Below, piece after piece: positions 1 to 64,000 of a DNA stretch of 64,000 nt. Within the stretch, counting starts at the first letter, position 1; each line of letters opens with the position of its first letter. The translations under genes were made by a program, and so were the position numbers. The notes below the pieces were generated by a model. It was not told where the DNA came from, did no database searches, and saw only the letters and a list, made by a program, of their open reading frames with translations. The DNA is from a virus (taxonomy: Duplodnaviria; Caudoviricetes). The stretch spans positions 1 through 64,000 of IMG/VR virus record IMGVR_UViG_2791355405_000002. One strand, given 5' to 3'.

Positions 1-323
1 CCGGCACCGTTGACGGTCAGCTCCCGTGCGCTCGCGAGGTAGGCCACGCCGGTCGTGTTGATCTCACAGAAGTCGATGGTCAGCTGCATTCGCTTGAGGA
101 CGGGGTCGTCCTTCTGGTTCACGCACGGTGTGCCGTCCGCCGTCCTCTCGAAGAACTCCTCACCGTCCTCATACTGCGGCTCCATTTGCACCTGCACAAA
201 GCCCTTGGTCACGACGACCAGGGATCCGGTGCCGGTGACCGGATTGCCGCAGGCGTCCACGCGCACGATGCGGGCGTGTGTGCCCTTGATCGCGGTGGCG
301 GCCGAGGCCACGGTTGCTACCAC
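1..323 (-). CDS. Major tail protein, N-terminal part (runs off window)
   Basis: Manual translation MVATVASAATAIKGTHARIVRVDACGNPV...QYEDGEEFFERTADGTPCVNQ resembles cluster-B-like major tail proteins; lies directly downstream of the capsid genes. Confidence 0.7.
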   Translation of the reverse strand, partial: MVATVASAATAIKGTHARIVRVDACGNPVTGTGSLVVVTKGFVQVQMEPQYEDGEEFFERTADGTPCVNQKDDPVLKRMQLTIDFCEINTTGVAYLASARELTVNGA

Positions 324-332
324 TGTTCACCC

Positions 333-1217
333 CTAACTGGGTACGCCGAGAGTCATCAAGGCTGCGAGATGCGCGCACTCCCAGCCGAACAGGTACGTGC
401 GGGATGCCTGCTTGCGGACGGTGTTGGTGGACCGGTCGAACGTGCCCGGGAAGTCCCGCACCGCCACGTCCGAGCGGTAGCCGAACAGGGCGCCGGTGGC
501 ATAGATCCACGCAGACCCCGACGGCGGGACCGCGCCGTCGGGACCCGTCCCGGTGTACCCGGCCGCCGCGACGATCAGGTTCCCGCCGGGAGTCCGCAGC
601 ACTCCGTCGTCCTCGCGGACCAGGCTCCGGGCTTTCAGAGTGGCCAGGGCAGCCACCGGCACGTGCACCGCGCCGAGGCCGCCGTACTGCTCGGCGAGCG
701 CCCCGTCCAGGCGGCCGATCGCCACGGCGGCGTCGTCAGTCGCCGCCAGCACGGTGTCGGCGCCGGTCTGGAGCCGGATGCCCTGCGGGTCGTCCAGCGG
801 ATCGTCGGCGGCCAGGTGCGGCCACACGGTGGTCTGTCCGCCAGCTTGCCCGGTCCAGAACGCCCGACTGACCTGGAATGCCTCGCTGCGGGCGAGGGCC
901 TCGGCCGCCTGGTCCACGTCCGGCAGACCGATCAGCGAGCAGTCGAACGCGGCGTACACCGTGAACGCGGTCGCGCCCCGGTCCACACCGCTCGCCGTGG
1001 GTTCCAGCGGCGGCGCGGCCGGGACGGCCCCGTCCGTGCCGGTGACGGCGATGCACTCGTCCGCGTAGGTCGTCTGCGCTCCGCCGCACCAGTCCGTCCA
1101 GGTCACGCCCTGCTGCCAGTGCGGGCCCGGCTGGGCCGGGTGCTGTGCCGCGTCCCACAGGGCGTTGGGGAGCGCGACGAAGTCCGGCCCGTCGACTATG
1201 CCCCGGATACCGGCCAC
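333..1217 (-). CDS. Major capsid pentamer / capsid accessory protein
   Basis: 294 aa, HWQQGVTW, PFTVY-like and LRTPGGNLIV..GYTG motifs; follows the hexamer capsid gene as in cluster-B-like phages. Confidence 0.7.
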   Translation of the reverse strand: MAGIRGIVDGPDFVALPNALWDAAQHPAQPGPHWQQGVTWTDWCGGAQTTYADECIAVTGTDGAVPAAPPLEPTASGVDRGATAFTVYAAFDCSLIGLPDVDQAAEALARSEAFQVSRAFWTGQAGGQTTVWPHLAADDPLDDPQGIRLQTGADTVLAATDDAAVAIGRLDGALAEQYGGLGAVHVPVAALATLKARSLVREDDGVLRTPGGNLIVAAAGYTGTGPDGAVPPSGSAWIYATGALFGYRSDVAVRDFPGTFDRSTNTVRKQASRTYLFGWECAHLAALMTLGVPS

Positions 1218-1258
1218 GCGGTCACGCTCCCTTCACGTCCTGCTCGTTCACCGGCGGA

Positions 1259-3049
1259 TCAGATCTGCGCGGCTGCGGCAATACCGGCCGTGCCCGCACC
1301 GTTGACGTTGAAGGACGCCCGGTACAGGCGGGACTCGTGGCCCACCTTGGCGACCAGGTGCGCCTCCTCGGCCCACAGGGCCGTGTGGTCGTTCTCCGCG
1401 TTCAGTGCGCTGTCGCGGATGACGCCCAGGTCGAGCTGGAGCCCGTTGCCGTGCAGGAAGGTGCCGGCGGCGTACATCATCATGTCGACGCTGGTCGGCC
1501 AGGCCGTCATGTTCGCGGACGTCCGGCCGAACTGGCCCGTGCCGCGCACCTGCCAGTCGGAGACGAACTGCGGGCGTACGGCCCGATCGGTGAACCACGC
1601 GGTGATCTGCGCGTCCGAGACGCTCTCGCGCTCCACCGAAGTCCGCCAGGCGAGGTCCGCCCGGATGACGGCGAGGGTCCAGCGCGGCAGGACGATCTCC
1701 AGGACCGCGTCCTCGCGCATGGCGAACTTGGAGCGGTAGTCGATCGCCGCCAGCTCAACGCTGTTGAGGATCGTCTGCGTCGCCGGGGAGGTGCCGCCGA
1801 CGGCGATCGCCGACGTCGACCGGGCGACCATGAGGGAGATCAGCCGGGCGTTGATGACGTGCGCGTAGGCGGCACGCAGCAGCCGGATGAAGTTGGCCGT
1901 GGCCTCGGGGTACGCGTCGTCGGTCAGGTTACCGGCGGTCAGCGAGATGCCGTATGCCTCAAGCCGCGTCTCGTCGAACGTCGGGCACGGAACCCTCAGC
2001 GTGGGCTTGTTCACCGAGCCGGTGACGGTGGCGATGTCGTCGGCCTCGGTCCACAGCCACGGGTCGGAGGCGTTGGAGAACGTCACGCCGAAGCCGCCGA
2101 AGCCGCTCGCCGGGTTGGAGCCGGCGTTCTGGAAGAACACCTCACCGATGGACGGGGACACCGGGTAGCGGATGCCGCCACGGGAGACGCCGACGGTCGG
2201 CAGGTCGATCAAGCCCACCGGAGTGTCGGCGATGTTGAAGAAGTCGTAGGTGACCTCGCTCGGAGCGCACCAGCCACCTCCGGCGAGCAGAGCGTCCGCC
2301 TGGCCGCGCTGCTGCGTCATGGAGTGCCACAGCTCCTCCACCGTGGAGGCGGAGGTGCGGTCGTCCACCGTGTGCTCGAACTGGTTGCGCAGTGAGGCGA
2401 CGAGGTGACGCGGGGCGCCCCGGTCGCCGTACTGCGTGGTCGGCACGGCCTTCGCCTTGGAGCGGAAGGCCTCGCTCAGGGCCTCCAGCGTCGGCAGGCT
2501 CTGCCCGGCGCCGACGCCGGGGATGTCCACCGACGCGGTGATGGCGACAGTCGCCGTACCCGGGGCCTTGGCCTGCGGGGCGTGCTCGCGCACCTGGGAC
2601 AGGGAGGCCACACGCTTGCGGACAGCCTCGGGCCCCTGCTCGCCGAACAGGATGGAAGCGACGCCCTTGGCAGTGGCCTCGGTCAGCGCGGCGAGGTCAA
2701 CCCGTCCGCCGGCGGTGGTGACGGGGACGGTGCCCTCGCCCCCGTCACCGGCTGCGCCGTCCTCACCGACGTGCACGGACTGGCGCAGCAGCGCCATGCG
2801 CCGGGTCGCCTCCTGCTGGGCGGTGGCCTGCTCCTCCTCCGCGCGGACCGCGCGCACGCGCAGCTCGGCGCGGATGCGGTCCAGGTCGCGCGTCAGGCGC
2901 TCGCTGTAGGTGATGTGTTCGGGGGTGATGTGCTGAAGACCCGAGACGCGGTCGAACTCCGCGACGGCGTTGGTCTCCAGCTCGCGCAGCTCCGCCTCGC
3001 CCACCAGGGAGAGGTCGTCAGGTGCGGTGAAAAGCTCCGGCTCCGGCAC
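1259..3049 (-). CDS. Major capsid (hexamer) protein
   Basis: LLAGGGWCAPSEVTYDF motif, coiled-coil N-terminus; GTG start at 3049 with GGAGG RBS. Confidence 0.88.
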   Translation of the reverse strand: MPEPELFTAPDDLSLVGEAELRELETNAVAEFDRVSGLQHITPEHITYSERLTRDLDRIRAELRVRAVRAEEEQATAQQEATRRMALLRQSVHVGEDGAAGDGGEGTVPVTTAGGRVDLAALTEATAKGVASILFGEQGPEAVRKRVASLSQVREHAPQAKAPGTATVAITASVDIPGVGAGQSLPTLEALSEAFRSKAKAVPTTQYGDRGAPRHLVASLRNQFEHTVDDRTSASTVEELWHSMTQQRGQADALLAGGGWCAPSEVTYDFFNIADTPVGLIDLPTVGVSRGGIRYPVSPSIGEVFFQNAGSNPASGFGGFGVTFSNASDPWLWTEADDIATVTGSVNKPTLRVPCPTFDETRLEAYGISLTAGNLTDDAYPEATANFIRLLRAAYAHVINARLISLMVARSTSAIAVGGTSPATQTILNSVELAAIDYRSKFAMREDAVLEIVLPRWTLAVIRADLAWRTSVERESVSDAQITAWFTDRAVRPQFVSDWQVRGTGQFGRTSANMTAWPTSVDMMMYAAGTFLHGNGLQLDLGVIRDSALNAENDHTALWAEEAHLVAKVGHESRLYRASFNVNGAGTAGIAAAAQI

Positions 3050-3089
3050 TGAAACCTCCGTGGGAGTGGCCGAGATCAAGTCGGCGGGC

Positions 3090-3118
3090 AAGGTACACAC
3101 GAACGGCCGAATCGCCAA
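3090..3118 (-). promoter_or_regulatory. Putative late promoter TTGGCG-17-TACCTT for the capsid gene
   Basis: Member of a repeated class with 17-nt spacing (see findings). Confidence 0.55.
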
Positions 3119-3157
3119 AAGCCACACAGGCTCTGACGATCCGGCCGTCGGTGCTGG

Positions 3158-3220
3158 TCAGCCGCCGATCGGCGCCGGGGGTGGCGGCGGGGGCGGGGGC
3201 TGCTTGTTACAGCCGCACAT
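3158..3220 (-). CDS. 20-aa peptide MCGCNKQPPPPPPPPAPIGG
   Basis: ATG with GAGGAG RBS, between the protease and capsid genes; missed by the ORF track. Confidence 0.6.
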   Translation of the reverse strand: MCGCNKQPPPPPPPPAPIGG

Positions 3221-3225
3221 GTCGA

Positions 3226-6200
3226 TCACTCCTCTCCGTGGACTTTGCGGGACAGGGCGGTGAGGACGCGGCGGTAGGCCCACTGGTCCAGTTCGTCTTC
3301 GCTAAGGCCCTCGGAGAGCTGCGGAATACCCGCCGCGACGAGGGCGAGCTGCTGGCCGGACGTCAGATGCGTCTTCAACTTGGGTACCGGGAAACCCGGC
3401 ACGTTCACGGCGAGCAGGCCTACCAGGCGCAGGTTGCCGCCGATGCGGCGCCAGTCGCCGGAGACCTGGCCGGCCGCGCGCAGCTCGTGGATGCGCGACT
3501 CGGGCGTGCCGTGACGGATCGACCCGGCGACCCAGATGCCGTGCGCGTCGTTGCCCACGGCGACGTCCGCCACGGCGGCGCCGGTGTTGTCGTAGTGGTC
3601 GGCCGCCGCGCGGTAGCCGTAGGACAGCGGTGCGTGCCCGGTACCAACGGTGATCTGGCCGACGCCGACGGACGCGCCGTCCTCCGTCCACACGTTGCCG
3701 GTCATGAAGTAGGGGTGGGCCTCCTCGTGCGGCGGGGTGACGCAGACGCCCTCCTGCCCGATGTGGCACGTGCCCCACAGCGCGGCGTGCCCGTACACCC
3801 GGCCCTCCGGGGTGACGGTGATCCCGGTGGGGACCGACAGGCCCGGGTTGGAGAACCATCCGGCCGGCGGGCGCAGCGGGGCGTCCACCGTCAAGGTGCG
3901 AGCCCTCGGGACCCGCGTCTCACGTACCGCGCCGATGGGCTCGCCGCCCGCGACGACCGCGCCCTCCTCGTCGAGCAGTGCGATGTACGCCTCCGCGAAC
4001 GCGGGGATGTCTACGAGCGTCGCCGCGCGGATGCGGCCCTTGTTGAACACCACCTTCTCCGGGCTCGCGAACAGCATGTCGAACGGGTCAGGGCCCTCGC
4101 CGTCGGCGTCCGGGTCGGCGGGCCACACCAACTCCATGTCGGCGTCCTTGATGGAGTCGACATCCACGGACACGCCGCGCAGGAACTGGCCTTTGATCTT
4201 GCCGTGAACGGTGCGACCGTCCTCGGTGGACAGGTCCAGCACCCCCTCACCCATGACCAGGCCGCCGTCCTCGCGCCACACCTTGTCGATGCGGCCGACG
4301 TTGACTGCCACGGTGTGCGGCTCACCGCCGTGGCTGTCCTCCTTGTTCCAGCGCAGCGGCAGCGGCAGGTCAGCCCAGGTGAGCGCCTCGGGCTTGAACT
4401 CGCGGCCGTCCCCGGTCTCGATGCCCTCCACGGTGAGCGGGCCACGCCACGGCGCGGTCTCCCCAGCACCCATCTCACTGACCGGCGGACCCGCCACCTT
4501 CTCGGCGTCGGCCGCCGCGCCGTGCGCCAGGGTTTCCGGGCCGTGTTCGCCGCGCAGCGCCTGAGTGCTCCCGGCCGCCTGCTCAGGGATCGGCACGCAC
4601 TCGCCGCTGTCCTCGTCCAGCTCCATGCCGGGCGGGCACTGCTTCTCCTCGGCCGCAGCCTGGTTCTCCTTGAGCCGCTTGTCCTTCGGCGTGCCGGGGT
4701 TCGGCTCGCCCTTGCTCAGGGCCTCGTTCGTCTCGGTCGCGCTCGTCACGGTCTGGTCTCCCTCCGCCGCGTACAGCGCGGCCAGTTGATCGTCGGCGTC
4801 GCTCTCGTTCGCGTGGCAGCCGGACACCTCTCCGTCGGAGTCCTTCACCACCGCCCAGGGCTTGTCGTTCGGGCATTCCGAGTGTCCGTGGACCTTGTGC
4901 CAGGGCATGGCGTCGTCCTCCTTTGCCGGGTCTGCGCTTGCCGTGGTTGCGGACCTGCGGACCTCTTGCCAGACGGCGACGATGAAGCCCCGGCAGGCGT
5001 TGCCGTACCGGGCGCCGGTGCAGTCCCGGTAACCCATCACCGGGTACTCCGCCACGGCAGCGTCCAGCGTGGTGAATGTGCGGCCGTCGACGCCCTTGCA
5101 CGGCTCGCACGTGCGGCCGTCCAGGATCTCCGAGGCGACGTAGCTGGACGCGGGCGGTGCGGCGTCCATCACCGCGTTGCGCCCGGCGTTCTGCGCGGCC
5201 GTCATCGCCTGGCCCACGGCGGCTCGCACACTGGTGCCATCCACCGTGGCCAGTTCGCGGTCGACCTCGGCGGCTATCTGTGCGGGAGGCCGGTTCGAGC
5301 GCAGCAGCCCGGACAGCTTGCGCTTGGCAGCCGTCAGCAGCGCGCCGGACATCAGGTCGCTGGTGAGTTCCGCGACGGAGGCCAGCAGGCGCCGGCCGGC
5401 GAGCGCCGCTGTCACAGCGTCGTCCTCGTCGTCGGGCAGCGACCAGTCCGGCACCCGCACGCCCTGCGCTTCGGCTTCGCGCTGGCAGGCTCGGCCCGCC
5501 TTGACCGCGAACTCCTCCATGAGGCTGAGCAGCGTCCCGGCGGCGGCCTGCCGGTCCAGGGAGAGCTCCAGCAGCGAGTCCAGGTCGTCGTCAGCGAGGT
5601 CCCGGGTGATCTGCTGACGCAGGTCCAGGCGCCATGCGGCCGTCGTGGACGCGAGCGTCTGCACCGCCCGGTTTGTCGCGGTCTCCCACTCGCGGTGCAC
5701 CGAGGCGAAGTCGGCGCGCGAGGCCACCTCCAGCTCGGTCGGCTCCCGGCGCAGCGGCCCGGCGGCGGCTGTCACTGCCTCGCCGGTCAACGGGATGTCG
5801 TGGTCCTCGTCGCCGAAGCTGACCCGGATCCGGTCGAACGTCACGGGCCCCAGGCGCTGCTCCAACTCGGGGAGGAACGACGGATCACCGCTGTACGCCG
5901 CGCAGATATGGGCGACCCAGGGTGTGTGCGGATCAGGGACGTCCAGGGCCGTGGCCCACACGGCTTCCTCGGCCATCTCGTGGGCGGCCTCCAGGGACAC
6001 GCCGTCGGGCATGTCGCCCACGGACCACACCCAGGACGGTTCATCACCGTCGCCGTTCCAGTGCGCCGCCCCGAACACCTTGGACGTGATCGACGGCAGA
6101 TCCTGGCTGAGCATCCGCATCTCTTCCACCAGGGCCGCACGCGCGTCGGAGTCGTGCGCGTCGGTCTTGCCCAGATAGCGCAGCGTGCAGTGCAGCTCGT

Positions 6201-6342
6201 CAGCCGGCTCGCCGCCGGGTATCGCGAGGCGTTCAGCGTCCTCGGCCGTCGGCATGAGGGCGATCATGCAGCCCTGCGTGTGCGAGCCGTCGGCGGCGGC
6301 CGTCAGGACCGGCGGGTGCTGGTGGTCAGTGCGCGGGGGCAT
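3226..6342 (-). CDS. 2H phosphoesterase (2'-5' RNA ligase-like) + MuF-like + capsid maturation protease fusion
   Basis: HCTL and HIC 2H motifs at the N-terminus; LDGRTCEPC...CTG...NACRG MuF-like segment; TGDGREF...VSVD...ATLVDIPAF and VSGDWR protease motifs. Confidence 0.82.
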   Translation of the reverse strand: MPPRTDHQHPPVLTAAADGSHTQGCMIALMPTAEDAERLAIPGGEPADELHCTLRYLGKTDAHDSDARAALVEEMRMLSQDLPSITSKVFGAAHWNGDGDEPSWVWSVGDMPDGVSLEAAHEMAEEAVWATALDVPDPHTPWVAHICAAYSGDPSFLPELEQRLGPVTFDRIRVSFGDEDHDIPLTGEAVTAAAGPLRREPTELEVASRADFASVHREWETATNRAVQTLASTTAAWRLDLRQQITRDLADDDLDSLLELSLDRQAAAGTLLSLMEEFAVKAGRACQREAEAQGVRVPDWSLPDDEDDAVTAALAGRRLLASVAELTSDLMSGALLTAAKRKLSGLLRSNRPPAQIAAEVDRELATVDGTSVRAAVGQAMTAAQNAGRNAVMDAAPPASSYVASEILDGRTCEPCKGVDGRTFTTLDAAVAEYPVMGYRDCTGARYGNACRGFIVAVWQEVRRSATTASADPAKEDDAMPWHKVHGHSECPNDKPWAVVKDSDGEVSGCHANESDADDQLAALYAAEGDQTVTSATETNEALSKGEPNPGTPKDKRLKENQAAAEEKQCPPGMELDEDSGECVPIPEQAAGSTQALRGEHGPETLAHGAAADAEKVAGPPVSEMGAGETAPWRGPLTVEGIETGDGREFKPEALTWADLPLPLRWNKEDSHGGEPHTVAVNVGRIDKVWREDGGLVMGEGVLDLSTEDGRTVHGKIKGQFLRGVSVDVDSIKDADMELVWPADPDADGEGPDPFDMLFASPEKVVFNKGRIRAATLVDIPAFAEAYIALLDEEGAVVAGGEPIGAVRETRVPRARTLTVDAPLRPPAGWFSNPGLSVPTGITVTPEGRVYGHAALWGTCHIGQEGVCVTPPHEEAHPYFMTGNVWTEDGASVGVGQITVGTGHAPLSYGYRAAADHYDNTGAAVADVAVGNDAHGIWVAGSIRHGTPESRIHELRAAGQVSGDWRRIGGNLRLVGLLAVNVPGFPVPKLKTHLTSGQQLALVAAGIPQLSEGLSEDELDQWAYRRVLTALSRKVHGEE

Positions 6343-8173
6343 GGCCGTTCACCGCCCTCGGCACCAGCGACGTGGAGATCATGGCCGTGGTGTCCGCGTA
6401 GGGGCTGCGGCCGTCGAGCACCAGCCGACCGAAGGCGTCCAGGTGGCACAGGTACGTCCCGCTGCCTCCCGGCCGTACGGACGGAGCCGCCGTGGCGACC
6501 GCGTGCGTGAACGGGCATGAATACTCGTGTTCTCCGCACAGGGCCGGGTGGAGCAGGTCCCACCGGCCGGCCGCTCCGACCCGGAGCATGTGCTGGGTTC
6601 GGGCCTGCTGAACGAGGCGCTGCGCCCGTTCCGCCGTGGCGCGCTGCGGCTCGGGCGGTCCGGTCTGGTCCTGCGTCGCCGGCGGGGGTTCCTCGCCCGG
6701 GGCCGACCTCGCCGGCGCGGCTCCCTCGGCAGACTGTGACCCCTCGGGCGGCGGGGTGTCGCCTTGCTGCACGGCTTCGGCGGTGCCAGGGTCCTGCGGG
6801 GAGACCGGGACGATCTGCGGGACGTCCTCGCCGATGAGCTGCGCGAGGGCGGAGGCGGCGCCGGACGGCAGGGTCTTGATGATGACCTTCAGAGCCTGAA
6901 CCTTCAGCTCCTCATCGCTGGGCTTGTCGTCCTCGTCGAACCCCAGCTCCCGGCGGTACGCCGCGCCGGATATCTCCAGCCGGTCGTACGCCAGGGTCGC
7001 GTTGCCGCTGCGGTCCGGGCTCAGGGCCAGTTCGCTCATGTCGTACCAGACGACCCACGCCTCCGGGTCTTCGCCGGAGGCTTCCAACCGGGGCTGGAGG
7101 TAGCCGCGCGTGAGGGCGTCGCAGATCAGCTCGGCGATGGGGGCGATGTGCGTCTTGAGCCCGGATTCCTCCAACTGCCAGGCGCCCCAGTGGTTCACGT
7201 CGCCCATGCCCAGGAGGATCTCGGCCGGCATGTCCAGCTTGGTGGCGAGGCGCTTGATCGCGCTGTCCCGCCGTTCGATGACCTTGTCGTCGATCTTGAG
7301 GGTGAAGTCGACGTGCTTGACCTTCTCGATCGCCTCGGCCGGGCCGACCAGCGGGATGGGCACTACGGCGGAAGCCGTACCGGGGTTCTCGATGGCGGCG
7401 GCCGCAATGGCGATCCACTCCGCCATCAGGGGGTTGTCCTCCTCCTCGAACTCCTCGCGCACCGGGAACGACAGCTCGTCAGGCAGCAGCAGGAGGCCGG
7501 CGGAGGCGAGGCGGGACAGGTACTCGGCTGCGATCTTCCGGTTGACCAACTCCAGCTCCCGCATGACCTCCCGGGCGCTGCGGGCCGGGGAGTCGGCCAT
7601 GTGGAAGTAGCGGTCATGGGGCCGCCAGACACGGACGACGTGGTGCTCCGGGGCGAGGTCGCGCCAGTCCTGGCCGGTGACGGCGCTCTCCTCATCCATC
7701 ACCTGGTACTTGCCCGACTGCACGCGGATCTCGTCCACCGAGCGGACCTGCCAGCGCTCCCGTTTTCCGTCCTGCTCACCGACCAGGTAGCCCTCGCCCG
7801 GGAGGGAGAGCTGGACCGTGAGCCGCCTCATGATCTGCGACTGGCCGGCGACGCCCCCGCCGAACAGCATCATGAGGTCGGCAGCGGTGCCGCTGGTGAC
7901 AATCTCGGGCTCGTCGGTGTCCGGCTGGAGCCGGGCTGCGCGCAGACGCACCCGGGACAGCATGTTCGCCAGCCAGCCCACGCCGTAGTTGAACTCGCCG
8001 AGAGTGTCGTGGAAGCGCCAGACCTCGGCCTGCCACTTCTCGGTCTGGCGCAGGAACTTGGTCTCTGGGCCGGGCGGCTCAGCGGCGGCGGCCGTCAGCG
8101 CTTCGGGTGGTGTCTGCGGCAGCGGAGCAGGCCCCTGGGCCACGCGCCCCCGGAACACGTCGTACCACGGCAT
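6326..8173 (-). CDS. Portal protein
   Basis: LGEFNYGVGWLANMLSRVRL, VWRPH...DSPARS and NHWGAW motifs; ATG 8173 with GGAGGG RBS. Confidence 0.88.
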   Translation of the reverse strand: MPWYDVFRGRVAQGPAPLPQTPPEALTAAAAEPPGPETKFLRQTEKWQAEVWRFHDTLGEFNYGVGWLANMLSRVRLRAARLQPDTDEPEIVTSGTAADLMMLFGGGVAGQSQIMRRLTVQLSLPGEGYLVGEQDGKRERWQVRSVDEIRVQSGKYQVMDEESAVTGQDWRDLAPEHHVVRVWRPHDRYFHMADSPARSAREVMRELELVNRKIAAEYLSRLASAGLLLLPDELSFPVREEFEEEDNPLMAEWIAIAAAAIENPGTASAVVPIPLVGPAEAIEKVKHVDFTLKIDDKVIERRDSAIKRLATKLDMPAEILLGMGDVNHWGAWQLEESGLKTHIAPIAELICDALTRGYLQPRLEASGEDPEAWVVWYDMSELALSPDRSGNATLAYDRLEISGAAYRRELGFDEDDKPSDEELKVQALKVIIKTLPSGAASALAQLIGEDVPQIVPVSPQDPGTAEAVQQGDTPPPEGSQSAEGAAPARSAPGEEPPPATQDQTGPPEPQRATAERAQRLVQQARTQHMLRVGAAGRWDLLHPALCGEHEYSCPFTHAVATAAPSVRPGGSGTYLCHLDAFGRLVLDGRSPYADTTAMISTSLVPRAVNGHAPAH

Positions 8174-8201
8174 ACAGCCCTCCCCGGCTCGGATCGGGGG
8201 C

Positions 8202-8230
8202 ATGGTAGCCGCGATCATCCGAATGACCGT
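8202..8230 (-). promoter_or_regulatory. Putative late promoter ACGGTC-17-TACCAT for the portal gene
   Basis: Same spacing and TACCNT -10 as other members of the class. Confidence 0.45.
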
Positions 8231-8246
8231 TTTCACGGCATACCGG

Positions 8247-8978
8247 CTACGGGCGGCCAGGGTGGTACTGCTTGCCGGGGCCGCGCCGCCGGTTGTCGCG
8301 CTGCTCTTGCAACTCGCCGAAGCTGGCCAAGCCCTGACGCTTGCGCAAGTGGCGGATGTTGTTGGCGGGGATGCCGACCTTGGGAGGGCCGTAGATGGCC
8401 AGCAGGTCGGACTCCTCTTGCGAGGTGTAGCCGGCGGCCTTCATTGCCTCCTCGTCGGTGAAGACGTCGGCGTGCCGGTCGTGTTCGCGGTCGACGAGGT
8501 GATCCTGCTTGCCGCCGAGGGAGTAGCACCAATGGAAGTTCACCGGCGGGTCCGGTTCCACCAGCTCCTTGAACAGCGCGACTTCCTTGGTGTACGCGTA
8601 GAAGGTCGCGGCGGGCACCACGCGGATGATGCGCAGCCAGGCATCCAGGTACTCACGGCTGAGGAAGTCCCCGCTGTCGTGGATGCGGACGTGGCAGCCC
8701 CGGTAGCGCGGGTGGTTCAGCTCCGACTCCATCCTCCACTCCCAGCCGCGCAGGTCGTCCAGGATCATCGTGAGGTTGCGCTCGTGCGCGGCGAGGACGC
8801 CGGAGAAGCGGTAGGTCCCTGACCTGGCGTAACACAACTTGGCGCAGGAGCTGGCCGAGGGGCACGTGTTGTACGTCCGGCCGTCGGGCAGCCGGCCCGC
8901 CCACGCGGGCAGAGACCAGTTGTAGATGTCCTCGCGGCGCAGCTCGCTGTTCTGGCGGAGCAGCCATTCCCGGGGCAT
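8247..8978 (-). CDS. GP88-family phage protein (Cys cluster)
   Basis: CPSASSCAKLCYA, VRIHDSGDF and FYAYTKE motifs. Confidence 0.75.
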   Translation of the reverse strand: MPREWLLRQNSELRREDIYNWSLPAWAGRLPDGRTYNTCPSASSCAKLCYARSGTYRFSGVLAAHERNLTMILDDLRGWEWRMESELNHPRYRGCHVRIHDSGDFLSREYLDAWLRIIRVVPAATFYAYTKEVALFKELVEPDPPVNFHWCYSLGGKQDHLVDREHDRHADVFTDEEAMKAAGYTSQEESDLLAIYGPPKVGIPANNIRHLRKRQGLASFGELQEQRDNRRRGPGKQYHPGRP

Positions 8979-9124
8979 CCGCGTCTCCCCTCAGCAGCCG
9001 TTCGCGCGTGAGCCCCGCTGGCCACCACACCGGCGGGGCTCACGCATCCCTGTGCACCCTGACCCGAGGAAGTCGGATGAACGCGGGGCACTGTACGTCG
9101 AAAGGTTGATTCCGCCTACTCACA

Positions 9125-9157
9125 CACGAAGGCCCCGGAGCATCACGCTCCGGGGCC
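9125..9157 (-). terminator. Hairpin terminator; direct-repeat copy 1 flanking the RiPP cassette
   Basis: GGCCCCGGAG-CATCACG-CTCCGGGGCC stem downstream of the ATP-grasp gene. Confidence 0.7.
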
Positions 9158-9178
9158 CGGTGAGGGTAGCGATGCTGC

Positions 9179-10183
9179 TCAGCCGTCGGCCGCGCGGCGC
9201 CACGCCGTCCCGGAAGAAGCGCGGTGGCCGCCGCCGGGGGTGTAGACGTGAGTCGCCAGAGCGGTCTGGACGAGGTGGTCGGAGATGGCCCGTGAGATGA
9301 CCATGCCGGTGGCGGTCTCCACGAAACCGAACTGGCCTGCCGGGTTGGCTTCCAGGAACCACCACGTGCCGTTGTGGTCGACGGCGAAGTCCAGCGCCGC
9401 GTACTCCAGGCCCAGCTCACGCATGAGTTTCTGGACCTTCTGGTTCAGGGGCAGGCTGATGCCCACAGCCTCGAAAGTCAGGTCTTTCTCTGGTGCAGCC
9501 CGCCAGTCCAGTGCGTCGTTGGACGTGACCTTGCACGGGAACGCCCTGTCCCCGACCACGGTCAGACGGACGTCGTACGCCTTGTCCACCAGCTTCTGGA
9601 AGTAACAGACGGTCTGACGCACGCTGTCCTCCGCCGCCCCGATCTCCTCGGCAGTCACCAGCCGCGCCTGGACGAACCGGTCGGGGTGCGCGAGGAGCGT
9701 CTTGCACACCACCTGGCCGTCCTGCTCCCTGGCGAACGCGGCAGCCTGGACGGGGTCGTTGGTGTACAGCGCCGACGGGGTCCGGAAGCCCAGCGACGCC
9801 GCTAACTTCAGTTGCCGGGGTCCCGGCCGGGCCGCTTGGGCCCGGCGCGGGTGGTTGACCCACAGCACGTCATCGAGACCGTAAAGGAAGTCCTCCAGGA
9901 TGGTCCTGGACTCCCCCTCCGCCCAACTACCGGGGAGGTTCGGGTGCCACCAGAAGACGGACACGACCGACTGCGAGAGCGTGGTGCGGTGCTCATCCTC
10001 GATCCTGAACCTCAAGGGTTCGTCGTCCGAGAAGCCGGTCATCCTCAACAGGCCCGGTCGCGCGAGGTCGGCCGGGTCGATGCGGTGGATGTCGACCCCG
10101 CGTTCCTGGATCTGCCGTATCACGAGGTCGGCACTCAAGTCGTCGGGTGCAGTGACGACGAGCACTGTGGGTGGATGAGGCAT
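9179..10183 (-). CDS. tgmB: ATP-grasp RiPP maturase (graspetide synthetase, MvdC/MvdD/TgmB-like)
   Basis: TVLVVTAPDDLSADLVI, WVNHP, FQKLVDKAYDVRLTVVG, LDWR and WFLEANPAGQFGF motifs; start 3 nt after the precursor stop; in-frame TTA at 9803-9805. Confidence 0.9.
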   Translation of the reverse strand: MPHPPTVLVVTAPDDLSADLVIRQIQERGVDIHRIDPADLARPGLLRMTGFSDDEPLRFRIEDEHRTTLSQSVVSVFWWHPNLPGSWAEGESRTILEDFLYGLDDVLWVNHPRRAQAARPGPRQLKLAASLGFRTPSALYTNDPVQAAAFAREQDGQVVCKTLLAHPDRFVQARLVTAEEIGAAEDSVRQTVCYFQKLVDKAYDVRLTVVGDRAFPCKVTSNDALDWRAAPEKDLTFEAVGISLPLNQKVQKLMRELGLEYAALDFAVDHNGTWWFLEANPAGQFGFVETATGMVISRAISDHLVQTALATHVYTPGGGHRASSGTAWRRAADG

Positions 10184-10185
10184 GG

Positions 10186-10458
10186 TCAGTCGTCGTCCTT
10201 CTTGAGTCCCGTGGAGTTGTGGGTCATCGTCGGCCCGAACAGCGCGTGCGGGGCATGGGCGAAGTCGTCGTCCTTCTTGAATCCCTTGCTGTTGTGGGTC
10301 ATCGTCGTGGCCTGGACGTCGGCGACGTCCACCACGGCCTCTCCGCTGGTGATCACGTTGAGCTGGCGGAGCCGGTCGTAGGAGAACGGCGGCGTACGGT
10401 CGGCGGGAGGCGTCGGCACCTCGGTGAGAAGCGCGAACGGGGTAGATGCGGCGGTCAT
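10186..10458 (-). CDS. tgmA: ATP-grasp-modified RiPP precursor with two core repeats
   Basis: Leader PFAL...YDRLRQLNV..G; cores TTMTHNSKGFKKDDD and PTMTHNSTGLKKDDD; adjacent to the ATP-grasp gene. Confidence 0.88.
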   Translation of the reverse strand: MTAASTPFALLTEVPTPPADRTPPFSYDRLRQLNVITSGEAVVDVADVQATTMTHNSKGFKKDDDFAHAPHALFGPTMTHNSTGLKKDDD

Positions 10459-10768
10459 GGAGGGATCCTTCGGGCGTCGGGTGTGAGCCTAGCGCCGGAC
10501 AGGCGCCAGGTTGGGCGGACGAGCGGGGTAACTCCGAAGGTGCCTGGGCCTGCGGCTCCAAGGTCACCCGATCGCGTAGTTCAGCCCGACTGCACCGTGG
10601 CCGTCGATCGTCAGCATGTGGTTCCTCGGTCTCTGGTCACTGGTCTATGGTCGGCCTACGCCGGGTTCCATTCTGGCAACATCTCGGAGGCTGCGGCAGG
10701 TCGCTGACCAGCCATTTCGAGGAGACCGCGAGGGGCGCCCCATCCGACTCTGTAGCCCTGCCCGACAT

Positions 10769-10801
10769 CACGAAGGCCCCGGAGCATCGAACTCCGGGGC
10801 C
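10769..10801 (-). terminator. Hairpin terminator after gntR; direct-repeat copy 2
   Basis: 30/33 nt identical to 9125-9157. Confidence 0.7.
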
Positions 10802-10821
10802 TAAGATGGCGGTCAAAACGC

Positions 10822-11499
10822 TCAGGTAAGGACGAGAGGGTGGCCGGGCGCGTACGCGCTCTCGCCGACACCGATCACCGTATTGCCTGTCACGTAGACG
10901 CTCCGCATCACCAGCACGTCGCGGTCGGCGTCCAGGCCGAACGCCTCCCGCTCCTCCAGTGTCGTGGTGCGGACGTCCACGGTCTTGGAGGCCACCTTGA
11001 CCGGGTTGCCGGAACGGTCCTGGTAGAGGGCCTGCCATGTGGGATCGCAGGCCTGGGGCTCGTCGATCTCCGGCACGACGTCGGCAACAGCGATGCGCAC
11101 CCACGACTGCGATGCCTGGACGACCTCGTCCCCGCGATTCACGGTGCGAACGCGGTTCACGCACTCGTCCTCCCCGAGATGATCCGCGACCCAATCCGGG
11201 GCCTGTACGCGCTCGCTGCGCAGGTGGTGGATCGTCTCGCCAGCCTGCGTGATGCCCGCGATGCGCTTCTCGCCCGCGATGAGCCGGCGCCGGTCGGCGA
11301 CGAAGACGCCCCGCCCCTGCTGGGACGTCACGTAGCCCTCGGCTTTCAGCAACGCGATGCCGCGATAGACGGCGTTGTCGCTGATCATGAACTGCTTCTC
11401 CAGAGCCGAGGTGGGCGGCAGCCGGTCGCCCGGCTTCAGAGTTCCCAGGTCAATACGTGCTTTCAGGTAGTCGACCATGCGCTTCACAGTGCCAGCCAT
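10822..11499 (-). CDS. GntR (HutC-type, UTRA domain) regulator, KorA/TraR-like
   Basis: LKPGDRLPPT...LLKAEGYVTSQQGRGVFV wHTH followed by a UTRA-like C-terminus. Confidence 0.88.
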   Translation of the reverse strand: MAGTVKRMVDYLKARIDLGTLKPGDRLPPTSALEKQFMISDNAVYRGIALLKAEGYVTSQQGRGVFVADRRRLIAGEKRIAGITQAGETIHHLRSERVQAPDWVADHLGEDECVNRVRTVNRGDEVVQASQSWVRIAVADVVPEIDEPQACDPTWQALYQDRSGNPVKVASKTVDVRTTTLEEREAFGLDADRDVLVMRSVYVTGNTVIGVGESAYAPGHPLVLT

Positions 11500-11532
11500 C
11501 GGGGTCTCCTCGGGTCTTCCTATCGGATGCGG

Positions 11533-11590
11533 TTGACGGTACCGGACCGCTGCTCTAACTTCCTACAGGAGGGACACTTCCTGTAGGAAG
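11533..11590 (+). promoter_or_regulatory. Promoter TTGACG-17-TAACTT overlapped by two palindromic operators (CTTCCTACAGGAG, CTTCCTGTAGGAAG)
   Basis: Lies between divergent gntR and 11653 genes; operators at 11559-11571 and 11577-11590. Confidence 0.7.
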
Positions 11591-11652
11591 CCTCACATGG
11601 GTATCCCCATGAATTCGATAAATCACACACGCGCTTGACCACGGAGGACCGC

Positions 11653-12033
11653 ATGGCCGCCACCATCGCTCTGCCCGCCACTGTCGAGATCGCCGACCGC
11701 GCGGCGGAGATTCACGCGGCCTGGACGGCCGACCCGGATCTGCCGGCCGTCGCTGGGAGCATGGCCGACGCCGTCCGCGTACTGGCCGTGCGCGCGGCCG
11801 TGCACGAGGCGACCGGCGACGAGCGGGCGGCGGCGCTCGCGGCCCCGGTGGCGGTGGAGCTGTCCGCGATGCTGGTGGAACGCCAGTTCCCGCAGGTACA
11901 CGATGTGATGAAACGGACCGGTCATCGGTTCATCGCCGGCGAGGCGGGCACCCGCTGGCAGCCTGGCGACTACGCCCACCAGGCCTACGTCGGAGCCTTC
12001 GGCCCGGTAGGCGGGCGGCACTGGACGGTGTAA
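11653..12033 (+). CDS. Hypothetical protein, probably GntR-controlled
   Basis: ATG with GGAGG RBS, typical codon usage. Confidence 0.75.
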   Translation: MAATIALPATVEIADRAAEIHAAWTADPDLPAVAGSMADAVRVLAVRAAVHEATGDERAAALAAPVAVELSAMLVERQFPQVHDVMKRTGHRFIAGEAGTRWQPGDYAHQAYVGAFGPVGGRHWTV

Positions 12034-12042
12034 CGCGCCGAG

Positions 12043-12090
12043 CACGACGAAGCCCCGGGACCTGTGGTGGAGTCCCGGGGCTTCGTCGTG
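12043..12090. terminator. Bidirectional hairpin terminator
   Basis: CACGACGAAGCCCCGGGAC...GTCCCGGGGCTTCGTCGTG between convergent genes. Confidence 0.8.
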
Positions 12091-12097
12091 TCTGAGG

Positions 12098-12325
12098 TCA
12101 AGCCCCGTACTCCGCTTGGGCTTCGGCGGCCTTCTCCCGCACGGCCGCAAGGAAGTCCTCTACGTCCTCCAGGGCCACGCGCACGAGTTCACCGCCCGCG
12201 TCCATCACCGGAGTCATATCGACGGCCGGGCGCCCGTCCTTGTCCCGCGCGGCGCTGATCTCGATGCCGTCGCCAGACTCGTCCGTGTACGTGATGCACT
12301 TTCCGTGCCGGGTCAACCCGCTCAT
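12098..12325 (-). CDS. Hypothetical protein
   Basis: ATGA overlap with the upstream gene. Confidence 0.65.
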   Translation of the reverse strand: MSGLTRHGKCITYTDESGDGIEISAARDKDGRPAVDMTPVMDAGGELVRVALEDVEDFLAAVREKAAEAQAEYGA

Positions 12326-12828
12326 AGGGCAGCCTCGGGGACCGCCTCGGGGACAATCTCCCTGGCCCTCACGGCTTGGCCCATCGGGACGTCCGTGTCG
12401 CTGTGCAGGTCGCACGAGAACCGGTCGCACGGCCGTCCGAGGTCAGCCTGACGGGCGTAGTGCGCTTCCCGCCCGGCCTTCAGCCAGTCGTCGCCGTCGG
12501 TGTACTCCGGGTTCCACGCGGTCCAACTATCCAGGGCCTTAGCCAGGTGCGGCCCGTCGTAGAACTCGCTGTAGCCGAACATCGCGATGTGGTCGACCCA
12601 GGACGTCCGGCTGGACTCGTAGGCCCGGCGGCTCATGTCGTGGCCGCTGCTCGGGTTGATGTCGTCCAGGTCCACGCCCCGGGCGACGCACAGAGCTATG
12701 CGCGCATCGTCCATGTCGGTGCGCTGCTCCACACCAGCCACGGTCCGCAGGTCGTCCTTGCCTCGGGCGAGGCTGAACATGCGCAGCGTGGCCCGGCTGC
12801 GCATCCTGTCGGCGTCAGTGCGTCCCAT
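12322..12828 (-). CDS. Hypothetical protein
   Basis: Preceded by GACCAAGGAACGAGG motif. Confidence 0.75.
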   Translation of the reverse strand: MGRTDADRMRSRATLRMFSLARGKDDLRTVAGVEQRTDMDDARIALCVARGVDLDDINPSSGHDMSRRAYESSRTSWVDHIAMFGYSEFYDGPHLAKALDSWTAWNPEYTDGDDWLKAGREAHYARQADLGRPCDRFSCDLHSDTDVPMGQAVRAREIVPEAVPEAAL

Positions 12829-12895
12829 CTCTTCCTCGTTCCTTGGTCGGTACGGCGAAGCCCCGGGACGTGGTGTCCCGGGGCTGGGCAGCGGG

Positions 12896-13543
12896 TCAGA
12901 CGGCGACGGCTCGGCGCTTCGGAGCCTTGCGGACGCTCTGAACGACGTAGTCCTTCGGGTCTTCGGAGTCGAGTGGCCAGGTCTGGCCTGTGCGCGCCAT
13001 CTCCGCGCGGGCCTTGGCGTTCTTGGCTTGGGCGGCAGCGATCTTCTCGGCGACCGCGATGCGCGCGGCCTCGTCCTTGTCCGCTGCTTCCACCTTGCGC
13101 GTACCGGCTCCGATCATGCCGCCGTTGGGGTGGTGGTGCTCTATGGTGACGCGGTAAGCCTCGCGGACCTCGCGTGCCGTGTCGCGGACGGTGGTCATGG
13201 TCTCCACGGCCTGGTCCATCGGGACGTCCGTGTCGCCGCGCTCCTCGCGCACCACGGCGTAGACGGCCGCGTACATCTCGCAGATCATGAGCCGTCCAGC
13301 GGCCATCACGCGGCCCATGAAGCCGGTCGCGGCTTCGTGCTTCTCACGCGCCTCGGCGATCTTGCCCGCGTAGTAGAACGCCTGGTCCGACGAGTAGTTG
13401 CTGCGGACGGTCGTCTCGACCAGGCCGAGTCCGTCGCGGATCGTCTTGTTGGCGGTGGCCTGGCTGATGAGTCCGTTACGGACGTAGGGCGCCATCGCGT
13501 CGCGGGCCGCTCGCTCCGTCTTAGACATCTCACGTCGGGTCAT
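12896..13543 (-). CDS. Hypothetical protein
   Basis: Preceded by the start-associated motif and a palindromic promoter. Confidence 0.75.
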   Translation of the reverse strand: MTRREMSKTERAARDAMAPYVRNGLISQATANKTIRDGLGLVETTVRSNYSSDQAFYYAGKIAEAREKHEAATGFMGRVMAAGRLMICEMYAAVYAVVREERGDTDVPMDQAVETMTTVRDTAREVREAYRVTIEHHHPNGGMIGAGTRKVEAADKDEAARIAVAEKIAAAQAKNAKARAEMARTGQTWPLDSEDPKDYVVQSVRKAPKRRAVAV

Positions 13544-13584
13544 CTGCGATCCCTCATTCCTTGGTCGCCGGGACTCCCGTCCCG

Positions 13585-13621
13585 ATGACTTAATTAAATC
13601 ATAGGCTCGGCGAGCGGACAA
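13585..13621 (-). promoter_or_regulatory. Early promoter/operator TTGTCC-17-TTTAAT with ATGATTTAATTAAGTCAT palindrome
   Basis: Member of the repeated AT-rich palindrome family. Confidence 0.75.
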
Positions 13622-13670
13622 CCCGCAGAGTGCCACGGAACCCGGTTCCCGCAGAATCGCTCCTGGGGAG

Positions 13671-13692
13671 GCTCAAAACGTGTGTTTTGAGC
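13671..13692. repeat. Inverted repeat GCTCAAAAC-GTGT-GTTTTGAGC upstream of the recombinase (candidate recombination or autoregulatory site)
   Basis: Perfect 9-bp arms, 35 nt upstream of the tyrosine recombinase. Confidence 0.45.
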
Positions 13693-13726
13693 ACGGCTGA
13701 CGGGGCCTCCGGGTAGGGTCAGCGAT

Positions 13727-14806
13727 GTGACGATCATGACGGCGGTCGGCTCCACCACCCTCGCCACCGACGACCCGACACTGCGCGCGGTGACCCGTCT
13801 GCGCGAGCGGCTGGGCACGGTCGCGCCTCGCGACCCGAAGACACGCCGGCTCGGGCCGCGCGTCCACCGGTTGGACCTGCTGCACGAGCTGTGCGAGGCG
13901 CAGACGTTCGAGCACGTCGTGGGGTGGCTGTCCTCCGAGCGGCTGAGTGACGGCACCCGGCGGGAGTACGCCGACGACGTCCGCCACTGGGCCCGCGCCG
14001 GCCGGGAGCTGGTGGGCACGGAACCGTGGTACCTCGGGGCGATCACCTCCGACGTCATCCCGGCGTGGCGCGCGTGGACCGATGACCTCGGGCTCGGGCC
14101 CCGGCGGGTCAACCGCCTGGCGTCGTCGCTGACTTCGCTGATCGAGTACACCAAGTTCCGCACCCGGGCGGAGATCCTCAACCCGATCACCAAGCACGAC
14201 CGGCCTGTGATCGACCCGCACGACGAGTCGGCCATGACGCCGATCCTGGAGGTGCCGGAATTCCAGGCCGTCGTCGCGCAGGCGCAGACACCCCGGCAGG
14301 CCCTCGTCCCGGTGCTCATCTACACCCTGGCCGGCCGGGTATCGGAGTGCTGCGCGGCAGGCAAGCACCACATGGACTCCACCGGCGGGGAGTGCAAGCT
14401 GGACCTGACCCGCAAGGGCGGCAAGGGCCGGAAGTTCACGCTGCCGCCGCTGCTGTGCGAGCTGGGCGCCCGCTGCTGGGGTGATCGGGAGTCCGGGCCG
14501 CTGCTCCTGGACGACGACGACCGGCCGATGGACCGGCACGCGGTGGACCGGCTGCTGAACCGCCTCGGCCGCGCGGCCGGCGTCCTTCCCGGCCGGGACC
14601 TCACCCCGCACGTGCTGCGCGCGAGCAAGCTGACGCACATGTACGACCAGGGCGTGAAGCCCGACGACATCAGGCGGTTCGCCGATCACAGCCACATCGC
14701 TACGACCATGCGGTACATCCGACGACGGGACGACGAGGCCCTCAAGCGCGAGCACGCGGCGGCGGCCGTCCACGTCTACGAAGGCCTGGTGGACCGGTTC
14801 CTGTGA
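13727..14806 (+). CDS. Tyrosine recombinase (XerC/D-like)
   Basis: GRVSE, RKGGK, TPHVLR, DHSHIATTMRY catalytic motifs. Confidence 0.9.
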   Translation: MTIMTAVGSTTLATDDPTLRAVTRLRERLGTVAPRDPKTRRLGPRVHRLDLLHELCEAQTFEHVVGWLSSERLSDGTRREYADDVRHWARAGRELVGTEPWYLGAITSDVIPAWRAWTDDLGLGPRRVNRLASSLTSLIEYTKFRTRAEILNPITKHDRPVIDPHDESAMTPILEVPEFQAVVAQAQTPRQALVPVLIYTLAGRVSECCAAGKHHMDSTGGECKLDLTRKGGKGRKFTLPPLLCELGARCWGDRESGPLLLDDDDRPMDRHAVDRLLNRLGRAAGVLPGRDLTPHVLRASKLTHMYDQGVKPDDIRRFADHSHIATTMRYIRRRDDEALKREHAAAAVHVYEGLVDRFL

Positions 14807-14812
14807 CGCGGA

Positions 14813-14842
14813 GAAGCCCCGGACCACGGGGCCCGGGGCTTC
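14813..14842. terminator. Hairpin terminator between convergent genes
   Basis: GAAGCCCCGG...CCGGGGCTTC. Confidence 0.7.
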
Positions 14843-14857
14843 GGCTGTGGGGCCGGA

Positions 14858-16123
14858 TCATACCGACGCGGTCACTCCGGCCGCCATCTCCCGCAGCCGG
14901 TCGACCACCGCGCGGCAGTCCGACGAGGCCCGGTGGTCCCCGCCGTACAGCGGCTGCCAGCGGTAGTCACCGTGATAGTCGGACCACTCCCCCACCCAGT
15001 CGGAGTACGGCACCATCGCGTCCTCGAACCGCATCGACTCCAGCCACGCGGCGACGGACGCGGCCGGGTCGTCGTGGCCCACTGCGCGGTAGTGCAGCGT
15101 CAGCTCGTGCCGCAGCCGTCCAACGTCGAACGCCCGGTTGTAGATCAGGCACCGACGGTTGACCAGCGCGCCGGTGAGCTGCACGAGGACGTCGCCGAAC
15201 CGGGGCTGCCCCCGCACGTCCGCGTCGGCGATGCCGTGGACGTCCGTCGCCTCGGCGGGAATCGGCTCGCCCGGGTCGAGCAGCGTGTCCACGAGGACGT
15301 CCCCGCCGACGGTCAGCACGGCCAGGTTGACGATGCGCGCCTCGTCGTGCAGGCCGGTGGTCTCCGTGTCCAGGACGACCGCGCCCGGGTCAGCGAGAAC
15401 GTCCCACGCCCACGCGGACAGCTCGGCGACCTCCCGGCGCCGGGCCTCCTCAGCGCGGCGCTCGTTCTCCACAGCCTCGTGGCGCTGGGCCTCGTACCAA
15501 CGGTCGTAAGCCTCGTCGCACGGTGGGCACCTCCGGGGACCGAGCCAGGTCCCGGCGGCCCGCGCCTCGTTGACCTCATCGTCCGTCGCGGTCTGCACCG
15601 TGCAGTCGCTGCCGGGGTGCCCCGGGCAGGTACGCCGCCACACGATCTCCCGCTCGTCGGCGAGCTGCTTGCAGATCGCATAGCGGATCCGGCAGTGGTC
15701 GCACGCGGGCCATCCGTGCACGTCCTTCGGCAGTGCGGCCCCGGCCTCGCGCCTGCACCGCTCACAGGTCCGTGCCTGTCGGTCCTGCGCTTCCTGCTGC
15801 GCTCGCGCGCGGCACTCGGAGCACCGGGTGTAGACGACGTACCCGCGCACCTCCCGGCACTCCGGGCACGTGCGCCGGGCCTCCATGGCCTGCCTCTGCT
15901 TCGCGGACAGCGGGCGCATCTTCACCGCCCCGGCCGGGTCGTACAACGGGAACTCGCCCCAGCCGTGCCCGCGCCGGTACACCCGCAGCAGGGCCACGGG
16001 TTCCTGTCCGTCGGCCGGCTTCATCCGGTCCTTCTTCAGCTCCGTCATGGTGCGCAGGTGCCGGTGCTGCTCGGGGACGTCCCGGCGCTCGTAGACCGGG
16101 AGCGACGTGGTGGTGTCGGTCAT
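14858..16123 (-). CDS. DnaQ-like DEDDh 3'-5' exonuclease with Cys-rich N-terminus
   Basis: VLDTETTG, YNRAFD, HRASSD motifs; several CxxC pairs. Confidence 0.85.
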   Translation of the reverse strand: MTDTTTSLPVYERRDVPEQHRHLRTMTELKKDRMKPADGQEPVALLRVYRRGHGWGEFPLYDPAGAVKMRPLSAKQRQAMEARRTCPECREVRGYVVYTRCSECRARAQQEAQDRQARTCERCRREAGAALPKDVHGWPACDHCRIRYAICKQLADEREIVWRRTCPGHPGSDCTVQTATDDEVNEARAAGTWLGPRRCPPCDEAYDRWYEAQRHEAVENERRAEEARRREVAELSAWAWDVLADPGAVVLDTETTGLHDEARIVNLAVLTVGGDVLVDTLLDPGEPIPAEATDVHGIADADVRGQPRFGDVLVQLTGALVNRRCLIYNRAFDVGRLRHELTLHYRAVGHDDPAASVAAWLESMRFEDAMVPYSDWVGEWSDYHGDYRWQPLYGGDHRASSDCRAVVDRLREMAAGVTASV

Positions 16124-16158
16124 GTCGGGAAGCTACCGCGAGGCACTGACAACGAGGA

Positions 16159-16419
16159 TCACCGCCGGGCCTCCCGCGCACCGGCGACGACCCCGTCAAG
16201 GAAGGCGTACACGCTCGCCCGGTCCATCGGGCTCTGACCGCTGCCGCCGACGTGCACCGCGTACTTGTCGTCGCCCAGGTCGATGATGTGGATATTCAGA
16301 CCGGTCTCACAGGCAGCAACGCCAGCGGACCACTGAACCTCCAGGTGGGGCGGCCAGTTGGGGTCGTACGGCGGGGTGTGGCTTCCGTCAGGGTTCCTCG
16401 TCACGTTCACGCGTGACAC
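16159..16419 (-). CDS. Hypothetical protein
   Basis: ORF in strand and codon context. Confidence 0.55.
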   Translation of the reverse strand: MSRVNVTRNPDGSHTPPYDPNWPPHLEVQWSAGVAACETGLNIHIIDLGDDKYAVHVGGSGQSPMDRASVYAFLDGVVAGAREARR

Positions 16420-16456
16420 GCTACCGGCCGGCGCAGTGGGGCCGAGGCCGTTTCGG

Positions 16457-16888
16457 TCAGGCCCACTCGCGCGAGGCGAGCAGGGCCGAGGCAGCCCACA
16501 CCGCGCCCCAGACGAGGAACGGCGCCGGTACGCCGACGGTGAGGTCCACGGCGGCTGTGAGTGCGGCGGCCAGCCATCCGGACACGCACCACGGACAACT
16601 CACCAGCTCCGCCAGCCAGTACGGCGACCACTTGGCCCGGCGCACGTAGCGGTTCATCCGGCCGTCGATGCGCATCACGGTGCCGAGGCGGATGTGGTGC
16701 GTCGCGGTGTCAGTGCCGAGGTCGCCGACCTCAGGGTGTCGCTCCAGCTCCCGCGTGGTCAGCGGGCGCCATCCGCCGGCGAGCCGGTCGCGTAGCCACA
16801 GCACGGGCGGGAAATCGTCGCGCACGGCGAGGCGGGACGCACGGTAGTTGGCGAGGATCATGCAGGCGATGAGCAGCCAGACGGGCAC
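16457..16888 (-). CDS. DUF1360-like membrane protein
   Basis: YRASRLAVRDD...LVSCPWCVSGW; GTG with GGAG RBS. Confidence 0.75.
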   Translation of the reverse strand: MPVWLLIACMILANYRASRLAVRDDFPPVLWLRDRLAGGWRPLTTRELERHPEVGDLGTDTATHHIRLGTVMRIDGRMNRYVRRAKWSPYWLAELVSCPWCVSGWLAAALTAAVDLTVGVPAPFLVWGAVWAASALLASREWA

Positions 16889-17003
16889 GGTCAGGGCTCC
16901 ATGGTCTGTGGACGGGACGCCCTGTCGGGCGACGGTTGGAGGTGGCCACCAGGCCGAGCGCCCCGCCTCAAAGGAGGACGTTGCGCCTGGTGGCCCGGTT
17001 GCG

Positions 17004-17369
17004 TCAAGCGACGAGACGGCCCGGAGGGGAGACCTCGGGCGGCTGCGGCGCGGCAACGTTCGGCCGGGTCACGAACCAGGCGATGAGCAGCATGACGGCG
17101 CCGACGACCTTGGCCTGCGTCTCGGAGTCCCACTCGAACGCGAAGTAGCTCGTGAGCGACACTCCCGCGACCACGAGGCCGTTCAGTGCCGCGATGATGC
17201 CGTCGCCGACCTGGACGGCGACGATGACGCCGAGCACGGCCGCGACGATGGCCGTGACGATGGACTGGAGCTGCGGGTCGAACCCGAGGCCGAACGCGCT
17301 GAGGAGCTGCCACAGCGCTCCGACGGCTGCCAGCCACGCGGCCGGCTCCCTGCCGAACACCTTGCCCAT
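17004..17369 (-). CDS. Holin-like membrane protein
   Basis: VFGREPAAW N-terminus, four hydrophobic segments, AGGAGG RBS. Confidence 0.7.
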   Translation of the reverse strand: MGKVFGREPAAWLAAVGALWQLLSAFGLGFDPQLQSIVTAIVAAVLGVIVAVQVGDGIIAALNGLVVAGVSLTSYFAFEWDSETQAKVVGAVMLLIAWFVTRPNVAAPQPPEVSPPGRLVA

Positions 17370-17421
17370 GATTGCCTCCTTGGGGATCAATCCCGGGGCA
17401 GAGTAGGGCAGATCCTCTGAT

Positions 17422-17712
17422 TCACCGACTCGTCTGGTCAGGGCGGGCCAGCGCGCGGTCCAGCTTGGACTCGATGCGCTCCAGGTCCCGGGCGTCGGCC
17501 TTGAACATGATGTGCTTCGCCCCGAGCAGCAGGATGGCCTGGAACACGAGCTGCAACCATTCCGACTGCCAGTTCTCGAACGTGGCCGACCAGAACTCCG
17601 ACCACCCCTCTTGGTCGATCTTCGGCTGCATGGCGACGAGCTGTCCGGCCCACGAGCCGGCGAACAGCAGGACGAGGATGTAGACCGCGCCCCAGCGGCG
17701 GAGATGCTGCAC
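17422..17712 (-). CDS. DUF6766-like membrane protein
   Basis: FWSATFENWQSEWLQL motif. Confidence 0.65.
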   Translation of the reverse strand: MQHLRRWGAVYILVLLFAGSWAGQLVAMQPKIDQEGWSEFWSATFENWQSEWLQLVFQAILLLGAKHIMFKADARDLERIESKLDRALARPDQTSR

Positions 17713-17769
17713 GGCGTCCCTCCCGAGATAGGTCCGGGCAGGGTAGGGCAGGCCGCCGGATTCGCCGAC

Positions 17770-19149
17770 TCATCCGATCGTGCGCGCCGCCGATGCCAGG
17801 CCCTTGGACGAGGTCGTGCCGGTCACCGTCGGCTTCACGATCCGCTGGTGCCAGGCCGGCCACACCATCGCGTCCAGCCGGTCAGGACTCCAGTCCAGCT
17901 CGTCGTACCAGGTGCACATCTGGTCCTCCAGCTCCGCGAACTCCCCGACCATGTGCCAACGGCCTTGCTCAGACAACGCGCTGACCGGCTCCGCGCGGAC
18001 CTTCTTCCCCCGCGTCGCGCGCACGACCTTGATGGGGATGTTGACGCCCATGGCGTCGGCGGCGGCGCGGATCGTGTTGACGGCCATGTCCCCACCGAAG
18101 TTCACCTCACAGCAGATGTCGTCCGCCTCGTAGTCGACGGCCGCCTGCACGGCCCGGCGGCCCCAGCCGTCCGGGGAGAGGTGGCACGTGCGGTCGGCGA
18201 GGACGTAGCCGTGGGCGAGCATCGCCGGACGCTCCCGGCCGTTCACCACGCGCAGGTGCTCCTGCATCGCCTTGCCCACCACCACGATTCCCTGCTCGCC
18301 CCGACCGCCCGAGGGGTCCACGCCGACGGACGTGCGCATGAGGGGCGGCAGGTCGCTCGGGCGCAGCCGGTGCTCGTCGATCATCGGCCGGGTCCACAAC
18401 GCGTTCTCGTCGGCGTCGATGATCTCGGCGTGGAGTTCCTGGCGGCCGATCTGCGTGCCCGCGTAGGCGTCCTCCAGCGCGTTGCGGATGTCCTCCGGTA
18501 GGTGCGGGTTGTCGTACATGGACGCCCGGGTGCGCACCACGTTGGCTATCTCGCCGGCCGCGAGTTTCTTGATCAGGGTCCGGGGCTTCGGGGTGGTGGA
18601 GGCTATCCAGTGCGGACGCGGCCCGGTGCGAAGACCGAACCGCATCTGGTCCCAGGTCTGGTCGAGGTAACGCCAGGCGGCCAATTCCTCCAGCCACGAG
18701 AGGCAGCGGTTACCGCCGGAGCGCAAACGCTCGACGTCCTCGGGGCTGTGCGCGCCGAAGATCTTCGCCTCGGAGCCGTTCGGCCACCGGATGACCGTGC
18801 CGCCCTGGACGGTGCGCATCACGGCCTCGGGGCTGTGCACCCGAAGGCCCGACGGTCCGGCGTAGCAGGACGTCGCCGCGTCGCCGAGGGTCGGCGCGAT
18901 GATGCCTATCCAGTGCGGGATCGGGCCGGGCAGGCACGGCGGGCCCATGACGTGCTCGTGGACGTACCGCGCGCAGGCGTCCGTCTTCCCCGCACCACGG
19001 CCGGCGAGGAGCAGCCAGCCGTACCAGTCGCCATCTGGCGGGACCTGGTGGGGCAGCGGAGTCCAGCGCGGCTCGGTCACCAACCGCGCGTGCATCAGCA
19101 GCTTCTCGGCCGCCGCGCGGCTCAGCATCCGATCCACCATGAGGGTCAT
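17770..19149 (-). CDS. terL: Terminase large subunit
   Basis: LLLAGRGAGKT Walker A, WLEELAAW Walker B, VGVDPSG and SPDRLDA nuclease motifs; start 19149 or 19140. Confidence 0.92.
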   Translation of the reverse strand: MTLMVDRMLSRAAAEKLLMHARLVTEPRWTPLPHQVPPDGDWYGWLLLAGRGAGKTDACARYVHEHVMGPPCLPGPIPHWIGIIAPTLGDAATSCYAGPSGLRVHSPEAVMRTVQGGTVIRWPNGSEAKIFGAHSPEDVERLRSGGNRCLSWLEELAAWRYLDQTWDQMRFGLRTGPRPHWIASTTPKPRTLIKKLAAGEIANVVRTRASMYDNPHLPEDIRNALEDAYAGTQIGRQELHAEIIDADENALWTRPMIDEHRLRPSDLPPLMRTSVGVDPSGGRGEQGIVVVGKAMQEHLRVVNGRERPAMLAHGYVLADRTCHLSPDGWGRRAVQAAVDYEADDICCEVNFGGDMAVNTIRAAADAMGVNIPIKVVRATRGKKVRAEPVSALSEQGRWHMVGEFAELEDQMCTWYDELDWSPDRLDAMVWPAWHQRIVKPTVTGTTSSKGLASAARTIG

Positions 19150-19298
19150 TGTCGGCTGCGCGGCGGCGCGCGGTTCCCGGAGCACGACGGAGCCCGTGCC
19201 TGCTGCTGGGCGGCACGGGCTCCGCGCGGCGGGCTGCGGGGTAAGGCGGTCCCCGCTCCGGTCCTTGAGGCCTGCCCGCGAGGCAGCCTGTGGGGCGT

Positions 19299-20408
<1,110 letters not shown>

Positions 20409-21224
20409 TCAGGTCGTCGCGGCTTCGGGCAGCAGTCCGAGGGCGCGGGCCTTGCGCAGAGCCTCGGGCAGCCGCGTCCCCTTGTCCATCCACGCCACGT
20501 CCAGCCGCCGGTATGCCTCGGACAACCTGGACGCGCACGAGCCCGGGGGCATCTCCAGCCTGGTCGCGGTCTGCGACAAAGACGCGCCCTTCTCCAGCTC
20601 CAGCAGGATGCTGACCTGCGTGTCAGACAGATGAACCGGGGACTGCGCGCTGCTCGGCCGGGGCGGAGGCTGGTTCCTCAGCAAGCCGCGCATCCGGGCC
20701 TCGCGTAGGGCCACCTCGCGGCGGACCGGCGGCGGGAGCTGTGCGACGCCGAGCGCGGCGTACGCCTCAGCAGTGAGGGACTTCACGGTCCGGTGGCTGA
20801 CGCCCCACGCCTTGCACACCTGCTCCTGCGTGCGCCCCGCGTCGAACGCGCGCAGGAGCCTCACGTGGGGTTCGGCGAGCTGGACCGGCCGGCGCGTGGC
20901 GGCCTCGGCGTCCATGCGTTCCCGGTTGCCTCGCTTGCAGGCGGCGCAGATGGGTTCGTCCCGCTTGAGGTGGCGGCGGTAGGCCGCCAGCAGACCGCAG
21001 TCCTCGTACGGGCCTATGTGCCCGGCCAGCAGGCCGTTGCGGACGGCCTGCGCGGCGGTGGCCACGCCCATGACCGCGTAGATGCGGGCGCAGGTCTTCC
21101 GTACGACGCCCGGGGCCCCATCGGTCTTGCGGGCGATGTCCGCGCAGGTGTGGCCGGTGGACAGCAGCCACAGGATGTGACGTTGACGCTCGGTCAGGAC
21201 GATGGGCTGCGGTGCGGTGTCCAC
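20409..21224 (-). CDS. Regulator with three LuxR-type HTH repeats and a Cys/His zinc motif
   Basis: LTERQRHIL, LAEPHVRLL, LSDTQVSIL repeats; CGLLAAYRRH...CAAC. Confidence 0.75.
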   Translation of the reverse strand: MDTAPQPIVLTERQRHILWLLSTGHTCADIARKTDGAPGVVRKTCARIYAVMGVATAAQAVRNGLLAGHIGPYEDCGLLAAYRRHLKRDEPICAACKRGNRERMDAEAATRRPVQLAEPHVRLLRAFDAGRTQEQVCKAWGVSHRTVKSLTAEAYAALGVAQLPPPVRREVALREARMRGLLRNQPPPRPSSAQSPVHLSDTQVSILLELEKGASLSQTATRLEMPPGSCASRLSEAYRRLDVAWMDKGTRLPEALRKARALGLLPEAATT

Positions 21225-21338
21225 CTCGGCCGCTCCTTCCGTAGATTGGGGTGGGCCCCGGGTCACGTCCACTGACCCGGGGCCCTTGTCGACCGGCGAC
21301 GTCCCGGGCAGAATCACCGGGCCTGCCAGGACACTTTC

Positions 21339-21378
21339 ATTTAGTTAAATCCCCGATTGATGGTTTTGCTAAACCATC
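21339..21378. promoter_or_regulatory. Two degenerate AT-rich palindromes upstream of the LuxR-like gene
   Basis: ATTTAGTTAAAT and GATGGTTT-TGCT-AAACCATC. Confidence 0.55.
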
Positions 21379-21384
21379 TGGGCC

Positions 21385-22467
21385 TCACAGCTCCAGCCAA
21401 AGCGGGTTGTCCAGCGACCAGCGCACGGTGGTCTCGATGGACTTCTCCAGCGGCACAGGCGGCTCCCACCCGAGGCGGGCCATGCGGGAGCCGTCCAGGG
21501 CGTAGCGCAGGTCGTGGCCGGGGCGTGAGGCGTGGAAGGCGATGGGCTCGATGAGGTCGTCCACCACGGCGGAGTCCAGACCCATAGCCTCCCCCACCAG
21601 GTGCACCAGCTCTACGTTGTTCACCTCGCGCTCGCCGACGATGTTGTACCGCTCCGGCCGGGTGAAGGCGCCGTCTCGGTACTGCGCCGGGCCCATGGCG
21701 ATGCGTATGGTCTCGCCGCCGAGGGTGGTCACCTCGGGCTCGTCCTCGGTGTACCGCCGCGTCAGGAACAGCCAGGCGTCAGCCAGATTCCGTGCGTGCA
21801 GGTAGAAGCGGGAGCCGGGGGTGCCGTCGGGCGCGGTGTGTACCAGGAGCGGACGACCTGCGCGCAGACACTTGATGATCTTCGGCAGGAACTTCTCGCC
21901 GTCCTGCATCTCGCCGATGATGTTCATGGTGTTGGTCAGGACGACCGGCACGCCGTAGGTCCGCCAGTAGCTGATCGCTATGACCTCCTGCGCGGCCTTG
22001 CTCGCCGAGTACGGGTTGGACGGCACGGCCGGCTCCCACTCCGCGTGCCGGTGGTCCCCGTAGGCCGGGCCGTAGACCTCGTCCGTGGACATCTGGAGGA
22101 ACAACCGGGGCTTGATGGCCCGCGCGACCTCCAGGATGTTGAGCATCAGCGAGGTGTTGTTCTGCACGAACGTCACCGGGTGAGCGATGGAGCGGTCCAC
22201 GTGGCTCTCGCTCGCGACATTCATGATGACGTCGCAGTCCTCGAACTGGTGCAGCGTCAGCGGGTCGGCCGGGGCTCGCATGTCCCAGTGCACGACGTCC
22301 ACCCGATCCGTCCACCGCAGATCGCATACCGCCGAGGCGATCCGGGCTGGCAGGCCCTTGTGGTGGAAGCTGACCGGACAGGTGATGTCCCAGTCGGTGT
22401 TCGTCAGCAGGTGGCGCAAGAGGTGGCTGCCGACGAAGCCCGACGCACCGGTGAGCAGAACGCGCAT
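21385..22467 (-). CDS. NAD-dependent NDP-sugar 4,6-dehydratase (dTDP-glucose 4,6-dehydratase-like)
   Basis: LTGASGFVG, ASESHVDRSI, STDEVYG, NPYSASK, RPGHDLRYALD. Confidence 0.9.
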   Translation of the reverse strand: MRVLLTGASGFVGSHLLRHLLTNTDWDITCPVSFHHKGLPARIASAVCDLRWTDRVDVVHWDMRAPADPLTLHQFEDCDVIMNVASESHVDRSIAHPVTFVQNNTSLMLNILEVARAIKPRLFLQMSTDEVYGPAYGDHRHAEWEPAVPSNPYSASKAAQEVIAISYWRTYGVPVVLTNTMNIIGEMQDGEKFLPKIIKCLRAGRPLLVHTAPDGTPGSRFYLHARNLADAWLFLTRRYTEDEPEVTTLGGETIRIAMGPAQYRDGAFTRPERYNIVGEREVNNVELVHLVGEAMGLDSAVVDDLIEPIAFHASRPGHDLRYALDGSRMARLGWEPPVPLEKSIETTVRWSLDNPLWLEL

Positions 22468-22640
22468 GGCCCCTCGTCTCCTTGGTCCCTGATCGTGGCC
22501 GGATGGTAGCCAGGGACCGGAGAATCGCCGAACAGCCCAGGAAACGCAGGAACCGCCCGGTGCGGCGCCGGGCGGTTCCAGAGCTGAGGCGGTGCTCATG
22601 AGCCCGCCGTCCCGAGTGTCGTACCCAGACGGCCCGCCGC

Positions 22641-22895
22641 TTACTCGCTGGACATCTGGTCACGCACCGTCGCGTCGTAGGTGCGCTCGACGTAGAGCAC
22701 CTCCTGCTCGGTGCCGTTCGCGTAGTCGGCGCGCAGCGTCGCCAGGGCCGTCTCCAGGTACGGCTGGAACTCCTCGAACGCCGTCCGCCGGTCACCGCTG
22801 TTCGTCGTGACCGTGATCTGAACCGGCAGATTGTTGCTGGTCGCGAGCGTGTAGGTGATCCGCGTGGTCTCGAACCCGTCAGTGGGAAGGGGCAC
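22641..22895 (-). CDS. Hypothetical protein
   Basis: GTG with AGGAGG RBS. Confidence 0.65.
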   Translation of the reverse strand: MPLPTDGFETTRITYTLATSNNLPVQITVTTNSGDRRTAFEEFQPYLETALATLRADYANGTEQEVLYVERTYDATVRDQMSSE

Positions 22896-22960
22896 GTCTG
22901 CCTCCTGTGTCGTGGGTGAGTCCCGGATGATGCCACCGAACGCCACGCGCACCTACCAGC

Positions 22961-23593
22961 TCACTCCGGCTCCTCTGCCTCTCCGACGACCTCGCCCTCC
23001 AGGACGCGCAGGTGCGCGCCGGCGGCCTCCAGCATCCGCTGCCGCTGCGCGGGCTCCAGCTCAACCGCGTTGGCGCCGGCCAGGATCGCCTCCACGACCA
23101 CGGTCGTCTCTTCGTCGACCCGGCGGTCCAGGGCGATGGTCAGCTTCTCCGAGGCGTCCGTGCCGTCGATCTTCGCCTGGCGTTCCTCGATGCGCATCAG
23201 CCGGTCGATGGCCGCGAGGACGGGCCCGCTGTCCCGCAGCGGATTGCCCTCCTCATCGCGGACGATTTGGCCCGCGTGCAGCACGTAGTGCGGCCGGGCG
23301 AGCACCGCGTGGACCTGGCGGCGCAGCCCGTCCAGCCGCATCCGCGCGGCCTCACGGTATTCCTCCAGCCCCATGCCGAGTTCCTTGTTGGCCTGCTTCA
23401 GCGCGCGGGAGACGTCCACGCACGCGGCGGCGGCCGACGGGTTGCCCTCGGAGTCCAGGTAGTGCGGGGCCATCTGCTCAGCGACCTGCTGCCAGCTCAG
23501 GCCCCGGTTCTTCAGTTCGATGGCCTTCGCGCGCCGCTGCGCCACCATCGCCCGGTGGCTCGGCTGCTGGTTGGGTGGATCACCCTTCGCCAT
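22961..23593 (-). CDS. terS: Terminase small subunit-like HTH protein
   Basis: RRAKAIELKNRGLSWQQVA HTH; LAAIDRLMRIEERQAKIDG segment typical of actinophage TerS. Confidence 0.65.
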   Translation of the reverse strand: MAKGDPPNQQPSHRAMVAQRRAKAIELKNRGLSWQQVAEQMAPHYLDSEGNPSAAAACVDVSRALKQANKELGMGLEEYREAARMRLDGLRRQVHAVLARPHYVLHAGQIVRDEEGNPLRDSGPVLAAIDRLMRIEERQAKIDGTDASEKLTIALDRRVDEETTVVVEAILAGANAVELEPAQRQRMLEAAGAHLRVLEGEVVGEAEEPE

Positions 23594-23614
23594 AGTCCTT
23601 AGCCTCCCTAACGG

Positions 23615-24517
23615 TTAACGCGGTTCACGCAGGACGCCCTTGGTGCGCTCGCGGTACTCCCGGGCCCGGCTGATCTCCTCGGCCTCGCTGCCGCACTTAG
23701 TCATCGCGGTGCGCATGTAACTGACGACCGAGATCCGCTCGGCTCCGCAGGTCTCGCAGTACGCCGTGCGCTTCTCCCCGCAGGCACAGACGAGGGCCGT
23801 GTTGCCGTGCCACTGGTGAGCGTCCATCAGGATCAGGTCACCGTCCTGGAGATCGACCGCGACGCGGAACTCCGGGAAGACGAACCGGCCGCCGGTGTAC
23901 TCGCCCCGTCGCAGACAGAAGATCGTACTGAACCCCTTGTCCAGGTCACCCTTGTCCGTGTGGACGCCGGTCGGGTACGTGTTGTTGACAGTGATCGTCG
24001 TGAACGGGGTGTGTGGGACGACCCAGTCCGGATGCGTCTGCTCGATCTCCTCCATCTGCGCCGCGTACCGCTCGGGCACGTGCGTGCGCATGTTGTCCGC
24101 GACGGCTTGGAGCGCCGGGCGCAGCGCCTCCCACCTGGGGAGGTTCCGACCGGTCCACGCCGTCAACCGGCAGAACTTGAACGTGCCGTTCGGGTCGAAC
24201 GAGCCGAGGATGGATGAGCTGACGTACTTGAAGTACTGGCGTTTCTGTTCCCCCGGCCGGACGGCCTGTGAGCCCGAGGCCGGGCCCCGGTTGTGGGTTT
24301 TGTCGCCGCGCAGCGAATGCAGGATCTCGTACTGCTCCTCGGTCACGACGTCGCGCATCGCGCCGGGCAGGTAGACGCACAGCGGCTGCCCGTTGGGCAT
24401 GAACACCCGGGACGGGCCGGTCAGCAGCACGTTGTAGGCGTCGTCGCCGATGACCTTGCCGATCTTCTCGTCCAACTCCTGCTTGCTGATGCGCGAGCGC
24501 AGGCGAATGGAGATCAC
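23615..24517 (-). CDS. TET/JBP-family 2OG-Fe(II) dioxygenase
   Basis: FTTITVN, HTDKGD (HxD), HQWHGN and ERISVVSY motifs; GTGA overlap. Confidence 0.85.
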   Translation of the reverse strand: MISIRLRSRISKQELDEKIGKVIGDDAYNVLLTGPSRVFMPNGQPLCVYLPGAMRDVVTEEQYEILHSLRGDKTHNRGPASGSQAVRPGEQKRQYFKYVSSSILGSFDPNGTFKFCRLTAWTGRNLPRWEALRPALQAVADNMRTHVPERYAAQMEEIEQTHPDWVVPHTPFTTITVNNTYPTGVHTDKGDLDKGFSTIFCLRRGEYTGGRFVFPEFRVAVDLQDGDLILMDAHQWHGNTALVCACGEKRTAYCETCGAERISVVSYMRTAMTKCGSEAEEISRAREYRERTKGVLREPR

Positions 24518-25089
24518 CAGGTCACCTCCAGGGCAACGGGCGGGAAGACGTCGCGCACCTCGGCCACCATCTCCGCCAGGCTGTACTGCTCCACATCGAT
24601 GCACCGCAGCCTGACGCCCGGGGCGCCGGCGGCCCACTCCGATATGCGCTGAGCCCGGGTGGCCGCGCCCTTGCGCCAGGACGGGTTCTGCTTCGCGCCG
24701 CGCTCGCGCCACCGTGCGTCCAGTAGCGCCGGCGAGGCCATCAGCTCCACCACCGTCACCGCGACGCCCTGTCCGGCGAGGCCTCCGAGGAAGGGCCGCG
24801 TGGCCAGGCGAGCGCCCTCACCGAGGGCGAAGTGGACGTAGGCAGCCGACAGGAACTGAAGTGCCCGGGGCCCTATGTCCATGGCCAGGGCGTCGGTGCC
24901 GGGGAAGTCCTCGCGGGGCACTCCGAGTTCCAGGCCGACGGTGCGGCCGGTCGCCGGGTGGTTCAGCCGCGTGTGAGGGACGGCGTGGTGACGGCTCACC
25001 TCAAGGTCCCAGCCGGTGCGCAACTCCCGCGCCAGCGTGGACTTGCCCACCCCGGGCGGGCCGACGATGTAGAGCAGCTCGCTGATCAC
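24514..25089 (-). CDS. P-loop nucleotide/DNA kinase (5hmU DNA kinase-like)
   Basis: YIVGPPGVGKST, FPGTDALAM, EGARL and QNPSW motifs; inside the modification operon. Confidence 0.75.
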   Translation of the reverse strand: MISELLYIVGPPGVGKSTLARELRTGWDLEVSRHHAVPHTRLNHPATGRTVGLELGVPREDFPGTDALAMDIGPRALQFLSAAYVHFALGEGARLATRPFLGGLAGQGVAVTVVELMASPALLDARWRERGAKQNPSWRKGAATRAQRISEWAAGAPGVRLRCIDVEQYSLAEMVAEVRDVFPPVALEVTW

Positions 25090-25922
25090 AGACCCTCCCC
25101 GGCCAGACGCGCCGCGAGACGCTGAGCAGCGGCCGGCGCTGTGGAGTACCCGGAGCGCCCGAAGCCCGTCAGGGCCCACACCCTCGGCTCCACCTCGCAC
25201 GCGGCAGGGCCCGCCGGCGGGGTGTACCTCACGCCCTCCCGGTAGACCCAGGGCGCCTCGGGGTCGACCAGCCCCTCGTGGCACATGCGCGAGAGGATGC
25301 GTTCAGCTCGCTGCCGGGCACCGGAGGCGGTCGACGCCTTGGAGGCCCCGACCCGCGTGAACGTCCCGTCCCAAGCCGCCGTGTGGCTGAGCCGGTCGGT
25401 GACGCGCAGCAGAGCGAGCGGCCCTGGCCCGGCGAGGTGTCTGCCGGGCGCCTCCCATACGCCTCCGTAGGTGAGTGCCCGCGATGCGCCGGTCGCGGAC
25501 CGGGCCGTGGAGAGTACTAGGGCGTCCGTCTCGGTCCGGGTGCCGTCGGCGAGTGTGACAGCCACGACGTGGCCCGCCCCCTTCCACGCGGTGACGTGTT
25601 GGGCCACATCCGGGTCGACCAGAGGCCCGAGAGGGTCGACGAGGTAGTGGTCACCCTGCCGGACCGTACGCCCGCGCCGGAGATCCTTGACCTCGGCGGA
25701 GTCGTCGACCAGCCACCCGTGCCTGCCGTACCAGGCCAGAGCCGCCCGCACGTCGGTTCGCTGGTCGCCCGTCCACCAGGCGGTCCGGGTGAAGGCGAAC
25801 GCGCACCGGCTCGCCGCGCTCTGCGAGTACCCGTCGGCCACCGTCACATCGTGCCCGCGTTCACGCAGTGCACGGGCCACGCAGCTTCCGGCGATCCCCG
25901 CGCCGGCCACCATCACTCTCAC
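25086..25922 (-). CDS. FAD-dependent oxidoreductase
   Basis: VAGAGIAG Rossmann motif; C-terminal TGFGRSG. Confidence 0.82.
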   Translation of the reverse strand: MRVMVAGAGIAGSCVARALRERGHDVTVADGYSQSAASRCAFAFTRTAWWTGDQRTDVRAALAWYGRHGWLVDDSAEVKDLRRGRTVRQGDHYLVDPLGPLVDPDVAQHVTAWKGAGHVVAVTLADGTRTETDALVLSTARSATGASRALTYGGVWEAPGRHLAGPGPLALLRVTDRLSHTAAWDGTFTRVGASKASTASGARQRAERILSRMCHEGLVDPEAPWVYREGVRYTPPAGPAACEVEPRVWALTGFGRSGYSTAPAAAQRLAARLAGEGL

Positions 25923-26836
25923 TGCGGTGTCCTCTCAGGTATACGGCCGGTGTCCCGGTAGACCTTCCGGCGCCCGGCGTCCACCCCGTTCCACCCGTTC
26001 AGCTCTCCGAGGTAGGCCCTCGGCAGCTCCTGGAGACGGGCGGCATAGGCGGCTCCGGCCAGCTCGCTGGGGACCTGGTCGAGCTGATGCTGCATCTTGT
26101 CGATGTCGTGGCCCGGGTAGTAGCCACCCCGGCTCATCGAGTGGAAGTCGCACAGTGACGTCTCAGCGGTCTCGACGCTGACCGAGGGCACCGCCCCGGC
26201 CATGAGGCTCACCAGGCCGTCGGAGACTCGGTTGAGTTCCCGAACAGCCGCAGGGCCGTTGCCGGACGGCAGGCCGGAGTACAGCAGTCCCAGGCCCTTG
26301 CGAGGGCCGGACGAGTGGGCGTGCCCCATGTCCGGCGCCGCGACGTTCGCCCCGCATACCTGTTGCAGCATCTCGCAGGTCTTGAAGGCGGCCCAGCGGC
26401 CGTTGCCCGGGATGCTCAGGAGCCGGCCGGAGAGCATCGCCCAGTTGTCCCGGGGGCCGCCGCCGTCCAGACCCCGCATGAGCCAGCCGCTCAGGCCTCT
26501 GGGGTCTTCGCGGGCAACTTGCTGGACAGCGGAGAGGTGGCGGTGCAGCGCTCTGCGGGACCAGTGGCCGCGCCGCTCGGTGGCCACCGGCAGATCCATG
26601 ACAGCGTCGGAGGCTCGGGCCGGGTCGGGGACGGCCGCGAAAGCACGCAGTGCGGAGCCGAGGTGGTAGTAGGCGACGTGGCACACGACCAGCCACACCC
26701 GTTGTTCGTCCGTCAGGGACAGGCTGTCGGCCATCTGCCGCAGCACCGGGTACACCGGGTCCATGTCCCGGGTGCTCGTCTGCAACCGGTGGAAGGCGAG
26801 GTAGTCGTCCAGCAGCGCGCTGTTCGGTTCGCTCAC
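25919..26836 (-). CDS. Amino acid:DNA transferase (aGPT-Pplase2-like)
   Basis: DMDPVY, AYYH, ERRGH, GNGRWAAFK and ETSLCDF...YYPGHDI motifs. Confidence 0.78.
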   Translation of the reverse strand: MSEPNSALLDDYLAFHRLQTSTRDMDPVYPVLRQMADSLSLTDEQRVWLVVCHVAYYHLGSALRAFAAVPDPARASDAVMDLPVATERRGHWSRRALHRHLSAVQQVAREDPRGLSGWLMRGLDGGGPRDNWAMLSGRLLSIPGNGRWAAFKTCEMLQQVCGANVAAPDMGHAHSSGPRKGLGLLYSGLPSGNGPAAVRELNRVSDGLVSLMAGAVPSVSVETAETSLCDFHSMSRGGYYPGHDIDKMQHQLDQVPSELAGAAYAARLQELPRAYLGELNGWNGVDAGRRKVYRDTGRIPERTPQ

Positions 26837-27663
26837 GCCGCATCAGCCGGGGCCGCGTAGATCTCCTCGCCCCGGGCGAGGCAGTCCGCCAGCGTCAAGC
26901 CCGAGTCGGCCCCGTCCATCACCGCCACGGCGACCCGGGCCGCCCGCAGTACGACCTCGCTCTGGGTCATGGCGCCGAAGTGCTCGCGCAGCGCCAGGAT
27001 GCACCGGCCCAACTCGTCGGCCTCGGCGGTCGGCATGGCGAGGAAGATGTCCCGCACGCCGCGTGACTCGTACGGCTGGCTGTTCTCGCCGCCGTGGGAG
27101 TCCATGCGCGCCTGGCGTTCCTCGGGGTCGTCGTTGTAGCCGGCGACCGCAGGGGCGGTGTACTCGACGACGTCCTCCTCCTCGTACCGGGCCAGGATCG
27201 AGTCGGCTTCCTCGTCGGTGTAGCCGGTGCCGGCGGGGCCGCTCTCCAAGGAGCCGAGGATGGCGGCCAGGGCCTCCTCGTCATAGGCACCGTCGTCGGC
27301 CGCCTTGTTGTCGACCAGGTTGATGCGCTTGGCCGTGTCGTCGTCGCACTCGATGAGGTGGGAGAGCGCCGTCGGGTCGTCGGCGTCCACGTTGATGCAG
27401 AGCTGGCACGGCCTGTCGTTGGCCAGTTCCCAGTCCCGGCAGGCGTCACGGCCGGACTCCTCGTGCCGCAGCAGCGCCAGGTAGGTGTGGTTCCCGGCGA
27501 GGATCGTCATCGTCTCGCCCTGCCGGCGGACGGTGAGGGGCTTGTACTGGCCGTTCGCGCGCAGGGAGTCCAGGATCGTCTCCACGTTGCCCCGGCGCGC
27601 GTTGCCCTCGAACGGAGTGAGATCCTCCAGCGAGACCTGTTCGGTTCCGATGGTCGTGGTCAT
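26833..27663 (-). CDS. ParB-like N-terminal domain protein
   Basis: NARRGNV...GQYKPL...ILAGNHT, LVDNKA. Confidence 0.85.
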   Translation of the reverse strand: MTTTIGTEQVSLEDLTPFEGNARRGNVETILDSLRANGQYKPLTVRRQGETMTILAGNHTYLALLRHEESGRDACRDWELANDRPCQLCINVDADDPTALSHLIECDDDTAKRINLVDNKAADDGAYDEEALAAILGSLESGPAGTGYTDEEADSILARYEEEDVVEYTAPAVAGYNDDPEERQARMDSHGGENSQPYESRGVRDIFLAMPTAEADELGRCILALREHFGAMTQSEVVLRAARVAVAVMDGADSGLTLADCLARGEEIYAAPADAA

Positions 27664-27761
27664 GGCCGCCCCTTCGCCTGGTCGTCGGACGCGGCGATGT
27701 TAAGACCGGACCGGGGCATGATCGTTCCGGTGCTGTGGCCCCGTGAGCGGAGCGAGCGGTG

Positions 27762-27800
27762 CACGACGAAGCCCGGGGCCGTGAGGGCTCCGGGGCTCGG
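27762..27800 (-). terminator. Hairpin terminator
   Basis: GAAGCCCGGGGCC...GGCTCCGGGGCTC imperfect stem. Confidence 0.5.
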
Positions 27801-27815
27801 TGGTTCGTCGGGTGG

Positions 27816-28280
27816 TCAGAGGCAGGTGGACCGCTTGGTCCGGCCGGTCTTCCGCCAGGGCCCGAGCAGTGCGACGACGGCCCGCAGGGCGGCCCGCATG
27901 GCCGGGGCGTCGGGGTCCTCGAACCTCCCCGCCTTGCGCAAGGGGTAGTTGTCCTGCTCCGGGTCGCCGGTCTTCGGCGCCCACTCCAGCCGGGTGCCGT
28001 CGGGCCCCAGCTCCTCCAGCGCCGTCTCCGCCCGGCTCAGCACCGTGCGCACGGAGGTGAGCGCCTCTCCGCTGTCCCGGCCCCGATCGGCCGACGCGCC
28101 GGGAACCTCGGTCACGGTGACCTGGGGCGAGTCGTCGCGGTCGTAGAACGCGTCCGTGATCCACCTCGTTGCTACGTCGGTCAGTTCACGGTCCTCGTAG
28201 TACTCGTCTCCGTGCTCGGCGTCAGGGTGGCCGCGCCACTCGACGTCCACGATCAGCCTCGTGCGCCTCGGCTCAGCCAT
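27816..28280 (-). CDS. Hypothetical protein
   Basis: Coupled ORF with RBS. Confidence 0.65.
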   Translation of the reverse strand: MAEPRRTRLIVDVEWRGHPDAEHGDEYYEDRELTDVATRWITDAFYDRDDSPQVTVTEVPGASADRGRDSGEALTSVRTVLSRAETALEELGPDGTRLEWAPKTGDPEQDNYPLRKAGRFEDPDAPAMRAALRAVVALLGPWRKTGRTKRSTCL

Positions 28281-28575
28281 CTGCCTGTCCCTCCTCGGTG
28301 ACGACCAGGACCCTGTGGCCGGCCGGGAACTCGCCCGTCAGCGTCGCTCCGGTCTGGCTGCACGCCGTGATGCGCTTGCCCTCCCGGGCCGTGACGGTCC
28401 AGGCGATACCGCGCATCGGCATCTCATGCACAATGCCCGCGCCGTGCACTCGGCCGCCCTCTCCGGCGAAGTAGGCGGCCCCGGTGCCGGGGTTGACCCA
28501 CGTGTCCCCGACGGCCAGTTCGTCGGCCGGGCGCTCTCGCACGTCGCCCCATGTGTACGGGTGATCTGTGCTCAT
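28273..28575 (-). CDS. Hypothetical protein
   Basis: ATGA overlap; start-associated motif upstream. Confidence 0.65.
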   Translation of the reverse strand: MSTDHPYTWGDVRERPADELAVGDTWVNPGTGAAYFAGEGGRVHGAGIVHEMPMRGIAWTVTAREGKRITACSQTGATLTGEFPAGHRVLVVTEEGQADG

Positions 28576-28934
28576 TCCTCGTTCCTCGCTTCCTTGGTCG
28601 GCAGTTGCAGCGGCGGCCGGATGCAGTGCGCCCAGTCCTTCGGCGCGCACTTGTCGCTCCGCTCCAAGGGCCAGGGCTTCGCTTCCCGGCCGCACCTCCC
28701 GCAGACGTACATCCACGAGCCGTCCTCGTTGCGGTACGCGTGGCGCCCGGCGTCCTTGTTGGCCCGCAGGCGCTGGGCAACGGCGTACTTCGTTCCCGAG
28801 GCCCGGCACTCCAGACGCCGCGCGCTGGCCAGGGCCCGCTCGTTGCCCCGGTGCCGGTACAGCTTCCCCGTGGCGGTGAAGGAGACCGGGTTACGGCACA
28901 GGGGGCAGGTGCCCCCGCTGCTCGCCCTGCCCAT
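28572..28934 (-). CDS. Zn-binding hypothetical protein
   Basis: CPLC...H...C and CGRC motifs. Confidence 0.65.
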   Translation of the reverse strand: MGRASSGGTCPLCRNPVSFTATGKLYRHRGNERALASARRLECRASGTKYAVAQRLRANKDAGRHAYRNEDGSWMYVCGRCGREAKPWPLERSDKCAPKDWAHCIRPPLQLPTKEARNEE

Positions 28935-29116
28935 TACTCCCGGCCCCCTCGGTTGCGCAGGGCCTGAGCGATGTTCAGGATCTCGTCCGTGATGGCGTCC
29001 ACGGCGTCCTGCCCGAGTCGCTTCACGAGGTCGTCGGGCCCCCACTCGCCCATGGCCGCTTCCAGGATCAGCCCCGCCCGGAAGTTGGCCTCTCGCCGGA
29101 TCTCCCGCTTGTTCAT
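28934..29116 (-). CDS. Hypothetical protein
   Basis: TAATG overlap. Confidence 0.65.
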   Translation of the reverse strand: MNKREIRREANFRAGLILEAAMGEWGPDDLVKRLGQDAVDAITDEILNIAQALRNRGGRE

Positions 29117-29119
29117 CGC

Positions 29120-29779
29120 TCAGCCCTCCACCGGGTTGGCCGTGATGACGGCGCGGATGGCCTTGATCGACGGGGTGTCGTGCAGGCGCCTGCGGTCCGG
29201 CGTGACGGACAGCCCGAACGGGGTCCGGCGTGCGACGCCCGGGGCGACGAAGTACGACAGGTCGTACTTCCAGAGCCAGCCTTCGTCGGTGGCCCGGCTC
29301 ACCCGGACGTCCAGGGCGTACCCGTCGTCACGCGACGCCCACGCCTGCGCCGTGGTCCATCCGTTGGCCTCGGCGAGCGCGAACAGCTCCGCGACCGGCT
29401 TCGGCAAGGCGTAGCCGGCGGGCGCCCGGTCCACGATGCCTGCCTTCAGGCGCCGCAGCGTGGTGTCCCGGGTGTACTTCTCCGCAGGAGTGAGCACGGC
29501 GTCGCGCTCCAGCGCGGCGGCCAGGGTGACCGTCCGGCCGCTGTAGCGGCAGGTCCACCCGGTGCCGGTCGCATCGGCGATCACCGGCCGGCGCTTGCCG
29601 TCCCTGTCCCACGTCGACTTCGGCTCGTGGGTGGTCAGGACGCCGTCCCGGACGCTCGTCGTGTTGCCGCACGGGCACAGCGCCTCCACGGTGCGCAGCA
29701 GGTCGTAGAAGGTGTTCGGCGGGATGATGCCCGGGTCGTGCTTCGCCCCAGTGGCCAGAGTCTCAGCGAGGGTCGTCAT
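29120..29779 (-). CDS. Hypothetical protein
   Basis: ATGA overlap, GGAGGGG RBS. Confidence 0.65.
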   Translation of the reverse strand: MTTLAETLATGAKHDPGIIPPNTFYDLLRTVEALCPCGNTTSVRDGVLTTHEPKSTWDRDGKRRPVIADATGTGWTCRYSGRTVTLAAALERDAVLTPAEKYTRDTTLRRLKAGIVDRAPAGYALPKPVAELFALAEANGWTTAQAWASRDDGYALDVRVSRATDEGWLWKYDLSYFVAPGVARRTPFGLSVTPDRRRLHDTPSIKAIRAVITANPVEG

Positions 29780-30306
29780 GCCGTCCCCTCCGTCTCCGGG
29801 ATCGGGTCGACGTGGCGGAGGGAGATCCAGGCGCCGTGCCCGGTGACGAACACGACGGCGGTGTGCCCCTCCGCCACCCACGCCGCGCTGCGGGTGCGCC
29901 CCGTCTCGCCGGCGCCCTCACGCGCTCCGGTCCAGTAGCGGACCGTCTGGCCCTCGGGGTACGTCAGGTTCCACGCCTCCGCGCGCTCGGCCGGCGTCGG
30001 GCCGTCGTTGGCCACGCGGGAGCCGTTGCGCAGGGCCGCGTCCAGCGACGCGAACTCCCGGCGGTAGAGGTGGTGGCCGTCGTAGGTGTAGCCGTTCACC
30101 TGGAAGCGGGCGCCGTCGTCGCTGTAGTCAAGCACGGCCTGCGCGGTGACGCCGACGACCTTCGGGTGCTCCATGCCCGGCTCCCCGGGCTTCCAGTCGG
30201 CGCCGACCTTGTCGGTGTGCCGGCGGCGGTCGATGATCTTCCGGGCCCGCTCGATGCGGTCGATGCCGCTCGCGATGTGTCCCAGGTCGTAGGTGTCGGT
30301 GCTCAT
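29776..30306 (-). CDS. Hypothetical protein
   Basis: ATGA overlap; WN..YPEGQTVRYW segment seen in phage proteins. Confidence 0.7.
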   Translation of the reverse strand: MSTDTYDLGHIASGIDRIERARKIIDRRRHTDKVGADWKPGEPGMEHPKVVGVTAQAVLDYSDDGARFQVNGYTYDGHHLYRREFASLDAALRNGSRVANDGPTPAERAEAWNLTYPEGQTVRYWTGAREGAGETGRTRSAAWVAEGHTAVVFVTGHGAWISLRHVDPIPETEGTA

Positions 30307-30644
30307 CGTCCTGCCCTCCGCGCCCGGTCCTCTGCGATCTCGGCGTGCAGCATGTCGCGGTAGACCTCGTACGCCTCCGCGAAGGTGTCGGTGCGCTCAG
30401 TCCCCAAGTACCACTTGGCGAAGCCCTTGCCGACGAAGATGCCGCTGCGCTCGGCCCACCGCTCGATCCGGGCCGGGGACGCCAGCCACGCGGCGTACGC
30501 GTCGGTGTAGCGGTCCGCACGCCCGGTGTCCTCGTACCACTCAGGGAAGCCGTCTCGGGCTTCCTTGCCAGCGCACTCGGCCCACTGCCGGGCCGCCGCG
30601 ATGCGCTTGCTGCGCTCCGCCGTTTCCTTATGCCGCCAGTCCAT
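30303..30644 (-). CDS. Hypothetical protein
   Basis: First gene after a palindromic promoter; start-associated motif. Confidence 0.7.
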   Translation of the reverse strand: MDWRHKETAERSKRIAAARQWAECAGKEARDGFPEWYEDTGRADRYTDAYAAWLASPARIERWAERSGIFVGKGFAKWYLGTERTDTFAEAYEVYRDMLHAEIAEDRARRAGR

Positions 30645-30690
30645 GAGGCCCTGCCTTCCTTGGTCGTGGTCCGGCCATCAGCCGAACCAT

Positions 30691-30727
30691 TCGATTTAAT
30701 TAAACCATGGCCGGTGCGCCGGAACAA
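30691..30727 (-). promoter_or_regulatory. Early promoter/operator TTGTTC-17-TTTAAT
   Basis: ATGGTTTAATTAAATCG palindrome. Confidence 0.72.
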
Positions 30728-30730
30728 CCC

Positions 30731-30922
30731 CTATGGGTGGGCCGCCAGTCGCAGCCGGTCCCCGCCCTCGGCCCGTATGAGCTGCACCGCCAGCGCGTCC
30801 TCGTAGGAGAGCACCGACGCCTCGCAGACCCGGCCCAGCCGGACGGAGTGCACCGGGAGCGTGTCCCACATCTGCACCGGTTCACCGCACGCAGGGCACT
30901 CAGCCCACTCGCCTCGCAACAC
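30731..30922 (-). CDS. Small Zn-finger hypothetical protein
   Basis: CPAC...H...C; AGGAGG RBS. Confidence 0.6.
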   Translation of the reverse strand: MLRGEWAECPACGEPVQMWDTLPVHSVRLGRVCEASVLSYEDALAVQLIRAEGGDRLRLAAHP

Positions 30923-31024
30923 GGCCCGCCTCCTGCTCTTCCTGGTTCCTTGGTCATTACGTCACTTGTCCGGCGAATCGCCGAACGCGCCGGGGCCGGA
31001 CGGTGAGGCCCGGCCCCGGCTCGG

Positions 31025-34000
31025 TCAGTCCTTCGCGTAGCAGGAGGCCCAGTCACGGGCCGCTTTGGAGGCCCCGGCCGTGATCGGCACGCCCTTGAAC
31101 TCGAACGTGAACGCCTCCAGCACGGCCTCCTTGACGCCCTCGGCCATGTGTTCGGGGACGCACAGGACGACCTCGTCGTGCACGACGCAGCGCAGCCACT
31201 CCAGGGCCTCGGGGATCATGTCGACCAGGCGCAGCAGCGCCTCGCACATGATGTCCCGGGCGCCGCCCTGGCCCATGAGGGCCGGGGCCTGCGTCCAGGC
31301 ACGGTCGGGGTTGCAGCGCATCTTGCGACCGAACCCGTTGTCCAGCATCTCGCCGGCCGCCGCCCGTTCCCGGACCTCGGTCCGCCAGGCGCACAGCCCG
31401 GGGTACTGCGCGTTCATCTGGTCGTCGAACTTCTGCGCCAGCTCCAGCTCCACACCGCTGTTGGCGATGCCCTTCACGGACATGCCGTAGTTCCAGCCGT
31501 GGCCGATGCGCTTGGAGTTGTCGCGCCACTCGCCATCGTGGCGGCCGAACACGGCATCGGCGATGCGCGAGTGGGCGTCTTCGCCGGGAGCGAAGTTCGC
31601 CATGTACGCCGGGTCCTGGCAGTGCCCGGCGATGGCGCGCATGTCGACCTGGTCCAGGTCGAAACAGATCAGGACGTGGCCGTCGTCGGCGATGAGGGGT
31701 CGCCTCTGCGTGACCTTGCCGCCGCGCTTGGCCATGTTGGTGACCGAGGGGCGGACGTACGCCCACCGGCCGGCGCCCTGAAGGTCGCCGACCTGCGGGT
31801 GGATCCGGTCGCCGACGAGGTGGTCCATGATCTCGGCGTACTTCTGGACCGACGAGGTCACGGTGATGATGTGGCCGCACATCTCGCGCAGGGCGTCTAC
31901 GTCGGCGCCGCGCTCGGCGAACATGCGCAAGACGTTCGGGTTGAGCATGGCGGGCACCTGCCGGGCCCCGGAGCCCTTGCCCACCATGTACGACGCCTCG
32001 CCCAGCGCGTCCTTGTTGAGGCTGATCAGCCCGGAGGCCGTCTTGGGGTAGTGCACCGCACCCCGGTCGGCGAAGGCCTTGATGATCGCCTCACGGCCTT
32101 CGTTGGTGGACAGCGGGGCCTTGACGGACTCGTCGGTGAAGACGCGGTTCTTGCCCCGGCCCCTACCGACGGACTTGGTCAGGGGTACGCCGCAGTGCTC
32201 GTGCAGCCACTCCAGGGACTCCTGCCGCTTGGCCGCCTCCGCGTCGACCAGCTCGCGCAGGACGGGGACGTCGACCTTCCAGCCGGTCAGGGTGGGCCGG
32301 TGCTGGATGTGGGCGACCCGCATCTCCCGGCGGACGTAGTCCGAGGGCTCGCCCAGAGCGCGCCGCACGCCCCGGGTGGCCTGGAGATCGCCGCTGAAGT
32401 ACACGCTCAGCTCGTTGACCGGGATGCGCCCGTACCCGAGGTCCGTGCGCTCGGCCTTGTCCAGTTTGCGGCCGCCGGCCTCCTCCGGACCGTACTTGAA
32501 GGCGAGCGCGGCCAGGTCGTCCGTCTTGCCGGGCAGGCCGTTGCGCTCGGCTACCTGGTCCAGGCCGTAGTAGCCCTTGGTCGCCCACGGCTTCTCGTGC
32601 GCGGCGCCGGGCGGGTCGATGGTCTGGACCCACCGCAGGGTGTCCATGGTCTTCGCGGCCAGCTTGTCGTAGTCGGCGCCGTGGTGACGGGCGAGCGCCA
32701 TCAAGTCGAACCCGAGCAGGTTGTGGCCGTACAGCTCGTCGGCGTCCTCCAGCCGCTTGATCAACTCCTCCACGGAGTTGACGACGACCTCGGTGCCGTC
32801 CTCGGTGACGTAGCCGGCGAGGCGGACGTACGGGTCGCCTCCGAGATCCTTGTGGACGAACAGGCGCTTGGCGCTGTGGGTCTCCAGGTCGAACCCGATG
32901 ACGCCGCCGGCGCGCGGCGGGGTGGCCGCGTCATCCGGAGCCGGGGACGGGGCGGGGACGGTGGCCGCGCGGGGAGCCTGATCAGCTTCCGCTTCCGCGA
33001 ACGGATCACCCGCGAAAGGGTCCGCGTCCGGGTCGGTCAGAGGACGTGTACCCGCTGTACCCTCTACCCCTGTTCCTCCTATGTGTGAGCCAATTTCTCG
33101 GTTATAGGGAGGAGAGGGTACAGGGGGTACACCATTGTCCTCGGTGGGGTTGACCTCGTCTTTTCCGTTCGGGTCCTGGAAGCGCACCCCGAGCCACGCC
33201 TGGTAGTTGACGCCCTTGGGCTCGTGACCGCCCAGAGTCGATCGCCCGTCCCGCGCCCGGATCTTCTTCCGCTGCACGCCGTTCCGCGCGCACTCGTCGT
33301 GGCTTCCGAATCGGGACACGAACGTGCGGTCCGTCCATTCCCGGTGACCTTTGTCCTCCAGGTACCGGTTGAAGACCTCGTGCAGCTCCCGGGCGAGGAT
33401 GTGGGAGTTCCAGTCGAACGTCAGGCAGTCCCCGATGAACGACAGAATCAGGTCCGACTCCTTGCGCCACTCCAGCGTGTCGTCCTCCACCCGCTTCGGC
33501 GGCGGCGGCATGATCTGTCCGGCCGCGTACCACTTGCGGGCGCCCTCCACGGCCCACGCCAGGACGGCCGCCGACACCCGCTCATCCGTCGCGAGGCGCT
33601 GCCGCAGGGTTCCGTCACCGGGCTTGTCATTCGGGCCCGTGCACGGCTCCCCAGCCTTGCGGAAGGTGAACGGGAAGCACAGCAGCGCCAGACGCCGCCA
33701 CGTACCGTGGTCGGTTTCGTCCACCAGAGGCCTGTGGTTCGTGTTGATGATCAACGTGTGCGACGTCGTGAAGGTGACCGGGTCCTGCCTCATCCGGCGG
33801 GCCTTGATGGCCTTCGTACCGGCGAGCTGCTTGGCCCGGTTGACGTCCAGTCGCTTGGCCTCCGGGGTCTCCTCCAGTACCGCGAGCCGGGCCCCCATGA
33901 AATCCATCATCTCCGTGGGGTGGTTGTCGCTTGCGTTCCCGAGCAGGGCCCGGTGGGACACCACTGTGTGGTATCCGTCCTTCTCGCCGGCCGCGCGGGC

Positions 34001-35362
34001 GAGCGCGTCCATGACCGTGCTCTTGCCGTTGGAGCCGCCGCCCTGGAGCAGGAGGATGATGTCGTCTGGGGGGATGTGGCCGGTGAGCGCCTGCCCCATT
34101 CGGAGCTGGAACCAGTCGATCACGTCATCCGGCACGGCCTCCAGAGCCTTGTCCCAGTCAGGGTGCCGGGCGCCCGGGACATAGTCCGCCTCCGTGATCT
34201 TCGTCATGAGCCGGTCGGGGTCATGCGGCGTGAGCACGCCGGTGCGCAGGTCCAGGATGCCGTTCTGGCAGTTGAGCGCGTCAGGGTCGTAGTCGAAATC
34301 CGCCGCGTGAGCGACCAGACTGCCCTTGGACAGCTTCATCAGGTTGCCCAGCTTGGACGCGGACAGGGCCCCGCGCCAGCCGTCCATCTCCGCGCGGTAA
34401 TCCTTGCTCGGCTCGGCGCGCTGCTTGTCCAGCACCCGCTGGAACCCGGAGAGCGCCCATTGGCGGATCTCCTCCAACACCACCGGCTCGGGGCACTCGC
34501 CCCAGGTCTTGCCGTTCCAGCGCATCCACCCGAGGCCGTACGCCCAGCGGTACGTGCCGTCCAGAGCTTCGGAGCACACGGTGTCGGCGAGAACGGCGTC
34601 ACTGAATGCCGCGTCGCGGGAGTTGTCGCTGGGGGTCTCCCGGGTGGCTGCGTCGCGCAGACCCTCAAGCGTTCCGCCGGCGTGGAAGTAGTCGTCCACG
34701 CCCTTGACGGCCTGGCCGTCGACTTCCTCTGGGACGATCAGATACCGGATGTCGGCAGCACCCTTGGACTCCAGCCACGCCCCCAGCCGCCGCATGGCCT
34801 TCAGAACGCTCATGTTGTGGCGCGCGTCGGAGTCGAAGCAGATCACGACTGTGCGGTCCTTGAGGGGGATGTCCTCCCAGTCGCCGAGGGTGCCGTGTCG
34901 TGCACGCCAGTTGTAGACGCCCGAGATGGTGACGACTGGAAGTCCTTTGGACGCTAGGCAGTCCGCCTTTTTCACACCCTCGGTGATCCACAGAGGCGCC
35001 GAGACGGTACGGACAGCAGTCGCCATCAGCGGCGGTACGTCCAGGCGAGCTTTGCCGACCGCAGCCGCGTACTTCACAGGCTTCTCATCGCGCACCTGCG
35101 GCTGGCCGGGCTTGAACATTGCGCCGATCTGCTCACCGGTTACTCGGTAGATCGGGATGAACAGGCCCGGGAACGCCGTGTCTTCGCGCCAGGCCCACAC
35201 CGGAATGGACGCCTCGCGCAGCCGCGCGCGGTCCTCGTCGGTGCCGTACAGCGTCTCGTACCCGCGAGCGTCGCGGATCTCCGGGGCGATCTCGCTGGCG
35301 TCCAGTTCCGCCAGGTGGTGATCTGACAGCTGCCCCGCGTTCGCTTCCACGTACGTGGTCAT
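31025..35362 (-). CDS. Fused DUF3854/TOPRIM primase - D5/SF3 helicase - 3'-5' exonuclease - family A DNA polymerase
   Basis: WITEGVKKAD, ICFDSD, KGVDD; GGGSNGKST; FDLET, GHNLLGFD; DLDQVDMR, KRIGHGWNYG, VVHDE in one 1445-aa ORF. Confidence 0.9.
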   Translation of the reverse strand: MTTYVEANAGQLSDHHLAELDASEIAPEIRDARGYETLYGTDEDRARLREASIPVWAWREDTAFPGLFIPIYRVTGEQIGAMFKPGQPQVRDEKPVKYAAAVGKARLDVPPLMATAVRTVSAPLWITEGVKKADCLASKGLPVVTISGVYNWRARHGTLGDWEDIPLKDRTVVICFDSDARHNMSVLKAMRRLGAWLESKGAADIRYLIVPEEVDGQAVKGVDDYFHAGGTLEGLRDAATRETPSDNSRDAAFSDAVLADTVCSEALDGTYRWAYGLGWMRWNGKTWGECPEPVVLEEIRQWALSGFQRVLDKQRAEPSKDYRAEMDGWRGALSASKLGNLMKLSKGSLVAHAADFDYDPDALNCQNGILDLRTGVLTPHDPDRLMTKITEADYVPGARHPDWDKALEAVPDDVIDWFQLRMGQALTGHIPPDDIILLLQGGGSNGKSTVMDALARAAGEKDGYHTVVSHRALLGNASDNHPTEMMDFMGARLAVLEETPEAKRLDVNRAKQLAGTKAIKARRMRQDPVTFTTSHTLIINTNHRPLVDETDHGTWRRLALLCFPFTFRKAGEPCTGPNDKPGDGTLRQRLATDERVSAAVLAWAVEGARKWYAAGQIMPPPPKRVEDDTLEWRKESDLILSFIGDCLTFDWNSHILARELHEVFNRYLEDKGHREWTDRTFVSRFGSHDECARNGVQRKKIRARDGRSTLGGHEPKGVNYQAWLGVRFQDPNGKDEVNPTEDNGVPPVPSPPYNREIGSHIGGTGVEGTAGTRPLTDPDADPFAGDPFAEAEADQAPRAATVPAPSPAPDDAATPPRAGGVIGFDLETHSAKRLFVHKDLGGDPYVRLAGYVTEDGTEVVVNSVEELIKRLEDADELYGHNLLGFDLMALARHHGADYDKLAAKTMDTLRWVQTIDPPGAAHEKPWATKGYYGLDQVAERNGLPGKTDDLAALAFKYGPEEAGGRKLDKAERTDLGYGRIPVNELSVYFSGDLQATRGVRRALGEPSDYVRREMRVAHIQHRPTLTGWKVDVPVLRELVDAEAAKRQESLEWLHEHCGVPLTKSVGRGRGKNRVFTDESVKAPLSTNEGREAIIKAFADRGAVHYPKTASGLISLNKDALGEASYMVGKGSGARQVPAMLNPNVLRMFAERGADVDALREMCGHIITVTSSVQKYAEIMDHLVGDRIHPQVGDLQGAGRWAYVRPSVTNMAKRGGKVTQRRPLIADDGHVLICFDLDQVDMRAIAGHCQDPAYMANFAPGEDAHSRIADAVFGRHDGEWRDNSKRIGHGWNYGMSVKGIANSGVELELAQKFDDQMNAQYPGLCAWRTEVRERAAAGEMLDNGFGRKMRCNPDRAWTQAPALMGQGGARDIMCEALLRLVDMIPEALEWLRCVVHDEVVLCVPEHMAEGVKEAVLEAFTFEFKGVPITAGASKAARDWASCYAKD

Positions 35363-35418
35363 GAGGGGGATCCTGCTTCCTTGGTCAGTGCTTCCTTGGT
35401 CTGCGGGGGCTTGGGCAC

Positions 35419-35901
35419 TTACTCTCTCCTCCCCTTCCGGCCGGCCGGGCGCCGACGATCAAACCGCGCGGCAGACGCCGCGTCCCACGCTGTCCGGAAC
35501 TCGGGGCCGGTCCACATGCGGTGGACGTCGGCGACCATGCCGCTCGGGTGCCAGACACGGACGGTGTGATCCCGCCCGCAGACGTCACCCCGGCGGTGCA
35601 GGCCGCGCACCGTGAACAGCATCAAGCCGGTCCCGGCGACGAGGCCCTTCCAGCGTGGGTCGTCAAAGGTATCCGCGTCGGGCTTTATCTCCATCCACGC
35701 CTGGTCAGCACCGTGATGGGGCCGGATGCGGAAGTCCGGCAGGTACCCTCGCGAGCCGACGCGGTAGGCCTGCGGCTCGTACTCCCACGGGATGCCCGCG
35801 CGTTCGAAAAACACGATCCACCGGGCCTCCAGCCGCGAGCGGGTGGTGACCCCGTGCACGGTGGTGGGTATCGGCTTGACGACCTGGTACAGGCTGTTCA
35901 C
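35419..35901 (-). CDS. PD-(D/E)XK nuclease-like protein
   Basis: RSRLEARW, WEYEP, YLPDF and EIKP motifs. Confidence 0.8.
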   Translation of the reverse strand: MNSLYQVVKPIPTTVHGVTTRSRLEARWIVFFERAGIPWEYEPQAYRVGSRGYLPDFRIRPHHGADQAWMEIKPDADTFDDPRWKGLVAGTGLMLFTVRGLHRRGDVCGRDHTVRVWHPSGMVADVHRMWTGPEFRTAWDAASAARFDRRRPAGRKGRRE

Positions 35902-36128
35902 GACGTGATGCCTGTGAGGGCCGGCGAGGCGGCCGAGACGTCGACGACGACGGGCGTGTTGCGCAGCCGGGCCCACTCCTCGGCTTCCCTGCGCGGGATG
36001 CGCACGCGGCCGTTGGGCGTCTTGTGCTTGGTCAGCGGCACGTCCGGGTCGTCCAGCCAGCGGTAGACGGACCCGGGGTGGACCCCGGCGAGGTCCGCTA
36101 CCTGGGCGACCGTCAGGAACTCTTCCAC
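35898..36128 (-). CDS. Excisionase-like HTH DNA-binding protein
   Basis: LTVAQVADLAGVHPGSVYRW...GRVRI. Confidence 0.8.
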   Translation of the reverse strand: MEEFLTVAQVADLAGVHPGSVYRWLDDPDVPLTKHKTPNGRVRIPRREAEEWARLRNTPVVVDVSAASPALTGITS

Positions 36129-36355
36129 TGCTCCTCCTTGATGGTGTGTAAGTACGCGTAGCGATGATACCCGCGTTTACACACGCTTATACACGGGGTA
36201 CCATAACGGACATGAGGCCCGACGGAGCCTCGCCGACCCAGACCAAGGAACTCCCGGGACGCCGGGCGCAGATGGGGCAACGTCACGGCCCCGCAGACCC
36301 CCTTGCGGCCTGCGGGTTCGGTGATTGTGCACCCCGCTGGGAGGATCACGGACTC

Positions 36356-36667
36356 ATGACCAAGGAAGAAACGGCTTACGCGGCTGCACTGAACCGTGTC
36401 GGCTCCGACGTTGAAGACGGCTTGCTGTTCTCCGAAGCGCTCGGCCGGATGCGGCGCGAGGCGCTGCACTCCACCGGCCCGCACGCCGACTGCCCGCACT
36501 GCTGGTGGACGGTCCCCTGCAACGGAGCGCTGGACGGGGACCACTTCCTCGCCCTGTGGGAGCACCTGATCACGCGTCACGGGGTGGACGTCTGGCTCGC
36601 GACGGCCCCGGCCCGCGAAGTCTGGGACCGCGCCGTGGAAGAGTTCAAAGGAGCGATGGCCGCATGA
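36356..36667 (+). CDS. Hypothetical protein
   Basis: First gene of the rightward arm; coupled downstream. Confidence 0.6.
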   Translation: MTKEETAYAAALNRVGSDVEDGLLFSEALGRMRREALHSTGPHADCPHCWWTVPCNGALDGDHFLALWEHLITRHGVDVWLATAPAREVWDRAVEEFKGAMAA

Positions 36668-37032
36668 GCGCCGACGACGCCGACCGCAAGCTGCTGGGCC
36701 TGCTCGACTCGCTCAGCCCCGAGCACGTGGAGCGGCTCAAGGCACCGCAGACGGACGGCCCGGAGACGTATCTGGGCGTGGACGTCCCCGCGTACATGAG
36801 GCCTCACTGGGACTCCCCGCAGGCGATGTGGTGGAGGGCCGGGGTGGAGGCCGCACGGCAGGCCCGCCGCTGCGCTCACTGCGGCGGGGTCATCGAGCCC
36901 ACCGGCGGTCACGACTGGATCGGCCCCGTGTCGACCCCTGATGAGCCGCAGAAGCGGTACCACCTGCACCCCGACTTCCCGGACTGCCGTCGGGCGTCCG
37001 GCGCCTGCGGCACGGAAGGGAGCGAGCAGTGA
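36664..37032 (+). CDS. Hypothetical protein
   Basis: ATGA overlap. Confidence 0.6.
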   Translation: MSADDADRKLLGLLDSLSPEHVERLKAPQTDGPETYLGVDVPAYMRPHWDSPQAMWWRAGVEAARQARRCAHCGGVIEPTGGHDWIGPVSTPDEPQKRYHLHPDFPDCRRASGACGTEGSEQ

Positions 37033-37481
37033 GCACCAGCGACGAGCAGTACCGGGTCCTGTACTTCAAGGACGGCGAGGACGCGTTCACCGAGCCGGAG
37101 TCACTGGACGACGCCAGGGCGACCGCGCAGCGGCTGGGGAGCGAGGGCTACGACGTCAGCGCAGTCATGGGTGACGTCGCCGCCCAGGGCTACATGCACG
37201 CCCGGCAGAACGGCCCGGAAGGGTCCGACCCGTTCGGACCCGGGCCGGACCTGATGATGTCCCGCGAGACCGCTGATCTCCTCCTGCGGGCAGTCACCGG
37301 CCTGCTGGACGAGGGCTACTGGCCGAAGGCGTACACCGGCTACGGGCCGGACGACACCGACGAGAAGGACTACGACACCGCGCTGGTGCGCAGGGCAGCC
37401 GACATCGTCGGCCGCGACCGGATCAAGAACCGGGGACTGCTGGAGCACCTCGCCGAGCTGGACGCGGAGGTCGACGGATGA
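37029..37481 (+). CDS. Hypothetical protein
   Basis: GTGA overlap. Confidence 0.65.
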   Translation: MSTSDEQYRVLYFKDGEDAFTEPESLDDARATAQRLGSEGYDVSAVMGDVAAQGYMHARQNGPEGSDPFGPGPDLMMSRETADLLLRAVTGLLDEGYWPKAYTGYGPDDTDEKDYDTALVRRAADIVGRDRIKNRGLLEHLAELDAEVDG

Positions 37482-39115
37482 GCCAGACGCTCCAGCTCCG
37501 TCCATACCAGCGCGAGTGCATCGACGCGATTCAGGCGGCATGGGCCGACGGGATGCAGCGGCCGGCCGTCGTGCTCGCCACGGGCATGGGCAAGACCGTC
37601 GTGTTCTCCCGCATGGCGGCCGAGCACGTCGAGTCCGAGGGCACGCGCGTCGTCATCCTCGTGCACCGTGACGAGCTGGCCGACCAGACGATGAACAAGC
37701 TGAAGCAGACTGAGCCCGGCCTGTTCGTCGGCAAGGTGAAGGCGGCGGCCGACAACATCGCGGCCAACGTCATGGTCTGTTCGGTGCAGACGCTCGCCCG
37801 GGAGAAGCGCCTGCACCGGCTGCTCGACTCGCAGGAGAAGTGCGGCAAGGTCGGCCTGGTCATCGTCGACGAGTGCCACCACGCGGCGGCCGAGAGCTAC
37901 CGCAACATCCTCGCCGCGCTCGGCTGCTACAGCGGGATGCCGGGCACGAAGGCCGTGGGCTTCACCGCGACGCTCGCCCGGGGCGACGGCCAAGGCCTCG
38001 GCGACGTGTGGGAAGACGCGGTGTTCACCCGCTCCCCGCTGTGGGCCATGAGCCGGGGCTTCCTGGTCGACGTCAAGTCCAAGCTGATCGACGTGGACAC
38101 CCTGCACCTCGGCGACGTGAAGAAGTCCCGGGGTGACTACACCGCATCCTCTCTGGGCGACGCGATGATGGAGGCCGGCGGCCCGCAGATCATCGCCAAG
38201 GTGCTTCAGGAGCACGCGGCCGACCGGCGCAGCCCGATCGTCTTCACCCCGACGGTGGAAGTCGCACGAGCGACGGCCGAGGCCCTGCCCGACGCGGCGT
38301 ACGTGCACGGCGGTACGCCCCGCGAGGAGCGGCTGAACATCTACCGCCGGTTCCGCACCGGCGAGGTCCGCACGCTGGTCAACTGCATGGTCTTGACCGA
38401 GGGCGCCGACTTCCCTTTCTCCGACTGCGCGGTGATCGCCCGGCCGACGAAGTCCGAGCCGCTGTTCATACAGATGGTCGGCCGGGTCCTGCGGCCCTCC
38501 CCCGCCACCGGCAAGGCGGACGCCCTGGTGCTCATCCTCGCCGGCGAGGGTGGGTCGCTGTGCACGCTGGTTGACCTGGAGCCCGGGTTCGAGGGCAAGG
38601 TGGCCGACGGCGAGACCCTCGCCGACGCCTACGTGCGCGAGGAGTCCCGCAAGGACGAGAAGGTCCCGGCGGGCTCGCTGCGGTTCGAACTGACGCACCG
38701 TGATGTGGATCTGTTCAGGGCCTCGGCCGCCTACTCGTGGCTGCGCACGAAGGGCGGGATCCAGTTCATCCCACTGGGCGACAACGGAGAGATCCTGCTC
38801 TGGCCGTCCCGGGGCGAGGCGGAAAAGTGGGACGTTGCCTACGCCCCGCCGCGTGGAACCTGGGAGCGGCTGCACGAGGGCCTGGACCTCGGCATGGCGA
38901 TGGCTTGGGCGGAGACGGAAGCCACGGACCGCAGCGAGCTGAACATGACCCGCACGGCGTCGTGGAGGAAGAAACCTGCGTCGGAGAAGCAGACCAGGAT
39001 CCTGCGGTACGCCGGTCACACGGTGCCCGACGGGCTTCGGGCGGGCCTCGCCTCCGACCTCCTCGCGGTCACCATCGCGTCGCGCAAGCTGGACCGTTTC
39101 CTTCCCCGCTCGTAG
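37478..39115 (+). CDS. SF2 DEAD/DEAH-box helicase
   Basis: LRPYQ, ATGMGKT, DECHH, TAT, LTEGAD and QMVGRVLR motifs. Confidence 0.92.
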   Translation: MSQTLQLRPYQRECIDAIQAAWADGMQRPAVVLATGMGKTVVFSRMAAEHVESEGTRVVILVHRDELADQTMNKLKQTEPGLFVGKVKAAADNIAANVMVCSVQTLAREKRLHRLLDSQEKCGKVGLVIVDECHHAAAESYRNILAALGCYSGMPGTKAVGFTATLARGDGQGLGDVWEDAVFTRSPLWAMSRGFLVDVKSKLIDVDTLHLGDVKKSRGDYTASSLGDAMMEAGGPQIIAKVLQEHAADRRSPIVFTPTVEVARATAEALPDAAYVHGGTPREERLNIYRRFRTGEVRTLVNCMVLTEGADFPFSDCAVIARPTKSEPLFIQMVGRVLRPSPATGKADALVLILAGEGGSLCTLVDLEPGFEGKVADGETLADAYVREESRKDEKVPAGSLRFELTHRDVDLFRASAAYSWLRTKGGIQFIPLGDNGEILLWPSRGEAEKWDVAYAPPRGTWERLHEGLDLGMAMAWAETEATDRSELNMTRTASWRKKPASEKQTRILRYAGHTVPDGLRAGLASDLLAVTIASRKLDRFLPRS

Positions 39116-39153
39116 CGGGTATGATTTAGCTAAATCGACAGGGCGGAGGCCCC

Positions 39154-39525
39154 GTGACCAAGGAATACGTGAAGGCGATCGGCGTCGATTTCGATGGCGT
39201 GATCCACGACTACGCCCGAGGCTGGCAGGGCGGGCTCATCTACGGGGAGATGCTCCCCGGGGCGGCCGAGAGCCTGCGGGCCCTGATGGAGACCTACGCG
39301 GTGTTCATCCACACCACGCGCGAACCGCACACGGTGGTGCCGTGGATGAAGGACCGTGGCTTCCACGCCGAGGCTGACAACGACCCCGGCCGCCGGTTCT
39401 GGGACACCACGGGCACGCTGCTGGTGACCCAGCGGAAGCTGGTGGCCATCGCGTTCATTGACGACCGGGCCATCCCACACCGCACATGGGACCAGACGAT
39501 GCAGGCCGTCGCACAGCTCTACTGA
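39154..39525 (+). CDS. HAD-family phosphatase/nucleotidase-like protein
   Basis: GVDFDGVIH ... FIDDRA. Confidence 0.75.
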   Translation: MTKEYVKAIGVDFDGVIHDYARGWQGGLIYGEMLPGAAESLRALMETYAVFIHTTREPHTVVPWMKDRGFHAEADNDPGRRFWDTTGTLLVTQRKLVAIAFIDDRAIPHRTWDQTMQAVAQLY

Positions 39526-39602
39526 GTGACCCGGGGAGGGCTGCGGCGGCCCTCCCCACCTGGCCGTTAGGCCATTGACCAAGGAAGCAGGAAGGTACCG
39601 CA

Positions 39603-42344
39603 ATGACTCAGTCGACCCCTGAGCGCAAACGCTGCTCCGTGTGCCCCGGCGAGTACGCCGTCACGGCGAACGGGACGATCCGTCACCACTTCACCGACAA
39701 CCCGGAGCTCCAGGCCGGGCCCGACTCCCGCAAGTGCCGGGGCGTCGGCGAGCTGCCCGCCGGCGAGCAGACGGCCGATGACCCGGCGAACGGCCCGCAG
39801 TGCCGCCTGTGCAAGCACCCGGTGGAGCTGACCGGCAACGGCCGGGCCCGCAGCCACCTCACCCCCGAGCAGACGCCCCGGCCCTGCCCCGGCGGCAGCG
39901 ACTTCCCGCTGGGCACGTACCCGGACATCCTCGGCACGACGGACGGCCTCGTGGCCACGCTCGCGGCCGACTGCGAACACGTGCCGGTCGGCCAGTGCTA
40001 CGGCTGCCACGGCGCGGCCGGGAACCCCGTCAGCGACGCCGAGCTGGAGGTCATGGCCGAGGCGCAGGGCACCGGCGCGGCGCCGTGGGGCGTGAACCCG
40101 GACGCCGTGACGCAGCAGACCATGGCCGACCAGTTCAAGGGCGTCGGCGAGGCGGTGATCTGCAATTGCGGGGCCTCGTGGCCGACGAACGAGGAGATGC
40201 AGCGGGTCGGGCACGGCCTGGAGCAGTGCCCCCAGGACCGCGCCGCTGGGCCGACCATGGACGGCCCTTACCAGTTCCCCTCTGTCCGACCGATGGCGGC
40301 CGACGCCCTCAGCGATGCTGAGCGGTTCATGGGCGCGGCGCCGGCGACGCACACCGGCCGCCCGTCGATGCACAGCGGCGGCGGCCTCTCCGACGCGGAG
40401 CGAGAGCGCCTCGCGGCTGTCGTTGCCAAGGACCACCGCACCCCGGAGCAGAAGGCCCGGGACGCGCGGACGTCGGAGCTGACTCGGGAAGTCATCAAGG
40501 TGCTGGAACAGCGCAGCCCGGAAGAGAAGGCGGAGACGGCGGCTCGCATGGACCGCACCGCGTCGGCCGCCCTCGGGCTGCCGGTCGACCCGGCGCTGAA
40601 CCGGCCCGAGGACGTGGAGGCGCACGTCGTCACTGACGACAGCGACGACCCGGAGCACGCGGACGACTGCCCCGGCTGTCCAGACGATGAGCCGCAGACG
40701 GGTCCGGTTCGCGTCGGCGACTTGGAGTACGGCGACGTCTTCGTCCGGCGCGGCACCGCTATGCGCGTGACGAGCGCGGGCTACGGCCTGGTGGAGGCCA
40801 TCGTCGTGGACAACGGCCCGCACGCTGGGCGCACAGGTGAGCTGAAGAACCCCGACGAGGTGGTGGAGAGGATCGCCACCAGGACCAAGGAGCAGGAGAC
40901 CAAGGAATGCACGGACGACAGGACGGCGACGTCGCCGCGTTCTTCGGCGGCATCGACGCCGACAACGACCAGCCGGCCGACGGTCCCGGCCCCTGGTTCG
41001 AGGCCGCCTACGAAGGCGAGTGCTCCGGCTGTTTCGCCGAAATCGGAATCGGTGACATCATCCGCGCCGACGGTGCGGGCGGCTGGGAACTCCAGGGGTG
41101 CTGCGGTGACGACTGATCAGAGCGCAGCGGCAGCCGCATTCCTCGGCACTGACCGGCCGGCGGCCCCGGCGGGCGCGGCGCAGACACCCGGGCAGTTCCT
41201 CGCCGGTGCCGCCAGTTCGCGGGGCGAGGACGATACCAAGCGCGACCGGCACGGCCGGTACCTCATCCCGCACCCGGACACCGGCAAGGAGAAGGCGTGG
41301 ACCAGGTCCACCACCTTCGCCAAGTCGATCAGCGACACTTACGCCCTGTCCCAGTGGGGGCTGCGCATGTGTCTGCTTGGTGCGACGAAGCGGCCGGACA
41401 TCATCAAGCGGGCCCACGGCAAGCACGTCCGGGCGGACAAGGCCCTGCTGGACGAGCTGACGGCGGAGCTGAAGAACGCGGCGGGCGCCAAGGTGGCCGC
41501 CAACGACGGCACGGCGATGCACTCCTTCACGGAGCTGGCAGACCGGGCGTGGCACTCCCCCGGCGGCCCGCGCAGCGTCCTGGACCAGGTGCCGGAGGAC
41601 TGCCGCGAGATGGTCGAGACGTACATCCGGCTGCTGGAGGAGACCGGCCTTGAGCCTGTGTCAGGGCTCATTGAGTTCACCGTGGTCGTCAAGCAGTACG
41701 GCGTCGCGGGCACCAGCGACAACTGCTACAAGGTCACCAAGCCGCTCACGCTGAAGATCGGCCGGGCTGAGGTCCGGCTGGAGCCCGGCCAGTACGTCAT
41801 CGGCGACAAGAAGACCGGTAGGGATCTCGACTACGGATGGCAGGAGATCGCTATCCAGCTCGCGACCTATGCGCAGGGCATCAACACGTCCGGGGTCTGG
41901 GACAAGGCCCGCAAGGAGTGGACCCCCGACCCCCTCAACGGCTCCAAGGTACGGCTGGACGCGGGTGTCGTCATCCACCTGCCGGTGGACAAGGAGTCGG
42001 AGAAGACGCCGACGGTATACGGCATCGACCTGGAGTCCGGGTGGAACGCGGCCGTGCTGTGCGAGCGCGTCAGGGCCTGGCGCAACGTCCGCACCCTCGC
42101 CTCGCCGGTCATGGTCTCCGAGGCCGAGACGTTCGCCCCGGAACGACCTGAGCCGACCGTCACCACGCGGACGACGGTACGGCCGCCGACGCTGATGGAC
42201 CGGGCGCAGTCGGTCACGTCCAACGGCGAGGCCTCGGCCGTCTGGAAGGAGGCCATCACGGCCGGCCTGCCCAAGGACGAGGTGGATGAGCTGGTCGACG
42301 TCATGCAGTCGCGGCTGAAGAAACTCGCCGAACCCGGAGGCTAG
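39603..42344 (+). CDS. Cys/His-rich N-terminal region read in frame into a Cas4/RecB-like exonuclease (nuclease likely starts at GTG 41106)
   Basis: C-terminal RDRHGRY, GTAMH, VAGTSD, IGDKKTG and QLATYA motifs; N-terminal CxxC..H..C repeats. Confidence 0.7.
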   Translation: MTQSTPERKRCSVCPGEYAVTANGTIRHHFTDNPELQAGPDSRKCRGVGELPAGEQTADDPANGPQCRLCKHPVELTGNGRARSHLTPEQTPRPCPGGSDFPLGTYPDILGTTDGLVATLAADCEHVPVGQCYGCHGAAGNPVSDAELEVMAEAQGTGAAPWGVNPDAVTQQTMADQFKGVGEAVICNCGASWPTNEEMQRVGHGLEQCPQDRAAGPTMDGPYQFPSVRPMAADALSDAERFMGAAPATHTGRPSMHSGGGLSDAERERLAAVVAKDHRTPEQKARDARTSELTREVIKVLEQRSPEEKAETAARMDRTASAALGLPVDPALNRPEDVEAHVVTDDSDDPEHADDCPGCPDDEPQTGPVRVGDLEYGDVFVRRGTAMRVTSAGYGLVEAIVVDNGPHAGRTGELKNPDEVVERIATRTKEQETKECTDDRTATSPRSSAASTPTTTSRPTVPAPGSRPPTKASAPAVSPKSESVTSSAPTVRAAGNSRGAAVTTDQSAAAAAFLGTDRPAAPAGAAQTPGQFLAGAASSRGEDDTKRDRHGRYLIPHPDTGKEKAWTRSTTFAKSISDTYALSQWGLRMCLLGATKRPDIIKRAHGKHVRADKALLDELTAELKNAAGAKVAANDGTAMHSFTELADRAWHSPGGPRSVLDQVPEDCREMVETYIRLLEETGLEPVSGLIEFTVVVKQYGVAGTSDNCYKVTKPLTLKIGRAEVRLEPGQYVIGDKKTGRDLDYGWQEIAIQLATYAQGINTSGVWDKARKEWTPDPLNGSKVRLDAGVVIHLPVDKESEKTPTVYGIDLESGWNAAVLCERVRAWRNVRTLASPVMVSEAETFAPERPEPTVTTRTTVRPPTLMDRAQSVTSNGEASAVWKEAITAGLPKDEVDELVDVMQSRLKKLAEPGG
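40907..41116 (+). CDS. Small Zn-binding protein overlapping the long ORF in another frame
   Basis: GGAG RBS plus double GACCAAGGA motif; PWFEAAYEGECSGC...IIRADG. Confidence 0.6.
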   Translation: MHGRQDGDVAAFFGGIDADNDQPADGPGPWFEAAYEGECSGCFAEIGIGDIIRADGAGGWELQGCCGDD

Positions 42345-42345
42345 A

Positions 42346-42379
42346 GAGGGTTTAATTAAATCCTCTTCCGGGGTATCAT
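42346..42379 (+). promoter_or_regulatory. AT-rich palindrome GAGGGTTTAATTAAATCCTC with downstream TATCAT -10, ahead of the ncRNA region
   Basis: Member of the operator family. Confidence 0.55.
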
Positions 42380-42602
42380 AAAAGCATACGGAGCGCACCA
42401 ACTCCGGGCGGTTCAGACCTTCGTGACGTTCCGTCACAGACCCACCCGGAACAACTCCACAGAGACCGCCCCGGGGCTAACCCCCTGGCTCCGGGGCCTC
42501 AGCGACCTACGACGCACCAGCCGTGAGGCGAGTAAGCCACTGGCGGAAACACCAACACCGTGCGGGCGGATCGGGGTCGGGCGGCGGCCGTAAAACGCTG
42601 GA

Positions 42603-42699
42603 CGCGCGGTAGCTCAACTGGCTCAGAGCACAAGGACCCCGGCCCACCCCCGTGCCGGTAAGCCCTTGGAGATCCGGGTTCGAGACCCGGCCGCGCACC
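42603..42699 (+). ncRNA. tRNA-like RNA with the anticodon loop replaced by a 28-nt extension
   Basis: Acceptor GCGCGG/CCGCGC, T8A9, D stem GCTC/GAGC, stem CAAGG/CCTTG, T arm CCGGG-TTCGAGA-CCCGG; no 7-nt anticodon loop. Confidence 0.75.
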
Positions 42700-42777
42700 G
42701 GAGCCACGTACCACCGGCTCCCCTCCCTCGCTACCGGCGGCGGAGGAACAGGGATCAAAGGAACAAGGGATCACAGC

Positions 42778-43359
42778 ATGACGACTGCGACGCAGGCCGA
42801 CCCGTTCGCCCCCAACCAGGCGGCGTTCACCCCCGGCCGGGCCAAGACGGCCACCGACTTCCTCATGGGCGGTGGGACCCTGTCCTGCCAGTTCCCGGCG
42901 AGGGGGACGGAGTACGCGGGCACCATCTCCGAGATGACCGTGGAGGTCCAGCGCGACTACGACGACCCGTCCAAGGTGCTCACCTGGAACGACGGGACAG
43001 CCCGTCAGCAGCTCCGGGTCGTCTTGGAGGGCACCGGCTACACGAGGAAGTTCGACGGCGACACCGAGGAGTGGGTGGACGTCGAGGACGACGACGGCTC
43101 CCGCGCCCTGTACGTGAAGGGCCAGATGGCCAAGGCGTTCCGCGACGCGGTCCGCAAGGCCGGATCCAAGGAGCCCGAGGTTGGCGGGTACCTGAAGGTC
43201 ACCTACGTCCGGAACGGGCAGAAGAAGCCCGGCAGCAAGGGCAAGCCGCCGAAGGAGTACACGGTGGAGTACCTGCCCCCGGCCAAGAACCCGAACCCGG
43301 CCGCACAGTTCCTCGCCGGCGGCGAGGGCGGCGAAGCCCCGAACCCGTTCGGTGACTGA
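42778..43359 (+). CDS. Single-stranded DNA-binding protein (actinophage type)
   Basis: QRDY...WNDG..RQQL, DDGSRALYVKG, KEYTVEY, C-terminal NPF. Confidence 0.75.
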   Translation: MTTATQADPFAPNQAAFTPGRAKTATDFLMGGGTLSCQFPARGTEYAGTISEMTVEVQRDYDDPSKVLTWNDGTARQQLRVVLEGTGYTRKFDGDTEEWVDVEDDDGSRALYVKGQMAKAFRDAVRKAGSKEPEVGGYLKVTYVRNGQKKPGSKGKPPKEYTVEYLPPAKNPNPAAQFLAGGEGGEAPNPFGD

Positions 43360-43379
43360 GCGGATCTAAGGCACCATAA

Positions 43380-43416
43380 GGAAGGCCCCCGGGATGGACG
43401 CTCCCGGGGGCCTTCC
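43380..43416. terminator. Bidirectional hairpin terminator
   Basis: GGAAGGCCCCCGGGA...TCCCGGGGGCCTTCC. Confidence 0.8.
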
Positions 43417-43431
43417 GCGTTCAGCATCATG

Positions 43432-44013
43432 TCAGGCCGCAACCCTCCGCCGGCGGCGGGTCTGCTTCGCCGGTGGCGGCGCGAAGACCGGAGCCGGGGC
43501 CCCGGGGAGGGTCGGCCAGGCCACCTCGCGCAGGGCGTCCATGTTGGCCTTCGGCACCCGGACCACCGGCTCGCCGTAGGCGGCGTGACCGGCCGCCCGC
43601 AGCCACCACGCGTCGCACTGGTCGCCGCCCTTGTCGCCGGTGAACTCCCGGCCCGCGTAGGTGAGCGCGGCCACGGCCATGGACGCCTTGTCGGCCCCGC
43701 CGTGGCCGGTGGCGTACAGCTTCAGCGTCTTCGTGTTGACCAGGACGAACGGGACGCCTGAACGCATGAGAACGAGTCGGACGGTGGCGTGGACCATCGG
43801 GATGACCTTGGCAGACGCTCCACGGAAGAGTCCGGGGTCATCCTCGATGACGGCGAGCTGTGGGCGGGCCACGCGCAGGGCCGCCGTCATGCGCTCCTCG
43901 ATGCTCAGCAGGCGCCGGTCGCCGTCCCCGCGCGGTTTGATGAGCGCCGTGGAGTCGTCCGGGAAGCACACCCCCGTGCACTTCATCGACAGGTCCAGCC
44001 CCATGATGCGCAT
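43432..44013 (-). CDS. RuvC-like Holliday junction resolvase
   Basis: MGLDLS..TG, AVIED, LKLYATGHGGADK and DQCDA motifs. Confidence 0.85.
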   Translation of the reverse strand: MRIMGLDLSMKCTGVCFPDDSTALIKPRGDGDRRLLSIEERMTAALRVARPQLAVIEDDPGLFRGASAKVIPMVHATVRLVLMRSGVPFVLVNTKTLKLYATGHGGADKASMAVAALTYAGREFTGDKGGDQCDAWWLRAAGHAAYGEPVVRVPKANMDALREVAWPTLPGAPAPVFAPPPAKQTRRRRRVAA

Positions 44014-44170
44014 TCCTTGGTCCTCCATCCTGGGCGCACTCATTTCGTTAAATCACACATACCCGATACGCTGGCCGGCCACGCTCCCGACGCGGCCTGG
44101 ACTCGGCTACGCGCACGTTTACCCAGTGGGTACGCTCGGAGCAGGACCACGGACTGAGGAGAGCAGACCA

Positions 44171-44641
44171 ATGACGAGCCCTACACCCCTGCCCGGACTG
44201 GAGTCTGTCGGCAAGCCGGGGACCTGGACGATCACCAACCAGCATGGCCAGTCGGTCACCATTACCGGGGAGCTGCTGGGCCTCGGCTCCAGCTACCGGC
44301 CCCGGCACCAGAACCACCCGGACAGCGAGTTCGCCCCGCCGCGCACGCACTGCTCCACCTGCCGCTGGACAGAGATCCGCGTCTTCGCTGTGGACGAGCA
44401 GGACGGCAATTCCAGCCCGCTGCCGTACATGGTCGTCAAGCGCGGCGCCTCCGTCGTTCCCGGGGAGAAGGACTTCGTGGAGTGGGAGGGCCTGGTCACC
44501 GGGGATGAAGTGCTGGAGCTGCTCACCACCCGTCGGGGCGGCCAGGCGACCCTCACCGCGCCGGCCTCCCGGGCACTCTCGCAAGCCGCCTCGTTCGACT
44601 CGGCGATGCGCGACGCATGGCAGAACCGCGCGGTGAAGTAG
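44171..44641 (+). CDS. Hypothetical protein
   Basis: GAGGAG RBS; RWTEIR motif. Confidence 0.7.
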   Translation: MTSPTPLPGLESVGKPGTWTITNQHGQSVTITGELLGLGSSYRPRHQNHPDSEFAPPRTHCSTCRWTEIRVFAVDEQDGNSSPLPYMVVKRGASVVPGEKDFVEWEGLVTGDEVLELLTTRRGGQATLTAPASRALSQAASFDSAMRDAWQNRAVK

Positions 44642-44713
44642 GCGTTCGGCGCCACCGCGACTCGCTGGTACCGTCCCCGGCTTTGACCGAGCCGTACGAC
44701 AAGGACGGACTGC

Positions 44714-45001
44714 ATGGGCAAGCACAGCGCGGAACACATCCCCACCCGGGACCTGCGCCGTTCGTACATCAGGCTGCGCGAGGCGTACGAGCGGCTGCTG
44801 CGAGATCATCTGGAACTGAAGAACGCAACCCACGGCCTGCCGGCCATCGCGTCCGGTGGGCCGTCGTCGTACGGGACTGAGGTAGTGCTGTGGAAGCCGG
44901 CTTCACACCTGGCCATGGGCCGGGAGCCGCTGGACGTAGACGCCGCCTGTGAGCTGGTGCGGTCCTCGGGCCTGCTGACGTCGCCGGGGCTTGAGGCGTG
45001 A
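44714..45001 (+). CDS. Hypothetical protein
   Basis: RBS; preceded by TCGGCG-17-TACCGT. Confidence 0.6.
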   Translation: MGKHSAEHIPTRDLRRSYIRLREAYERLLRDHLELKNATHGLPAIASGGPSSYGTEVVLWKPASHLAMGREPLDVDAACELVRSSGLLTSPGLEA

Positions 45002-45061
45002 CAGCAGGGGGTATATCGATTAAGGTAAATCATCGACACCCTGATCACCGAGGAAGGAACC

Positions 45062-45331
45062 ATGACCGTGACCGCGCCGCAGCGCCCCCCGCGTGGACGC
45101 CCGAGGCCCGCAGAGACCATCGAACGGGACCGCAAGATCCTGGACCTGCTCAAGGCCAACCCGGACGGGATGGCCCGCAACGTCATCGCCCAGGAGATGG
45201 GTCTGAACAAGTCCGTCACCTACCTGTCCCTGGACCGCCTGCGCCGGCAGGGTCTGGCCGAGAAGATCAGCCCCGAAGGATCCCAGGCCGACAAGGACAC
45301 CCTGTGGGTCGCCACCCCCGGGGAGTCATGA
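45062..45331 (+). CDS. Winged HTH DNA-binding protein
   Basis: RGRPR AT-hook-like segment, then ILDLL...IAQEMGLNKSVTYLSLDRL. Confidence 0.75.
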   Translation: MTVTAPQRPPRGRPRPAETIERDRKILDLLKANPDGMARNVIAQEMGLNKSVTYLSLDRLRRQGLAEKISPEGSQADKDTLWVATPGES

Positions 45332-45614
45332 TGCAGCAGCCCGGAGACACCGTCCGGGACGACGAGCCCCCACGGAGCAGCCGTGGGGGCTCCGTGGTTT
45401 CCCGGGGCCTCATGCAGACGACCCCGCCGAGTTTCGATCAAGCACGGCTGCGCGGATCCGTCCAGGACACTGCCGGGGGTCGTCGGATTGACTCTGCGAC
45501 CTGGGTGGCCAGACTGTACGGTCTGCCGACGGATACGACATCCGGATCATCCACGCCGGGATCCGGAGACGCGATGCGCTGGTACCCGCTGGCCGAAGGA
45601 GAAGAGGTACCGTC

Positions 45615-46256
45615 ATGCCCCGCATGACCGTTGCCGTCGTCGTCCCCACCATCCCCGGGCGCGAGGCGATGCTGGAGCGCGCACTGGCGTCCGTACGCGC
45701 GCAGCGGCGCCGGCCGGACCAGGTCGTCGTCGAACGGGACTCCCTGCGCACCGGGGCGGACCAGGCGCGTAACCGGGCGCTGGAGCGGGTCACCACGGAC
45801 GTGGTTGCCTGGCTGGACGATGACGACGAGCTGAAGCCGAACCACCTCATGGCCTGCATGCGCGTGATGGAGCAGTCATCCGAGAAGCCGGACCTGGTGT
45901 ACCCGGCGCCGGTGGTGCGCGGCGGCGAGGATCCCACGGCCGTGTCCGTTCAGGGCAGATGGGTGCTCCCGTGGGGCGTCCGCTTCGGACCGGAGCAGGA
46001 GACCCATCTGCGCCGGTTCGGGTCGTTCATCCCGATGACTCACGTTGTGCGGACCGAGCGGGTCCGGGCCATCGGCGGATTCCGCCCTGGCGAAGAAGTG
46101 ACGACAGAAGGCCTAGGCCGCCGCTACCGTGGCGAAGACGAGGATTATCTGGTGCGTCTGCTTGACATAGGGGCCACATTCGAGCACTTGAGTGCTCGGA
46201 CGTGGGTCTGGCACGTGCACCGTGGGAACACCGCCGGGCGAGCGCTCGCCAGGTAG
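45615..46256 (+). CDS. GT2 glycosyltransferase
   Basis: VVVPT, ARNRAL, WLDDDD, IGGF and EDED motifs. Confidence 0.88.
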   Translation: MPRMTVAVVVPTIPGREAMLERALASVRAQRRRPDQVVVERDSLRTGADQARNRALERVTTDVVAWLDDDDELKPNHLMACMRVMEQSSEKPDLVYPAPVVRGGEDPTAVSVQGRWVLPWGVRFGPEQETHLRRFGSFIPMTHVVRTERVRAIGGFRPGEEVTTEGLGRRYRGEDEDYLVRLLDIGATFEHLSARTWVWHVHRGNTAGRALAR

Positions 46257-46283
46257 ACATCTGAACACGGAAGAGGAGGAGTC

Positions 46284-46544
46284 GTGCCGACCACCACAGC
46301 CACGACTGGACCACCCCCCACCCTCGCCGATGCGGTCCGGGGACGCATCGGCGAACTCAGCGACCGCAACAAAAAGACGTTCACTGTCGCGGACTTCCCG
46401 GGCGTTGCTGGCCGCGCCGGCCGGCCGGACTCCTGGCTGGAGGACCACCTGCTGGTCCTGGAAGGCATCGGGATCCTGAAGCGCGTCCGTCGCCCCGGGG
46501 CCCGCACGTGGACCGTCAGCCCGGGCTCGGAGTATCTGAGGTGA
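46284..46544 (+). CDS. Stand-alone TraB C-terminal-like wHTH protein
   Basis: FTVADF...GRPDSWLEDHLLVLEGIGIL resembles the TraB C-terminus. Confidence 0.6.
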   Translation: MPTTTATTGPPPTLADAVRGRIGELSDRNKKTFTVADFPGVAGRAGRPDSWLEDHLLVLEGIGILKRVRRPGARTWTVSPGSEYLR

Positions 46545-46846
46545 CGCGGCGAGTGGAGCAGTTCGGATACGTCTACGGCGGAACAGCCCTCATCAAAGGG
46601 AAGCCGCACGAGCTGGAGGGAACGGCCTGGTCCCTGGGCCGGTGCGACGAGGTGCGGCTGCGCGCGGCAGCCGTACGCGAACTGACTCAGTCGCAGAACG
46701 TCCCGCTTGAGGGAATCGAGATCACCGACTTCTGGTTCAGCGAGATCTTCACTGAGAGCGAAGTCAGGCAGAGTACGGAGAGCGCCGACCCTTTCCGTCC
46801 TCACGCCGGCCCTGACCCCTTCCGCCCGTGCGGCGGGGACATCTGA
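46541..46846 (+). CDS. Hypothetical protein
   Basis: GTGA overlap. Confidence 0.5.
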   Translation: MTRRVEQFGYVYGGTALIKGKPHELEGTAWSLGRCDEVRLRAAAVRELTQSQNVPLEGIEITDFWFSEIFTESEVRQSTESADPFRPHAGPDPFRPCGGDI

Positions 46847-46973
46847 CGGAGGGACAGCGGACAGCGAGCCCCTGCGGGAGATCGCAGGGGCTTTGTCGTG
46901 CCCCGGGGTTGCGCCTCACGGGCCCGGGTAGGATGATTTAAGGAAATCATCGCGACCAAGGAACGAGGAGACC

Positions 46974-47438
46974 ATGACCGAGCTCAAGACTTCCACCGGC
47001 CCCGAGGACCACGCCCTGAGCGCCCTCAACGCGATCACCCGCGACGACCCCGAGGCGGCCCGGGAGCACATCCGCGCCCTGTCCTTCCGGGACCGCGCCC
47101 TGATCACCGCGTGGGCCGGGGAGTTGTCCAGGCTTGTCCAGGACGAACAGGACAACTACGAGATCTCCGAGCGACGGGCCGCTCGCGATCGACACGCGGC
47201 TGAAGATCGCGCGGCTACGAGCCGCAAAGTTCTGCGCACACGCATCAGCCTCATGTTCGAGGAGTCCGGCGCTGACGCTCCCGCCGTGCGCGTGACCGAC
47301 TTCGCCGACCTCCGGCAGAGCCGGCCCTGGATCGTCGGCGAACTGAAGCAGCTCACCGACGAGGGCGTGCTGGAGCCGGTCCCCGACTACCCGGGGCGGT
47401 ACGTCGTCCTCAAGGCGCCTGACGGGGACAGCGTCTGA
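46974..47438 (+). CDS. Protein with C-terminal TraB-like wHTH
   Basis: VTDFADLRQSRPWIVGELKQLTDEGVL. Confidence 0.7.
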   Translation: MTELKTSTGPEDHALSALNAITRDDPEAAREHIRALSFRDRALITAWAGELSRLVQDEQDNYEISERRAARDRHAAEDRAATSRKVLRTRISLMFEESGADAPAVRVTDFADLRQSRPWIVGELKQLTDEGVLEPVPDYPGRYVVLKAPDGDSV

Positions 47439-47640
47439 CGGGACAGTGGGACAGGGACAAGAGACGCCGAGGGGCTCCGGGACACCGGGGCCCCTTCGTC
47501 GTGTCCCGGGACAACCGGCCGTCGGGACAGAGCGAGCGTGTCCCCGGAGGGACACGGGACAAGGGGACAGATCGGCCCGTGTCCCGCCGGGGACATGTCC
47601 CGGGACAAATGTTTGCCGGGGCACGGGACAAGGGGACAGA
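47425..47640. repeat. Dense GGGACA/TGTCCC hexamer array (intergenic)
   Basis: About 18 copies by manual count in ~215 bp, both orientations. Confidence 0.85.
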
Positions 47641-47710
47641 TCAGGTGTACGATGATTTAAGAAAATCAGCACCGACCAAGGAATCGTGACCAAGGAAGAG
47701 AGGACAGACG

Positions 47711-48949
47711 ATGTCCCGCATGTCCCGTCAGACGGCCGCCACCGTCGGGCTCCTTGTCCCGGCCGCACTGGCCCTGACCATGTCCGCCGACACCTCGTAC
47801 CGCTTCATGGAGACGGCGCTTCAGATCACCGACGAGAACGAGCGGATGGCCCTGTGCGGCGTCGCCGAGGCGGCCATCATCGCCCTCACGGTCTACTCCT
47901 GGGCTACCCGGACCAAGGGCCCTGCGTACCTCGCCTACGCCGCCGTCCTCGTGCAGGCCCTCCCTGCCTTCACGGTCTCCGGCAGCGTCGGCGGCCCGGT
48001 GCGTGTCGTCCTCGGCCCCGTGCTCCTGGCCGTCCTCCTGCACCTGCTCCTGGGCCTTGAGCTGCGGATGTCCGGCGAGAAGTCGACCGGCATCCTGGCC
48101 TCCGCCCTGCGTGAGATGCGGGAACGTCTCGTCGCATTCCTCGGCATCGGCCGGCGCGGCGCCGACAGCGCGGCTATCGCCCGCAGCCGGGCCGCTGACC
48201 GTGCCGTAGACCTCGCGGACCGCCTGGAGGGCGCTGAGCCTGGCAAGCGCAGGCACACCCGCCTGACGGCCAAGCTGGCCGCCCAGATCGATGCGGCCCG
48301 CCACGGGCTGGACGCGGACGAGGCCGCAGCCGCCGAAGCAGCGATCGTCGCGCGGGTGGTCCGGCGCAAGTCGGTCAAGTCCCTCGCCAACATCAAGTCG
48401 CGGCACGACTGGACGTTGTCCCTTGTCCCGGCTGAGGGCGGAGCCCGGGACAAGGGACACAGCGATGTCCCCGGGGACATGTCCCCAGCGCCGGTTGTCC
48501 CGGTGTCCCCTGTCCCCCAGGACGGTGTCCCAGCCGCCGTGTCCCCCGCGCCGGTTGTCCCCGCGCGTGTCCCGGCGGTCGTGTCCCGTCCTCGCTCGGC
48601 TGTCCCCGCCGTGTCCCCCTCGCGTCCCTCGGTCCACGTGTCCCTGGACAAGGTCTCCGAGTCTGTCCCGGCCGACCGGGACATGTCCCGGGACAGCGCG
48701 CGCTACGAGGTGAAGTCGTTCGGGGACATCACGGCCGAAGCGCGCGGCGAGTCCCCGGACACGGGACAGGCCGTGGTCGATGTCCCCGAGGACCGGCTGG
48801 GCAGCGTGGCCTCCGTCGTCCGGTTCCTGACCGAGACGGGACACAGCCGGGACGAGATCCGGAGGATTGTCCCGACCCTGCCTCTGGAGAAGCCTGCGGG
48901 TGAGGAGGCCTTGAAGAAGGCGATCCAGCGGTGCGGGCCCAAGGCGTAG
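47711..48949 (+). CDS. SpdB-like membrane spread protein
   Basis: SADTSYRF, four TM segments, LLHLLLGLELR, Pro/Val/Ser repeat region; upstream of traA/traB. Confidence 0.65.
   Translation: MSRMSRQTAATVGLLVPAALALTMSADTSYRFMETALQITDENERMALCGVAEAAIIALTVYSWATRTKGPAYLAYAAVLVQALPAFTVSGSVGGPVRVVLGPVLLAVLLHLLLGLELRMSGEKSTGILASALREMRERLVAFLGIGRRGADSAAIARSRAADRAVDLADRLEGAEPGKRRHTRLTAKLAAQIDAARHGLDADEAAAAEAAIVARVVRRKSVKSLANIKSRHDWTLSLVPAEGGARDKGHSDVPGDMSPAPVVPVSPVPQDGVPAAVSPAPVVPARVPAVVSRPRSAVPAVSPSRPSVHVSLDKVSESVPADRDMSRDSARYEVKSFGDITAEARGESPDTGQAVVDVPEDRLGSVASVVRFLTETGHSRDEIRRIVPTLPLEKPAGEEALKKAIQRCGPKA
48417..48873. repeat. TGTCCC/GGGACA hexamer array within the spdB-like CDS
   Basis: About 27 copies by manual count, in different codon phases and both orientations. 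Confidence 0.85.
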
Positions 48950-49067
48950 AACGGCCTTGCGGTCGGCAGCCGACCGCGAGACGCTTGATTTAGGTAAAGC
49001 CCTACCGGGGACAACCTCGGTAGGGCTTTCGCCCATCAGGAACCAGGAATCAGGAAGAGAGGCGGCC

Positions 49068-49634
49068 ATGAGCCGTATCGGAGAGAACCACCCGGACAAC
49101 CCGTTCAGCGCGGCCGGCCGCGCCAACGGACAGACCAACGACCAGCTCCGCAACCGGGGACTGGACGGCCAGGGCAACCCCCTGCCGAACAAGAACTTCG
49201 CAGGTCAGAAGTCGTTCCGGTCGGGCGGTTCGAGGAACCAGGGCATCGCCCAGCTCGCCCAATCCATCGGCGACATGGACCTGGCCAACCAGGAAGACCT
49301 CCACGCCTTCTGTGACGCGATCAGGAAGATCCTGAACTATTTCGCGATCTCCGTGGAATTGGCAAAGGGCCAGCTCAAGGCAGCTTCCCGGCAGATGGCG
49401 AAGGAGTCTGTTGACGGGCGGCTGACGATGACGCAGCGCGCCGAACTGGCCAGGGCGCTGTCCATGATGAGCCGCGACCTGGACGCGGTCTCGCGCGCGT
49501 GCATCGCCGGAGCGGTCGGCGCGGTCAAGGCCTGGCGCAGGTTCGACTCGTTCCTGGGCGACCTGGACAAGGGCAACGACTCCAAGTTCACCCGCCCCGG
49601 GGGCCGTGGTCGCGGCCCCTTCACCGTGGTGTAG
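49068..49634 (+). CDS. TraA-like plasmid transfer accessory protein
   Basis: Helical protein directly upstream of traB, as in Streptomyces plasmids. Confidence 0.55.
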   Translation: MSRIGENHPDNPFSAAGRANGQTNDQLRNRGLDGQGNPLPNKNFAGQKSFRSGGSRNQGIAQLAQSIGDMDLANQEDLHAFCDAIRKILNYFAISVELAKGQLKAASRQMAKESVDGRLTMTQRAELARALSMMSRDLDAVSRACIAGAVGAVKAWRRFDSFLGDLDKGNDSKFTRPGGRGRGPFTVV

Positions 49635-49639
49635 GGGCG

Positions 49640-51637
49640 GTGGACAACGTGTCGAACAGTCACCGCGTGCGCGGATACGCCCTGTTCAGGGTGCCTGAGC
49701 GCATCGTCTCGTACGTCCTGCCGTGGGCCATCGTCGTGGCCGTGTGGCCGCTGACCCTGGTACTCCACCTCGCCATCGGCGACAGCCCGTTGTGGGTGGG
49801 CCTGCTCGCCGTCGGGTTCACCTACCTCGCGCATCAGACATGGAAGATCTGGACGGTGCGCCGCCAGGAGACCCGGAACATGGCGACGGTCTTCGTCGTT
49901 GCCGTCCTGACCTGGGCACTCTTCGCCGTGGCGATCCGTCCCTGGCAAGCCGACATCGTCAAGGCGTGGGCCATCGGCGGCCTCGTCATGTCGGTCGCCT
50001 GGTGCATCCGGCACGCGGCCCTGTCGGGCATCCGGGACACCGACAAGTCCCCGGAGACCAGCGGAAACGACGGCCTGCTGAGCAAGATCCGGGCGTTCAA
50101 GGACGCCAAGGTTGGCAAGGTGACGGAGACCGCCGACGAGCTGCGCGTCCCGGTCCACCTGGACGCGCCGACCACGGCGAAGGAGGCGCAGGACGCCCGT
50201 GAGCAGATCGCGGCCGTCGCCGGTGTGGGCGCTGACCAGGTGAAAGTCCTCAAGGTCAAAGGCGACGAGAGCAAGGTCAACGTGGCGTTCACCCGGGACA
50301 CCAGCGACGCCAAGCCGGTCATCTGGAAGGGCCCGAGGCACCTCGGCAAGTCCATCGCGGACGCGCCGATCTGGCTCGGCGGACGCACCGACGGCTCCGA
50401 CATCAACTGGTGGATCGTCGGCTCTGAGGACGACGAAAACCCCAGGCCACTGGCTCACACGAAGTGCACAGGCATGACCGGCGCGGGCAAGACGGAGACC
50501 ATCTGCACCGCCATCCTCCAGATGCGCGAGCGCACCGACGTCGTCCCGGTCGTGGGCGACCCTGCCAAGTTCCAGCAGTCGTTCGGCGACATCGAGGAGG
50601 TGCTGGGCCTGGCCGCGAAGACCCGGGAGGACACCGAGCAACTGGTGCGCAACCTCATCCCGCTCATCGAGTACCGAGCCGGCTTGTTCGGCACGCTGAC
50701 CAGGGCAGACGGCGGCAAGGGCTACAAGCAGTGGGTGCCTGAGATGTACACGCTGCACGGCATCCCGGCCATCTTCCTGGACATCGAGGAGGCCGCCGAC
50801 GTGCTGATGGTCGTGGACGAGGAGGCCGACGAGGCTCTGCGCAAGCTGCGCTCCATCGGCGTGCACTTCTGCGCGTCGATGCAGACCATGCCGCACGACA
50901 ACATCCCCCGGAAAACCCGAGGTCAGTTCGCCCAGAGCCTGGCCCACGGGCAGAAGGAGTTCCAGGACGCAAAGTACAGCCTGGAGGCCGAGACGCTGGA
51001 GGCAGGGGCCGACCCGACCAAGTGGGCCAACAACGCGCCCGGCAGCCTGTATGCCGAGGTCACGGGCACGGACAAGGCTCATTGGCCTGTCGACGGCCGG
51101 GCGCCGCGCGTGAAGGCGGCCGACCGTGAGGAGATGATCCGGGTCACCCGTCCGTACTGGGCGGAACTGGACGAGGGCAGCTACCGCATCCTCTCCCGGG
51201 GTATCGCGGACGAGCACGACGGGGCCGCGCCGGCGGCCGTGGACCAGCCCTTGGAGGGCACCGTGGACGACGACTTCGCCGAGGTCAGCGGCCTGGATCT
51301 GACCAGCGACGGAATCGACACGAGCGAGCCGCTGGCCGCGCCGAGCGGCCCGGAGGTCACGTTCGCCGCGCCGCTGAACACGAGCCGGATGACCGACGAG
51401 GACGCTCGCGCGGAGCTGCTGAACCGCATCGGGATCCTGGCCGCCGGACCGAGGACCGAGGTCACGTTCGAGGCTCTGGAGGACATCCCGGAGCTGGTCG
51501 GCAGGCCCCGTGGATGGGTGTACGGCGAGCTGGAGCAGCTCGCTGATGACGGCGTGCTGCGCCGGCTCAACCCGCCCACCGAGAAGGCCGTCTACGAGAT
51601 CACCGGCAGCCTGTACGCGGAGGCCGCCGCCGGGTGA
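49640..51637 (+). CDS. traB: TraB FtsK/SpoIIIE-like conjugative DNA translocase
   Basis: N-terminal TM segments, GMTGAGKT Walker A, IEEAA, LRSIGV..SMQ, WANNAPG, C-terminal GRPRGWVYGEL wHTH. Confidence 0.88.
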   Translation: MDNVSNSHRVRGYALFRVPERIVSYVLPWAIVVAVWPLTLVLHLAIGDSPLWVGLLAVGFTYLAHQTWKIWTVRRQETRNMATVFVVAVLTWALFAVAIRPWQADIVKAWAIGGLVMSVAWCIRHAALSGIRDTDKSPETSGNDGLLSKIRAFKDAKVGKVTETADELRVPVHLDAPTTAKEAQDAREQIAAVAGVGADQVKVLKVKGDESKVNVAFTRDTSDAKPVIWKGPRHLGKSIADAPIWLGGRTDGSDINWWIVGSEDDENPRPLAHTKCTGMTGAGKTETICTAILQMRERTDVVPVVGDPAKFQQSFGDIEEVLGLAAKTREDTEQLVRNLIPLIEYRAGLFGTLTRADGGKGYKQWVPEMYTLHGIPAIFLDIEEAADVLMVVDEEADEALRKLRSIGVHFCASMQTMPHDNIPRKTRGQFAQSLAHGQKEFQDAKYSLEAETLEAGADPTKWANNAPGSLYAEVTGTDKAHWPVDGRAPRVKAADREEMIRVTRPYWAELDEGSYRILSRGIADEHDGAAPAAVDQPLEGTVDDDFAEVSGLDLTSDGIDTSEPLAAPSGPEVTFAAPLNTSRMTDEDARAELLNRIGILAAGPRTEVTFEALEDIPELVGRPRGWVYGELEQLADDGVLRRLNPPTEKAVYEITGSLYAEAAAG

Positions 51638-51654
51638 GACCCACGGTTCGCACC

Positions 51655-51800
51655 CCCTCAGGGCGGGCATCCCCAGTGTCAGGGGTGCCCGCCCTGACAC
51701 GTCTCTGACGGGCCGTGGTGGCACCGCTGACGCGTCAGCAGACGCCGCCTGACTGTCCGTGACTCCAGCGATTACACGGGTCTGACAGGGGCCCTGACAG
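51655..51800. repeat. Hairpin plus CTGAC repeats after traB (clt candidate)
   Basis: CTGAC at 51694, 51705, 51727, 51749, 51782, 51794; GTCAG at 51678, 51734. Confidence 0.5.
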
Positions 51801-51885
51801 CCTCGGCAGCGCTGCGACCTAAGACTCTTCCCCGCCCGGCCCGGCCGGAGCGGACAACCACCGATGACGCAAGGACTGATGACAC

Positions 51886-52278
51886 ATGACCAAGGAACTC
51901 AACTGCACCGGATGCGGCCTCCAGGCGGTCCACACCCAGACGGTCCCGCTGTGCCCCCGGTGCGCCCTGGCCGTCGCCGAGGAAGCGTTGGGCGTCGTGT
52001 TCGCCGGGCTGCGCAGCGACGACGGGGTGATCAAGTTGCCCGCTGCGCCGGAGGACCGTATGAGCCCTGCGGAGGCGGACGACGTGACATACCAGCGGCT
52101 GTCCGCGCTGCGCCGGAAGGGCGTGAAGCGGGTGACCTACGAGGACTTCAAGGACTTGCGGGAGATCACAGGCCGGTCCCGGCCGTGGGTCTACCGCTGG
52201 CTGGACAGCCGGGTGAAGGACGGCGATCTGATCAAGGACACGTCGCAGGACCGGGTGGGCTACACCTTCGCGTACTGA
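51886..52278 (+). CDS. Zn-finger + TraB-like wHTH protein
   Basis: CTGC...CPRC; VTYEDF...GRSRPWVYRWLD. Confidence 0.7.
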   Translation: MTKELNCTGCGLQAVHTQTVPLCPRCALAVAEEALGVVFAGLRSDDGVIKLPAAPEDRMSPAEADDVTYQRLSALRRKGVKRVTYEDFKDLREITGRSRPWVYRWLDSRVKDGDLIKDTSQDRVGYTFAY

Positions 52279-52287
52279 TCGCCGGGG

Positions 52288-52327
52288 TTGTGCGGACCGC
52301 CGGACCTGTGGTTTAATTAATTCATCG
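52288..52327 (+). promoter_or_regulatory. Early promoter/operator TTGTGC-18-TTTAAT
   Basis: GTGGTTTAATTAATTCAT palindrome. Confidence 0.7.
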
Positions 52328-52347
52328 GGACCGACCGGGAGGCATAC

Positions 52348-52584
52348 ATGAACCGCGATGACATCGTCTACTCCGTACCCAGCTACGAGAACGAGGCGGA
52401 CCGCTACGCAATGGACGAGTCCCCGCTGCGTCTGGGCGAACTCGGCGCCGGCCTCGGCCTGGGCGAGCCGGTTGCGACGCCCAAGGCTCGCGACCTGACC
52501 AACCCTCGGTTCCCGAACGGCTGCCTCACCGCACAGACCGAAGGCACCCGGTGCGGCTACGGTCACGACTGCCGCCCCGCCTGA
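52348..52584 (+). CDS. Hypothetical protein
   Basis: GGAGG RBS after promoter. Confidence 0.65.
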   Translation: MNRDDIVYSVPSYENEADRYAMDESPLRLGELGAGLGLGEPVATPKARDLTNPRFPNGCLTAQTEGTRCGYGHDCRPA

Positions 52585-52726
52585 TCAACTGAGACGCCCC
52601 GCCGACAGCCCCGGAGCCGCAACGGCCCGGGGCTTCGTCGTTCCCGCAGGTGGTTGGCGGGGCCGCCGTCGTGGTACACCTAATTCAGGGTCGCAGCGGC
52701 GGCCAAGACCTAGGAATCAAGGAATC

Positions 52727-53152
52727 GTGACCATGGAGATAGAGCGGAGGCATGCGCCGGTCACCGGCGAGCTGCTGGAGTACCTGCGGGCGAATCCGAT
52801 GACGGCGGAGCCGGTCGGCGAGGGCGGCAAGCAGGAAGTCCACGTCCACGTGCATCACCACTACGAGGCCCCGCCGGCCGTCCCCGCCGGGCACATCATG
52901 CACCAGGGCCCGGAGAAGACGGTGGCGGAGAAGGTGATCCCGTGGCTCTACACCGCGCTGGTCGCCTGCATCGTCCTGACCCTCTGTGCGGTGGCCCTCG
53001 CCACGGTGATGATCGTCGCCGTGGTGGTGCTGGCGGCGCTGGTGCTGCTCGGCCTGGTGGTCGCGCACATCATCAACTCCCACGCCGGCGCCGCAGAGGC
53101 GAAGGCCAAGGCCGAGGCGATGCTGGACAAGGGCAAGCACAAGAGGCGGTGA
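52727..53152 (+). CDS. SpdD-like membrane protein
   Basis: His-rich N-terminus, two TM segments, basic tail. Confidence 0.55.
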   Translation: MTMEIERRHAPVTGELLEYLRANPMTAEPVGEGGKQEVHVHVHHHYEAPPAVPAGHIMHQGPEKTVAEKVIPWLYTALVACIVLTLCAVALATVMIVAVVVLAALVLLGLVVAHIINSHAGAAEAKAKAEAMLDKGKHKRR

Positions 53153-53221
53153 GGCTCATGGCACCGCCGACCCGGAGAACCCCGGACCCGACGAGGGCCG
53201 GGGTTCTTTGCGTTGCGGGGG

Positions 53222-53257
53222 TTGTGCTCCGTCCCGAGTGATGGTTTAATTAAATCA
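53222..53257 (+). promoter_or_regulatory. Early promoter/operator TTGTGC-17-TTTAAT
   Basis: TGGTTTAATTAAATCA palindrome. Confidence 0.72.
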
Positions 53258-53284
53258 GTCGGGGAGAACGAGCCCGGCGGACAA

Positions 53285-53487
53285 CTCAACAGGGAGCGGC
53301 AACAACAAGGCGAGAACGACTCTGGTGGAGTCAAGAGGCGCAAAGCGTCGCAACGGCGAGCGGGTGAGAACCGGGCAGCCACGCGAACCCGTAGCCCATA
53401 CGGTAGGGCAGGGTGTGGTTGGCGGGATGGATGCTCCAAACCAGGCTGAGGATATGAATCGCATGAGCACCGCCGCTCCCTGTTGAG
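53285..53487 (+). ncRNA. Candidate structured ncRNA closed by a perfect 16-bp stem
   Basis: CTCAACAGGGAGCGGC (53285-53300) pairs with GCCGCTCCCTGTTGAG (53472-53487); internal hairpins; no credible ORF. Confidence 0.6.
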
Positions 53488-53517
53488 GTCCACAGACCAC
53501 GACGGAGGGAGCCGGGG

Positions 53518-53895
53518 ATGAGCCACCAGCGGACGCACCGCTACTGCGGCGGTAAGGGTGAAGTCCCCCGCACGTCGGGTATGCCCGGCTACTGCTTCGG
53601 CTGCGAAGGCACCGGCAAGATCACCGTTTACACCGCTGCGGAGAAGGCGGCCCGGCAGGCCAAGCGTGAACGGTGGGAGTCCGCCCGCGCCCTGGTCGAG
53701 AAGCACGCCCGCACGGTTCAGGCCCCGGAGGGTGTGCGGGCTCTGGTGTTCCGGCACGAAGTCGTCGCAGGGTTCGACACGCTCGGAGAGCGCGAGCCCC
53801 AGCGGATGGAAAAGCTGTACGCCTCGCTGGACGCGGGCCGGATCGACGACGTCGTGTATGCCCTGTACGAGTACCGGCAGTCCACCGCTGCCTGA
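53518..53895 (+). CDS. Hypothetical protein (DnaJ-like CxxCxGxG segment)
   Basis: YCGGKG...CFGCEGTG; GGAGG RBS. Confidence 0.7.
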   Translation: MSHQRTHRYCGGKGEVPRTSGMPGYCFGCEGTGKITVYTAAEKAARQAKRERWESARALVEKHARTVQAPEGVRALVFRHEVVAGFDTLGEREPQRMEKLYASLDAGRIDDVVYALYEYRQSTAA

Positions 53896-54094
53896 CCCGC
53901 ACCACCAACCAAGGAACGAGGAACCCTGTGAGCACCGACTACCCGAAGGATCCGCATCCTCGCCGTCGCCGGTGAACTGGCCTTACGGCTTCACCTGGAC
54001 GGAGGCGAGGTGGCCGACCTCGCCGGGCTGCCGAACGGCACGCACTCGGCCACCTGCGACTTCAACTGACCGACCACGAAACGAGGAACCCGCC

Positions 54095-54190
54095 ATGGCC
54101 GTTATCGCCCTCATCGCCATCATGTCCCCGCTCATCGCCGCCACACTGTGGCTCGTCTTCGCGCCCGTGACGAGCAGCACCGACGACTGA
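54095..54190 (+). CDS. Small membrane peptide
   Basis: Start-associated motif; MAVIALIAIMSPLIAATLWLVF. Confidence 0.55.
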   Translation: MAVIALIAIMSPLIAATLWLVFAPVTSSTDD

Positions 54191-54237
54191 CCGGACCGAC
54201 CCTCCGCAGCACCGACCAAGGAACGAGGAGACACGTC

Positions 54238-54519
54238 ATGGGCTGGAACCCATTCGCCCCGAAGCACCCGGCGTCCGACACCCCAGACGCCACGAGCGCT
54301 CCGCGCCCCAGGCAGTCCCGGCGCAGATCCCGCAACTCAGCCCCGGCCTCGTCGGGCCTGACGACGGAACAACTGCGCGGCCTGGCCGTGCACGAGGGCG
54401 GCACCGCCGACATTCGCGGGAACACCGCCATCGTCCGCGTGGACCGCTGGGACGAGGAGGCCCGCATCGCCACCCAGCGGTACGTGCGGCGATCCGACGG
54501 CACTTGGGTCGCCGGCTGA
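54238..54519 (+). CDS. Hypothetical protein
   Basis: Start-associated motif. Confidence 0.65.
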   Translation: MGWNPFAPKHPASDTPDATSAPRPRQSRRRSRNSAPASSGLTTEQLRGLAVHEGGTADIRGNTAIVRVDRWDEEARIATQRYVRRSDGTWVAG

Positions 54520-54551
54520 CCGCCGCACCCTGACCACGGAACGAGGAAGCG

Positions 54552-54755
54552 ATGACCACGAAGCACAACCACGCCCCGCGCTTCGGCCAGAAGTTCGACG
54601 GCTGTCCGCGCTGCGACGAGCTGAAGGCGGGAGCCGCGCCGGTCACCTGGGGCAAGTCCCGAAAGCAGCAGGACGCGGAGCGCGCGGCCGAGATCCGGGC
54701 GCACGACTGCAATGCGGCCGGTTGTTCCATCGTCTGCACCTTCGGGGACTGGTGA
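54552..54755 (+). CDS. Small Zn-binding protein
   Basis: HNH..CPRC..HDC..C..C; start-associated motif. Confidence 0.7.
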   Translation: MTTKHNHAPRFGQKFDGCPRCDELKAGAAPVTWGKSRKQQDAERAAEIRAHDCNAAGCSIVCTFGDW

Positions 54756-54757
54756 CC

Positions 54758-55153
54758 ATGACCGCAGCGAACCCCGCGCCCGTGCGGATCGTCTCCTTCG
54801 GCTACGGCCACGGCGACGCCCCGGCCGCCCACCTGACCCTGGATCTGCGCCACCACTTCCGGGACCCGCACGTGCGCCCGGAGATGCGCGAGCTGACCGC
54901 TGTTCACCGCAAGGTGCGCCGCGCCGTCCTCGGCACCCCGGGCGTCAAGGCCCTGCTGACCGCCGCCGTGCGGATGGTCCAGGCGTACGACGCCGGGCCG
55001 TCTGCTCAGGGCACGGTCGTCGCGGTCGGCTGCGTCGGTGGCCGTCACCGCTCCGCAGTCGCGGCCGATGCCCTCGCGCGCCGACTGCGCCGGCGGGGCC
55101 ATCGCGTGATCGTGGAGCACCGGGACCTGCACCGCCCCGTCATCATCCGCTGA
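54758..55153 (+). CDS. RapZ C-terminal domain protein
   Basis: IVSFGYGH, DLR..FRDPH and GCVGGRHRS motifs. Confidence 0.85.
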   Translation: MTAANPAPVRIVSFGYGHGDAPAAHLTLDLRHHFRDPHVRPEMRELTAVHRKVRRAVLGTPGVKALLTAAVRMVQAYDAGPSAQGTVVAVGCVGGRHRSAVAADALARRLRRRGHRVIVEHRDLHRPVIIR

Positions 55154-55198
55154 CTCACCCAGGGCTTCGTCGACCAAGGAACGAGGAATCACAGGATC

Positions 55199-55675
55199 AT
55201 GACCGACGCCGCTGGCACGTTCGCTGCCGCCTTCGGCGCCCTGTTCGTCGCCCACTCCGTTGGGGACCACTGGGTGCAAACGTCTTGGCAGGCGGCCCGC
55301 AAGGGCGACCGTTCGCGCACCGGGCTCGTCGCCTGCGGGCGGCACGTCCTCGGCCTGACCGCGACCAAGATCGTTCTGCTGCTCGTTGCCGTGGCCGTCC
55401 TCGGCCTGGACGTGAGTGTCACCGGCGTGGCAGTCGGCCTCGGCCTGGACGCGGCGACGCACTACTGGGCGGACCGCCGGCACACGCTCGCGGGCCTCTC
55501 CAAGGTCTGCCGCAAGACAGAGTTCCACGTCCTCGGCACCCCGGCGCACGAGCACCACCCGGTGGACGCCGGGGGCAAGTTCGCCCCGACGCTCGGCACG
55601 GGGGCCTACGCGCTGGACCAGTCGTTCCATCACCTCTGGTTGTTTGTCGCGGCGCTCATCATCGCCGCCGTCTGA
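55199..55675 (+). CDS. DUF3307-like membrane protein
   Basis: AHSVGDHWVQT, THYWADRR and LDQSFH motifs. Confidence 0.8.
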   Translation: MTDAAGTFAAAFGALFVAHSVGDHWVQTSWQAARKGDRSRTGLVACGRHVLGLTATKIVLLLVAVAVLGLDVSVTGVAVGLGLDAATHYWADRRHTLAGLSKVCRKTEFHVLGTPAHEHHPVDAGGKFAPTLGTGAYALDQSFHHLWLFVAALIIAAV

Positions 55676-55688
55676 CCGCAGGTCATCC

Positions 55689-55720
55689 AAGCCCCGGAGC
55701 CCCACGGTTCCGGGGCTTCG
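55689..55720 (+). terminator. Hairpin terminator
   Basis: AAGCCCCGGA...TCCGGGGCTT. Confidence 0.7.
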
Positions 55721-55731
55721 TCATGCTCCGG

Positions 55732-55760
55732 TCGGTGATTCAGCGAATCGGCGCTACCGT
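55732..55760 (+). promoter_or_regulatory. Putative late promoter TCGGTG-17-TACCGT
   Basis: Same class as the capsid/holin promoters. Confidence 0.55.
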
Positions 55761-55795
55761 TCCGGCGCTCGACTGGATCACGGAACGGAGGCACC

Positions 55796-56500
55796 GTGAC
55801 AGCACCCCTGCTGGTCATCGTCCCGACGAGGGGCCGCCCGCAGAACGCGGCCCGGCTGGTGTACGCATTCGCGGAGACCGAGTCGCTCAACGCGGACCTG
55901 GTGTTCGTCGCCGACCACGACGACCCGGAACTCCCCGCCTACCACGTCGCGGCGCCCCGGCTGCTGATCCACCGGGGCGAGACCGGGACGGGCATGGTCG
56001 CCGGCCTCAACTGGGCGGCCAGCCTCTACACCGACATCTACGATCACATCGGGTTCATGGGCGACGACCATCTGCCGCGCACGCCCGGCTGGGACGCCCA
56101 CGTGCTCGGCGCGCTGAATTCGCCGTGGCCGCAGGTGGTCTACGGCAACGATCTGTTCCAGGGTGAGCGGCTGCCGACGGCCGCCTTCCTCCCGTCCCGG
56201 ATCGTGCGGGCGCTGGGTTACATGGCGCCGCCGGTGCTGCGGCACCTGTACGTGGACGACTTCTGGCTGGAGCTGGGCCGCCGGCTCGGCGGGCTCAAGT
56301 ACCTGCCGGACGTCGTCATCGAGCATCTGCACCCGGCGGCCGGGAAAACGGTGATGGACGAACGGTACGCGGCCGTCAACGCTCCCGAGGCGGACGTGGC
56401 CGACCGGCTCGCCTGGCTGGAGTTCCGGGACGGCGAGGGGTTCGCGGCAGCCCTCCGTCGCGTGCGCGAGGAGTACAGCGTGAAGGGGCTGAGCCCGTGA
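55796..56500 (+). CDS. GT2-like glycosyltransferase
   Basis: VIVPTRGRP, FMGDD, HLYVDD and IEHLHP motifs. Confidence 0.85.
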   Translation: MTAPLLVIVPTRGRPQNAARLVYAFAETESLNADLVFVADHDDPELPAYHVAAPRLLIHRGETGTGMVAGLNWAASLYTDIYDHIGFMGDDHLPRTPGWDAHVLGALNSPWPQVVYGNDLFQGERLPTAAFLPSRIVRALGYMAPPVLRHLYVDDFWLELGRRLGGLKYLPDVVIEHLHPAAGKTVMDERYAAVNAPEADVADRLAWLEFRDGEGFAAALRRVREEYSVKGLSP

Positions 56501-57396
56501 GGGCGTTGGTCACCGGGGACCGGGGCTTCCTCGGACGGCACTTCAAAGCGGAGCTGCTCCGGCGCGGGTACGACGTCACCGGCCTGGACGTGAAGGCCTC
56601 CCCAGCGCAGGACTGCCGGAACTACTTCCGCGAGTGCCTGAGCAAGGGTGCGGTGCCCGGCATGTGGGACCTCGTCGTGCACTGCGCGGCCGTGGTCGGC
56701 GGCCGGGCGACGATCGACGGTGACCCGCTCGCCACGGCGGAGTCGCTGAGCATCGACGCTGAGATGTTCCGCTGGGCGGCCGTCGCGCGGCCGGGCCGGG
56801 TGCTCTACTTCAGCTCCAGCGCGGCGTACCCGGTGACACACCAGACCGGTGACTTGCCCGCCCGGCTGTACGAGGAGTTGACGGACCCGGTCGCGTATTC
56901 GGTCGACCGGCCGGACCAGGTGTACGGCTGGAGCAAGGTCACGGGCGAACTCCTCGCGGCCCGGCTGCGCGAGACTGGCGTCCCCGTGACCGTGGTCCGG
57001 CCGTTCAGCGGGTACGGCGAGGACCAGGACGAGACGTACCCGTTCCGGGCGATCCTCGGTCGCGTCCAGCGCCGGGAAGACCCGCTGGAAGTCTGGGGGT
57101 CCGGTGAGCAGGTGCGCGACTGGATCCACGTGGACGACGTCGTCGCCGGGGCCCTGGCCGTCGCGGAGTCGGGCACCGAGGACCCGGTGAACCTCTGCAC
57201 CGGTCGGCCGACGTCGTTCCTAGAGCTGGCCCGGATGATGGCGGCGGTCGCGGAGTACGAGCCGGAGATCAAGCCGTTGCCGGGCAAGCCGGCCGGCGTG
57301 GCGTACCGGGTCGGCGACCCGGCGCGGATGCGCCGCTTCTACGAGCCCCGGGTGGACTTGATGGACGGGGTCCTGCGGGCGTTGAACGTGATCTGA
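56497..57396 (+). CDS. NAD-dependent epimerase/dehydratase
   Basis: VTGDRGFLG, SSSAAY, YGWSK and RDWIHVDD motifs; GTGA overlap. Confidence 0.9.
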   Translation: MRALVTGDRGFLGRHFKAELLRRGYDVTGLDVKASPAQDCRNYFRECLSKGAVPGMWDLVVHCAAVVGGRATIDGDPLATAESLSIDAEMFRWAAVARPGRVLYFSSSAAYPVTHQTGDLPARLYEELTDPVAYSVDRPDQVYGWSKVTGELLAARLRETGVPVTVVRPFSGYGEDQDETYPFRAILGRVQRREDPLEVWGSGEQVRDWIHVDDVVAGALAVAESGTEDPVNLCTGRPTSFLELARMMAAVAEYEPEIKPLPGKPAGVAYRVGDPARMRRFYEPRVDLMDGVLRALNVI

Positions 57397-57405
57397 GATC
57401 AGGGG

Positions 57406-57444
57406 TTGTCCCGTCACCAGACCTATGATTTAATTAAGTCATCG
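57406..57444 (+). promoter_or_regulatory. Early promoter/operator TTGTCC-17-TTTAAT
   Basis: ATGATTTAATTAAGTCAT palindrome. Confidence 0.75.
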
Positions 57445-57474
57445 AGAGGGACCGACCAAGGAAAGCAGGCCACC

Positions 57475-58008
57475 ATGACCGACGTCATCATCAGCCGCCA
57501 GGGTTTCGGCGAGAACGATGAGCTGCCCGCCACGGTCACCGAGGCTGCGCCCGGTCAGGTTGTCGTCGTCCCGGACGGCCGGATGAAGCACGTTGTCTTC
57601 GTGGACGGCGAGCAGGCTGGCGTGGTGTTCGACGAGTCGGCCGCCAGGCTGGAGCGCGGCGCCTTCGCCGTGTGGGCCCCGAAGCAGAGCAAGCGCCGGG
57701 ACGGCACAGCCGGCTTCTACCCCACTTTGGAGGACGCGGCCCTGGCCGCCGTTGGCCGCACCGCGAAGCCGGCCGAGACGGACAGCAAGGGCCGCCGGAT
57801 CGTCACCGTCAAGGGCAAGCGGTACATCGTCAGCGCCGTCACCCCGGCCCGGCCCAAGACCGAAGGCGCCGTTAGCTGGATCCCCGAGGCGTACGCCTGC
57901 TACTGGTCCGAGCGGAACGGCGAGACCTTCGGCCCCATGCAGCGCGCCCTCGCGAGCCGGAGGCCGGGCACCGTCGGCCGCGCCATCTGGGACGCGATCA
58001 GCCAGTGA
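57475..58008 (+). CDS. Hypothetical protein
   Basis: Start-associated motif. Confidence 0.7.
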   Translation: MTDVIISRQGFGENDELPATVTEAAPGQVVVVPDGRMKHVVFVDGEQAGVVFDESAARLERGAFAVWAPKQSKRRDGTAGFYPTLEDAALAAVGRTAKPAETDSKGRRIVTVKGKRYIVSAVTPARPKTEGAVSWIPEAYACYWSERNGETFGPMQRALASRRPGTVGRAIWDAISQ

Positions 58009-58063
58009 CCCGCCGGCCCGGGAGCCGTGCGGCTCCCGGGCCCGACCAAGGAACGAGGAACCC

Positions 58064-58390
58064 ATGACGGACACAAACCCCCGGCCGATGCTGGCGAACG
58101 CGCACGAGGCCGCCGAGGAGTACCTGATGCGCAAGGTGGCAGCCGGCGACATGGAGCCCGACGTCGCCAAGGCCCTGGCCACTACGGGCTTCACCGCCGC
58201 GACCCGGATCCTCTCCGAGCTGCGCAAGCAGGGTGTGGGCGAGCAGAGCATCACGGAGTCCTTCCAGCGGCAGCTCGACCGGGCCCGCGCCGACGGTGAC
58301 GTCCAGCGCGTCATCGCGGCGGAGTTCACCCTGGCCGTCTGGGACGGGATGCAGCGCGACCTCGCCGAGTACCTGAGCAACGCGGGCTGA
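58064..58390 (+). CDS. Hypothetical protein
   Basis: Start-associated motif. Confidence 0.7.
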   Translation: MTDTNPRPMLANAHEAAEEYLMRKVAAGDMEPDVAKALATTGFTAATRILSELRKQGVGEQSITESFQRQLDRARADGDVQRVIAAEFTLAVWDGMQRDLAEYLSNAG

Positions 58391-58428
58391 CGGCCCGGCC
58401 ACCCTTGCGACCACGGAACGAGGAACCG

Positions 58429-59007
58429 ATGAACGAACCGAGGGCAAGCGTCCGGGAGATCAGCCACCGGGTGTACGTCAACCTGCCGGACCGGCCCATC
58501 GTCAAGACGCTCAGCGGGAGCCGCCGGAAGGTGTACGGCCTGCGCCTCGAATACGGAATCCGCCGGGACATCTCCCGCGTGGACATCACCCTGGAGTTCC
58601 ACAACGCGGCGGAGCACTTCCCGCCCGTCATGGAGATGCCCGAGTGGATGCGCCGGATCGTGGAGGCCAATCGGCCGGCCGACGTCGACAACCCCGACCC
58701 GAACCGCCGCACCGGCATGGGTGGCTGGCCGCTCCCGGCGCCGACCCTGCCCGCACACCCGGATGCATACGCCAAGCACGACCCAGACGCGATGCACGCG
58801 GCCGTCATCCGGGGCCTGCGGGCCATCGGCCTGAACCCGGAGGAGGCGAGCGCATGGGCCACGGCTCATCAGCAGGACGTGCTGGACCGCGCTGGGGACG
58901 CCATCGACGATGAGGCGTGGCCGCACGAGAAGCCCGAGCACGAGAACGAGGAGCTGTACCGTCTGGCCGACAAGGTCCGGAAGCTGCTGGCCACTGAGAC
59001 GCCGTGA
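58429..59007 (+). CDS. Hypothetical protein
   Basis: Start-associated motif. Confidence 0.7.
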   Translation: MNEPRASVREISHRVYVNLPDRPIVKTLSGSRRKVYGLRLEYGIRRDISRVDITLEFHNAAEHFPPVMEMPEWMRRIVEANRPADVDNPDPNRRTGMGGWPLPAPTLPAHPDAYAKHDPDAMHAAVIRGLRAIGLNPEEASAWATAHQQDVLDRAGDAIDDEAWPHEKPEHENEELYRLADKVRKLLATETP

Positions 59008-59051
59008 GGCGCTGCCGCCCCGATCCTCTGCGATCAAGGAATGAGGAACGC

Positions 59052-59375
59052 ATGACGTACACCCTGACCCGAACCCTGCCCGACGGCACGGTGAAGACCA
59101 GCCCGACCGCGATGGGCACCCTGCCCGACGGCACGGTGAAGACCAGCCCGACCGCGATGGGCACCCTGCCCGACGGCACGGTGAAGACCAGCCCGACCGC
59201 GATGGGCACCCTGCGCGCGGTGGAGATTGCCATCGCGTACTGCCTGATGGACAACTCCAACGTGCCGCGCGGGGAGGCCCGCCGGTTCGCCGCCGACGTG
59301 GTCAGCCGGCCGATCGGCGCGGAGGTCGAGCACGAGTCGTCTGGCTACGCCTTCCGCGTGGAGCGTGCCCGGTGA
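59052..59375 (+). CDS. Hypothetical protein with 15-aa tandem repeat
   Basis: (TLPDGTVKTSPTAMG)x3. Confidence 0.7.
   Translation: MTYTLTRTLPDGTVKTSPTAMGTLPDGTVKTSPTAMGTLPDGTVKTSPTAMGTLRAVEIAIAYCLMDNSNVPRGEARRFAADVVSRPIGAEVEHESSGYAFRVERAR
59073..59214 (+). repeat. Perfect 45-bp tandem repeat x3 (+7 bp)
   Basis: ACCCTGCCCGACGGCACGGTGAAGACCAGCCCGACCGCGATGGGC at 59073, 59118, 59163. Confidence 0.95.
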
Positions 59376-59527
59376 GCCGCGCCCTGTTCCGGGCCCTGGC
59401 CCTGCCGATGATCGTCGCGGAGTGCGTCGCCCAGTTCGTCCTGCACGACCAGCAGTGGACGGTCCTGTTCGCGGTTCTGATCCTCGGCGTCTGCACCGTC
59501 GGAATGATCGTAAAGGTGCGCCCGTAG
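59372..59527 (+). CDS. Small membrane protein (51 aa)
   Basis: GTGA overlap, two hydrophobic segments. Confidence 0.55.
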   Translation: MSRALFRALALPMIVAECVAQFVLHDQQWTVLFAVLILGVCTVGMIVKVRP

Positions 59528-59600
59528 CGGACCGCGTGTCGAAAATTTTAGACATGGAACCCCGACGCCCTCTGGCCTCGGGGTTTTGTCGTGCCCGGGG

Positions 59601-59639
59601 TTGTCCCGTCGTCCGACCTATGATTTAATTAAGTCATCG
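59601..59639 (+). promoter_or_regulatory. Early promoter/operator TTGTCC-17-TTTAAT
   Basis: ATGATTTAATTAAGTCAT palindrome. Confidence 0.75.
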
Positions 59640-59677
59640 GGTCGCCAGCCAGGCGGCTCTAGGGTCAAGGAGACGTA

Positions 59678-59761
59678 ATGATCGACTACGCCGCGCTGGT
59701 CGCCGACCTCTACGACGAGGACGTCGTGGACTACGACGAGATCCTTGAGCTGGACGCCTAG
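59678..59761 (+). CDS. 27-aa acidic peptide MIDYAALVADLYDEDVVDYDEILELDA
   Basis: AAGGAG RBS, first ORF after a promoter. Confidence 0.6.
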   Translation: MIDYAALVADLYDEDVVDYDEILELDA

Positions 59762-59817
59762 GCCAGCGACTGACGCCTGCCCCACCCTGACCACGGAACT
59801 AAGGAAACGAGGACGAC

Positions 59818-60066
59818 ATGGCCCGCAGGAACCGTACCGGGACCCGGTTGACGGCGCGTGAGGTCCGGAGCATGTACCCGACGCTGGACCCCGGATTCTT
59901 CGGGATCGTGTCCGACGAGGACGTCTACGACCACAACGAGATCGTGGCCCCGGAGTACACCAGTCGCTCGTGCGGTTGCGTCACCGCCGCGTGCCCGACG
60001 TGCAAGCCCTTCTGGTTCGACGCGGACGGCAACTTCACCGGACAGCGGATGTCGCGCTTCTTGTGA
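59818..60066 (+). CDS. Hypothetical Cys-containing protein
   Basis: Start-associated motif. Confidence 0.65.
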   Translation: MARRNRTGTRLTAREVRSMYPTLDPGFFGIVSDEDVYDHNEIVAPEYTSRSCGCVTAACPTCKPFWFDADGNFTGQRMSRFL

Positions 60067-60146
60067 CCACCCCGGGCCCCGGCGCCAGTTGGCGATACCG
60101 GGGCCCTGCTCCACCCTGACCAAGGAACTGAGGAATCGAGGGCGTC

Positions 60147-60446
60147 ATGGACCGGATCATCATCGACCAGGCAAAGATCAAGGTGGACGAGAACCTGGTC
60201 CGCCGGGGCGCGCCGCCTTTCCCGCGTCCGCTGACCTGGTGGCAGCGCACAGTGCCGATCTGGGTTGATGTCTCTGAAGCCGAAGACGGCCGCATCGTCC
60301 TGACTCCCAACGGCAAGAGGGCTGACGGGTACCAGTACGAACTCACCCCGGCCGTTGTCCACCAGGAGATCAAGGCCATCGTGAAGTACCTCGGCGACCG
60401 CCGGTACCTGGACTTCTCCGACGCCTGCTCAATGACCAGGGGCTGA
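60147..60446 (+). CDS. Hypothetical protein
   Basis: Start-associated motif. Confidence 0.65.
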   Translation: MDRIIIDQAKIKVDENLVRRGAPPFPRPLTWWQRTVPIWVDVSEAEDGRIVLTPNGKRADGYQYELTPAVVHQEIKAIVKYLGDRRYLDFSDACSMTRG

Positions 60447-60452
60447 GAGACC

Positions 60453-61058
60453 ATGGACCGGATCTGGCGGGACGCGCGCAGCATCGGGGACCTCGGCGGC
60501 GCGATGGCCGGGTGGCTGGAGGGCCGCATCGCCTCGCAGCCGGGTTGCCCGGCCGGGCCGGACGACGAGACGCTGCCGCTCGTGCCGGTGCTCGCGCGGC
60601 TGAACCGGCGGGGCTGGGTCACCACGTGCTCGCAGCCCGGCGAGACCGGCACGGCGTACGACGGCCGTCGGTGGGAGCAGCGCGCGGCCGTGGAGGGATG
60701 GATCTCCTGCCGGAATCCCCTGCTCGGCACGCTCATCCGCCAGGCGCGAGCGACCGGGCTCATCGTCTCCGCGTACGGCCCGGGACGCGCTGTGGGCCCG
60801 TCTCGCGGCCTCGTGGTGACCCGATGGGGCGACGAGCCGCACACCGGCTTCGGAGGGCGCCCCAGGCGCTTCCAGCGCCGCGCGGAGCTGCCGGGCATCG
60901 GTCGCCAGGCCCGGCAGGAACTCGCCCGCCACGGCGTCGCCCTCGCCGTCATCGACCCCGTCTGGGGCCGGGACTCCGTGCTCTGGGACGCCCTGGACCA
61001 GGCCATCGGGCACCGCGCGGACGACACCGCACCGACCAAGGAAATGAGGACCCTGTGA
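60453..61058 (+). CDS. DUF6919-like protein
   Basis: WLEG...PDDET...LNRRGWVTTCSQPG...QRAAVEG...DPVWGR. Confidence 0.65.
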   Translation: MDRIWRDARSIGDLGGAMAGWLEGRIASQPGCPAGPDDETLPLVPVLARLNRRGWVTTCSQPGETGTAYDGRRWEQRAAVEGWISCRNPLLGTLIRQARATGLIVSAYGPGRAVGPSRGLVVTRWGDEPHTGFGGRPRRFQRRAELPGIGRQARQELARHGVALAVIDPVWGRDSVLWDALDQAIGHRADDTAPTKEMRTL

Positions 61059-61456
61059 CCACTGCCGCACAGCACCCCGCCAACCTCCGTCGCCGGGTGC
61101 ACGACAGGATCTCCGCTGCCCGGTACGCCGGCGACCGCGACGCCTGCGAGGCCGCTCAGGCCGACCTGGTGAGGGTGAATCTGTACGAGGCTGACTACCT
61201 CGGCATCCCGCCGCAGTACGTCGACCAGGAGACGGGCCGGTGGGGGATCCCGGAGAACGTCTGCCGCGCCTGCTGGCAGGAGATCGGGGGGCCCGTGTTC
61301 GCCGTCGGGGTGGACGGCTCGTGCATGCATTACCACCCCGACTGCCGCCCCCAGTACGCCGATCTGCCGCCGCGTCCGCTGGACCTGCTGTACCCGGCCG
61401 GCTGGCAGCACCCTCGGCGGTCGTGCCGGTCGCAACTCCCCTACTACCTCGGCTGA
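61055..61456 (+). CDS. Hypothetical protein
   Basis: GTGA overlap, start-associated motif. Confidence 0.6.
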   Translation: MTTAAQHPANLRRRVHDRISAARYAGDRDACEAAQADLVRVNLYEADYLGIPPQYVDQETGRWGIPENVCRACWQEIGGPVFAVGVDGSCMHYHPDCRPQYADLPPRPLDLLYPAGWQHPRRSCRSQLPYYLG

Positions 61457-61510
61457 CCCACCGCAGAGCCCCGAACCCTCACCGGTTCGGGGCTCTTTCG
61501 CGTTTGGGGG

Positions 61511-61549
61511 TTGTGTCCTCAGCCCAACTATGGTTTAATTAAATCATCG
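61511..61549 (+). promoter_or_regulatory. Early promoter/operator TTGTGT-17-TTTAAT
   Basis: ATGGTTTAATTAAATCAT palindrome after a terminator hairpin. Confidence 0.75.
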
Positions 61550-61574
61550 ACAGGGCGGGATAAGGGAGACGGCG

Positions 61575-61847
61575 ATGATGACGACTCAGAAGACCAAGGC
61601 CAGCACTTGGGTTCGCGTCTTCGCCGGCTTCTACGAGCGCATCGGCAGCGACGGCGTCACCGTCCTGGCGGAGATCAGTCGGGACGAGGACGGCACCTGG
61701 AGCTACATGGTGAAGCCCTTCGGCAAGGCAGGGCTGGCCTGGCAGGTGACCGGCAAGGCGACCCTGGCCGATGCCAAGCGCGGCGCTGAGGCCGCGTACC
61801 GCCGGTACATGCAACAGCACTGCGCCATGAACGCCCGCAGCAACTGA
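61575..61847 (+). CDS. Hypothetical protein
   Basis: GGGAG RBS. Confidence 0.7.
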   Translation: MMTTQKTKASTWVRVFAGFYERIGSDGVTVLAEISRDEDGTWSYMVKPFGKAGLAWQVTGKATLADAKRGAEAAYRRYMQQHCAMNARSN

Positions 61848-61866
61848 CCAAAGAAGGGGGCCCGAC

Positions 61867-62151
61867 ATGGCCGTCAACTACTCCACCGTGCGGAACTACC
61901 TCGGCAAGGAGTTCAAGCTGAGCCGGACGTCCACCGGCCGCCGGTCCGGGCAGCGCTGGTCCGAGGGCGTCCAGGTCCGCACCTCGCACACCCTCGGCGT
62001 GGTCGTGGACTACGTCGAATCACACGCCGCGTGGGGCTCCGACGGATCCCTGCGGAGGGCCGAGCTGCGCGCGGTTCGGGAGTACCTGGAGCAGCGCTTC
62101 ACCGTGGAGGACCACCCGGCCCGCGATGGCCGCATGGTCGTCTCCGACTGA
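61867..62151 (+). CDS. Hypothetical protein
   Basis: RBS, codon usage. Confidence 0.7.
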   Translation: MAVNYSTVRNYLGKEFKLSRTSTGRRSGQRWSEGVQVRTSHTLGVVVDYVESHAAWGSDGSLRRAELRAVREYLEQRFTVEDHPARDGRMVVSD

Positions 62152-62279
62152 CGAGGACTGAGGAGCGCATCGGGTTCTGCCGTGTTCGTTGGGTCGTCGA
62201 GGCGACTCACTAGACCGGGCGGCCTGAACACCACTGAGCCCCGGAGCCACCGCGCTCTGGGGCTTCTTCGTTTCCGGGG

Positions 62280-62318
62280 TTGTGTCCGTCGGGCAGTCAT
62301 GGTTTAATTAATTCATCG
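62280..62318 (+). promoter_or_regulatory. Early promoter/operator TTGTGT-17-TTTAAT
   Basis: ATGGTTTAATTAATTCAT palindrome after a terminator hairpin. Confidence 0.75.
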
Positions 62319-62360
62319 GGGCCGGTAGGGCCCGACAGACCAAGGAAAGAGGAACCGACC

Positions 62361-62786
62361 ATGATCAAGGCCTCCCGCCTCCGCCGCCGGATCGTCCGTG
62401 AGCGCGCCGCCGCCCGCCGCTTCGTCCGCTCCCTGTACCGGGGCCGCTCCCTCGCGACGCACCTGGCCTTCGCCGGTGTGGAGGACGCCGAGGTCATCAA
62501 GGGCGCCGCGAGCGGCCTGCGCTCGGCGGCCAAGCGGATCGGAGTGGGGCCTGCCAAGGTCGCCCGTACGCACCGCACCGCCGACGGCCGCTCGCCCCGG
62601 CTGCGCAAGGTGAACCACTACACCCCGGCGCAGATCGCCCGGATCGCCGCCGCATACAAGCCCCGCAAGGCGGAATACAAGGCAGCCCTGGTCCTGCTCG
62701 TCCTGGCCTACGGCGCCCCGGTGACGGTCCGCCAGACGGCCCGTCCCGTCCAGGCCCCGGCCACCCGCGAACTGGTCAGCGCCTGA
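62361..62786 (+). CDS. Basic hypothetical protein
   Basis: Start-associated motif; YKPRKAEYK. Confidence 0.7.
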   Translation: MIKASRLRRRIVRERAAARRFVRSLYRGRSLATHLAFAGVEDAEVIKGAASGLRSAAKRIGVGPAKVARTHRTADGRSPRLRKVNHYTPAQIARIAAAYKPRKAEYKAALVLLVLAYGAPVTVRQTARPVQAPATRELVSA

Positions 62787-62848
62787 CCGACAGACTTCCG
62801 GGGCCGTCGACCGGCGGCCCCGGCCCACCGCAGAGAGGAACCGACACG

Positions 62849-63103
62849 ATGGCTACCGGACCCGAGCACTACCGCGAGGCCGAGCGACTCATCGAGCAGT
62901 CCAAGACGTGGGCGAACGCGGACACAGGGTGGAAGGCTCATCTGTCCCCCGAGGTGCGCCGGGCCTACCGCATGGCCGACCTCGCCGAGGCGCAGGTGCA
63001 CGCGGACCTCGCGAAGGCCGCCGCCACGGCGATGGGCGCTCTGTCGGGCGGCATGGCCGGCGAGGACTACTCGGCATGGGACAAGGTCGCCGGCGAGCAC
63101 TGA
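62849..63103 (+). CDS. Hypothetical protein
   Basis: TGPEHYREAERL...AQVHA, a common actinophage small-protein pattern. Confidence 0.75.
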   Translation: MATGPEHYREAERLIEQSKTWANADTGWKAHLSPEVRRAYRMADLAEAQVHADLAKAAATAMGALSGGMAGEDYSAWDKVAGEH

Positions 63104-63187
63104 GCCCTACGTGGACGTCATCGGCCCCGCGCCGGTGGCGCCCGCGAGGCGGCTCAGCCTCACCGACCAAGGAATGAGGAACCGATC

Positions 63188-63343
63188 ATGGCAGTTGTGT
63201 TCTCGGTCCCGGATGCCGGTCTTCTGCGCAACCTCAAGCGGGCCGACGAGGTGGCCGCCGAGTACGGCGGGGACGCCACCGTGAAGCAGGACCCCGCCAC
63301 CGACACCTGGAACGTGCACGTCCCGGACGGGGACGACCGCTGA
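63188..63343 (+). CDS. Small hypothetical protein (51 aa)
   Basis: Start-associated motif. Confidence 0.6.
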   Translation: MAVVFSVPDAGLLRNLKRADEVAAEYGGDATVKQDPATDTWNVHVPDGDDR

Positions 63344-63402
63344 CACACTGAGGCCCCGCCACCCGGCGGGGTCTTTCTCTTTGACCACGGAAGGAACTGA
63401 CC

Positions 63403-63630
63403 GTGACGAGCACCGGAGGCTCGGTCGTACCGACCAACGACCACGGCCCGGACGGCCTGACGTCTTGTGGTGGCGGGTGCTGCGACGGATTCGGACCGGC
63501 CGGCACACGACCGGGCGACGAGATGCGTTGCCCCTGCGGCCACGCAGCCCGCACGGTGAGGATCTGCCGAGAGTGCGGCCACAAGGGGCACCGTGCGGCT
63601 GCGTGCCGCGAGACCGTAATCCGAGACTAG
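63403..63630 (+). CDS. Cys-rich hypothetical protein
   Basis: Several CxxC/H; start-associated motif. Confidence 0.6.
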   Translation: MTSTGGSVVPTNDHGPDGLTSCGGGCCDGFGPAGTRPGDEMRCPCGHAARTVRICRECGHKGHRAAACRETVIRD

Positions 63631-63675
63631 TGGGAGGGCTGACCCGCCGTCACCGCTGAATCTGTGCCCCGGGGG

Positions 63676-63717
63676 TTGTCCTAGCCCCGTGGCACAGGTA
63701 TGATTTAGCTAAATCGA
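63676..63717 (+). promoter_or_regulatory. Promoter TTGTCC-17-TATGAT with GATTTAGCTAAATC palindrome
   Basis: Same palindrome variant at 39121-39137. Confidence 0.7.
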
Positions 63718-63759
63718 CCTGTTAGGTCGTAGACCAAGGAACCAGGAAAGTGGTGCCCC

Positions 63760-64000
63760 ATGACCAGCTACTCGGTGGAGAGGCCGGCGCGCTCGCGCGG
63801 CTCCCGTCCGTCCAGCGTCAGTCCCGGACTGGTCCACCTGCGCCCCGGCCAGGCGACCATCGGCCAGCCGGTGACCGTCCGCACGTTCGACGAGGGCGGC
63901 GACGAGATCGAATTCCCGGCCGTCTACGTACGCATGGACCGCAACGGTCTGCACCTGCGCTGCGCCCGCGAGGACGAGACCCGGACCCACAAGTACCGGC
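63760..64000 (+). CDS. Hypothetical protein (runs off window)
   Basis: ATG after the start-associated motif, open to the window end. Confidence 0.6.
   Translation, partial: MTSYSVERPARSRGSRPSSVSPGLVHLRPGQATIGQPVTVRTFDEGGDEIEFPAVYVRMDRNGLHLRCAREDETRTHKYR

Follow-up and report, generated by a model that had tools for sequence, protein, structure and literature searches.

The locus described here raises two questions: whether a small reading frame and the adjacent ATP-grasp ligase gene form a working pathway for a graspetide, and what such a pathway would do in the genome of a bacteriophage. Graspetides have been studied as protease-inhibiting natural products of bacterial chromosomes. The window, i.e. 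the whole stretch of DNA analysed, comprises 64,000 nucleotides and corresponds to the initial 64 kb of a contig of 92,743 bp in a Streptomyces-like assembly (9.1 Mb, 736 contigs). We consider it likely that the two genes constitute a working graspetide unit and represent a moron in the genome of a temperate Streptomyces phage (~93 kb), which probably persists as a plasmid. Coordinates of all features are collected in Table 1.

Table 1. Features of the putative graspetide cassette and its surroundings (positions refer to the window)
Feature	Position	Strand	Remarks
Portal protein	6326..8236	-	first conserved virion gene downstream of the variable slot; phrog_776, E 4e-133
PF17338 GP88-family protein	8247..8978	-	neighbour outside the unit; E 7.7e-58
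GC-rich hairpin directly past the ligase stop	9131..9157	-	terminator-like downstream border; -38.4 kcal/mol, z -3.4
ATP-grasp macrocyclase (graspetide synthetase) gene	9179..10183	-	334 aa, no internal stop
TTA (Leu127) codon in the ligase	9803..9805	-	
Graspetide precursor gene	10186..10458	-	90 aa ORF, translation
Precursor stop TGA	10186-10188	-	
Precursor core 2, PTMTHNSTGLKKDDD	10189-10233	-	residues 76-90; C-terminal end of the protein
Precursor linker	10234-10263	-	residues 66-75; 10 residues
Precursor core 1, TTMTHNSKGFKKDDD	10264-10308	-	residues 51-65
Precursor leader	10309-10458	-	residues 1-50
Upstream region	10459..10774	-	316 nt; candidate promoter
Ribosome-binding site GAAGGA of the precursor	10466-10471	-	
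-10-like TAGGCT	10486-10491	-	candidate
Second hairpin copy, directly past the GntR stop	10775..10801	-	upstream border of the cassette; -40.7 kcal/mol, z -4.9
GntR/UTRA regulator	10822..11499	-	neighbour outside the unit
Tyrosine recombinase (integrase)	13727..14806	+	in the variable stretch; phrog_1, E 6.1e-25
Terminase large subunit	17770..19149	-	upstream limit of the variable stretch; PF03237, 56.8 bits, above cut-off

As for the enzyme, the ligase matched TIGR04187 (ATP-grasp ribosomal peptide maturase) with E 2.4e-76, its residues 6-304 aligning with positions 1-311 of the 312 in the profile. The homology to graspetide macrocyclases is thus full-length and includes the N-terminal pre-ATP-grasp part; the score of 256.9 bits lies under the curated cut-off of 350. 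Two further models, MvdC and MvdD, were matched at 2e-40 and 1.6e-29, respectively, and Pfam yielded a weak ATP-grasp match and nothing more. Among solved structures, the best sequence match was 9bou (E 6.8e-36, with 32% also the highest identity), whose record is titled ATP-grasp ligase PruB of Streptomyces coelicolor, followed by MdnB, AMdnB, MdnC, CdnC and PsnB (E 8.5e-28 for 5ig8). An AlphaFold model of the ligase was built from 29 clade sequences (pLDDT 75.8, pTM 0.76), and its best fold matches (7m4s, 9bou, 7mgv, 5ig9, 5ig8 and 7drm) were all graspetide macrocyclases, with RimK, LysX and synapsin ranking below these six. Residues K161, R206, D265, E278 and N280 are invariant in the 29 clade members and align with the matching residues of MdnB; in the ATP-grasp fold, Lys, Arg, Asp, Glu and Asn at these positions bind ATP and magnesium. 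The preliminary description of this DNA, made by reading the sequence, had reported an intact ligase, with which both the uninterrupted frame and the invariant ATP/Mg residues agree.

The two cores of the precursor are identical at 11 of 15 residues, and their DNA forms a 45-nt repeat (91% identity, 75-nt spacing). A search of 5.8 billion proteins returned 25 distinct relatives (counted as clusters at 90% identity) of 82-91 residues, every one of them with two cores. As the same layout recurs in 25 distinct homologous precursors, the reading frame is no chance ORF, and the translation, the repeat and the homologues together bear out the earlier account of a 90-residue precursor with a leader and two near-identical cores. 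Across the 25 precursors, the doubled core follows the motif x[TS]xTHNxxGxKKDDD. Near-constant positions are Thr/Ser 2, Thr 4, His 5, Asn 6 and Asp-Asp-Asp 13-15 (24 of 25 first cores and all second cores); Gly 9 is usual, and positions 11-12 hold a basic pair in which one Lys may be replaced by Arg or Gln, never both in the same core. The core had been described as an unrecognised one, and its motif was indeed absent from the searchable graspetide literature, including the possibly partial text of the supplements of a 2026 graspetide survey. Two profiles matched the precursor through its leader alone, PF14404 (Strep_pep; E 1.9e-4, 21.9 bits) and TIGR04186 (E 0.0076, 16.3 bits), in each case under the curated cut-off of 25. 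For the precursor, which is disordered, nothing of use was obtained from the ESM Atlas.

The stop codon of the precursor (TGA, 10188-10186) and the start codon of the ligase (ATG, 10183-10181) are separated by 2 nt, so that the adjacency reported earlier stands, while the distance of 3 nt given with it does not. The codons for KKDDD at the end of the precursor provide a GAAGGA-like ribosome-binding site for the ligase. Pairwise dN/dS values, calculated against seven or eight relatives, were 0.17-0.25 for the ligase and 0.25-0.57 for the precursor, indicative of purifying selection on both genes, which are thus being maintained. As judged from reading frames and comparison of homologues, both are intact, conserved and translationally coupled.

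A precursor with a leader and a core holding Thr/Ser/Lys donors and Asp/Glu acceptors thus adjoins the ligase, the arrangement expected of a graspetide pathway. By profile comparison, the two proteins are related to TIGR04187, TIGR04186 and PF14404 (the SAV_5884, Strep_pep type), yet fall outside these curated families; this is also the outcome of the profile search that had been proposed as a check, in which graspetide families were matched by both proteins at scores under the curated cut-offs. The assignment as a graspetide cassette made in the preliminary description is supported by the TIGR04187 and 9bou matches, the fold matches of the AlphaFold model and the Strep_pep/GRASP_targ-type leader, and formation of cross-links by the ligase is predicted.

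It might be argued that the small ORF is not a substrate and that the ligase acts RimK-like on another target, for example a ribosomal protein or a protein of the phage, or that the pair is a decaying passenger. PHROGs labels the nearest phage family 'ribosomal protein S6 glutaminyl transferase', the precursor models were matched under their cut-offs, and in one of the copies on chromosomal islands (see below) the first core is decayed, while no precursor is visible beside another. However, the ligase is nearer to graspetide macrocyclases than to RimK in both fold and sequence, and the precursor is conserved, coupled to the ligase, under purifying selection and represented by 25 variants. We therefore regard this explanation as very improbable.

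Several characterised systems resemble the cassette. The closest are the prunipeptin-type PruA/PruB pairs, which we take to be graspetide group 11 of Streptomyces. They likewise consist of a precursor and a single ATP-grasp ligase without a protease, exporter or methyltransferase, and their precursors (PF14404, TIGR04186) share the leader pattern PFAL ... YD..(L)QLNV. The window ligase, however, is only 31-38% identical to the ligases of this group and belongs to a 29-member clade branching apart with full support. The host genome itself encodes three chromosomal ligases of the prunipeptin type, 33-35% identical to that of the window. The precursor adjoining one of them is 39% identical to the window leader over 56 residues, but it ends in a single, different tail, T-rich and of the ...SKTHFDD type, instead of the doubled core. 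With microviridins (MdnA/MdnB/MdnC), plesiocin/PsnB and chryseoviridin/CdnC, the cassette shares the enzyme fold and, presumably, the leader-guided, ATP-dependent ligation of side chains; the window ligase is 20-26% identical to the microviridin and other characterised graspetide enzymes. Microviridins (group 1) differ in employing two ligases, of the MdnB and MdnC types, on a TxKxPSD-type core, whereas the window encodes a single ligase and a differing core. Some of the characterised graspetide groups also have multi-core precursors. Finally, graspimiditides (fuscimiditide and albusimiditide, group 13) are also actinobacterial and have a related leader and ligase. They form a stem-loop of ester cross-links from a Thr/Ser strand to an Asp strand, which inspired the register proposed below for the window cores. 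What defines them is an aspartimide together with a neighbouring gene for a PIMT-type methyltransferase; a PIMT O-methyltransferase of this type was absent next to the pair both in the window and in the relatives examined.

Based on their gene content, the 92.7 kb of the contig are phage throughout. Apart from the genes for portal, MuF-protease fusion and major capsid protein, the contig encodes a terminase large subunit, holin, lysin(s), integrase, ParB, primase-polymerase and helicase. At the far end of the contig, genes for head-tail adaptor, tape measure and endolysin are located on the same strand as the other virion genes, which implies that the virion operon runs off one contig end and resumes at the other. 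Close homologues of the ligase reside on contigs of 92.6-95.7 kb, and one complete Streptomyces genome includes a relative (72% portal identity) in the form of a closed, linear plasmid of 98.8 kb, which has an XRE regulator and a PH-domain protein at the place of the cassette. The full set of phage genes, the sizes of the homologue contigs and the linear plasmid relative indicate that the element is probably a temperate phage living as a plasmid. We also considered a host gene cluster on a chimeric contig and rejected it, as both contig ends continue one virion operon and the synteny is repeated in viral contigs. The phage-borne nature of the cassette, asserted in the preliminary description, is thereby upheld by a full set of virion, lysis and replication genes and by the syntenic position of the cassette in related viral contigs. 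In a stricter first look, no portal of this phage family was found among 400 other Streptomyces species genomes. The phage collection contained no DNA-level match, and at the protein level only two distant ligase matches (26-29%).

The pair had been placed inside the DNA-packaging region, and this is roughly right: it does lie between terminase and portal, but the gap between them is a 9.5-kb accessory stretch which includes the integrase. The terminase coordinates (Table 1) are approximate; the start of this gene was picked from the GC3 rise and start codons. The neighbours of the pair are the GntR/UTRA regulator and the PF17338 GP88-family protein; no exporter, protease, methyltransferase or other tailoring enzyme adjoins it, just as had been noted for transporter, protease and PIMT genes. 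Being oriented like the late virion genes, which follow directly downstream, the cassette may also be expressed by late read-through.

On both sides, the cassette is bordered by hairpins. The one past the ligase has a 12-bp stem and a 5-nt loop and is followed by TTCGTG; positions 9125-9157 and the second hairpin copy form a 33-nt direct repeat (91%). Neither hairpin has a long U tract. Similar hairpins end other genes of the phage, and relatives have the same hairpin at the border before GP88 or portal whether or not they contain the cassette. The hairpins are likely to represent the usual terminators of the phage and, at the same time, joints for module exchange by recombination. They were rejected as an insertion signature of the cassette, as they recur elsewhere in the phage and mark the slot border in cassette-less relatives as well.

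Upstream of the precursor, a GCGCTAGGCT box is located at the same distance to the start codon in the window, in one further phage copy (L044) and in one copy on a chromosomal island (L014), and it appears as TACCCT in another island copy (L013). Four other phage copies contain an AT-rich TTGCAT-17-TTTAAT box and three GGAAC repeats in its place. These conserved boxes are promoter candidates only. Scans of the pair and its flanks for consensus sigma-70 promoters and terminators gave no match, and neither did an Rfam scan.

We examined the presence of the pair among 30 viral contigs with a related portal, scoring those with enough upstream sequence. The pair was present in five distinct viral contigs (L037, L038, L040, L044/L050 and L056) with portal identities of 84-87%, and absent from L035, L036, L039, L043, L045 and L049 (portal identity 69-89%) as well as from all more distant portal-related contigs that could be scored. 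Among close phages, the pair is therefore variably present at one site, as a moron should be. GntR and GP88 were each found both with and without the pair, and we accordingly rejected either of them as part of the pathway; the unit consists of the two genes alone. Variable presence at one site, hairpins on both sides and an upstream box shared with islands outside phages lead us to read the pair as a moron, i.e. an independently transcribed accessory unit, in a variable slot between terminase and portal.

As to the origin of the cassette, the close ligases, 29 in number and 61-88% identical, fall into a single, fully supported clade, whose sisters are found at 46-48% and ordinary chromosomal maturases at 38% or less (31-38%). 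The clade members include a copy on the Tu6071 chromosome and one on a GDS52 plasmid. Most copies with readable surroundings are on phage or plasmid contigs, and the three outside this phage backbone lie on low-GC chromosomal islands. One of these adjoins a DUF5753-XRE regulator and a DUF3987 gene; the first core is decayed in another, and the third has no visible precursor. The tree places members from large chromosomal contigs in basal positions and those from 92-96-kb phage contigs and a plasmid in a derived subclade. This suggests that the phage captured the cassette from a chromosomal island, the rooting of the tree being provisional and the contexts few. Only one of the 400 other Streptomyces species genomes contained a close ligase match, so that chromosomal copies of the clade are infrequent in this genus; a core family already characterised and common on host chromosomes, with no link to phages, had been named earlier as speaking against the proposal.

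A further property of the phage-borne ligases concerns TTA codons. In Streptomyces, the bldA tRNA decodes the rare codon TTA, and this confines translation of genes containing it to late growth and development. Of six phage-borne ligases, five contained at least one TTA, located in five different columns of the alignment, the exception being the ligase of L038; most of these codons replace CTG, which requires two base changes. Other conserved genes at the same loci contained 3 TTA in 26,740 codons (Fisher p about 3e-5 with lineages counted once, the test comprising five related lineages and few codons). The three island copies of the ligase contained no TTA despite their lower GC3. No tRNA-Leu(UAA) was found on the contig. 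The recurrent, position-shifting TTA in phage-borne ligases is a new observation, and it is suggestive of selection in the phage copies to keep the ligase dependent on bldA. Among the proposed roles, one of which was an action on host development, the TTA pattern favours a link to the latter.

These observations also bear on the timing of expression. The pair could be regarded as late lytic genes of the virion operon, with a peptide made during the burst that shields virions or the lysate from host or environmental proteases, or tunes the head protease of the phage itself. It lies on the same strand as, and immediately upstream of, the genes for GP88, portal, MuF-protease fusion and capsid, lysis would be the simplest route of release for a peptide lacking an exporter, and hairpins devoid of a long U tract could leak. 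On the other hand, the hairpins on both sides of the unit are stable, the slot contains an integrase and regulators and no virion genes, close relatives with portal identities of 86-89% do without the pair, and gating by TTA is unexpected for a gene needed in every burst. We consider such a late lytic function unlikely. The insulated position, the nearby integrase and regulators and the TTA pattern rather favour expression in lysogens over a strictly late role.

Combining the above, the following model can be proposed for the two-gene unit. It would be transcribed from its own promoter, and translation of the ligase would depend on the bldA tRNA via the TTA codon, so that the cross-linked peptide would mainly be made in lysogens entering late growth or differentiation. 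The ligase would bind the leader (PFALL ... YD..RQLNV) and, with ATP, activate Asp side chains of the terminal DDD in each core. The activated Asp would then be joined to Thr/Ser at core position 2 and to Thr at position 4, the two hydroxyl-bearing residues conserved in nearly every core. This would produce two omega-ester rings per core, in a hairpin register around the Gly turn (2 with 15, 4 with 13). An additional Lys-Asp lactam may form, so that 4 to 6 dehydrations per precursor would be expected. We infer this ring topology from conservation only.

The weakest step of the explanation is the last one, namely that the peptide acts as a protease inhibitor. Since all functionally characterised graspetides are stated to be protease inhibitors in a 2026 preprint (10.64898/2026.08.04.741601), inhibition of a protease is the default and, by analogy, the leading guess; other graspetide groups have different cores. 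As there is no exporter, the peptide would act inside the cell or after lysis. One might then suppose that it serves as a counter-defence or exclusion factor, directed at a host defence that relies on a protease or at a protease on which rival phages depend. Phages tend to place conflict genes in variable stretches such as the one between terminase and portal, which here contains a DEDDh exonuclease matching defence-associated models, and the statement on protease inhibition in the one preprint cited above would fit as well. However, no PADLOC model matched the pair or its direct neighbours, the sequence points to no target, and a role confined to phages fits poorly with the three readable copies off the phage backbone, which sit in chromosomal islands. 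We hold this function to be quite improbable, still more so than a late lytic one.

Returning to a unit expressed in lysogens, we tentatively put forward a more specific role, possible though rather doubtful at present: the doubled, bldA-gated graspetide may be a lysogenic-conversion factor of this family of Streptomyces phage-plasmids, inhibiting a protease of the host or of a rival when differentiation sets in and thereby steering development or spore carriage, or disarming a protease-dependent defence.

Cargo of a comparable kind has been described from other mobile elements. Prophage bacteriocin clusters represent RiPP cargo in variable hot spots of mobile elements, and no ATP-grasp or graspetide cluster was named in that phage survey (Dragos et al., preprint 10.1101/2020.10.01.322628). 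Graspetide clusters have been reported on Porphyromonas ICEs (10.64898/2026.08.04.741601); these are of the grasp-with-SPASM type and accompanied by a type I exporter, whereas the pair in the window stands alone, on a probable phage-plasmid. In the literature searched, no graspetide was found to have been reported from a phage. The type of chemistry is known; new are the portal-centred survey of presence and absence, the tree in which island copies are basal, the border formed by hairpins and the test for TTA codons.

The clade has so far escaped ordinary annotation: none of its 29 ligases carries a functional name or a precomputed Pfam domain in public sources, where they are listed as 'hypothetical protein' or unnamed. 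Should the peptide do no more than inhibit proteases, without any phenotype for the phage, it would still represent a new scaffold, but the pair would be an ordinary cargo gene set. If the proposed conversion factor is real, a graspetide would for the first time have been assigned a role in phage biology, and it would be built on a new core scaffold. Provided that the peptide is made and tied to bldA, the cassette would offer a small, portable two-gene system for doubly hairpinned peptides and would connect a temperate phage-plasmid with the development of Streptomyces.

In four other phage copies of the cassette (L006, L007, L008 and L038), the DNA upstream of the precursor gene, otherwise 70% GC, contains a conserved AT-rich box at a distance of approximately 100-180 nt from the start. 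The box consists of TTGCAT, a 17-nt spacer, TTTAAT and then TTAATCCATGATCG, and is followed by three GGAAC repeats. The AT-rich box is a strong promoter-like site, and the neighbouring GGAAC motifs possibly represent a regulator-binding repeat. Upstream of the window's own precursor copy, both the box and the GGAAC repeats are absent.

Copies of the cassette outside the phage backbone were also inspected. In the island precursor of Streptomyces sp. NPDC006872 (L014:9741-9989, on a 211-kb contig), the first core has decayed, with loss of the THN and DDD motifs, and the second core is intact. In another island copy (L015) the ligase is present, and no precursor was visible upstream of it. A distinct graspetide pair is located at L009:7699-8960, on another putative viral contig (IMG/VR, 139.8 kb). 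Its precursor is encoded by an 88-aa ORF with an LFAL-type leader and one tail ending in PDHDTD, the peptide itself likely starting at an internal Met; the ligase that follows this ORF is 36% identical to that of the window.

The slot ahead of the portal is occupied differently in pS1D4-14.2 (L065, NZ_CP041606.1), a closed linear plasmid of 98,815 bp from a complete Streptomyces genome. The plasmid and the window phage are relatives, sharing 72% portal identity, and in the plasmid an XRE regulator, a PH-domain protein and a methyltransferase replace the GntR gene and the cassette. In the window, the variable stretch that holds the cassette also encodes a 421-aa DEDDh protein, which matched the PADLOC models PDC-S48 and Cas-associated DEDDh.

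Elsewhere in the phage, window positions 22961-27663 together with the epimerase gene constitute a DNA base hypermodification module (see the table). Hairpins of the GCCCCGGAG...CTCCGGGGC family recur in the phage as a type of terminator; of the further copies listed in the table, the three given in coordinates of the whole contig (C551) are followed by (T)TCGTCGTG. The 712-aa protein with the weak FtsK/SpoIIIE-like match also matched phrog_24831, of unknown function.

Further features of the window and of the whole phage contig (C551)
Feature	Position	Remark
Epimerase	window 21385-22599	
Tet/JBP-type oxygenase	window 23615-24712	
Amino acid:DNA transferase	window 25919-26836	
ParB	window 26833-27663	
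421-aa protein	window 14858-16123	C-terminal DEDDh/RNase T exonuclease domain; PADLOC model matches
712-aa protein	window 49499-51637	weak FtsK/SpoIIIE-like match (phrog_1358)
Hairpin	window 58015-58042	
Hairpins	C551:66029-66055, 67687-67713, 72934-72962	3' of plus-strand genes

Finally, ARAGORN detected a sole tRNA gene on the phage contig, tRNA-Glu(CTC) at C551:74921-74992 (L010:10921-10992), and no tRNA-Leu(UAA). A TTA codon also occurs in the variable-stretch gene for a 246-aa protein of unknown function (window 12896-13636); the codon may thus be more widespread among the accessory genes of the phage, extending beyond the ligase.

Follow-up and report, generated by a model that had tools for sequence, protein, structure and literature searches.

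A predicted post-replicative thymidine hypermodification operon upstream of the packaging module of a probable actinobacterial siphophage

We analyzed a window of 64,000 nucleotides (positions 1 to 64,000 of the virus record IMGVR_UViG_2791355405_000002). Direct reading of the sequence placed six neighboring genes on the minus strand, at the coordinates that an initial annotation had given. They are listed below in gene order, along with an apparently exchangeable segment and, as context, the large terminase gene.

26833..27663, minus strand: ParB-like protein, 276 aa (phrog_723 'ParB-like' at 1.7e-38)
25090..26854, minus strand: apparent exchangeable tailoring cassette, comprising the transferase and the FAD oxidase and lying between the 3' end of ParB and the start codon of the kinase
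25919..26836, minus strand: amino acid:DNA transferase (AADT / aGPT-Pplase2), 305 aa (ADDT PF18724, 64.7 bits, 1.4e-17)
25086..25922, minus strand: FAD-dependent oxidase, 278 aa (DAO PF01266, 46 bits, 6.8e-12)
24514..25089, minus strand: P-loop DNA kinase, 5-hmdU DNA kinase type, 191 aa (Ploopntkinase3 PF18751, 83.8 bits, 1.5e-23)
23615..24517, minus strand: Tet/JBP-family Fe(II)/2-oxoglutarate dioxygenase (5mYOX), 300 aa (Tet_JBP PF12851, 62 bits, 5.3e-17)
22961..23593, minus strand: 210-aa helical protein with N-terminal HTH (HTH_23 at 0.041; phrog_645 at 2.2e-13)
17770..19185, minus strand: large terminase subunit (phrog_2 'terminase large subunit' at 4.2e-22)

The Pfam calls for the transferase, DAO, kinase, and Tet_JBP all exceed the curated cut-offs. 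The first five genes had been described as chained by GTGA overlaps, and all four overlaps were read at the junctions, namely, ParB stop/transferase start (GCGGCGTGAGCG), transferase stop/FAD start (GCAGTGAGAGTG), FAD stop/kinase start (CTGTGATCAGC), and kinase stop/TET start (TGGTGATCTCC). The gene chain runs from the ParB-like protein through the transferase, FAD oxidase, and kinase to the dioxygenase, and the four overlaps imply that the five genes would be cotranslated; this tight translational coupling is kept across 60+ related loci. The open reading frame list held longer versions of the kinase and the dioxygenase, and the overlaps indicate that 24514-25089 (191 aa) and 23615-24517 (300 aa) have the true starts. 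The packaging module is encoded on the same strand, downstream of the operon, and the large terminase gene is 3.8 kb downstream of the 210-aa gene, with an epimerase, a multi-HTH protein, and a lysin in between. The NAD-dependent epimerase/dehydratase, 1 kb downstream, is conserved in many relatives, and an ATP-grasp ligase is encoded elsewhere in the phage. The carrier is most likely an actinobacterial siphophage of high GC content and roughly 93 kb and possibly a phage-plasmid; it carries an integrase and an FtsK/TraB-like gene.

The sixth gene had been called TerS-like. It does follow closely, since the TAA stop of the dioxygenase gene is succeeded by 21 nt containing GGGAGG and then by its ATG, and it stands directly after the dioxygenase gene in 19 related loci. 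Its identity as TerS, suggested by a weak HTH match, its position, and Foldseek, is tentative: for the AF2 model (pLDDT 79.6), Foldseek ranked the G20c small terminase first, though with E values of 0.2 to 0.9, and VIA returned generic helical hairpins only. We regard the protein as a candidate small terminase or regulator.

The genome has no Tet_JBP gene other than the one in the operon. In the dioxygenase, H186-x-D188, H237, and R261 are invariant in 37 relatives, a CxC-x8-CxxC cluster is found at 244-257, and a tail of 25 aa extends beyond the invariant C275. The kinase has the Walker A motif GPPGVGKS and is 35 to 40% identical to genes named 'adenylate kinase' in the same cassettes of cultured actinophages. 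The catalytic motifs of the operon enzymes are intact, and the Tet/JBP protein is predicted to be a thymine dioxygenase. A proposed search of the whole genome for a dUMP hydroxymethylase retrieved no ThyA-family gene in the entire 9.1 Mb (99.99% complete), and the sole ThyX gene is on another contig and presumably belongs to the host; the pre-replicative dUMP hydroxymethylase route is therefore absent.

A corresponding search for C5-methyltransferases gave the opposite outcome. The initial annotation had stated that the window contains none, which is literally true, but two PF00145 genes (64734-66014 and 66317-67375) start and end 0.7 to 3.4 kb beyond the window end on the same contig. Because these genes belong to the same phage genome, we weighed the alternative that the dioxygenase oxidizes 5-methylcytosine (5mC) made by the phage's own C5-methyltransferases, with the kinase, transferase, and oxidase leading to a hypermodified cytosine. 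In line with this, the second gene has intact PPCQ and QxRxR motifs, characterized phage T-dioxygenases also oxidize some 5mC (PMC13229309), and phosphorylation of 5hmC has been raised for some C5-MT/TET contigs with a P-loop kinase and aGPT-Pplase (Burke et al., PMC8256090). However, both genes are about 40 kb from the operon, belong to another module, and are read from the opposite strand, whereas proven phage 5mC dioxygenases adjoin their methyltransferase (PMC8256090, PMC13229309). A C5-methyltransferase relative was found within 8 kb of the dioxygenase gene in 0 of 65 related loci, of four whole phage records from relatives with this operon, two (92% and 100% complete) contain no PF00145 gene at all, and activity of the kinase, AADT, and FAD-lyase enzymes has been shown only for 5hmU derivatives (PMC8989533). 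We therefore judge a 5mC substrate unlikely and retain thymine as the predicted one.

The ParB-like protein gave no Pfam match at E<0.1. It consists of an N-terminal ParB/Srx nucleotide-binding domain (NBD), a short helical segment, a low-confidence linker of roughly 50 aa (residues 161-211, pLDDT 56-72 in an AF2 model with an overall pLDDT of 85.9), and a C-terminal helical domain. In the PDB, its profile matched Noc/Spo0J/ParB solely over their NBD (about positions 8-103 of the profile), and the best Foldseek matches of the model were the ParBs of M. xanthus (7BNK), B. subtilis (6SDK), and C. crescentus (7BM8), at E about 1e-6; neither the profile search nor the model revealed the canonical centromere-binding HTH domain. 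The modeled architecture and nearest structures match those of described dioxygenase-activating ParBs (PMC13229309), and by analogy the protein is a predicted activator of its cognate dioxygenase. An earlier suggestion that ParB couples modification to packaging reflects an older hypothesis; in published experiments, ParB switches on the cognate dioxygenase on double-stranded DNA (PMC13229309).

Virion DNA would be unmodified if the ParB-like protein served partition or regulation next to unrelated metabolic genes, or if the operon were a decayed, inactive remnant, and a partition ParB would be expectable given a possible plasmid life (integrase, FtsK/TraB-like gene). We consider this highly improbable, since the protein lacks the centromere-binding domain, no ParA was seen beside its gene, all catalytic motifs and the coupling across the 60+ loci are maintained, and strictly virion-forming cultured actinophages have the same enzyme set.

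The transferase is 41 to 46% identical to AADTs of Gordonia, Mycobacterium, Rhodococcus, and Microbacterium phages. Its GNGRWAAFK (W148, K152) and ETSLC (E225, T226, C229) segments are the counterparts of Trp146/Lys150 and Glu243/Thr244/Cys247 of PaMx11 gp46, which are glycine-binding and base-binding residues (PMC11472151), and homology to the PaMx11 enzyme in the PDB search is remote (E about 5e-4). The best PDB matches of the FAD oxidase, 8Z2O and 8Z79, are both PaMx11 gp47, the N-alpha-glycinylthymidine oxidase or 'flavin-dependent lyase' (PMC8989533), aligned end to end (3-273 vs 5-285, E 2.8e-4), suggesting a remote homologue. The protein has the dinucleotide motif GAGIAG, and W49/W50 align with Trp51/Phe52, R232 with the carboxylate-binding Arg242, and R256 with Lys268; both of these arginines are invariant across 12 relatives. 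Leu and Val occupy the positions of gp47 Tyr180 (wedge) and Gln182 (thymine reader) in a single pairwise alignment that is poor in this region. Neither the transferase nor the FAD oxidase had a tblastn match to PaMx11, M6, or ViI at 1e-3. Both genes were always paired in 11 related loci, which fits successive steps.

This pair also delimits a replacement. The nearest relatives are 82 to 88% identical at the nucleotide level. In blastn alignments with L013, L017, and L019, whose backbone is 80 to 89% identical, homology ends at window positions 26855-26867 and returns at 25077-25089, and the slot is filled by a different PF18724 transferase (362 aa) and a PLP enzyme of the PALP family. The ParB-kinase interval is a clean cassette swap, and the transferase with its tailoring partner appears to be a swappable module. 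Because other enzymes occupy the slot, the base of these relatives is probably different.

A product other than 5-aminomethyl-dU would result from a non-glycine amino acid or from an FAD enzyme that does not cleave the N-C-alpha bond, oxidizing, for example, 5hmU or the side chain of the adduct. The remote similarity to gp46/gp47 and the nonconserved Tyr180/Gln182 equivalents point in this direction, and the downstream epimerase/dehydratase or the ATP-grasp ligase could supply extra steps. We nevertheless hold it fairly unlikely: the Trp/Lys pair with which gp46 contacts glycine and the Arg with which gp47 binds the carboxylate are retained, N-C-alpha cleavage of any N-alpha-linked amino acid would yield the same aminomethyl product, and the two enzymes always occur together.

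We thus favor, as the likely reading of these genes, a post-replicative thymidine hypermodification pathway ending in 5-aminomethyl-dU. The Tet/JBP enzyme, switched on by its ParB-like partner, would hydroxylate some thymines of double-stranded phage DNA at their methyl group to give 5-hydroxymethyluracil (5hmU); the kinase would phosphorylate its hydroxyl; the AADT would exchange the phosphate for a free amino acid (most likely glycine), joined through its alpha-amino group; and the FAD oxidase would oxidize the N-C-alpha bond, with hydrolysis giving 5-aminomethyl-2'-deoxyuridine. The operon contains no acetyltransferase after the FAD step, and for this reason the pathway probably ends there. 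The modified DNA would then be packaged and, if so, be expected to resist host nucleases. The sequence from T via 5hmU, phospho-5hmU, and aminoacyl-T to 5-aminomethyl-dU fits every homology tested, and the fully post-replicative route already put forward in the initial annotation is backed by all in silico tests and by the literature. Biochemistry is available for the T-dioxygenase with ParB (PMC13229309) and for the kinase, AADT, and FAD lyase (PMC8989533), as are structures of pathway enzymes (PMC11472151). The earlier statement that biochemical demonstration is lacking is outdated for the key first step, as ParB-dependent T-dioxygenases have been reconstituted (PMC13229309); for the complete five-enzyme chain, we found no reconstitution in the literature.

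Operons of this kind have already been published, and Tet_JBP plus kinase plus AADT contigs were described by Lee et al. in 2022 (PMC8989533). C5-MT/TET clusters (Burke et al., PNAS 2021, PMC8256090) likewise use a Tet/JBP dioxygenase as the post-replicative first hypermodification step, and some also contain ParB, kinase, and aGPT-Pplase genes. In those clusters, however, the enzymes are encoded beside a C5-methyltransferase, and the 5hmC that they make is subsequently glycosylated, whereas the present operon has neither a neighboring methyltransferase nor a glycosyltransferase. PaMx11 gp46-gp49 (Lee et al., NAR 2022, PMC8989533; Wen et al., NAR 2024, PMC11472151) make 5-(acetyl)aminomethyl-dU from 5hmU in DNA by means of the same classes of kinase, AADT, and FAD-dependent N-alpha-glycinylthymidine oxidase, and the gp46 and gp47 counterparts noted above are shared. 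PaMx11 obtains 5hmU before replication via dUMP hydroxymethylase, in whose stead a Tet/JBP enzyme is found here; the present operon further differs in having no acetyltransferase, in its remote sequence similarity (E about 1e-4), and in that gp47 Tyr180/Gln182 equivalents are not evident.

The left-arm cassettes of cultured actinophages (Mycobacterium Phelemich and Reprobate gp1-gp5, Gordonia LittleMunchkin and Wooper, and Rhodococcus Tonitrus; PMC11955845), for which we found no publication on nucleoside chemistry, share the ParB-like protein, the Tet/JBP-like protein, the AADT (41 to 46% identical), the kinase, tightly overlapping genes, and a downstream terminase. Phelemich and Reprobate have all five components, including an FAD oxidoreductase homologous to the present one (about 30% identity over 94%). 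Unlike here, the cassette genes run ParB-TET-AADT-(FAD)-kinase and border immediately on the large terminase gene, and the Tet-like proteins are far more diverged, falling under the Pfam cut-off and with no tblastn match to Phelemich gp2.

Phage T-dioxygenases that depend on ParB and are linked to kinases and AADTs, including 5mYOX176/ParB176 of 5mYOX clade C1 (O'Toole et al., PNAS 2026, PMC13229309; preprint 2025), were reconstituted in vivo and in vitro. In the operon predicted here, TET is last (ParB-AADT-FAD-kinase-TET) and the tailoring enzyme is a flavoenzyme, which that study does not discuss. By description, in architecture and gene neighborhood, the two are alike: both combine a roughly 300-aa Tet_JBP protein, extended by a C-terminal tail, with a ParB-like protein made of NBD, linker, and CTD without the DNA-binding HTH, and both have a colocated P-loop kinase and AADT, no adjacent C5-methyltransferase, and a terminase nearby.

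The contig of which the window forms the initial 64 kb has a length of 92,743 bp and a G+C content of ~70%, and belongs to an assembly of 9.1 Mb in 736 contigs. Its gene content is that of a tailed-phage genome, with structural-module genes at both ends. The capsid shares ~33% identity at most with GenBank phages; close relatives are present in IMG/VR, including a record of 95.7 kb that has direct terminal repeats and a dioxygenase with 94% identity. The main genes outside the modification operon are the following.

Phage genes on the contig
1259-3127, major head protein
3226-6342, MuF/protease fusion
6326-8236, portal
13727-14806 (+), tyrosine integrase
17004-17390, holin
17770-19185, large terminase (TerL)
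19299-20351, lysin (transglycosylase + NlpC/P60 + LysM)
31025-35362 (-), primase-helicase-PolA fusion, 1445 aa
49499-51637 (+), FtsK/SpoIIIE (TraB-like) gene, early region
85367-88885, tape measure

The replication protein (31025-35362, minus strand) combines in a single chain DUF3854 (Toprim-like), D5_N, a DUF5906/D5-type helicase, and a family A DNA polymerase, and the tyrosine integrase is located between the packaging and head genes. Judging from gene content, the integrase and the FtsK/TraB-like gene would fit an element that is temperate or a phage-plasmid. A post-replicative modification route would be compatible with a temperate, phage-plasmid, or other such lifestyle alike.

The modification operon is encoded on the minus strand, with the replication gene on one side and the lysis and packaging genes on the other. 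Its description in the initial annotation as a chain of five genes with GTGA overlaps was borne out by the junction sequence and by the Pfam and PHROGs assignments listed below. Four GTGA stop/start overlaps, which fix the real gene starts, are followed by a 21-nt spacer including GGGAGG before the sixth gene. A consensus scan over 21000-28600 revealed no promoter-like sequence and a single terminator-like site, on the wrong strand and in a number not above that in shuffled sequences.

Genes of the operon and the adjoining gene
26833-27663 (-), ParB-like protein, 276 aa; PHROGs ParB-like, 1.7e-38
25919-26836 (-), transferase (AADT), 305 aa; ADDT PF18724, 64.7 bits (cut-off 26.2)
25086-25922 (-), FAD protein, 278 aa; DAO PF01266, above the curated cut-off
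24514-25089 (-), kinase, 191 aa; Ploopntkinase3 PF18751, 83.8 bits (cut-off 27)
23615-24517 (-), dioxygenase (TET), 300 aa; Tet_JBP PF12851, 62 bits (cut-off 34.9)
22961-23593 (-), helix-turn-helix (HTH) protein, 210 aa; weak HTH_23

The dioxygenase is encoded by the only Tet_JBP gene in the genome. In 37 relatives, the Fe(II)/2OG ligands H186-x-D188 and H237 and the 2OG-binding R261 are invariant, and a CxC-x8-CxxC cluster is conserved. The protein has a 25-aa tail beyond C275, also invariant in these relatives; 5mYOX176, a member of the 5mYOX class of Tet/JBP-family dioxygenases, has a C-terminal extension beyond its last conserved Cys, C280 (PMC13229309). A profile of the 37 relatives matched no PDB chain at E ≤ 1, which indicates only that sequence searches do not reach as far as the solved TET/JBP structures. 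The ParB-like gene belongs to the same operon and precedes the dioxygenase gene by three genes. Its profile matched ParB/Noc/Spo0J chains in the PDB over the nucleotide-binding domain only, and the AlphaFold (AF2) model (pLDDT 85.9) comprises this domain (residues 1-125), two short helices (129-160), a low-confidence linker (161-211), and a helical C-terminal domain (212-265). The protein thus consists of a nucleotide-binding and a C-terminal domain without the DNA-binding HTH domain, and the structures nearest to the model are the ParBs of M. xanthus, B. subtilis, and C. crescentus.

Both the architecture and the nearest structures are the same as those of the dioxygenase-activating ParBs studied by O'Toole et al. 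(PMC13229309), who found that one dioxygenase subclass requires a neighboring ParB on double-stranded DNA. The clusters of ParB-dependent T-dioxygenases (5mYOX clade C1) have a Tet_JBP protein with HxD...H and Arg, an HTH-less ParB, and no adjoining C5-methyltransferase, all of which are found here too. By analogy, the dioxygenase is predicted to convert T to 5hmU on double-stranded DNA in a manner requiring its cognate ParB. The initial annotation had ParB coupling modification to packaging, an older hypothesis that gives way to the published role in dioxygenase activation.

A search of the whole assembly, which is rated 99.99% complete, revealed no ThyA-family gene. The single ThyX (PF02511) gene is located on another contig and presumably belongs to the host, and we therefore rejected it as a hydroxymethylase. 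The pre-replicative dUMP hydroxymethylase route is thus absent, as had been supposed. The accompanying statement that there is no C5-methyltransferase holds for the window, which has no PF00145 gene, but two such genes are present on the same contig just past its end (positions within that stretch, L008, in parentheses).

C5-methyltransferase-like genes (PF00145)
64734-66014 (L008:734-2014), gene 1; ENV, QxRxR, and GNAV, with SPIC, unusual compared with the PC dipeptide of motif IV
66317-67375 (L008:2317-3375), gene 2; canonical PPCQ and QxRxR

The presence of these two genes on the phage contig, one of them with canonical motifs, speaks for a cytosine pathway, in which the phage C5-methyltransferases supply 5mC as the substrate of the dioxygenase, as does the side activity on 5mC reported for characterized phage T-dioxygenases (PMC13229309). 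However, both genes are in the early region, on the strand opposite to the dioxygenase gene and ~40 kb from it, whereas proven phage 5mC dioxygenases adjoin their methyltransferase (PMC8256090), as is the case in the phage C5-methyltransferase/TET clusters for 5mC hypermodification (clades A/B). Furthermore, no relative of the two methyltransferases occurs closer than 8 kb to the dioxygenase gene in any of 65 related loci, and PF00145 is absent in two of four related whole phage records, namely, those that are 92% and 100% complete. Considering the distance and strand, the related loci, and the whole records, we rate a cytosine pathway as very unlikely; by analogy, the dioxygenase may possibly have a side activity on 5mC.

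The three enzymes predicted to act downstream of 5hmU are the kinase, the transferase, and the FAD protein. The kinase has an intact Walker A motif (GPPGVGKS, residues 10-17). In PHROGs, it matches phrog_800 (9.1e-15), labeled "terminase small subunit," which looks like a misannotation that probably arose because such kinase genes directly precede TerL in many actinophages. The transferase contains the motifs GNGRWAAFK and ETSLC. In the crystal structure of the amino acid:DNA transferase gp46 of phage PaMx11, glycine is held by Trp146 and Lys150, and the base and metal by Glu243, Thr244, and Cys247 (PMC11472151). By motif correspondence, based on an alignment of PDB homologues and the numbering in PMC11472151, W148-x3-K152 and E225-T226-x-x-C229 of the transferase correspond to these gp46 residues, with equal spacing, and both motifs are conserved in the transferase family.

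Among all solved structures, the best match to the FAD protein was PaMx11 gp47 (8Z2O), the N-alpha-glycinylthymidine oxidase, aligned end to end with an E value of 2.8e-4. The FAD-binding GxGxxG motif is present as GAGIAG. The gp47 pocket residues compared were Trp51, Phe52, Tyr180, Gln182, Arg242, Tyr244, and Lys268. W49/W50 correspond to Trp51/Phe52, R232 to Arg242, which is thought to bind the glycine carboxylate in gp47, and R256 to Lys268; Y233 also matches, and R232 and R256 are invariant in 12 relatives. Tyr180 and Gln182 have no evident counterparts, as they fall on Leu and Val where the alignment is weak, and the FAD protein is a candidate gp47-type oxidase. The link to gp47 is based on this PDB sequence search; in tblastn searches of 50,697 phage records at E ≤ 1e-3, the FAD protein and the transferase matched actinophages only and none of the PaMx11, M6, or ViI enzymes. 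Taken together, these data support post-replicative thymine hypermodification as the probable function of the operon. Since every step has a characterized counterpart, the end product, 5-aminomethyl-dU, is unusually predictable, and we give it an even chance of being the final base.

The operon had also been placed next to the small terminase (TerS). An HTH gene does adjoin the dioxygenase gene, directly following it in 19 related loci, and the 210-aa product, whose model is helical, is possibly TerS, which makes it a candidate. However, TerS of G20c was on top in a Foldseek search with E values of 0.2 to 0.9 and TM scores of 0.2 to 0.3, far from significance, and a wide VIA structural search retrieved generic helical hairpins only, with Z scores of ~7, within noise for helical proteins. 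TerL is located 3.8 kb further on, separated by four genes: a small ORF and those for an NAD-dependent epimerase/dehydratase, a multi-HTH protein, and the lysin. The multi-HTH protein (302 aa; 20409-21317, minus strand) contains GerE, HTH_23, and Sigma70_r4 and, like the 210-aa protein (22961-23593, minus strand), matches phrog_645, oddly labeled "RNase E"; the two may be paralogous DNA-binding proteins. The epimerase/dehydratase (21385-22599, minus strand; PF01370, 2.6e-42; GDP-mannose dehydratase-like) is encoded 1 kb downstream of the operon, in a position kept in many relatives, with no glycosyltransferase seen beside it; it might provide an extra DNA-modification step or be unrelated.

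TerL itself is encoded at 17770-19185. The ORF at 9179-10567 was rejected as TerL, as it encodes an ATP-grasp ligase (9179-10165, minus strand; phrog_2599, RimK-like, 5.4e-12); it lies between the portal and integrase regions, with no link to the modification operon seen. The TerL genes of two of the closest backbone relatives, L013 and L017, carry an insertion of ~830 bp (L013:14268-15099, L017:13928-14759) with respect to positions ~18703-18706 of the window, which is missing in the window and in the third relative, L019. An intein or a homing-endonuclease/intron insertion would be a possible explanation.

The comparison of operon relatives covered 63 IMG/VR loci and two actinomycete genomes, all encoding a dioxygenase with at least 46% identity. 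In this set, two cassettes prevail in the interval between ParB and the kinase. The first, with the AADT type of the window and the FAD oxidase, is present in 11 loci plus the window; the second, with a 362-aa AADT of another type, in which Leu replaces the glycine-contacting Trp, and a PALP-family PLP enzyme, is present in 19. The relative IMGVR_UViG_3300049172_000080 is an example with the transferase and PLP enzyme. In the Streptomyces hazeniae locus (L011:6784-11341, on a 909-kb contig), a chromosomal, prophage-like cluster, ParB, AADT, and kinase are followed by 1 kb without an assigned gene, then by the dioxygenase (53% identical) and a second ParB-like gene.

The three closest backbone relatives share 80 to 89% nucleotide identity with the window across ParB, kinase, dioxygenase, HTH protein, lysin, and terminase, with the PLP cassette inside. 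Homology ends at 26855-26867, at the 3' end of ParB, and restarts at 25077-25089, at the kinase start. The best matches to the cassette proteins of the window are 46 to 63% identical, none being closer. Judging from these sequence boundaries, the FAD and PLP cassettes have been cleanly exchanged as modules inside a single phage lineage. A somewhat less than even case can be made that ParB and the kinase-dioxygenase pair form a fixed scaffold in which one lineage, whose members share 82-88% identity in the flanks, swaps pairs of transferase and tailoring enzyme. In that case, phages that are otherwise almost identical would differ in the chemistry of their thymines, and DNA chemistry would be diversified at the strain level, driven presumably by host nucleases recognizing particular modified bases. 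The exact swap offers a natural comparison of how resistance to host nucleases changes with the final base. More speculatively, if the element is a phage-plasmid, ParB gating could limit modification to virion-bound DNA and leave the plasmid form unmodified.

Much of this picture has precedents. Viral contigs with a Tet_JBP gene in place of the dUMP hydroxymethylase, beside kinase and AADT genes, were described by Lee et al. (2022; PMC8989533), and the cassette swap illustrates their combinatorial picture, a modest addition rather than a new principle. The view that this combination lacked a biochemical demonstration has been overtaken for its initial step, as O'Toole et al. (preprint 2025, PNAS 2026) showed the conversion of T to 5hmU by such phage enzymes, both in E. 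coli cells and in vitro (PMC13229309); for the whole chain it still stands, in that our literature search retrieved no paper reconstituting it from a Tet enzyme, nor one reporting the modified base in an actinophage. Concept, ParB dependence, and enzyme classes have all been published before, and no new question is opened. The operon adds one natural example of a Tet/JBP-initiated route to hypermodified thymine, and its practical value is that of a compact five-gene test case for reconstituting the full post-replicative chain, which we found published in parts only. Cultured actinophages contain a similar cassette at the left end, upstream of the terminase. A five-gene system of like kind was annotated in Rhodococcus phage Tonitrus in a 2025 genome note (PMC11955845). 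Gordonia phages (LittleMunchkin and others) encode ParB, a weak Tet_JBP protein, AADT, and kinase, and the Mycobacterium phages Phelemich and Reprobate encode all five components, with an FAD homologue of ~30% identity over 94%.

Follow-up and report, generated by a model that had tools for sequence, protein, structure and literature searches.

TraB-related winged helices as stand-alone genes in the transfer module of a Streptomyces phage-plasmid

In the transfer module of a Streptomyces phage-plasmid of ~93 kb we found three small genes, ORF-A, ORF-B and ORF-E, which are real and conserved and whose products carry a C-terminal winged-helix domain specifically related to the DNA-reading domain of the translocase TraB. 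TraB conjugation is a known system; new are the free reader-domain genes beside traB, and as an earlier note on this DNA had supposed, no published description of such free copies was found in a literature search. It is possible, with a probability of about 0.45, that the three proteins are sequence-specific dsDNA binders with an accessory or regulatory role at the repeat arrays of the transfer region, ORF-E acting on a CTGAC array and ORF-A and ORF-B on GGGACA arrays or on the promoters of the spread genes. In antibiotic-producing Streptomyces, plasmids and chromosomes are exchanged mainly by TraB-type conjugation, and in pSVH1 the C-terminal domain of TraB recognises the TRS repeats of clt, each 8 bp long, via its third helix. 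To our knowledge it is poorly understood how TraB reaches clt or is kept off it, and small reader-domain proteins encoded beside traB and a probable clt offer a concrete and easily tested handle on this step. In a phage-plasmid such proteins may also bear on the choice between two ways of spreading.

Layout of the transfer locus

The analysed stretch of 64,000 nucleotides (the window) is part of this phage-plasmid, in which genes for head, portal and tail are found alongside a TraA/TraB conjugation module. The locus has the following features:

46284..46544, plus strand: ORF-A, 86 aa, predicted minimal stand-alone TraB-type winged helix (domain ~46308-46526)
46508..46846, plus strand: ORF-A2, 112 aa, conserved partner gene whose start overlaps the end of ORF-A
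46974..47438, plus strand: ORF-B, 154 aa, N-terminal helical domain, long stalk helix and predicted TraB-type winged helix (~47202-47420)
47425..47640, unstranded: GGGACA/TGTCCC array 1, between ORF-B and ORF-C
47711..48949, plus strand: ORF-C, 412 aa, membrane protein at the position of the Spd/DUF2637 gene in pWTY27
~48430-48780: GGGACA array 2, overprinted on the Pro/Val-rich part of ORF-C
49065..49634, plus strand: TraA-like gene (NF041213 plasmid_TraA, E 1e-3, below cut-off)
49499..51637, plus strand: traB, FtsK-like conjugative translocase, C-terminal winged helix at 51389-51607
51677..51799, unstranded: CTGAC(A/G) repeat array, probable clt, preceded by a terminator-like hairpin (51661-51694)
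51886..52278, plus strand: ORF-E, 130 aa, Cys4 zinc-ribbon-like N-terminus and predicted TraB-type winged helix (52060-52275)

The four peptides in which the earlier note had recognized the TraB tail and its echoes are all present in ORFs at the coordinates it named. Its description of the copies as flanking traB holds loosely: ORF-E starts 249 bp past the traB stop, and ORF-A and ORF-B lie 3.1 kb and 2.2 kb upstream and are separated from traB by A2, the membrane-protein gene and traA. ORF-A2, which is syntenic in all close relatives, was assigned to no family by Pfam, PHROGs or NCBIfam, and ORF-C had no significant family match in them; the TraA-like gene is syntenic in all relatives. The true start of traB probably lies near 49640. 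The window's TraB matches NF041214 with E 6.9e-91 and 306 bits, which is below the equivalog cut-off of 800 bits and thus marks it as a divergent TraB, and it shares 24-29% identity with plasmid TraBs such as those of pSN22 and pWTY27. In a PDB sequence search its tail profile gave a marginal match to the winged helix of Fur, and ORF-E gave nothing meaningful. Megablast and tblastn searches with the region, ORF-B and ORF-E against phage and plasmid collections returned no phage record and one syntenic plasmid, pS1D4-14.2, where the genes under the match are all annotated as 'hypothetical' save a GT2 glycosyltransferase and an HTH protein. No gene for a GntR-type TraR/KorA repressor, in which a PF00392 winged helix is joined to a UTRA-type C-terminal domain, adjoins traB, the sole GntR gene found on the contig of the element (C551) being located at 10822-11499, ~35 kb from the locus. 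A scan for consensus promoters and terminators gave nothing informative in this GC-rich DNA.

The TraB-type domain in three protein families

That the three small proteins are paralogues of the TraB tail, as proposed earlier, was borne out by NF041214, BLASTP, a family HMM and hhalign, all of which indicate that each C-terminal domain is TraB-related. Judged by these sequence comparisons, the relationship is strong for ORF-E, good for ORF-A, which would accordingly be a winged helix of TraB type, and moderate for ORF-B. The last ~75 positions of the NCBIfam model NF041214 (plasmid_TraB) match ORF-E with E 4.4e-8, ORF-B with 1.1e-4 and ORF-A with 0.011, and BLASTP against the window's own TraB tail gave 5e-7 (35% over 65 aa), 1e-4 and 4e-4, respectively. 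An HMM made from the TraB C-termini of nine related elements was searched against 1783 six-frame ORFs from the window and the loci, and its matches were confined to TraB and to the families E (1e-9 to 3.5e-12), B (1.2e-5 to 4.6e-4) and A (1.4e-5 to 7e-3), with values of 3.5e-11 for ORF-E, 1.7e-5 for ORF-A and 4.6e-4 for ORF-B. Profile-profile comparison with the TraB tail by hhalign gave a probability of 98% for ORF-E (73 columns), 94.8% for ORF-A (57) and 87% for ORF-B (61). Apart from the TraB tail, nothing was assigned to the three proteins by Pfam, PHROGs and NCBIfam: they match no Pfam winged-helix family at E<0.03, PF00392 (the GntR winged helix) included, and an ATPase part of FtsK/SpoIIIE type is absent according to Pfam and NCBIfam.

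It is very improbable that only ORF-E is a true paralogue and that ORF-A and ORF-B show a generic winged-helix likeness to TraB. Both are just 21-22% identical to TraB tails, and the joint domain profile cross-matches an ArsR-family regulator with E ~1e-5 per genome; a class-level genome scan with this profile gave weak matches only, one of them the ArsR regulator beside leuS, which marks the limit of its specificity. Against this, the NCBIfam TraB model finds ORF-A and ORF-B while Pfam winged-helix families do not at E<0.1, the TraB-tail HMM places both well above the neighbouring MarR-type HTH (only 0.02-2.6), their hhalign matches span the entire domain, and all three proteins align gap-free in the same register with a common G-R-x-R-x-W turn.

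AlphaFold2 predicted a confident winged helix for ORF-E and ORF-B, the fold that the earlier note had assigned to them. In ORF-E residues 61-128 form the order helix-strand-helix-helix-wing with a pLDDT of ~90 (VIA Z 8.5 to Fur), and the N-terminal cysteines C7, C10, C23 and C26 are invariant or nearly so. Its 58 homologues are all 'hypothetical', and many are located on contigs of ~90-100 kb. The model of ORF-B (mean pLDDT 88.8; H38-98, E104-106, H107-113, H117-129, E133-135, E142-145) has the same fold in residues 99-145 after a 60-residue helix. This combination of long helix and winged helix resembles dimeric DNA binders of the CRP/CodY type in a fold search, and the long helix probably dimerises. 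The recognition helix of ORF-B is identical to that of TraB in 11 of 17 residues, whereas those of ORF-A and ORF-E differ from it. Only four homologues of ORF-B were found among 5.8e9 proteins and it is optional in the element family, relatives having an N-terminal-only form or no B. ORF-A is kept in eight of nine related elements with a GC3 of 0.84 and a dN/dS of ~0.4, i.e., under purifying selection, and its ESM features are closest to the DsrD winged helix, which we regard as a lead only. Foldseek searches with the models gave generic winged helices (ArsR, MarR, Fur, CRP, CodY; E>=2.6e-3), and FtsK gamma was not among the listed Foldseek or top fold matches.

Compared across elements, the three genes come out as ancient, separately evolving lineages and not as recent duplicates. 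Their N-terminal parts differ (zinc ribbon in E, long helix in B, none in A), each forms a stable orthologous family in synteny and under purifying selection, and each is as similar to the TraB of its own element as to that of another (E 31.3 vs 31.3%, A 21.7 vs 21.0%, B 21.2 vs 22.1%), which led us to reject recent duplication or gene conversion. The equal identities, the separate N-terminal parts and the stable families also speak against the pool of swappable specificity modules suggested by the earlier note, and we regard it as barely credible that the copies are a reservoir that recombines with traB to alter clt specificity. A 37-nt stretch of ORF-B (47336-47372) is indeed 84% identical to traB (51523-51559), but this is expected from 9/12 identical residues and a GC3 near 0.9, and the DNA of the wider helix is 63-67% identical in three elements and 46% in the relative L006. 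For HTH, GT2, A, A2, B and C, L006 groups with L007 as its sister, and the two have an alternative array type in common, but for TraA, TraB and E they do not form a sister pair. We infer that the module is inherited in blocks, with traA-traB-clt and E on the one side and an upstream block of A, B and the GGGACA arrays on the other.

Repeat arrays and possible roles

The CTGAC(A/G) array, the only such cluster in the window (eight copies in 248 bp vs a window mean of 0.68), is probably clt. In seven elements its motif columns are 0.96 conserved compared with 0.82 for the rest of the spacer, and the repeats are like the footprinted clt repeats TGACACC and CCCGCCC of pWTY27 (PMC3583192), both arrays following right after the tra gene. 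A conserved block between the array and the start of ORF-E is probably a promoter. A free copy was also found at one of 20 other TraB loci, the arrangement being rare. In the element L019 traB is followed by ten TGACACC repeats in 253 bp and then by a gene for a free winged helix of 142 aa. As the TraB of L019 is only 27% identical to that of the window, the order of traB, repeats and free reader gene, as read from the sequences, recurs independently in an unrelated element.

In array 1 the GGGACA/TGTCCC motif occurs 18 times per 250 bp, the mean for the window being 0.4, and CGAAAGC/CGAGAGC arrays take the place of this array in L006 and L007. The GGGACA arrays, which the earlier note linked to the reader proteins, track neither TraB nor E and are inherited with the left-hand gene block holding A and B. 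They persist where the winged helix of B or the whole B is missing (L003, L008, L009), and the recognition helix of ORF-A is hardly altered when the array type switches. As clt of TraB they are disfavoured, because L007 has a near-identical TraB reader with CGAGAGC/CGAAAGC arrays.

ORF-E, as part of the traA-traB-clt block, would most likely bind the CTGAC array that separates its start from the traB stop, where it might govern its own expression and, at clt, modulate the loading of TraB, compete with it or prime it. ORF-A and ORF-B, belonging to the upstream block co-inherited with the GGGACA arrays, would more likely act on these arrays or on spread-gene promoters, with ORF-B as a dispensable extra. 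This pairing of proteins and arrays draws on their positions and on co-variation between two states, which shared ancestry confounds. Masking of clt or a role as adaptor there, both raised in the earlier note, is possible for ORF-E because its gene directly follows the conserved clt-like array and the same order is seen in the unrelated element.

The three proteins could instead be ordinary kil-kor-type repressors acting on operators of traB or spread genes, with no role at clt or in transfer and a likeness to TraB by shared ancestry only, which we consider unlikely. Small stand-alone winged helices are typically repressors and the fold searches point to such regulators; the GntR repressor that usually lies beside traB, as in pSN22 and pWTY27, is missing here, and a conserved block, probably a promoter, precedes ORF-E. 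However, the closest sequence relatives are TraB tails and no regulator family, in two unrelated elements an ORF-E-type gene comes immediately after a clt-like array, and three separate repressors with the same domain would be unusual in a module of 6 kb.

Winged helices can also act as protein-protein modules. In pSVH1 the TraB C-terminal domain has Spd198 and SpdB2 as binding partners (PMC4447253). That the free domains work by such contacts, docking as decoys or adaptors on the TraB C-terminal domain or on Spd-like membrane proteins without reading DNA, is nevertheless improbable. The N-terminal domain of B exists by itself in three relatives and hence has its own role, but all three families have kept the helix-turn-helix, the wing and the basic residues of the G-R-x-R-x-W motif, as expected for DNA contact.

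Beyond DNA binding at the arrays, it is conceivable, though a long shot, that the proteins form a control layer, with E on the clt repeats on which TraB loads and A and B on the second arrays by the spread genes, deciding between pumping of the ds genome to a neighbouring hypha and replication with virion packaging. If so, no DNA translocase before TraB would be known to have its target-site reader put to use a second time, in separate proteins that compete with it or prime it.

Relatives and comparison with known systems

The free copies have the same domain as the TraB C-terminus (pSVH1 TraB, pWTY27 Tra, NF041214), with the same H1-strand-H2-H3-wing register and within the same transfer module, but they are not fused to a membrane anchor or FtsK-like ATPase and have N-terminal parts of their own or none. 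TraB is present with no free copy in pSN22, pWTY27 and the most divergent relative, L010, and the copies are therefore not needed for TraB function as such. FtsK gamma (PF09397), the C-terminal winged helix of a related translocase, reads 8-bp polar repeats (KOPS) and is the established model for the C-terminal domain of TraB. In a Pfam search at E<0.1 it was matched by neither TraB nor ORF-A, ORF-B and ORF-E. Among 51 distant stand-alone relatives only one matches it. Two scans of viral contigs for the 51 other stand-alone relatives found nothing.

SpdA and SpdA2, encoded in the transfer regions of Streptomyces plasmids, are small proteins that bind DNA and have a zinc-finger-like N-terminus, and spdA of pSG2 adjoins traB; they are defined by a conserved N-terminal DNA-binding region of 38 aa and by the sps palindrome CGTCACGTGACG within or beside the gene (PMC4170104). 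The DNA-binding part of SpdA is N-terminal, whereas the winged helix of ORF-E is C-terminal. The sps palindrome does not occur in the window, with no copy near the locus even at one mismatch, matches with <=2 mismatches are fewer in the window than by chance, and BLAST of ORF-E against the pSN22 ORFs gave no match except TraB. On the missing sps and the missing match beyond TraB we reject the reading of ORF-E as a SpdA. The relaxosome accessory proteins of type IV conjugation such as TraM and TrwA, small DNA binders which mark the transfer origin and contact the coupling ATPase, are an analogy only; their folds are unrelated and their system transfers a single strand.

The zinc-ribbon/winged-helix proteins of the T5orf172 type (MUG113, GIY-YIG-like) from phages and mobile elements are like ORF-E at both ends, e.g., P0111, P0089 and P0109, but they have a central T5orf172 domain, and neither this domain (PF10544) nor MUG113 (PF13455) is present in ORF-E. 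The domain family, which is not covered by Pfam, occurs in TraB fusions, as a free protein and as part of T5orf172-type proteins. Among the stand-alone relatives, eleven with a length of 243-290 aa combine the N-terminal Cys pattern of ORF-E with a C-terminal TraB-type winged helix, P0111 matching both of its ends.

The transfer module and the relatives of the TraB tail

The window has a G+C content of 69% and Streptomyces-type codon usage, and it carries virion genes (major head protein, portal, head protease and tail proteins), replication genes (primase-polymerase and helicases) and also a TraA/TraB transfer module. Its contig measures 92.7 kb and was compared with nine related elements of 84–102 kb from genome and viral collections as well as with the linear plasmid pS1D4-14.2. 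From the virion genes, the transfer module and these relatives it follows that the window is part of a phage-plasmid family with Streptomyces-type conjugation genes, for which pZL12, as mentioned in passages of PMC4487206 and PMC3583192, is an experimental precedent. The window TraB scores 306 bits with the NCBIfam plasmid_TraB model NF041214 and shares 24–29% identity with the plasmid TraBs of pSN22 and pWTY27, and judged from its sequence it is a divergent TraB. At the other end of the window a 1037-aa protein (3226–6342, − strand) combines an N-terminal RNA-ligase-like part with matches to portal- and protease-like virion proteins.

Features around traB (window coordinates)
46284–46544: A, 86 aa, its stop overlapping the start of A2
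46508–46846: A2, partner gene
46974–47438: B, 154 aa
47425–47640: dense GGGACA/TGTCCC array upstream of ORF-C
47711–48949: C, membrane protein
48430–48780: dense GGGACA/TGTCCC array inside ORF-C
49065–49634: traA-like gene
49499/49640–51637: traB, FtsK-like translocase
51886–52278: E, 130 aa

[quoted passage not shown] Searched against NCBIfam, all three proteins match the last ~75 positions of the curated TraB model; from Pfam, no family of winged helices matched them at E<0.03. A TraB-tail HMM built from nine elements and searched against the full set of 1783 six-frame ORFs from the window and the loci matched only the families of TraB, E (1e-9 to 3.5e-12), B (1.2e-5 to 4.6e-4) and A (1.4e-5 to 7e-3), with the MarR-type HTH gene at 45062 reaching just 0.02–2.6. 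Profile–profile comparison with the TraB tail gave probabilities of 98% for E, 94.8% for A and 87% for B, in alignments extending from helix 1 to the wing, and the four families can be aligned without gaps about an invariant Trp and a G-R-x-R-x-W turn. Structure prediction, proposed in the earlier note as a check, likewise yielded AlphaFold2 models of E and B with a confident winged helix. That of E resembles Fur in fold comparison (Z 8.5), which the TraB tail profile also matches at the sequence level; for A the nearest protein by language-model features is DsrD, a small winged helix, and this serves only as a lead. The small proteins are neither SpdA proteins nor GntR repressors, and no test of FtsK gamma against them reached significance.

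The three proteins differ in what they add to the shared domain. E begins with a four-Cys part (Cys 7, 10, 23 and 26, invariant or nearly so), to which the winged helix is joined through a helix and a linker; in B two short helices precede a 60-residue helix running into the winged helix, an arrangement that a fold search matched to dimeric DNA binders of the CRP and CodY type; A is little beyond the winged-helix domain itself. A, B and E are real genes: GC3 lies at 0.84–0.93 in this set of genes, dN/dS of 0.4–0.66 is comparable to that of the TraB tail, and the order of A, A2, C, TraA, TraB and E is kept in 8 of 9 distinct elements. E has 58 homologues, all annotated as hypothetical and many located on 90–100 kb contigs. 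For B only four homologues were found among 5.8 billion proteins; its N-terminal helical domain occurs alone, lacking the winged helix, at L003:3963-4262, L007:3596-3838 and L010:4150-4467, and B is absent from two further relatives (L008, L009). Neither A nor E was detectable in L010, the most divergent relative.

Repeat arrays on either side of traB

Between the traB stop and the E start a terminator-like hairpin precedes an array of eight CTGAC(A/G) motifs within 248 bp. The window has no second cluster of this kind (mean 0.68 per 250 bp), and across seven elements the motif columns are conserved at 0.96 versus 0.82 for the spacer. The array is similar to the clt of pWTY27, with which it also shares the position just after a tra gene and whose TGACACC and CCCGCCC repeats were footprinted by the Tra protein (PMC3583192). 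The distant TraB element L019, whose TraB is 27% identical to that of the window, carries ten TGACACC repeats in 253 bp between traB and a free winged-helix gene (G040:C104, 8780–9461), whose 142-aa product ends in a copy of the reader domain of TraB and lacks a zinc ribbon. Two distant lineages have therefore either acquired separately or retained the same order of traB, clt-like repeats and a free reader gene. A strongly conserved block, TTCTCTCCCGC..CGGCCCGGCCGG.GCGGACAAC, separates the CTGAC array from the ribosome-binding site of ORF-E at 51800–51885 and at the same place in L002–L009, and is probably the promoter of E or an operator.

The GGGACA arrays have another history. They are replaced by CGAAAGC/CGAGAGC arrays in L006:3000-5550 and L007:3100-5450, and the TraB reader of L007 is almost the same as that of the window despite the other array type. 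In HTH, GT2, A, A2, B and C the two elements L006 and L007 group as sisters, which they do not in TraA, TraB and E, and this pattern together with the array type therefore places a recombination breakpoint after ORF-C and ahead of traA. The GGGACA arrays thus belong with the left block (HTH to ORF-C, containing A and B) and not with traA-traB-E. Between the two array types the recognition helix of B differs wholesale and that of A hardly changes, and GGGACA arrays are still present where the winged helix of B is missing.

AT-rich palindromes of the type TGATTTAAGGAAATCA and its variants were also seen at 46928–46949, 47647–47668, 52316–52335 and 53236–53257, ahead of ORF-B, ORF-C, a small ORF at 52348 and the region at 53260, and probably represent a shared promoter or leader tag of the element.

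Age and spread of the free domains

E is 31% identical to TraB tails and A and B are 21–22% identical, with the same values for the tail of their own element as for those of other elements; on this comparison the free copies are old. B and traB have a 37-nt stretch in common that is 84% identical, as is expected from near-identical peptides and a strong codon bias, and over the whole recognition helix their DNA identity is 63–67% for three elements, with 46% for a fourth one, L006. The equal identity within and between elements and the low identity of the helix DNA argue against the suggestion that the copies form a pool of swappable modules recombining with traB.

Searched with a joint domain profile, 1.84 billion representatives yielded only 167 proteins at E≤1e-3, the best 150 of which were classified by BLAST against the window proteins.

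Classes among the best 150 of 167 profile matches
Full-length TraBs: 50
TraB fragments: 18
Orthologues of A, B or E: 19
Other stand-alone proteins: 51
No BLAST match to window proteins (unclassified): 12

Eleven of the 51 other stand-alone proteins combine an E-like Cys ribbon with a T5orf172/MUG113 (GIY-YIG-like) domain and a winged helix. These proteins of 243–290 aa, including P0059, P0088, P0089, P0104, P0109, P0111, P0127, P0163 and P0182, have the ribbon at the N-terminus and a TraB-type winged helix, some with a low-GC amino-acid make-up. Pfam assigned FtsK_gamma to one of the 51 and generic HTH families to three, and most of the remainder have no Pfam family at E≤1e-3. ArsR regulators start to cross-match the joint profile at E of about 1e-5 per genome, so weak profile matches are not all members of this family. 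A match was present in 25 of 200 Streptomycetaceae genomes, nearly all being TraB tails and one a further free copy. At 20 other TraB loci (±9 kb), searched with the joint profile and with their own tail, a paralogue occurred only at the locus of this further copy (L019), and pSN22 and pWTY27 have no free copy. Downstream of the spd genes of pSN22 (L037, 6148–6444) a 98-aa hypothetical protein ends in a short helix-turn-helix like that of the TraB reader (SEADAR...TGW..GWV; 12 bits only, no wing).

Proposed role

A, B and E contain the same domain as the clt reader of TraB, yet they are not TraBs, and the free copies are a variant on the known TraB system. Full-text literature searches turned up no report of TraB reader domains as free proteins. 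Our tentative reading, to which we give a probability of about 45%, is that A, B and E bind DNA at specific sequences on behalf of the transfer module. E would bind the clt-like array ahead of its own gene, where it may autoregulate and could tune, block or prime TraB loading, and A and B would act within the upstream block. That the free domains contact proteins instead is suggested by the interaction map of pSVH1, because Spd198 and SpdB2 are binding partners of the C-terminal domain of TraB there (PMC4447253); we consider this quite improbable. The main rival to a role as DNA binders in transfer is plain repression at promoters of the kil-kor type, which is rather unlikely in our view and gains its plausibility because no GntR gene lies next to traB: the sole GntR-family gene found on the contig of the element (C551; 10822–11499, − strand) is about 35 kb away.

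Two other TraB loci were seen in the same genome, one on contig C382, where a GntR gene lies upstream at a distance of about 3 kb (the classical arrangement), and a third (C596) whose contig also carries a GntR gene, at about 22 kb.
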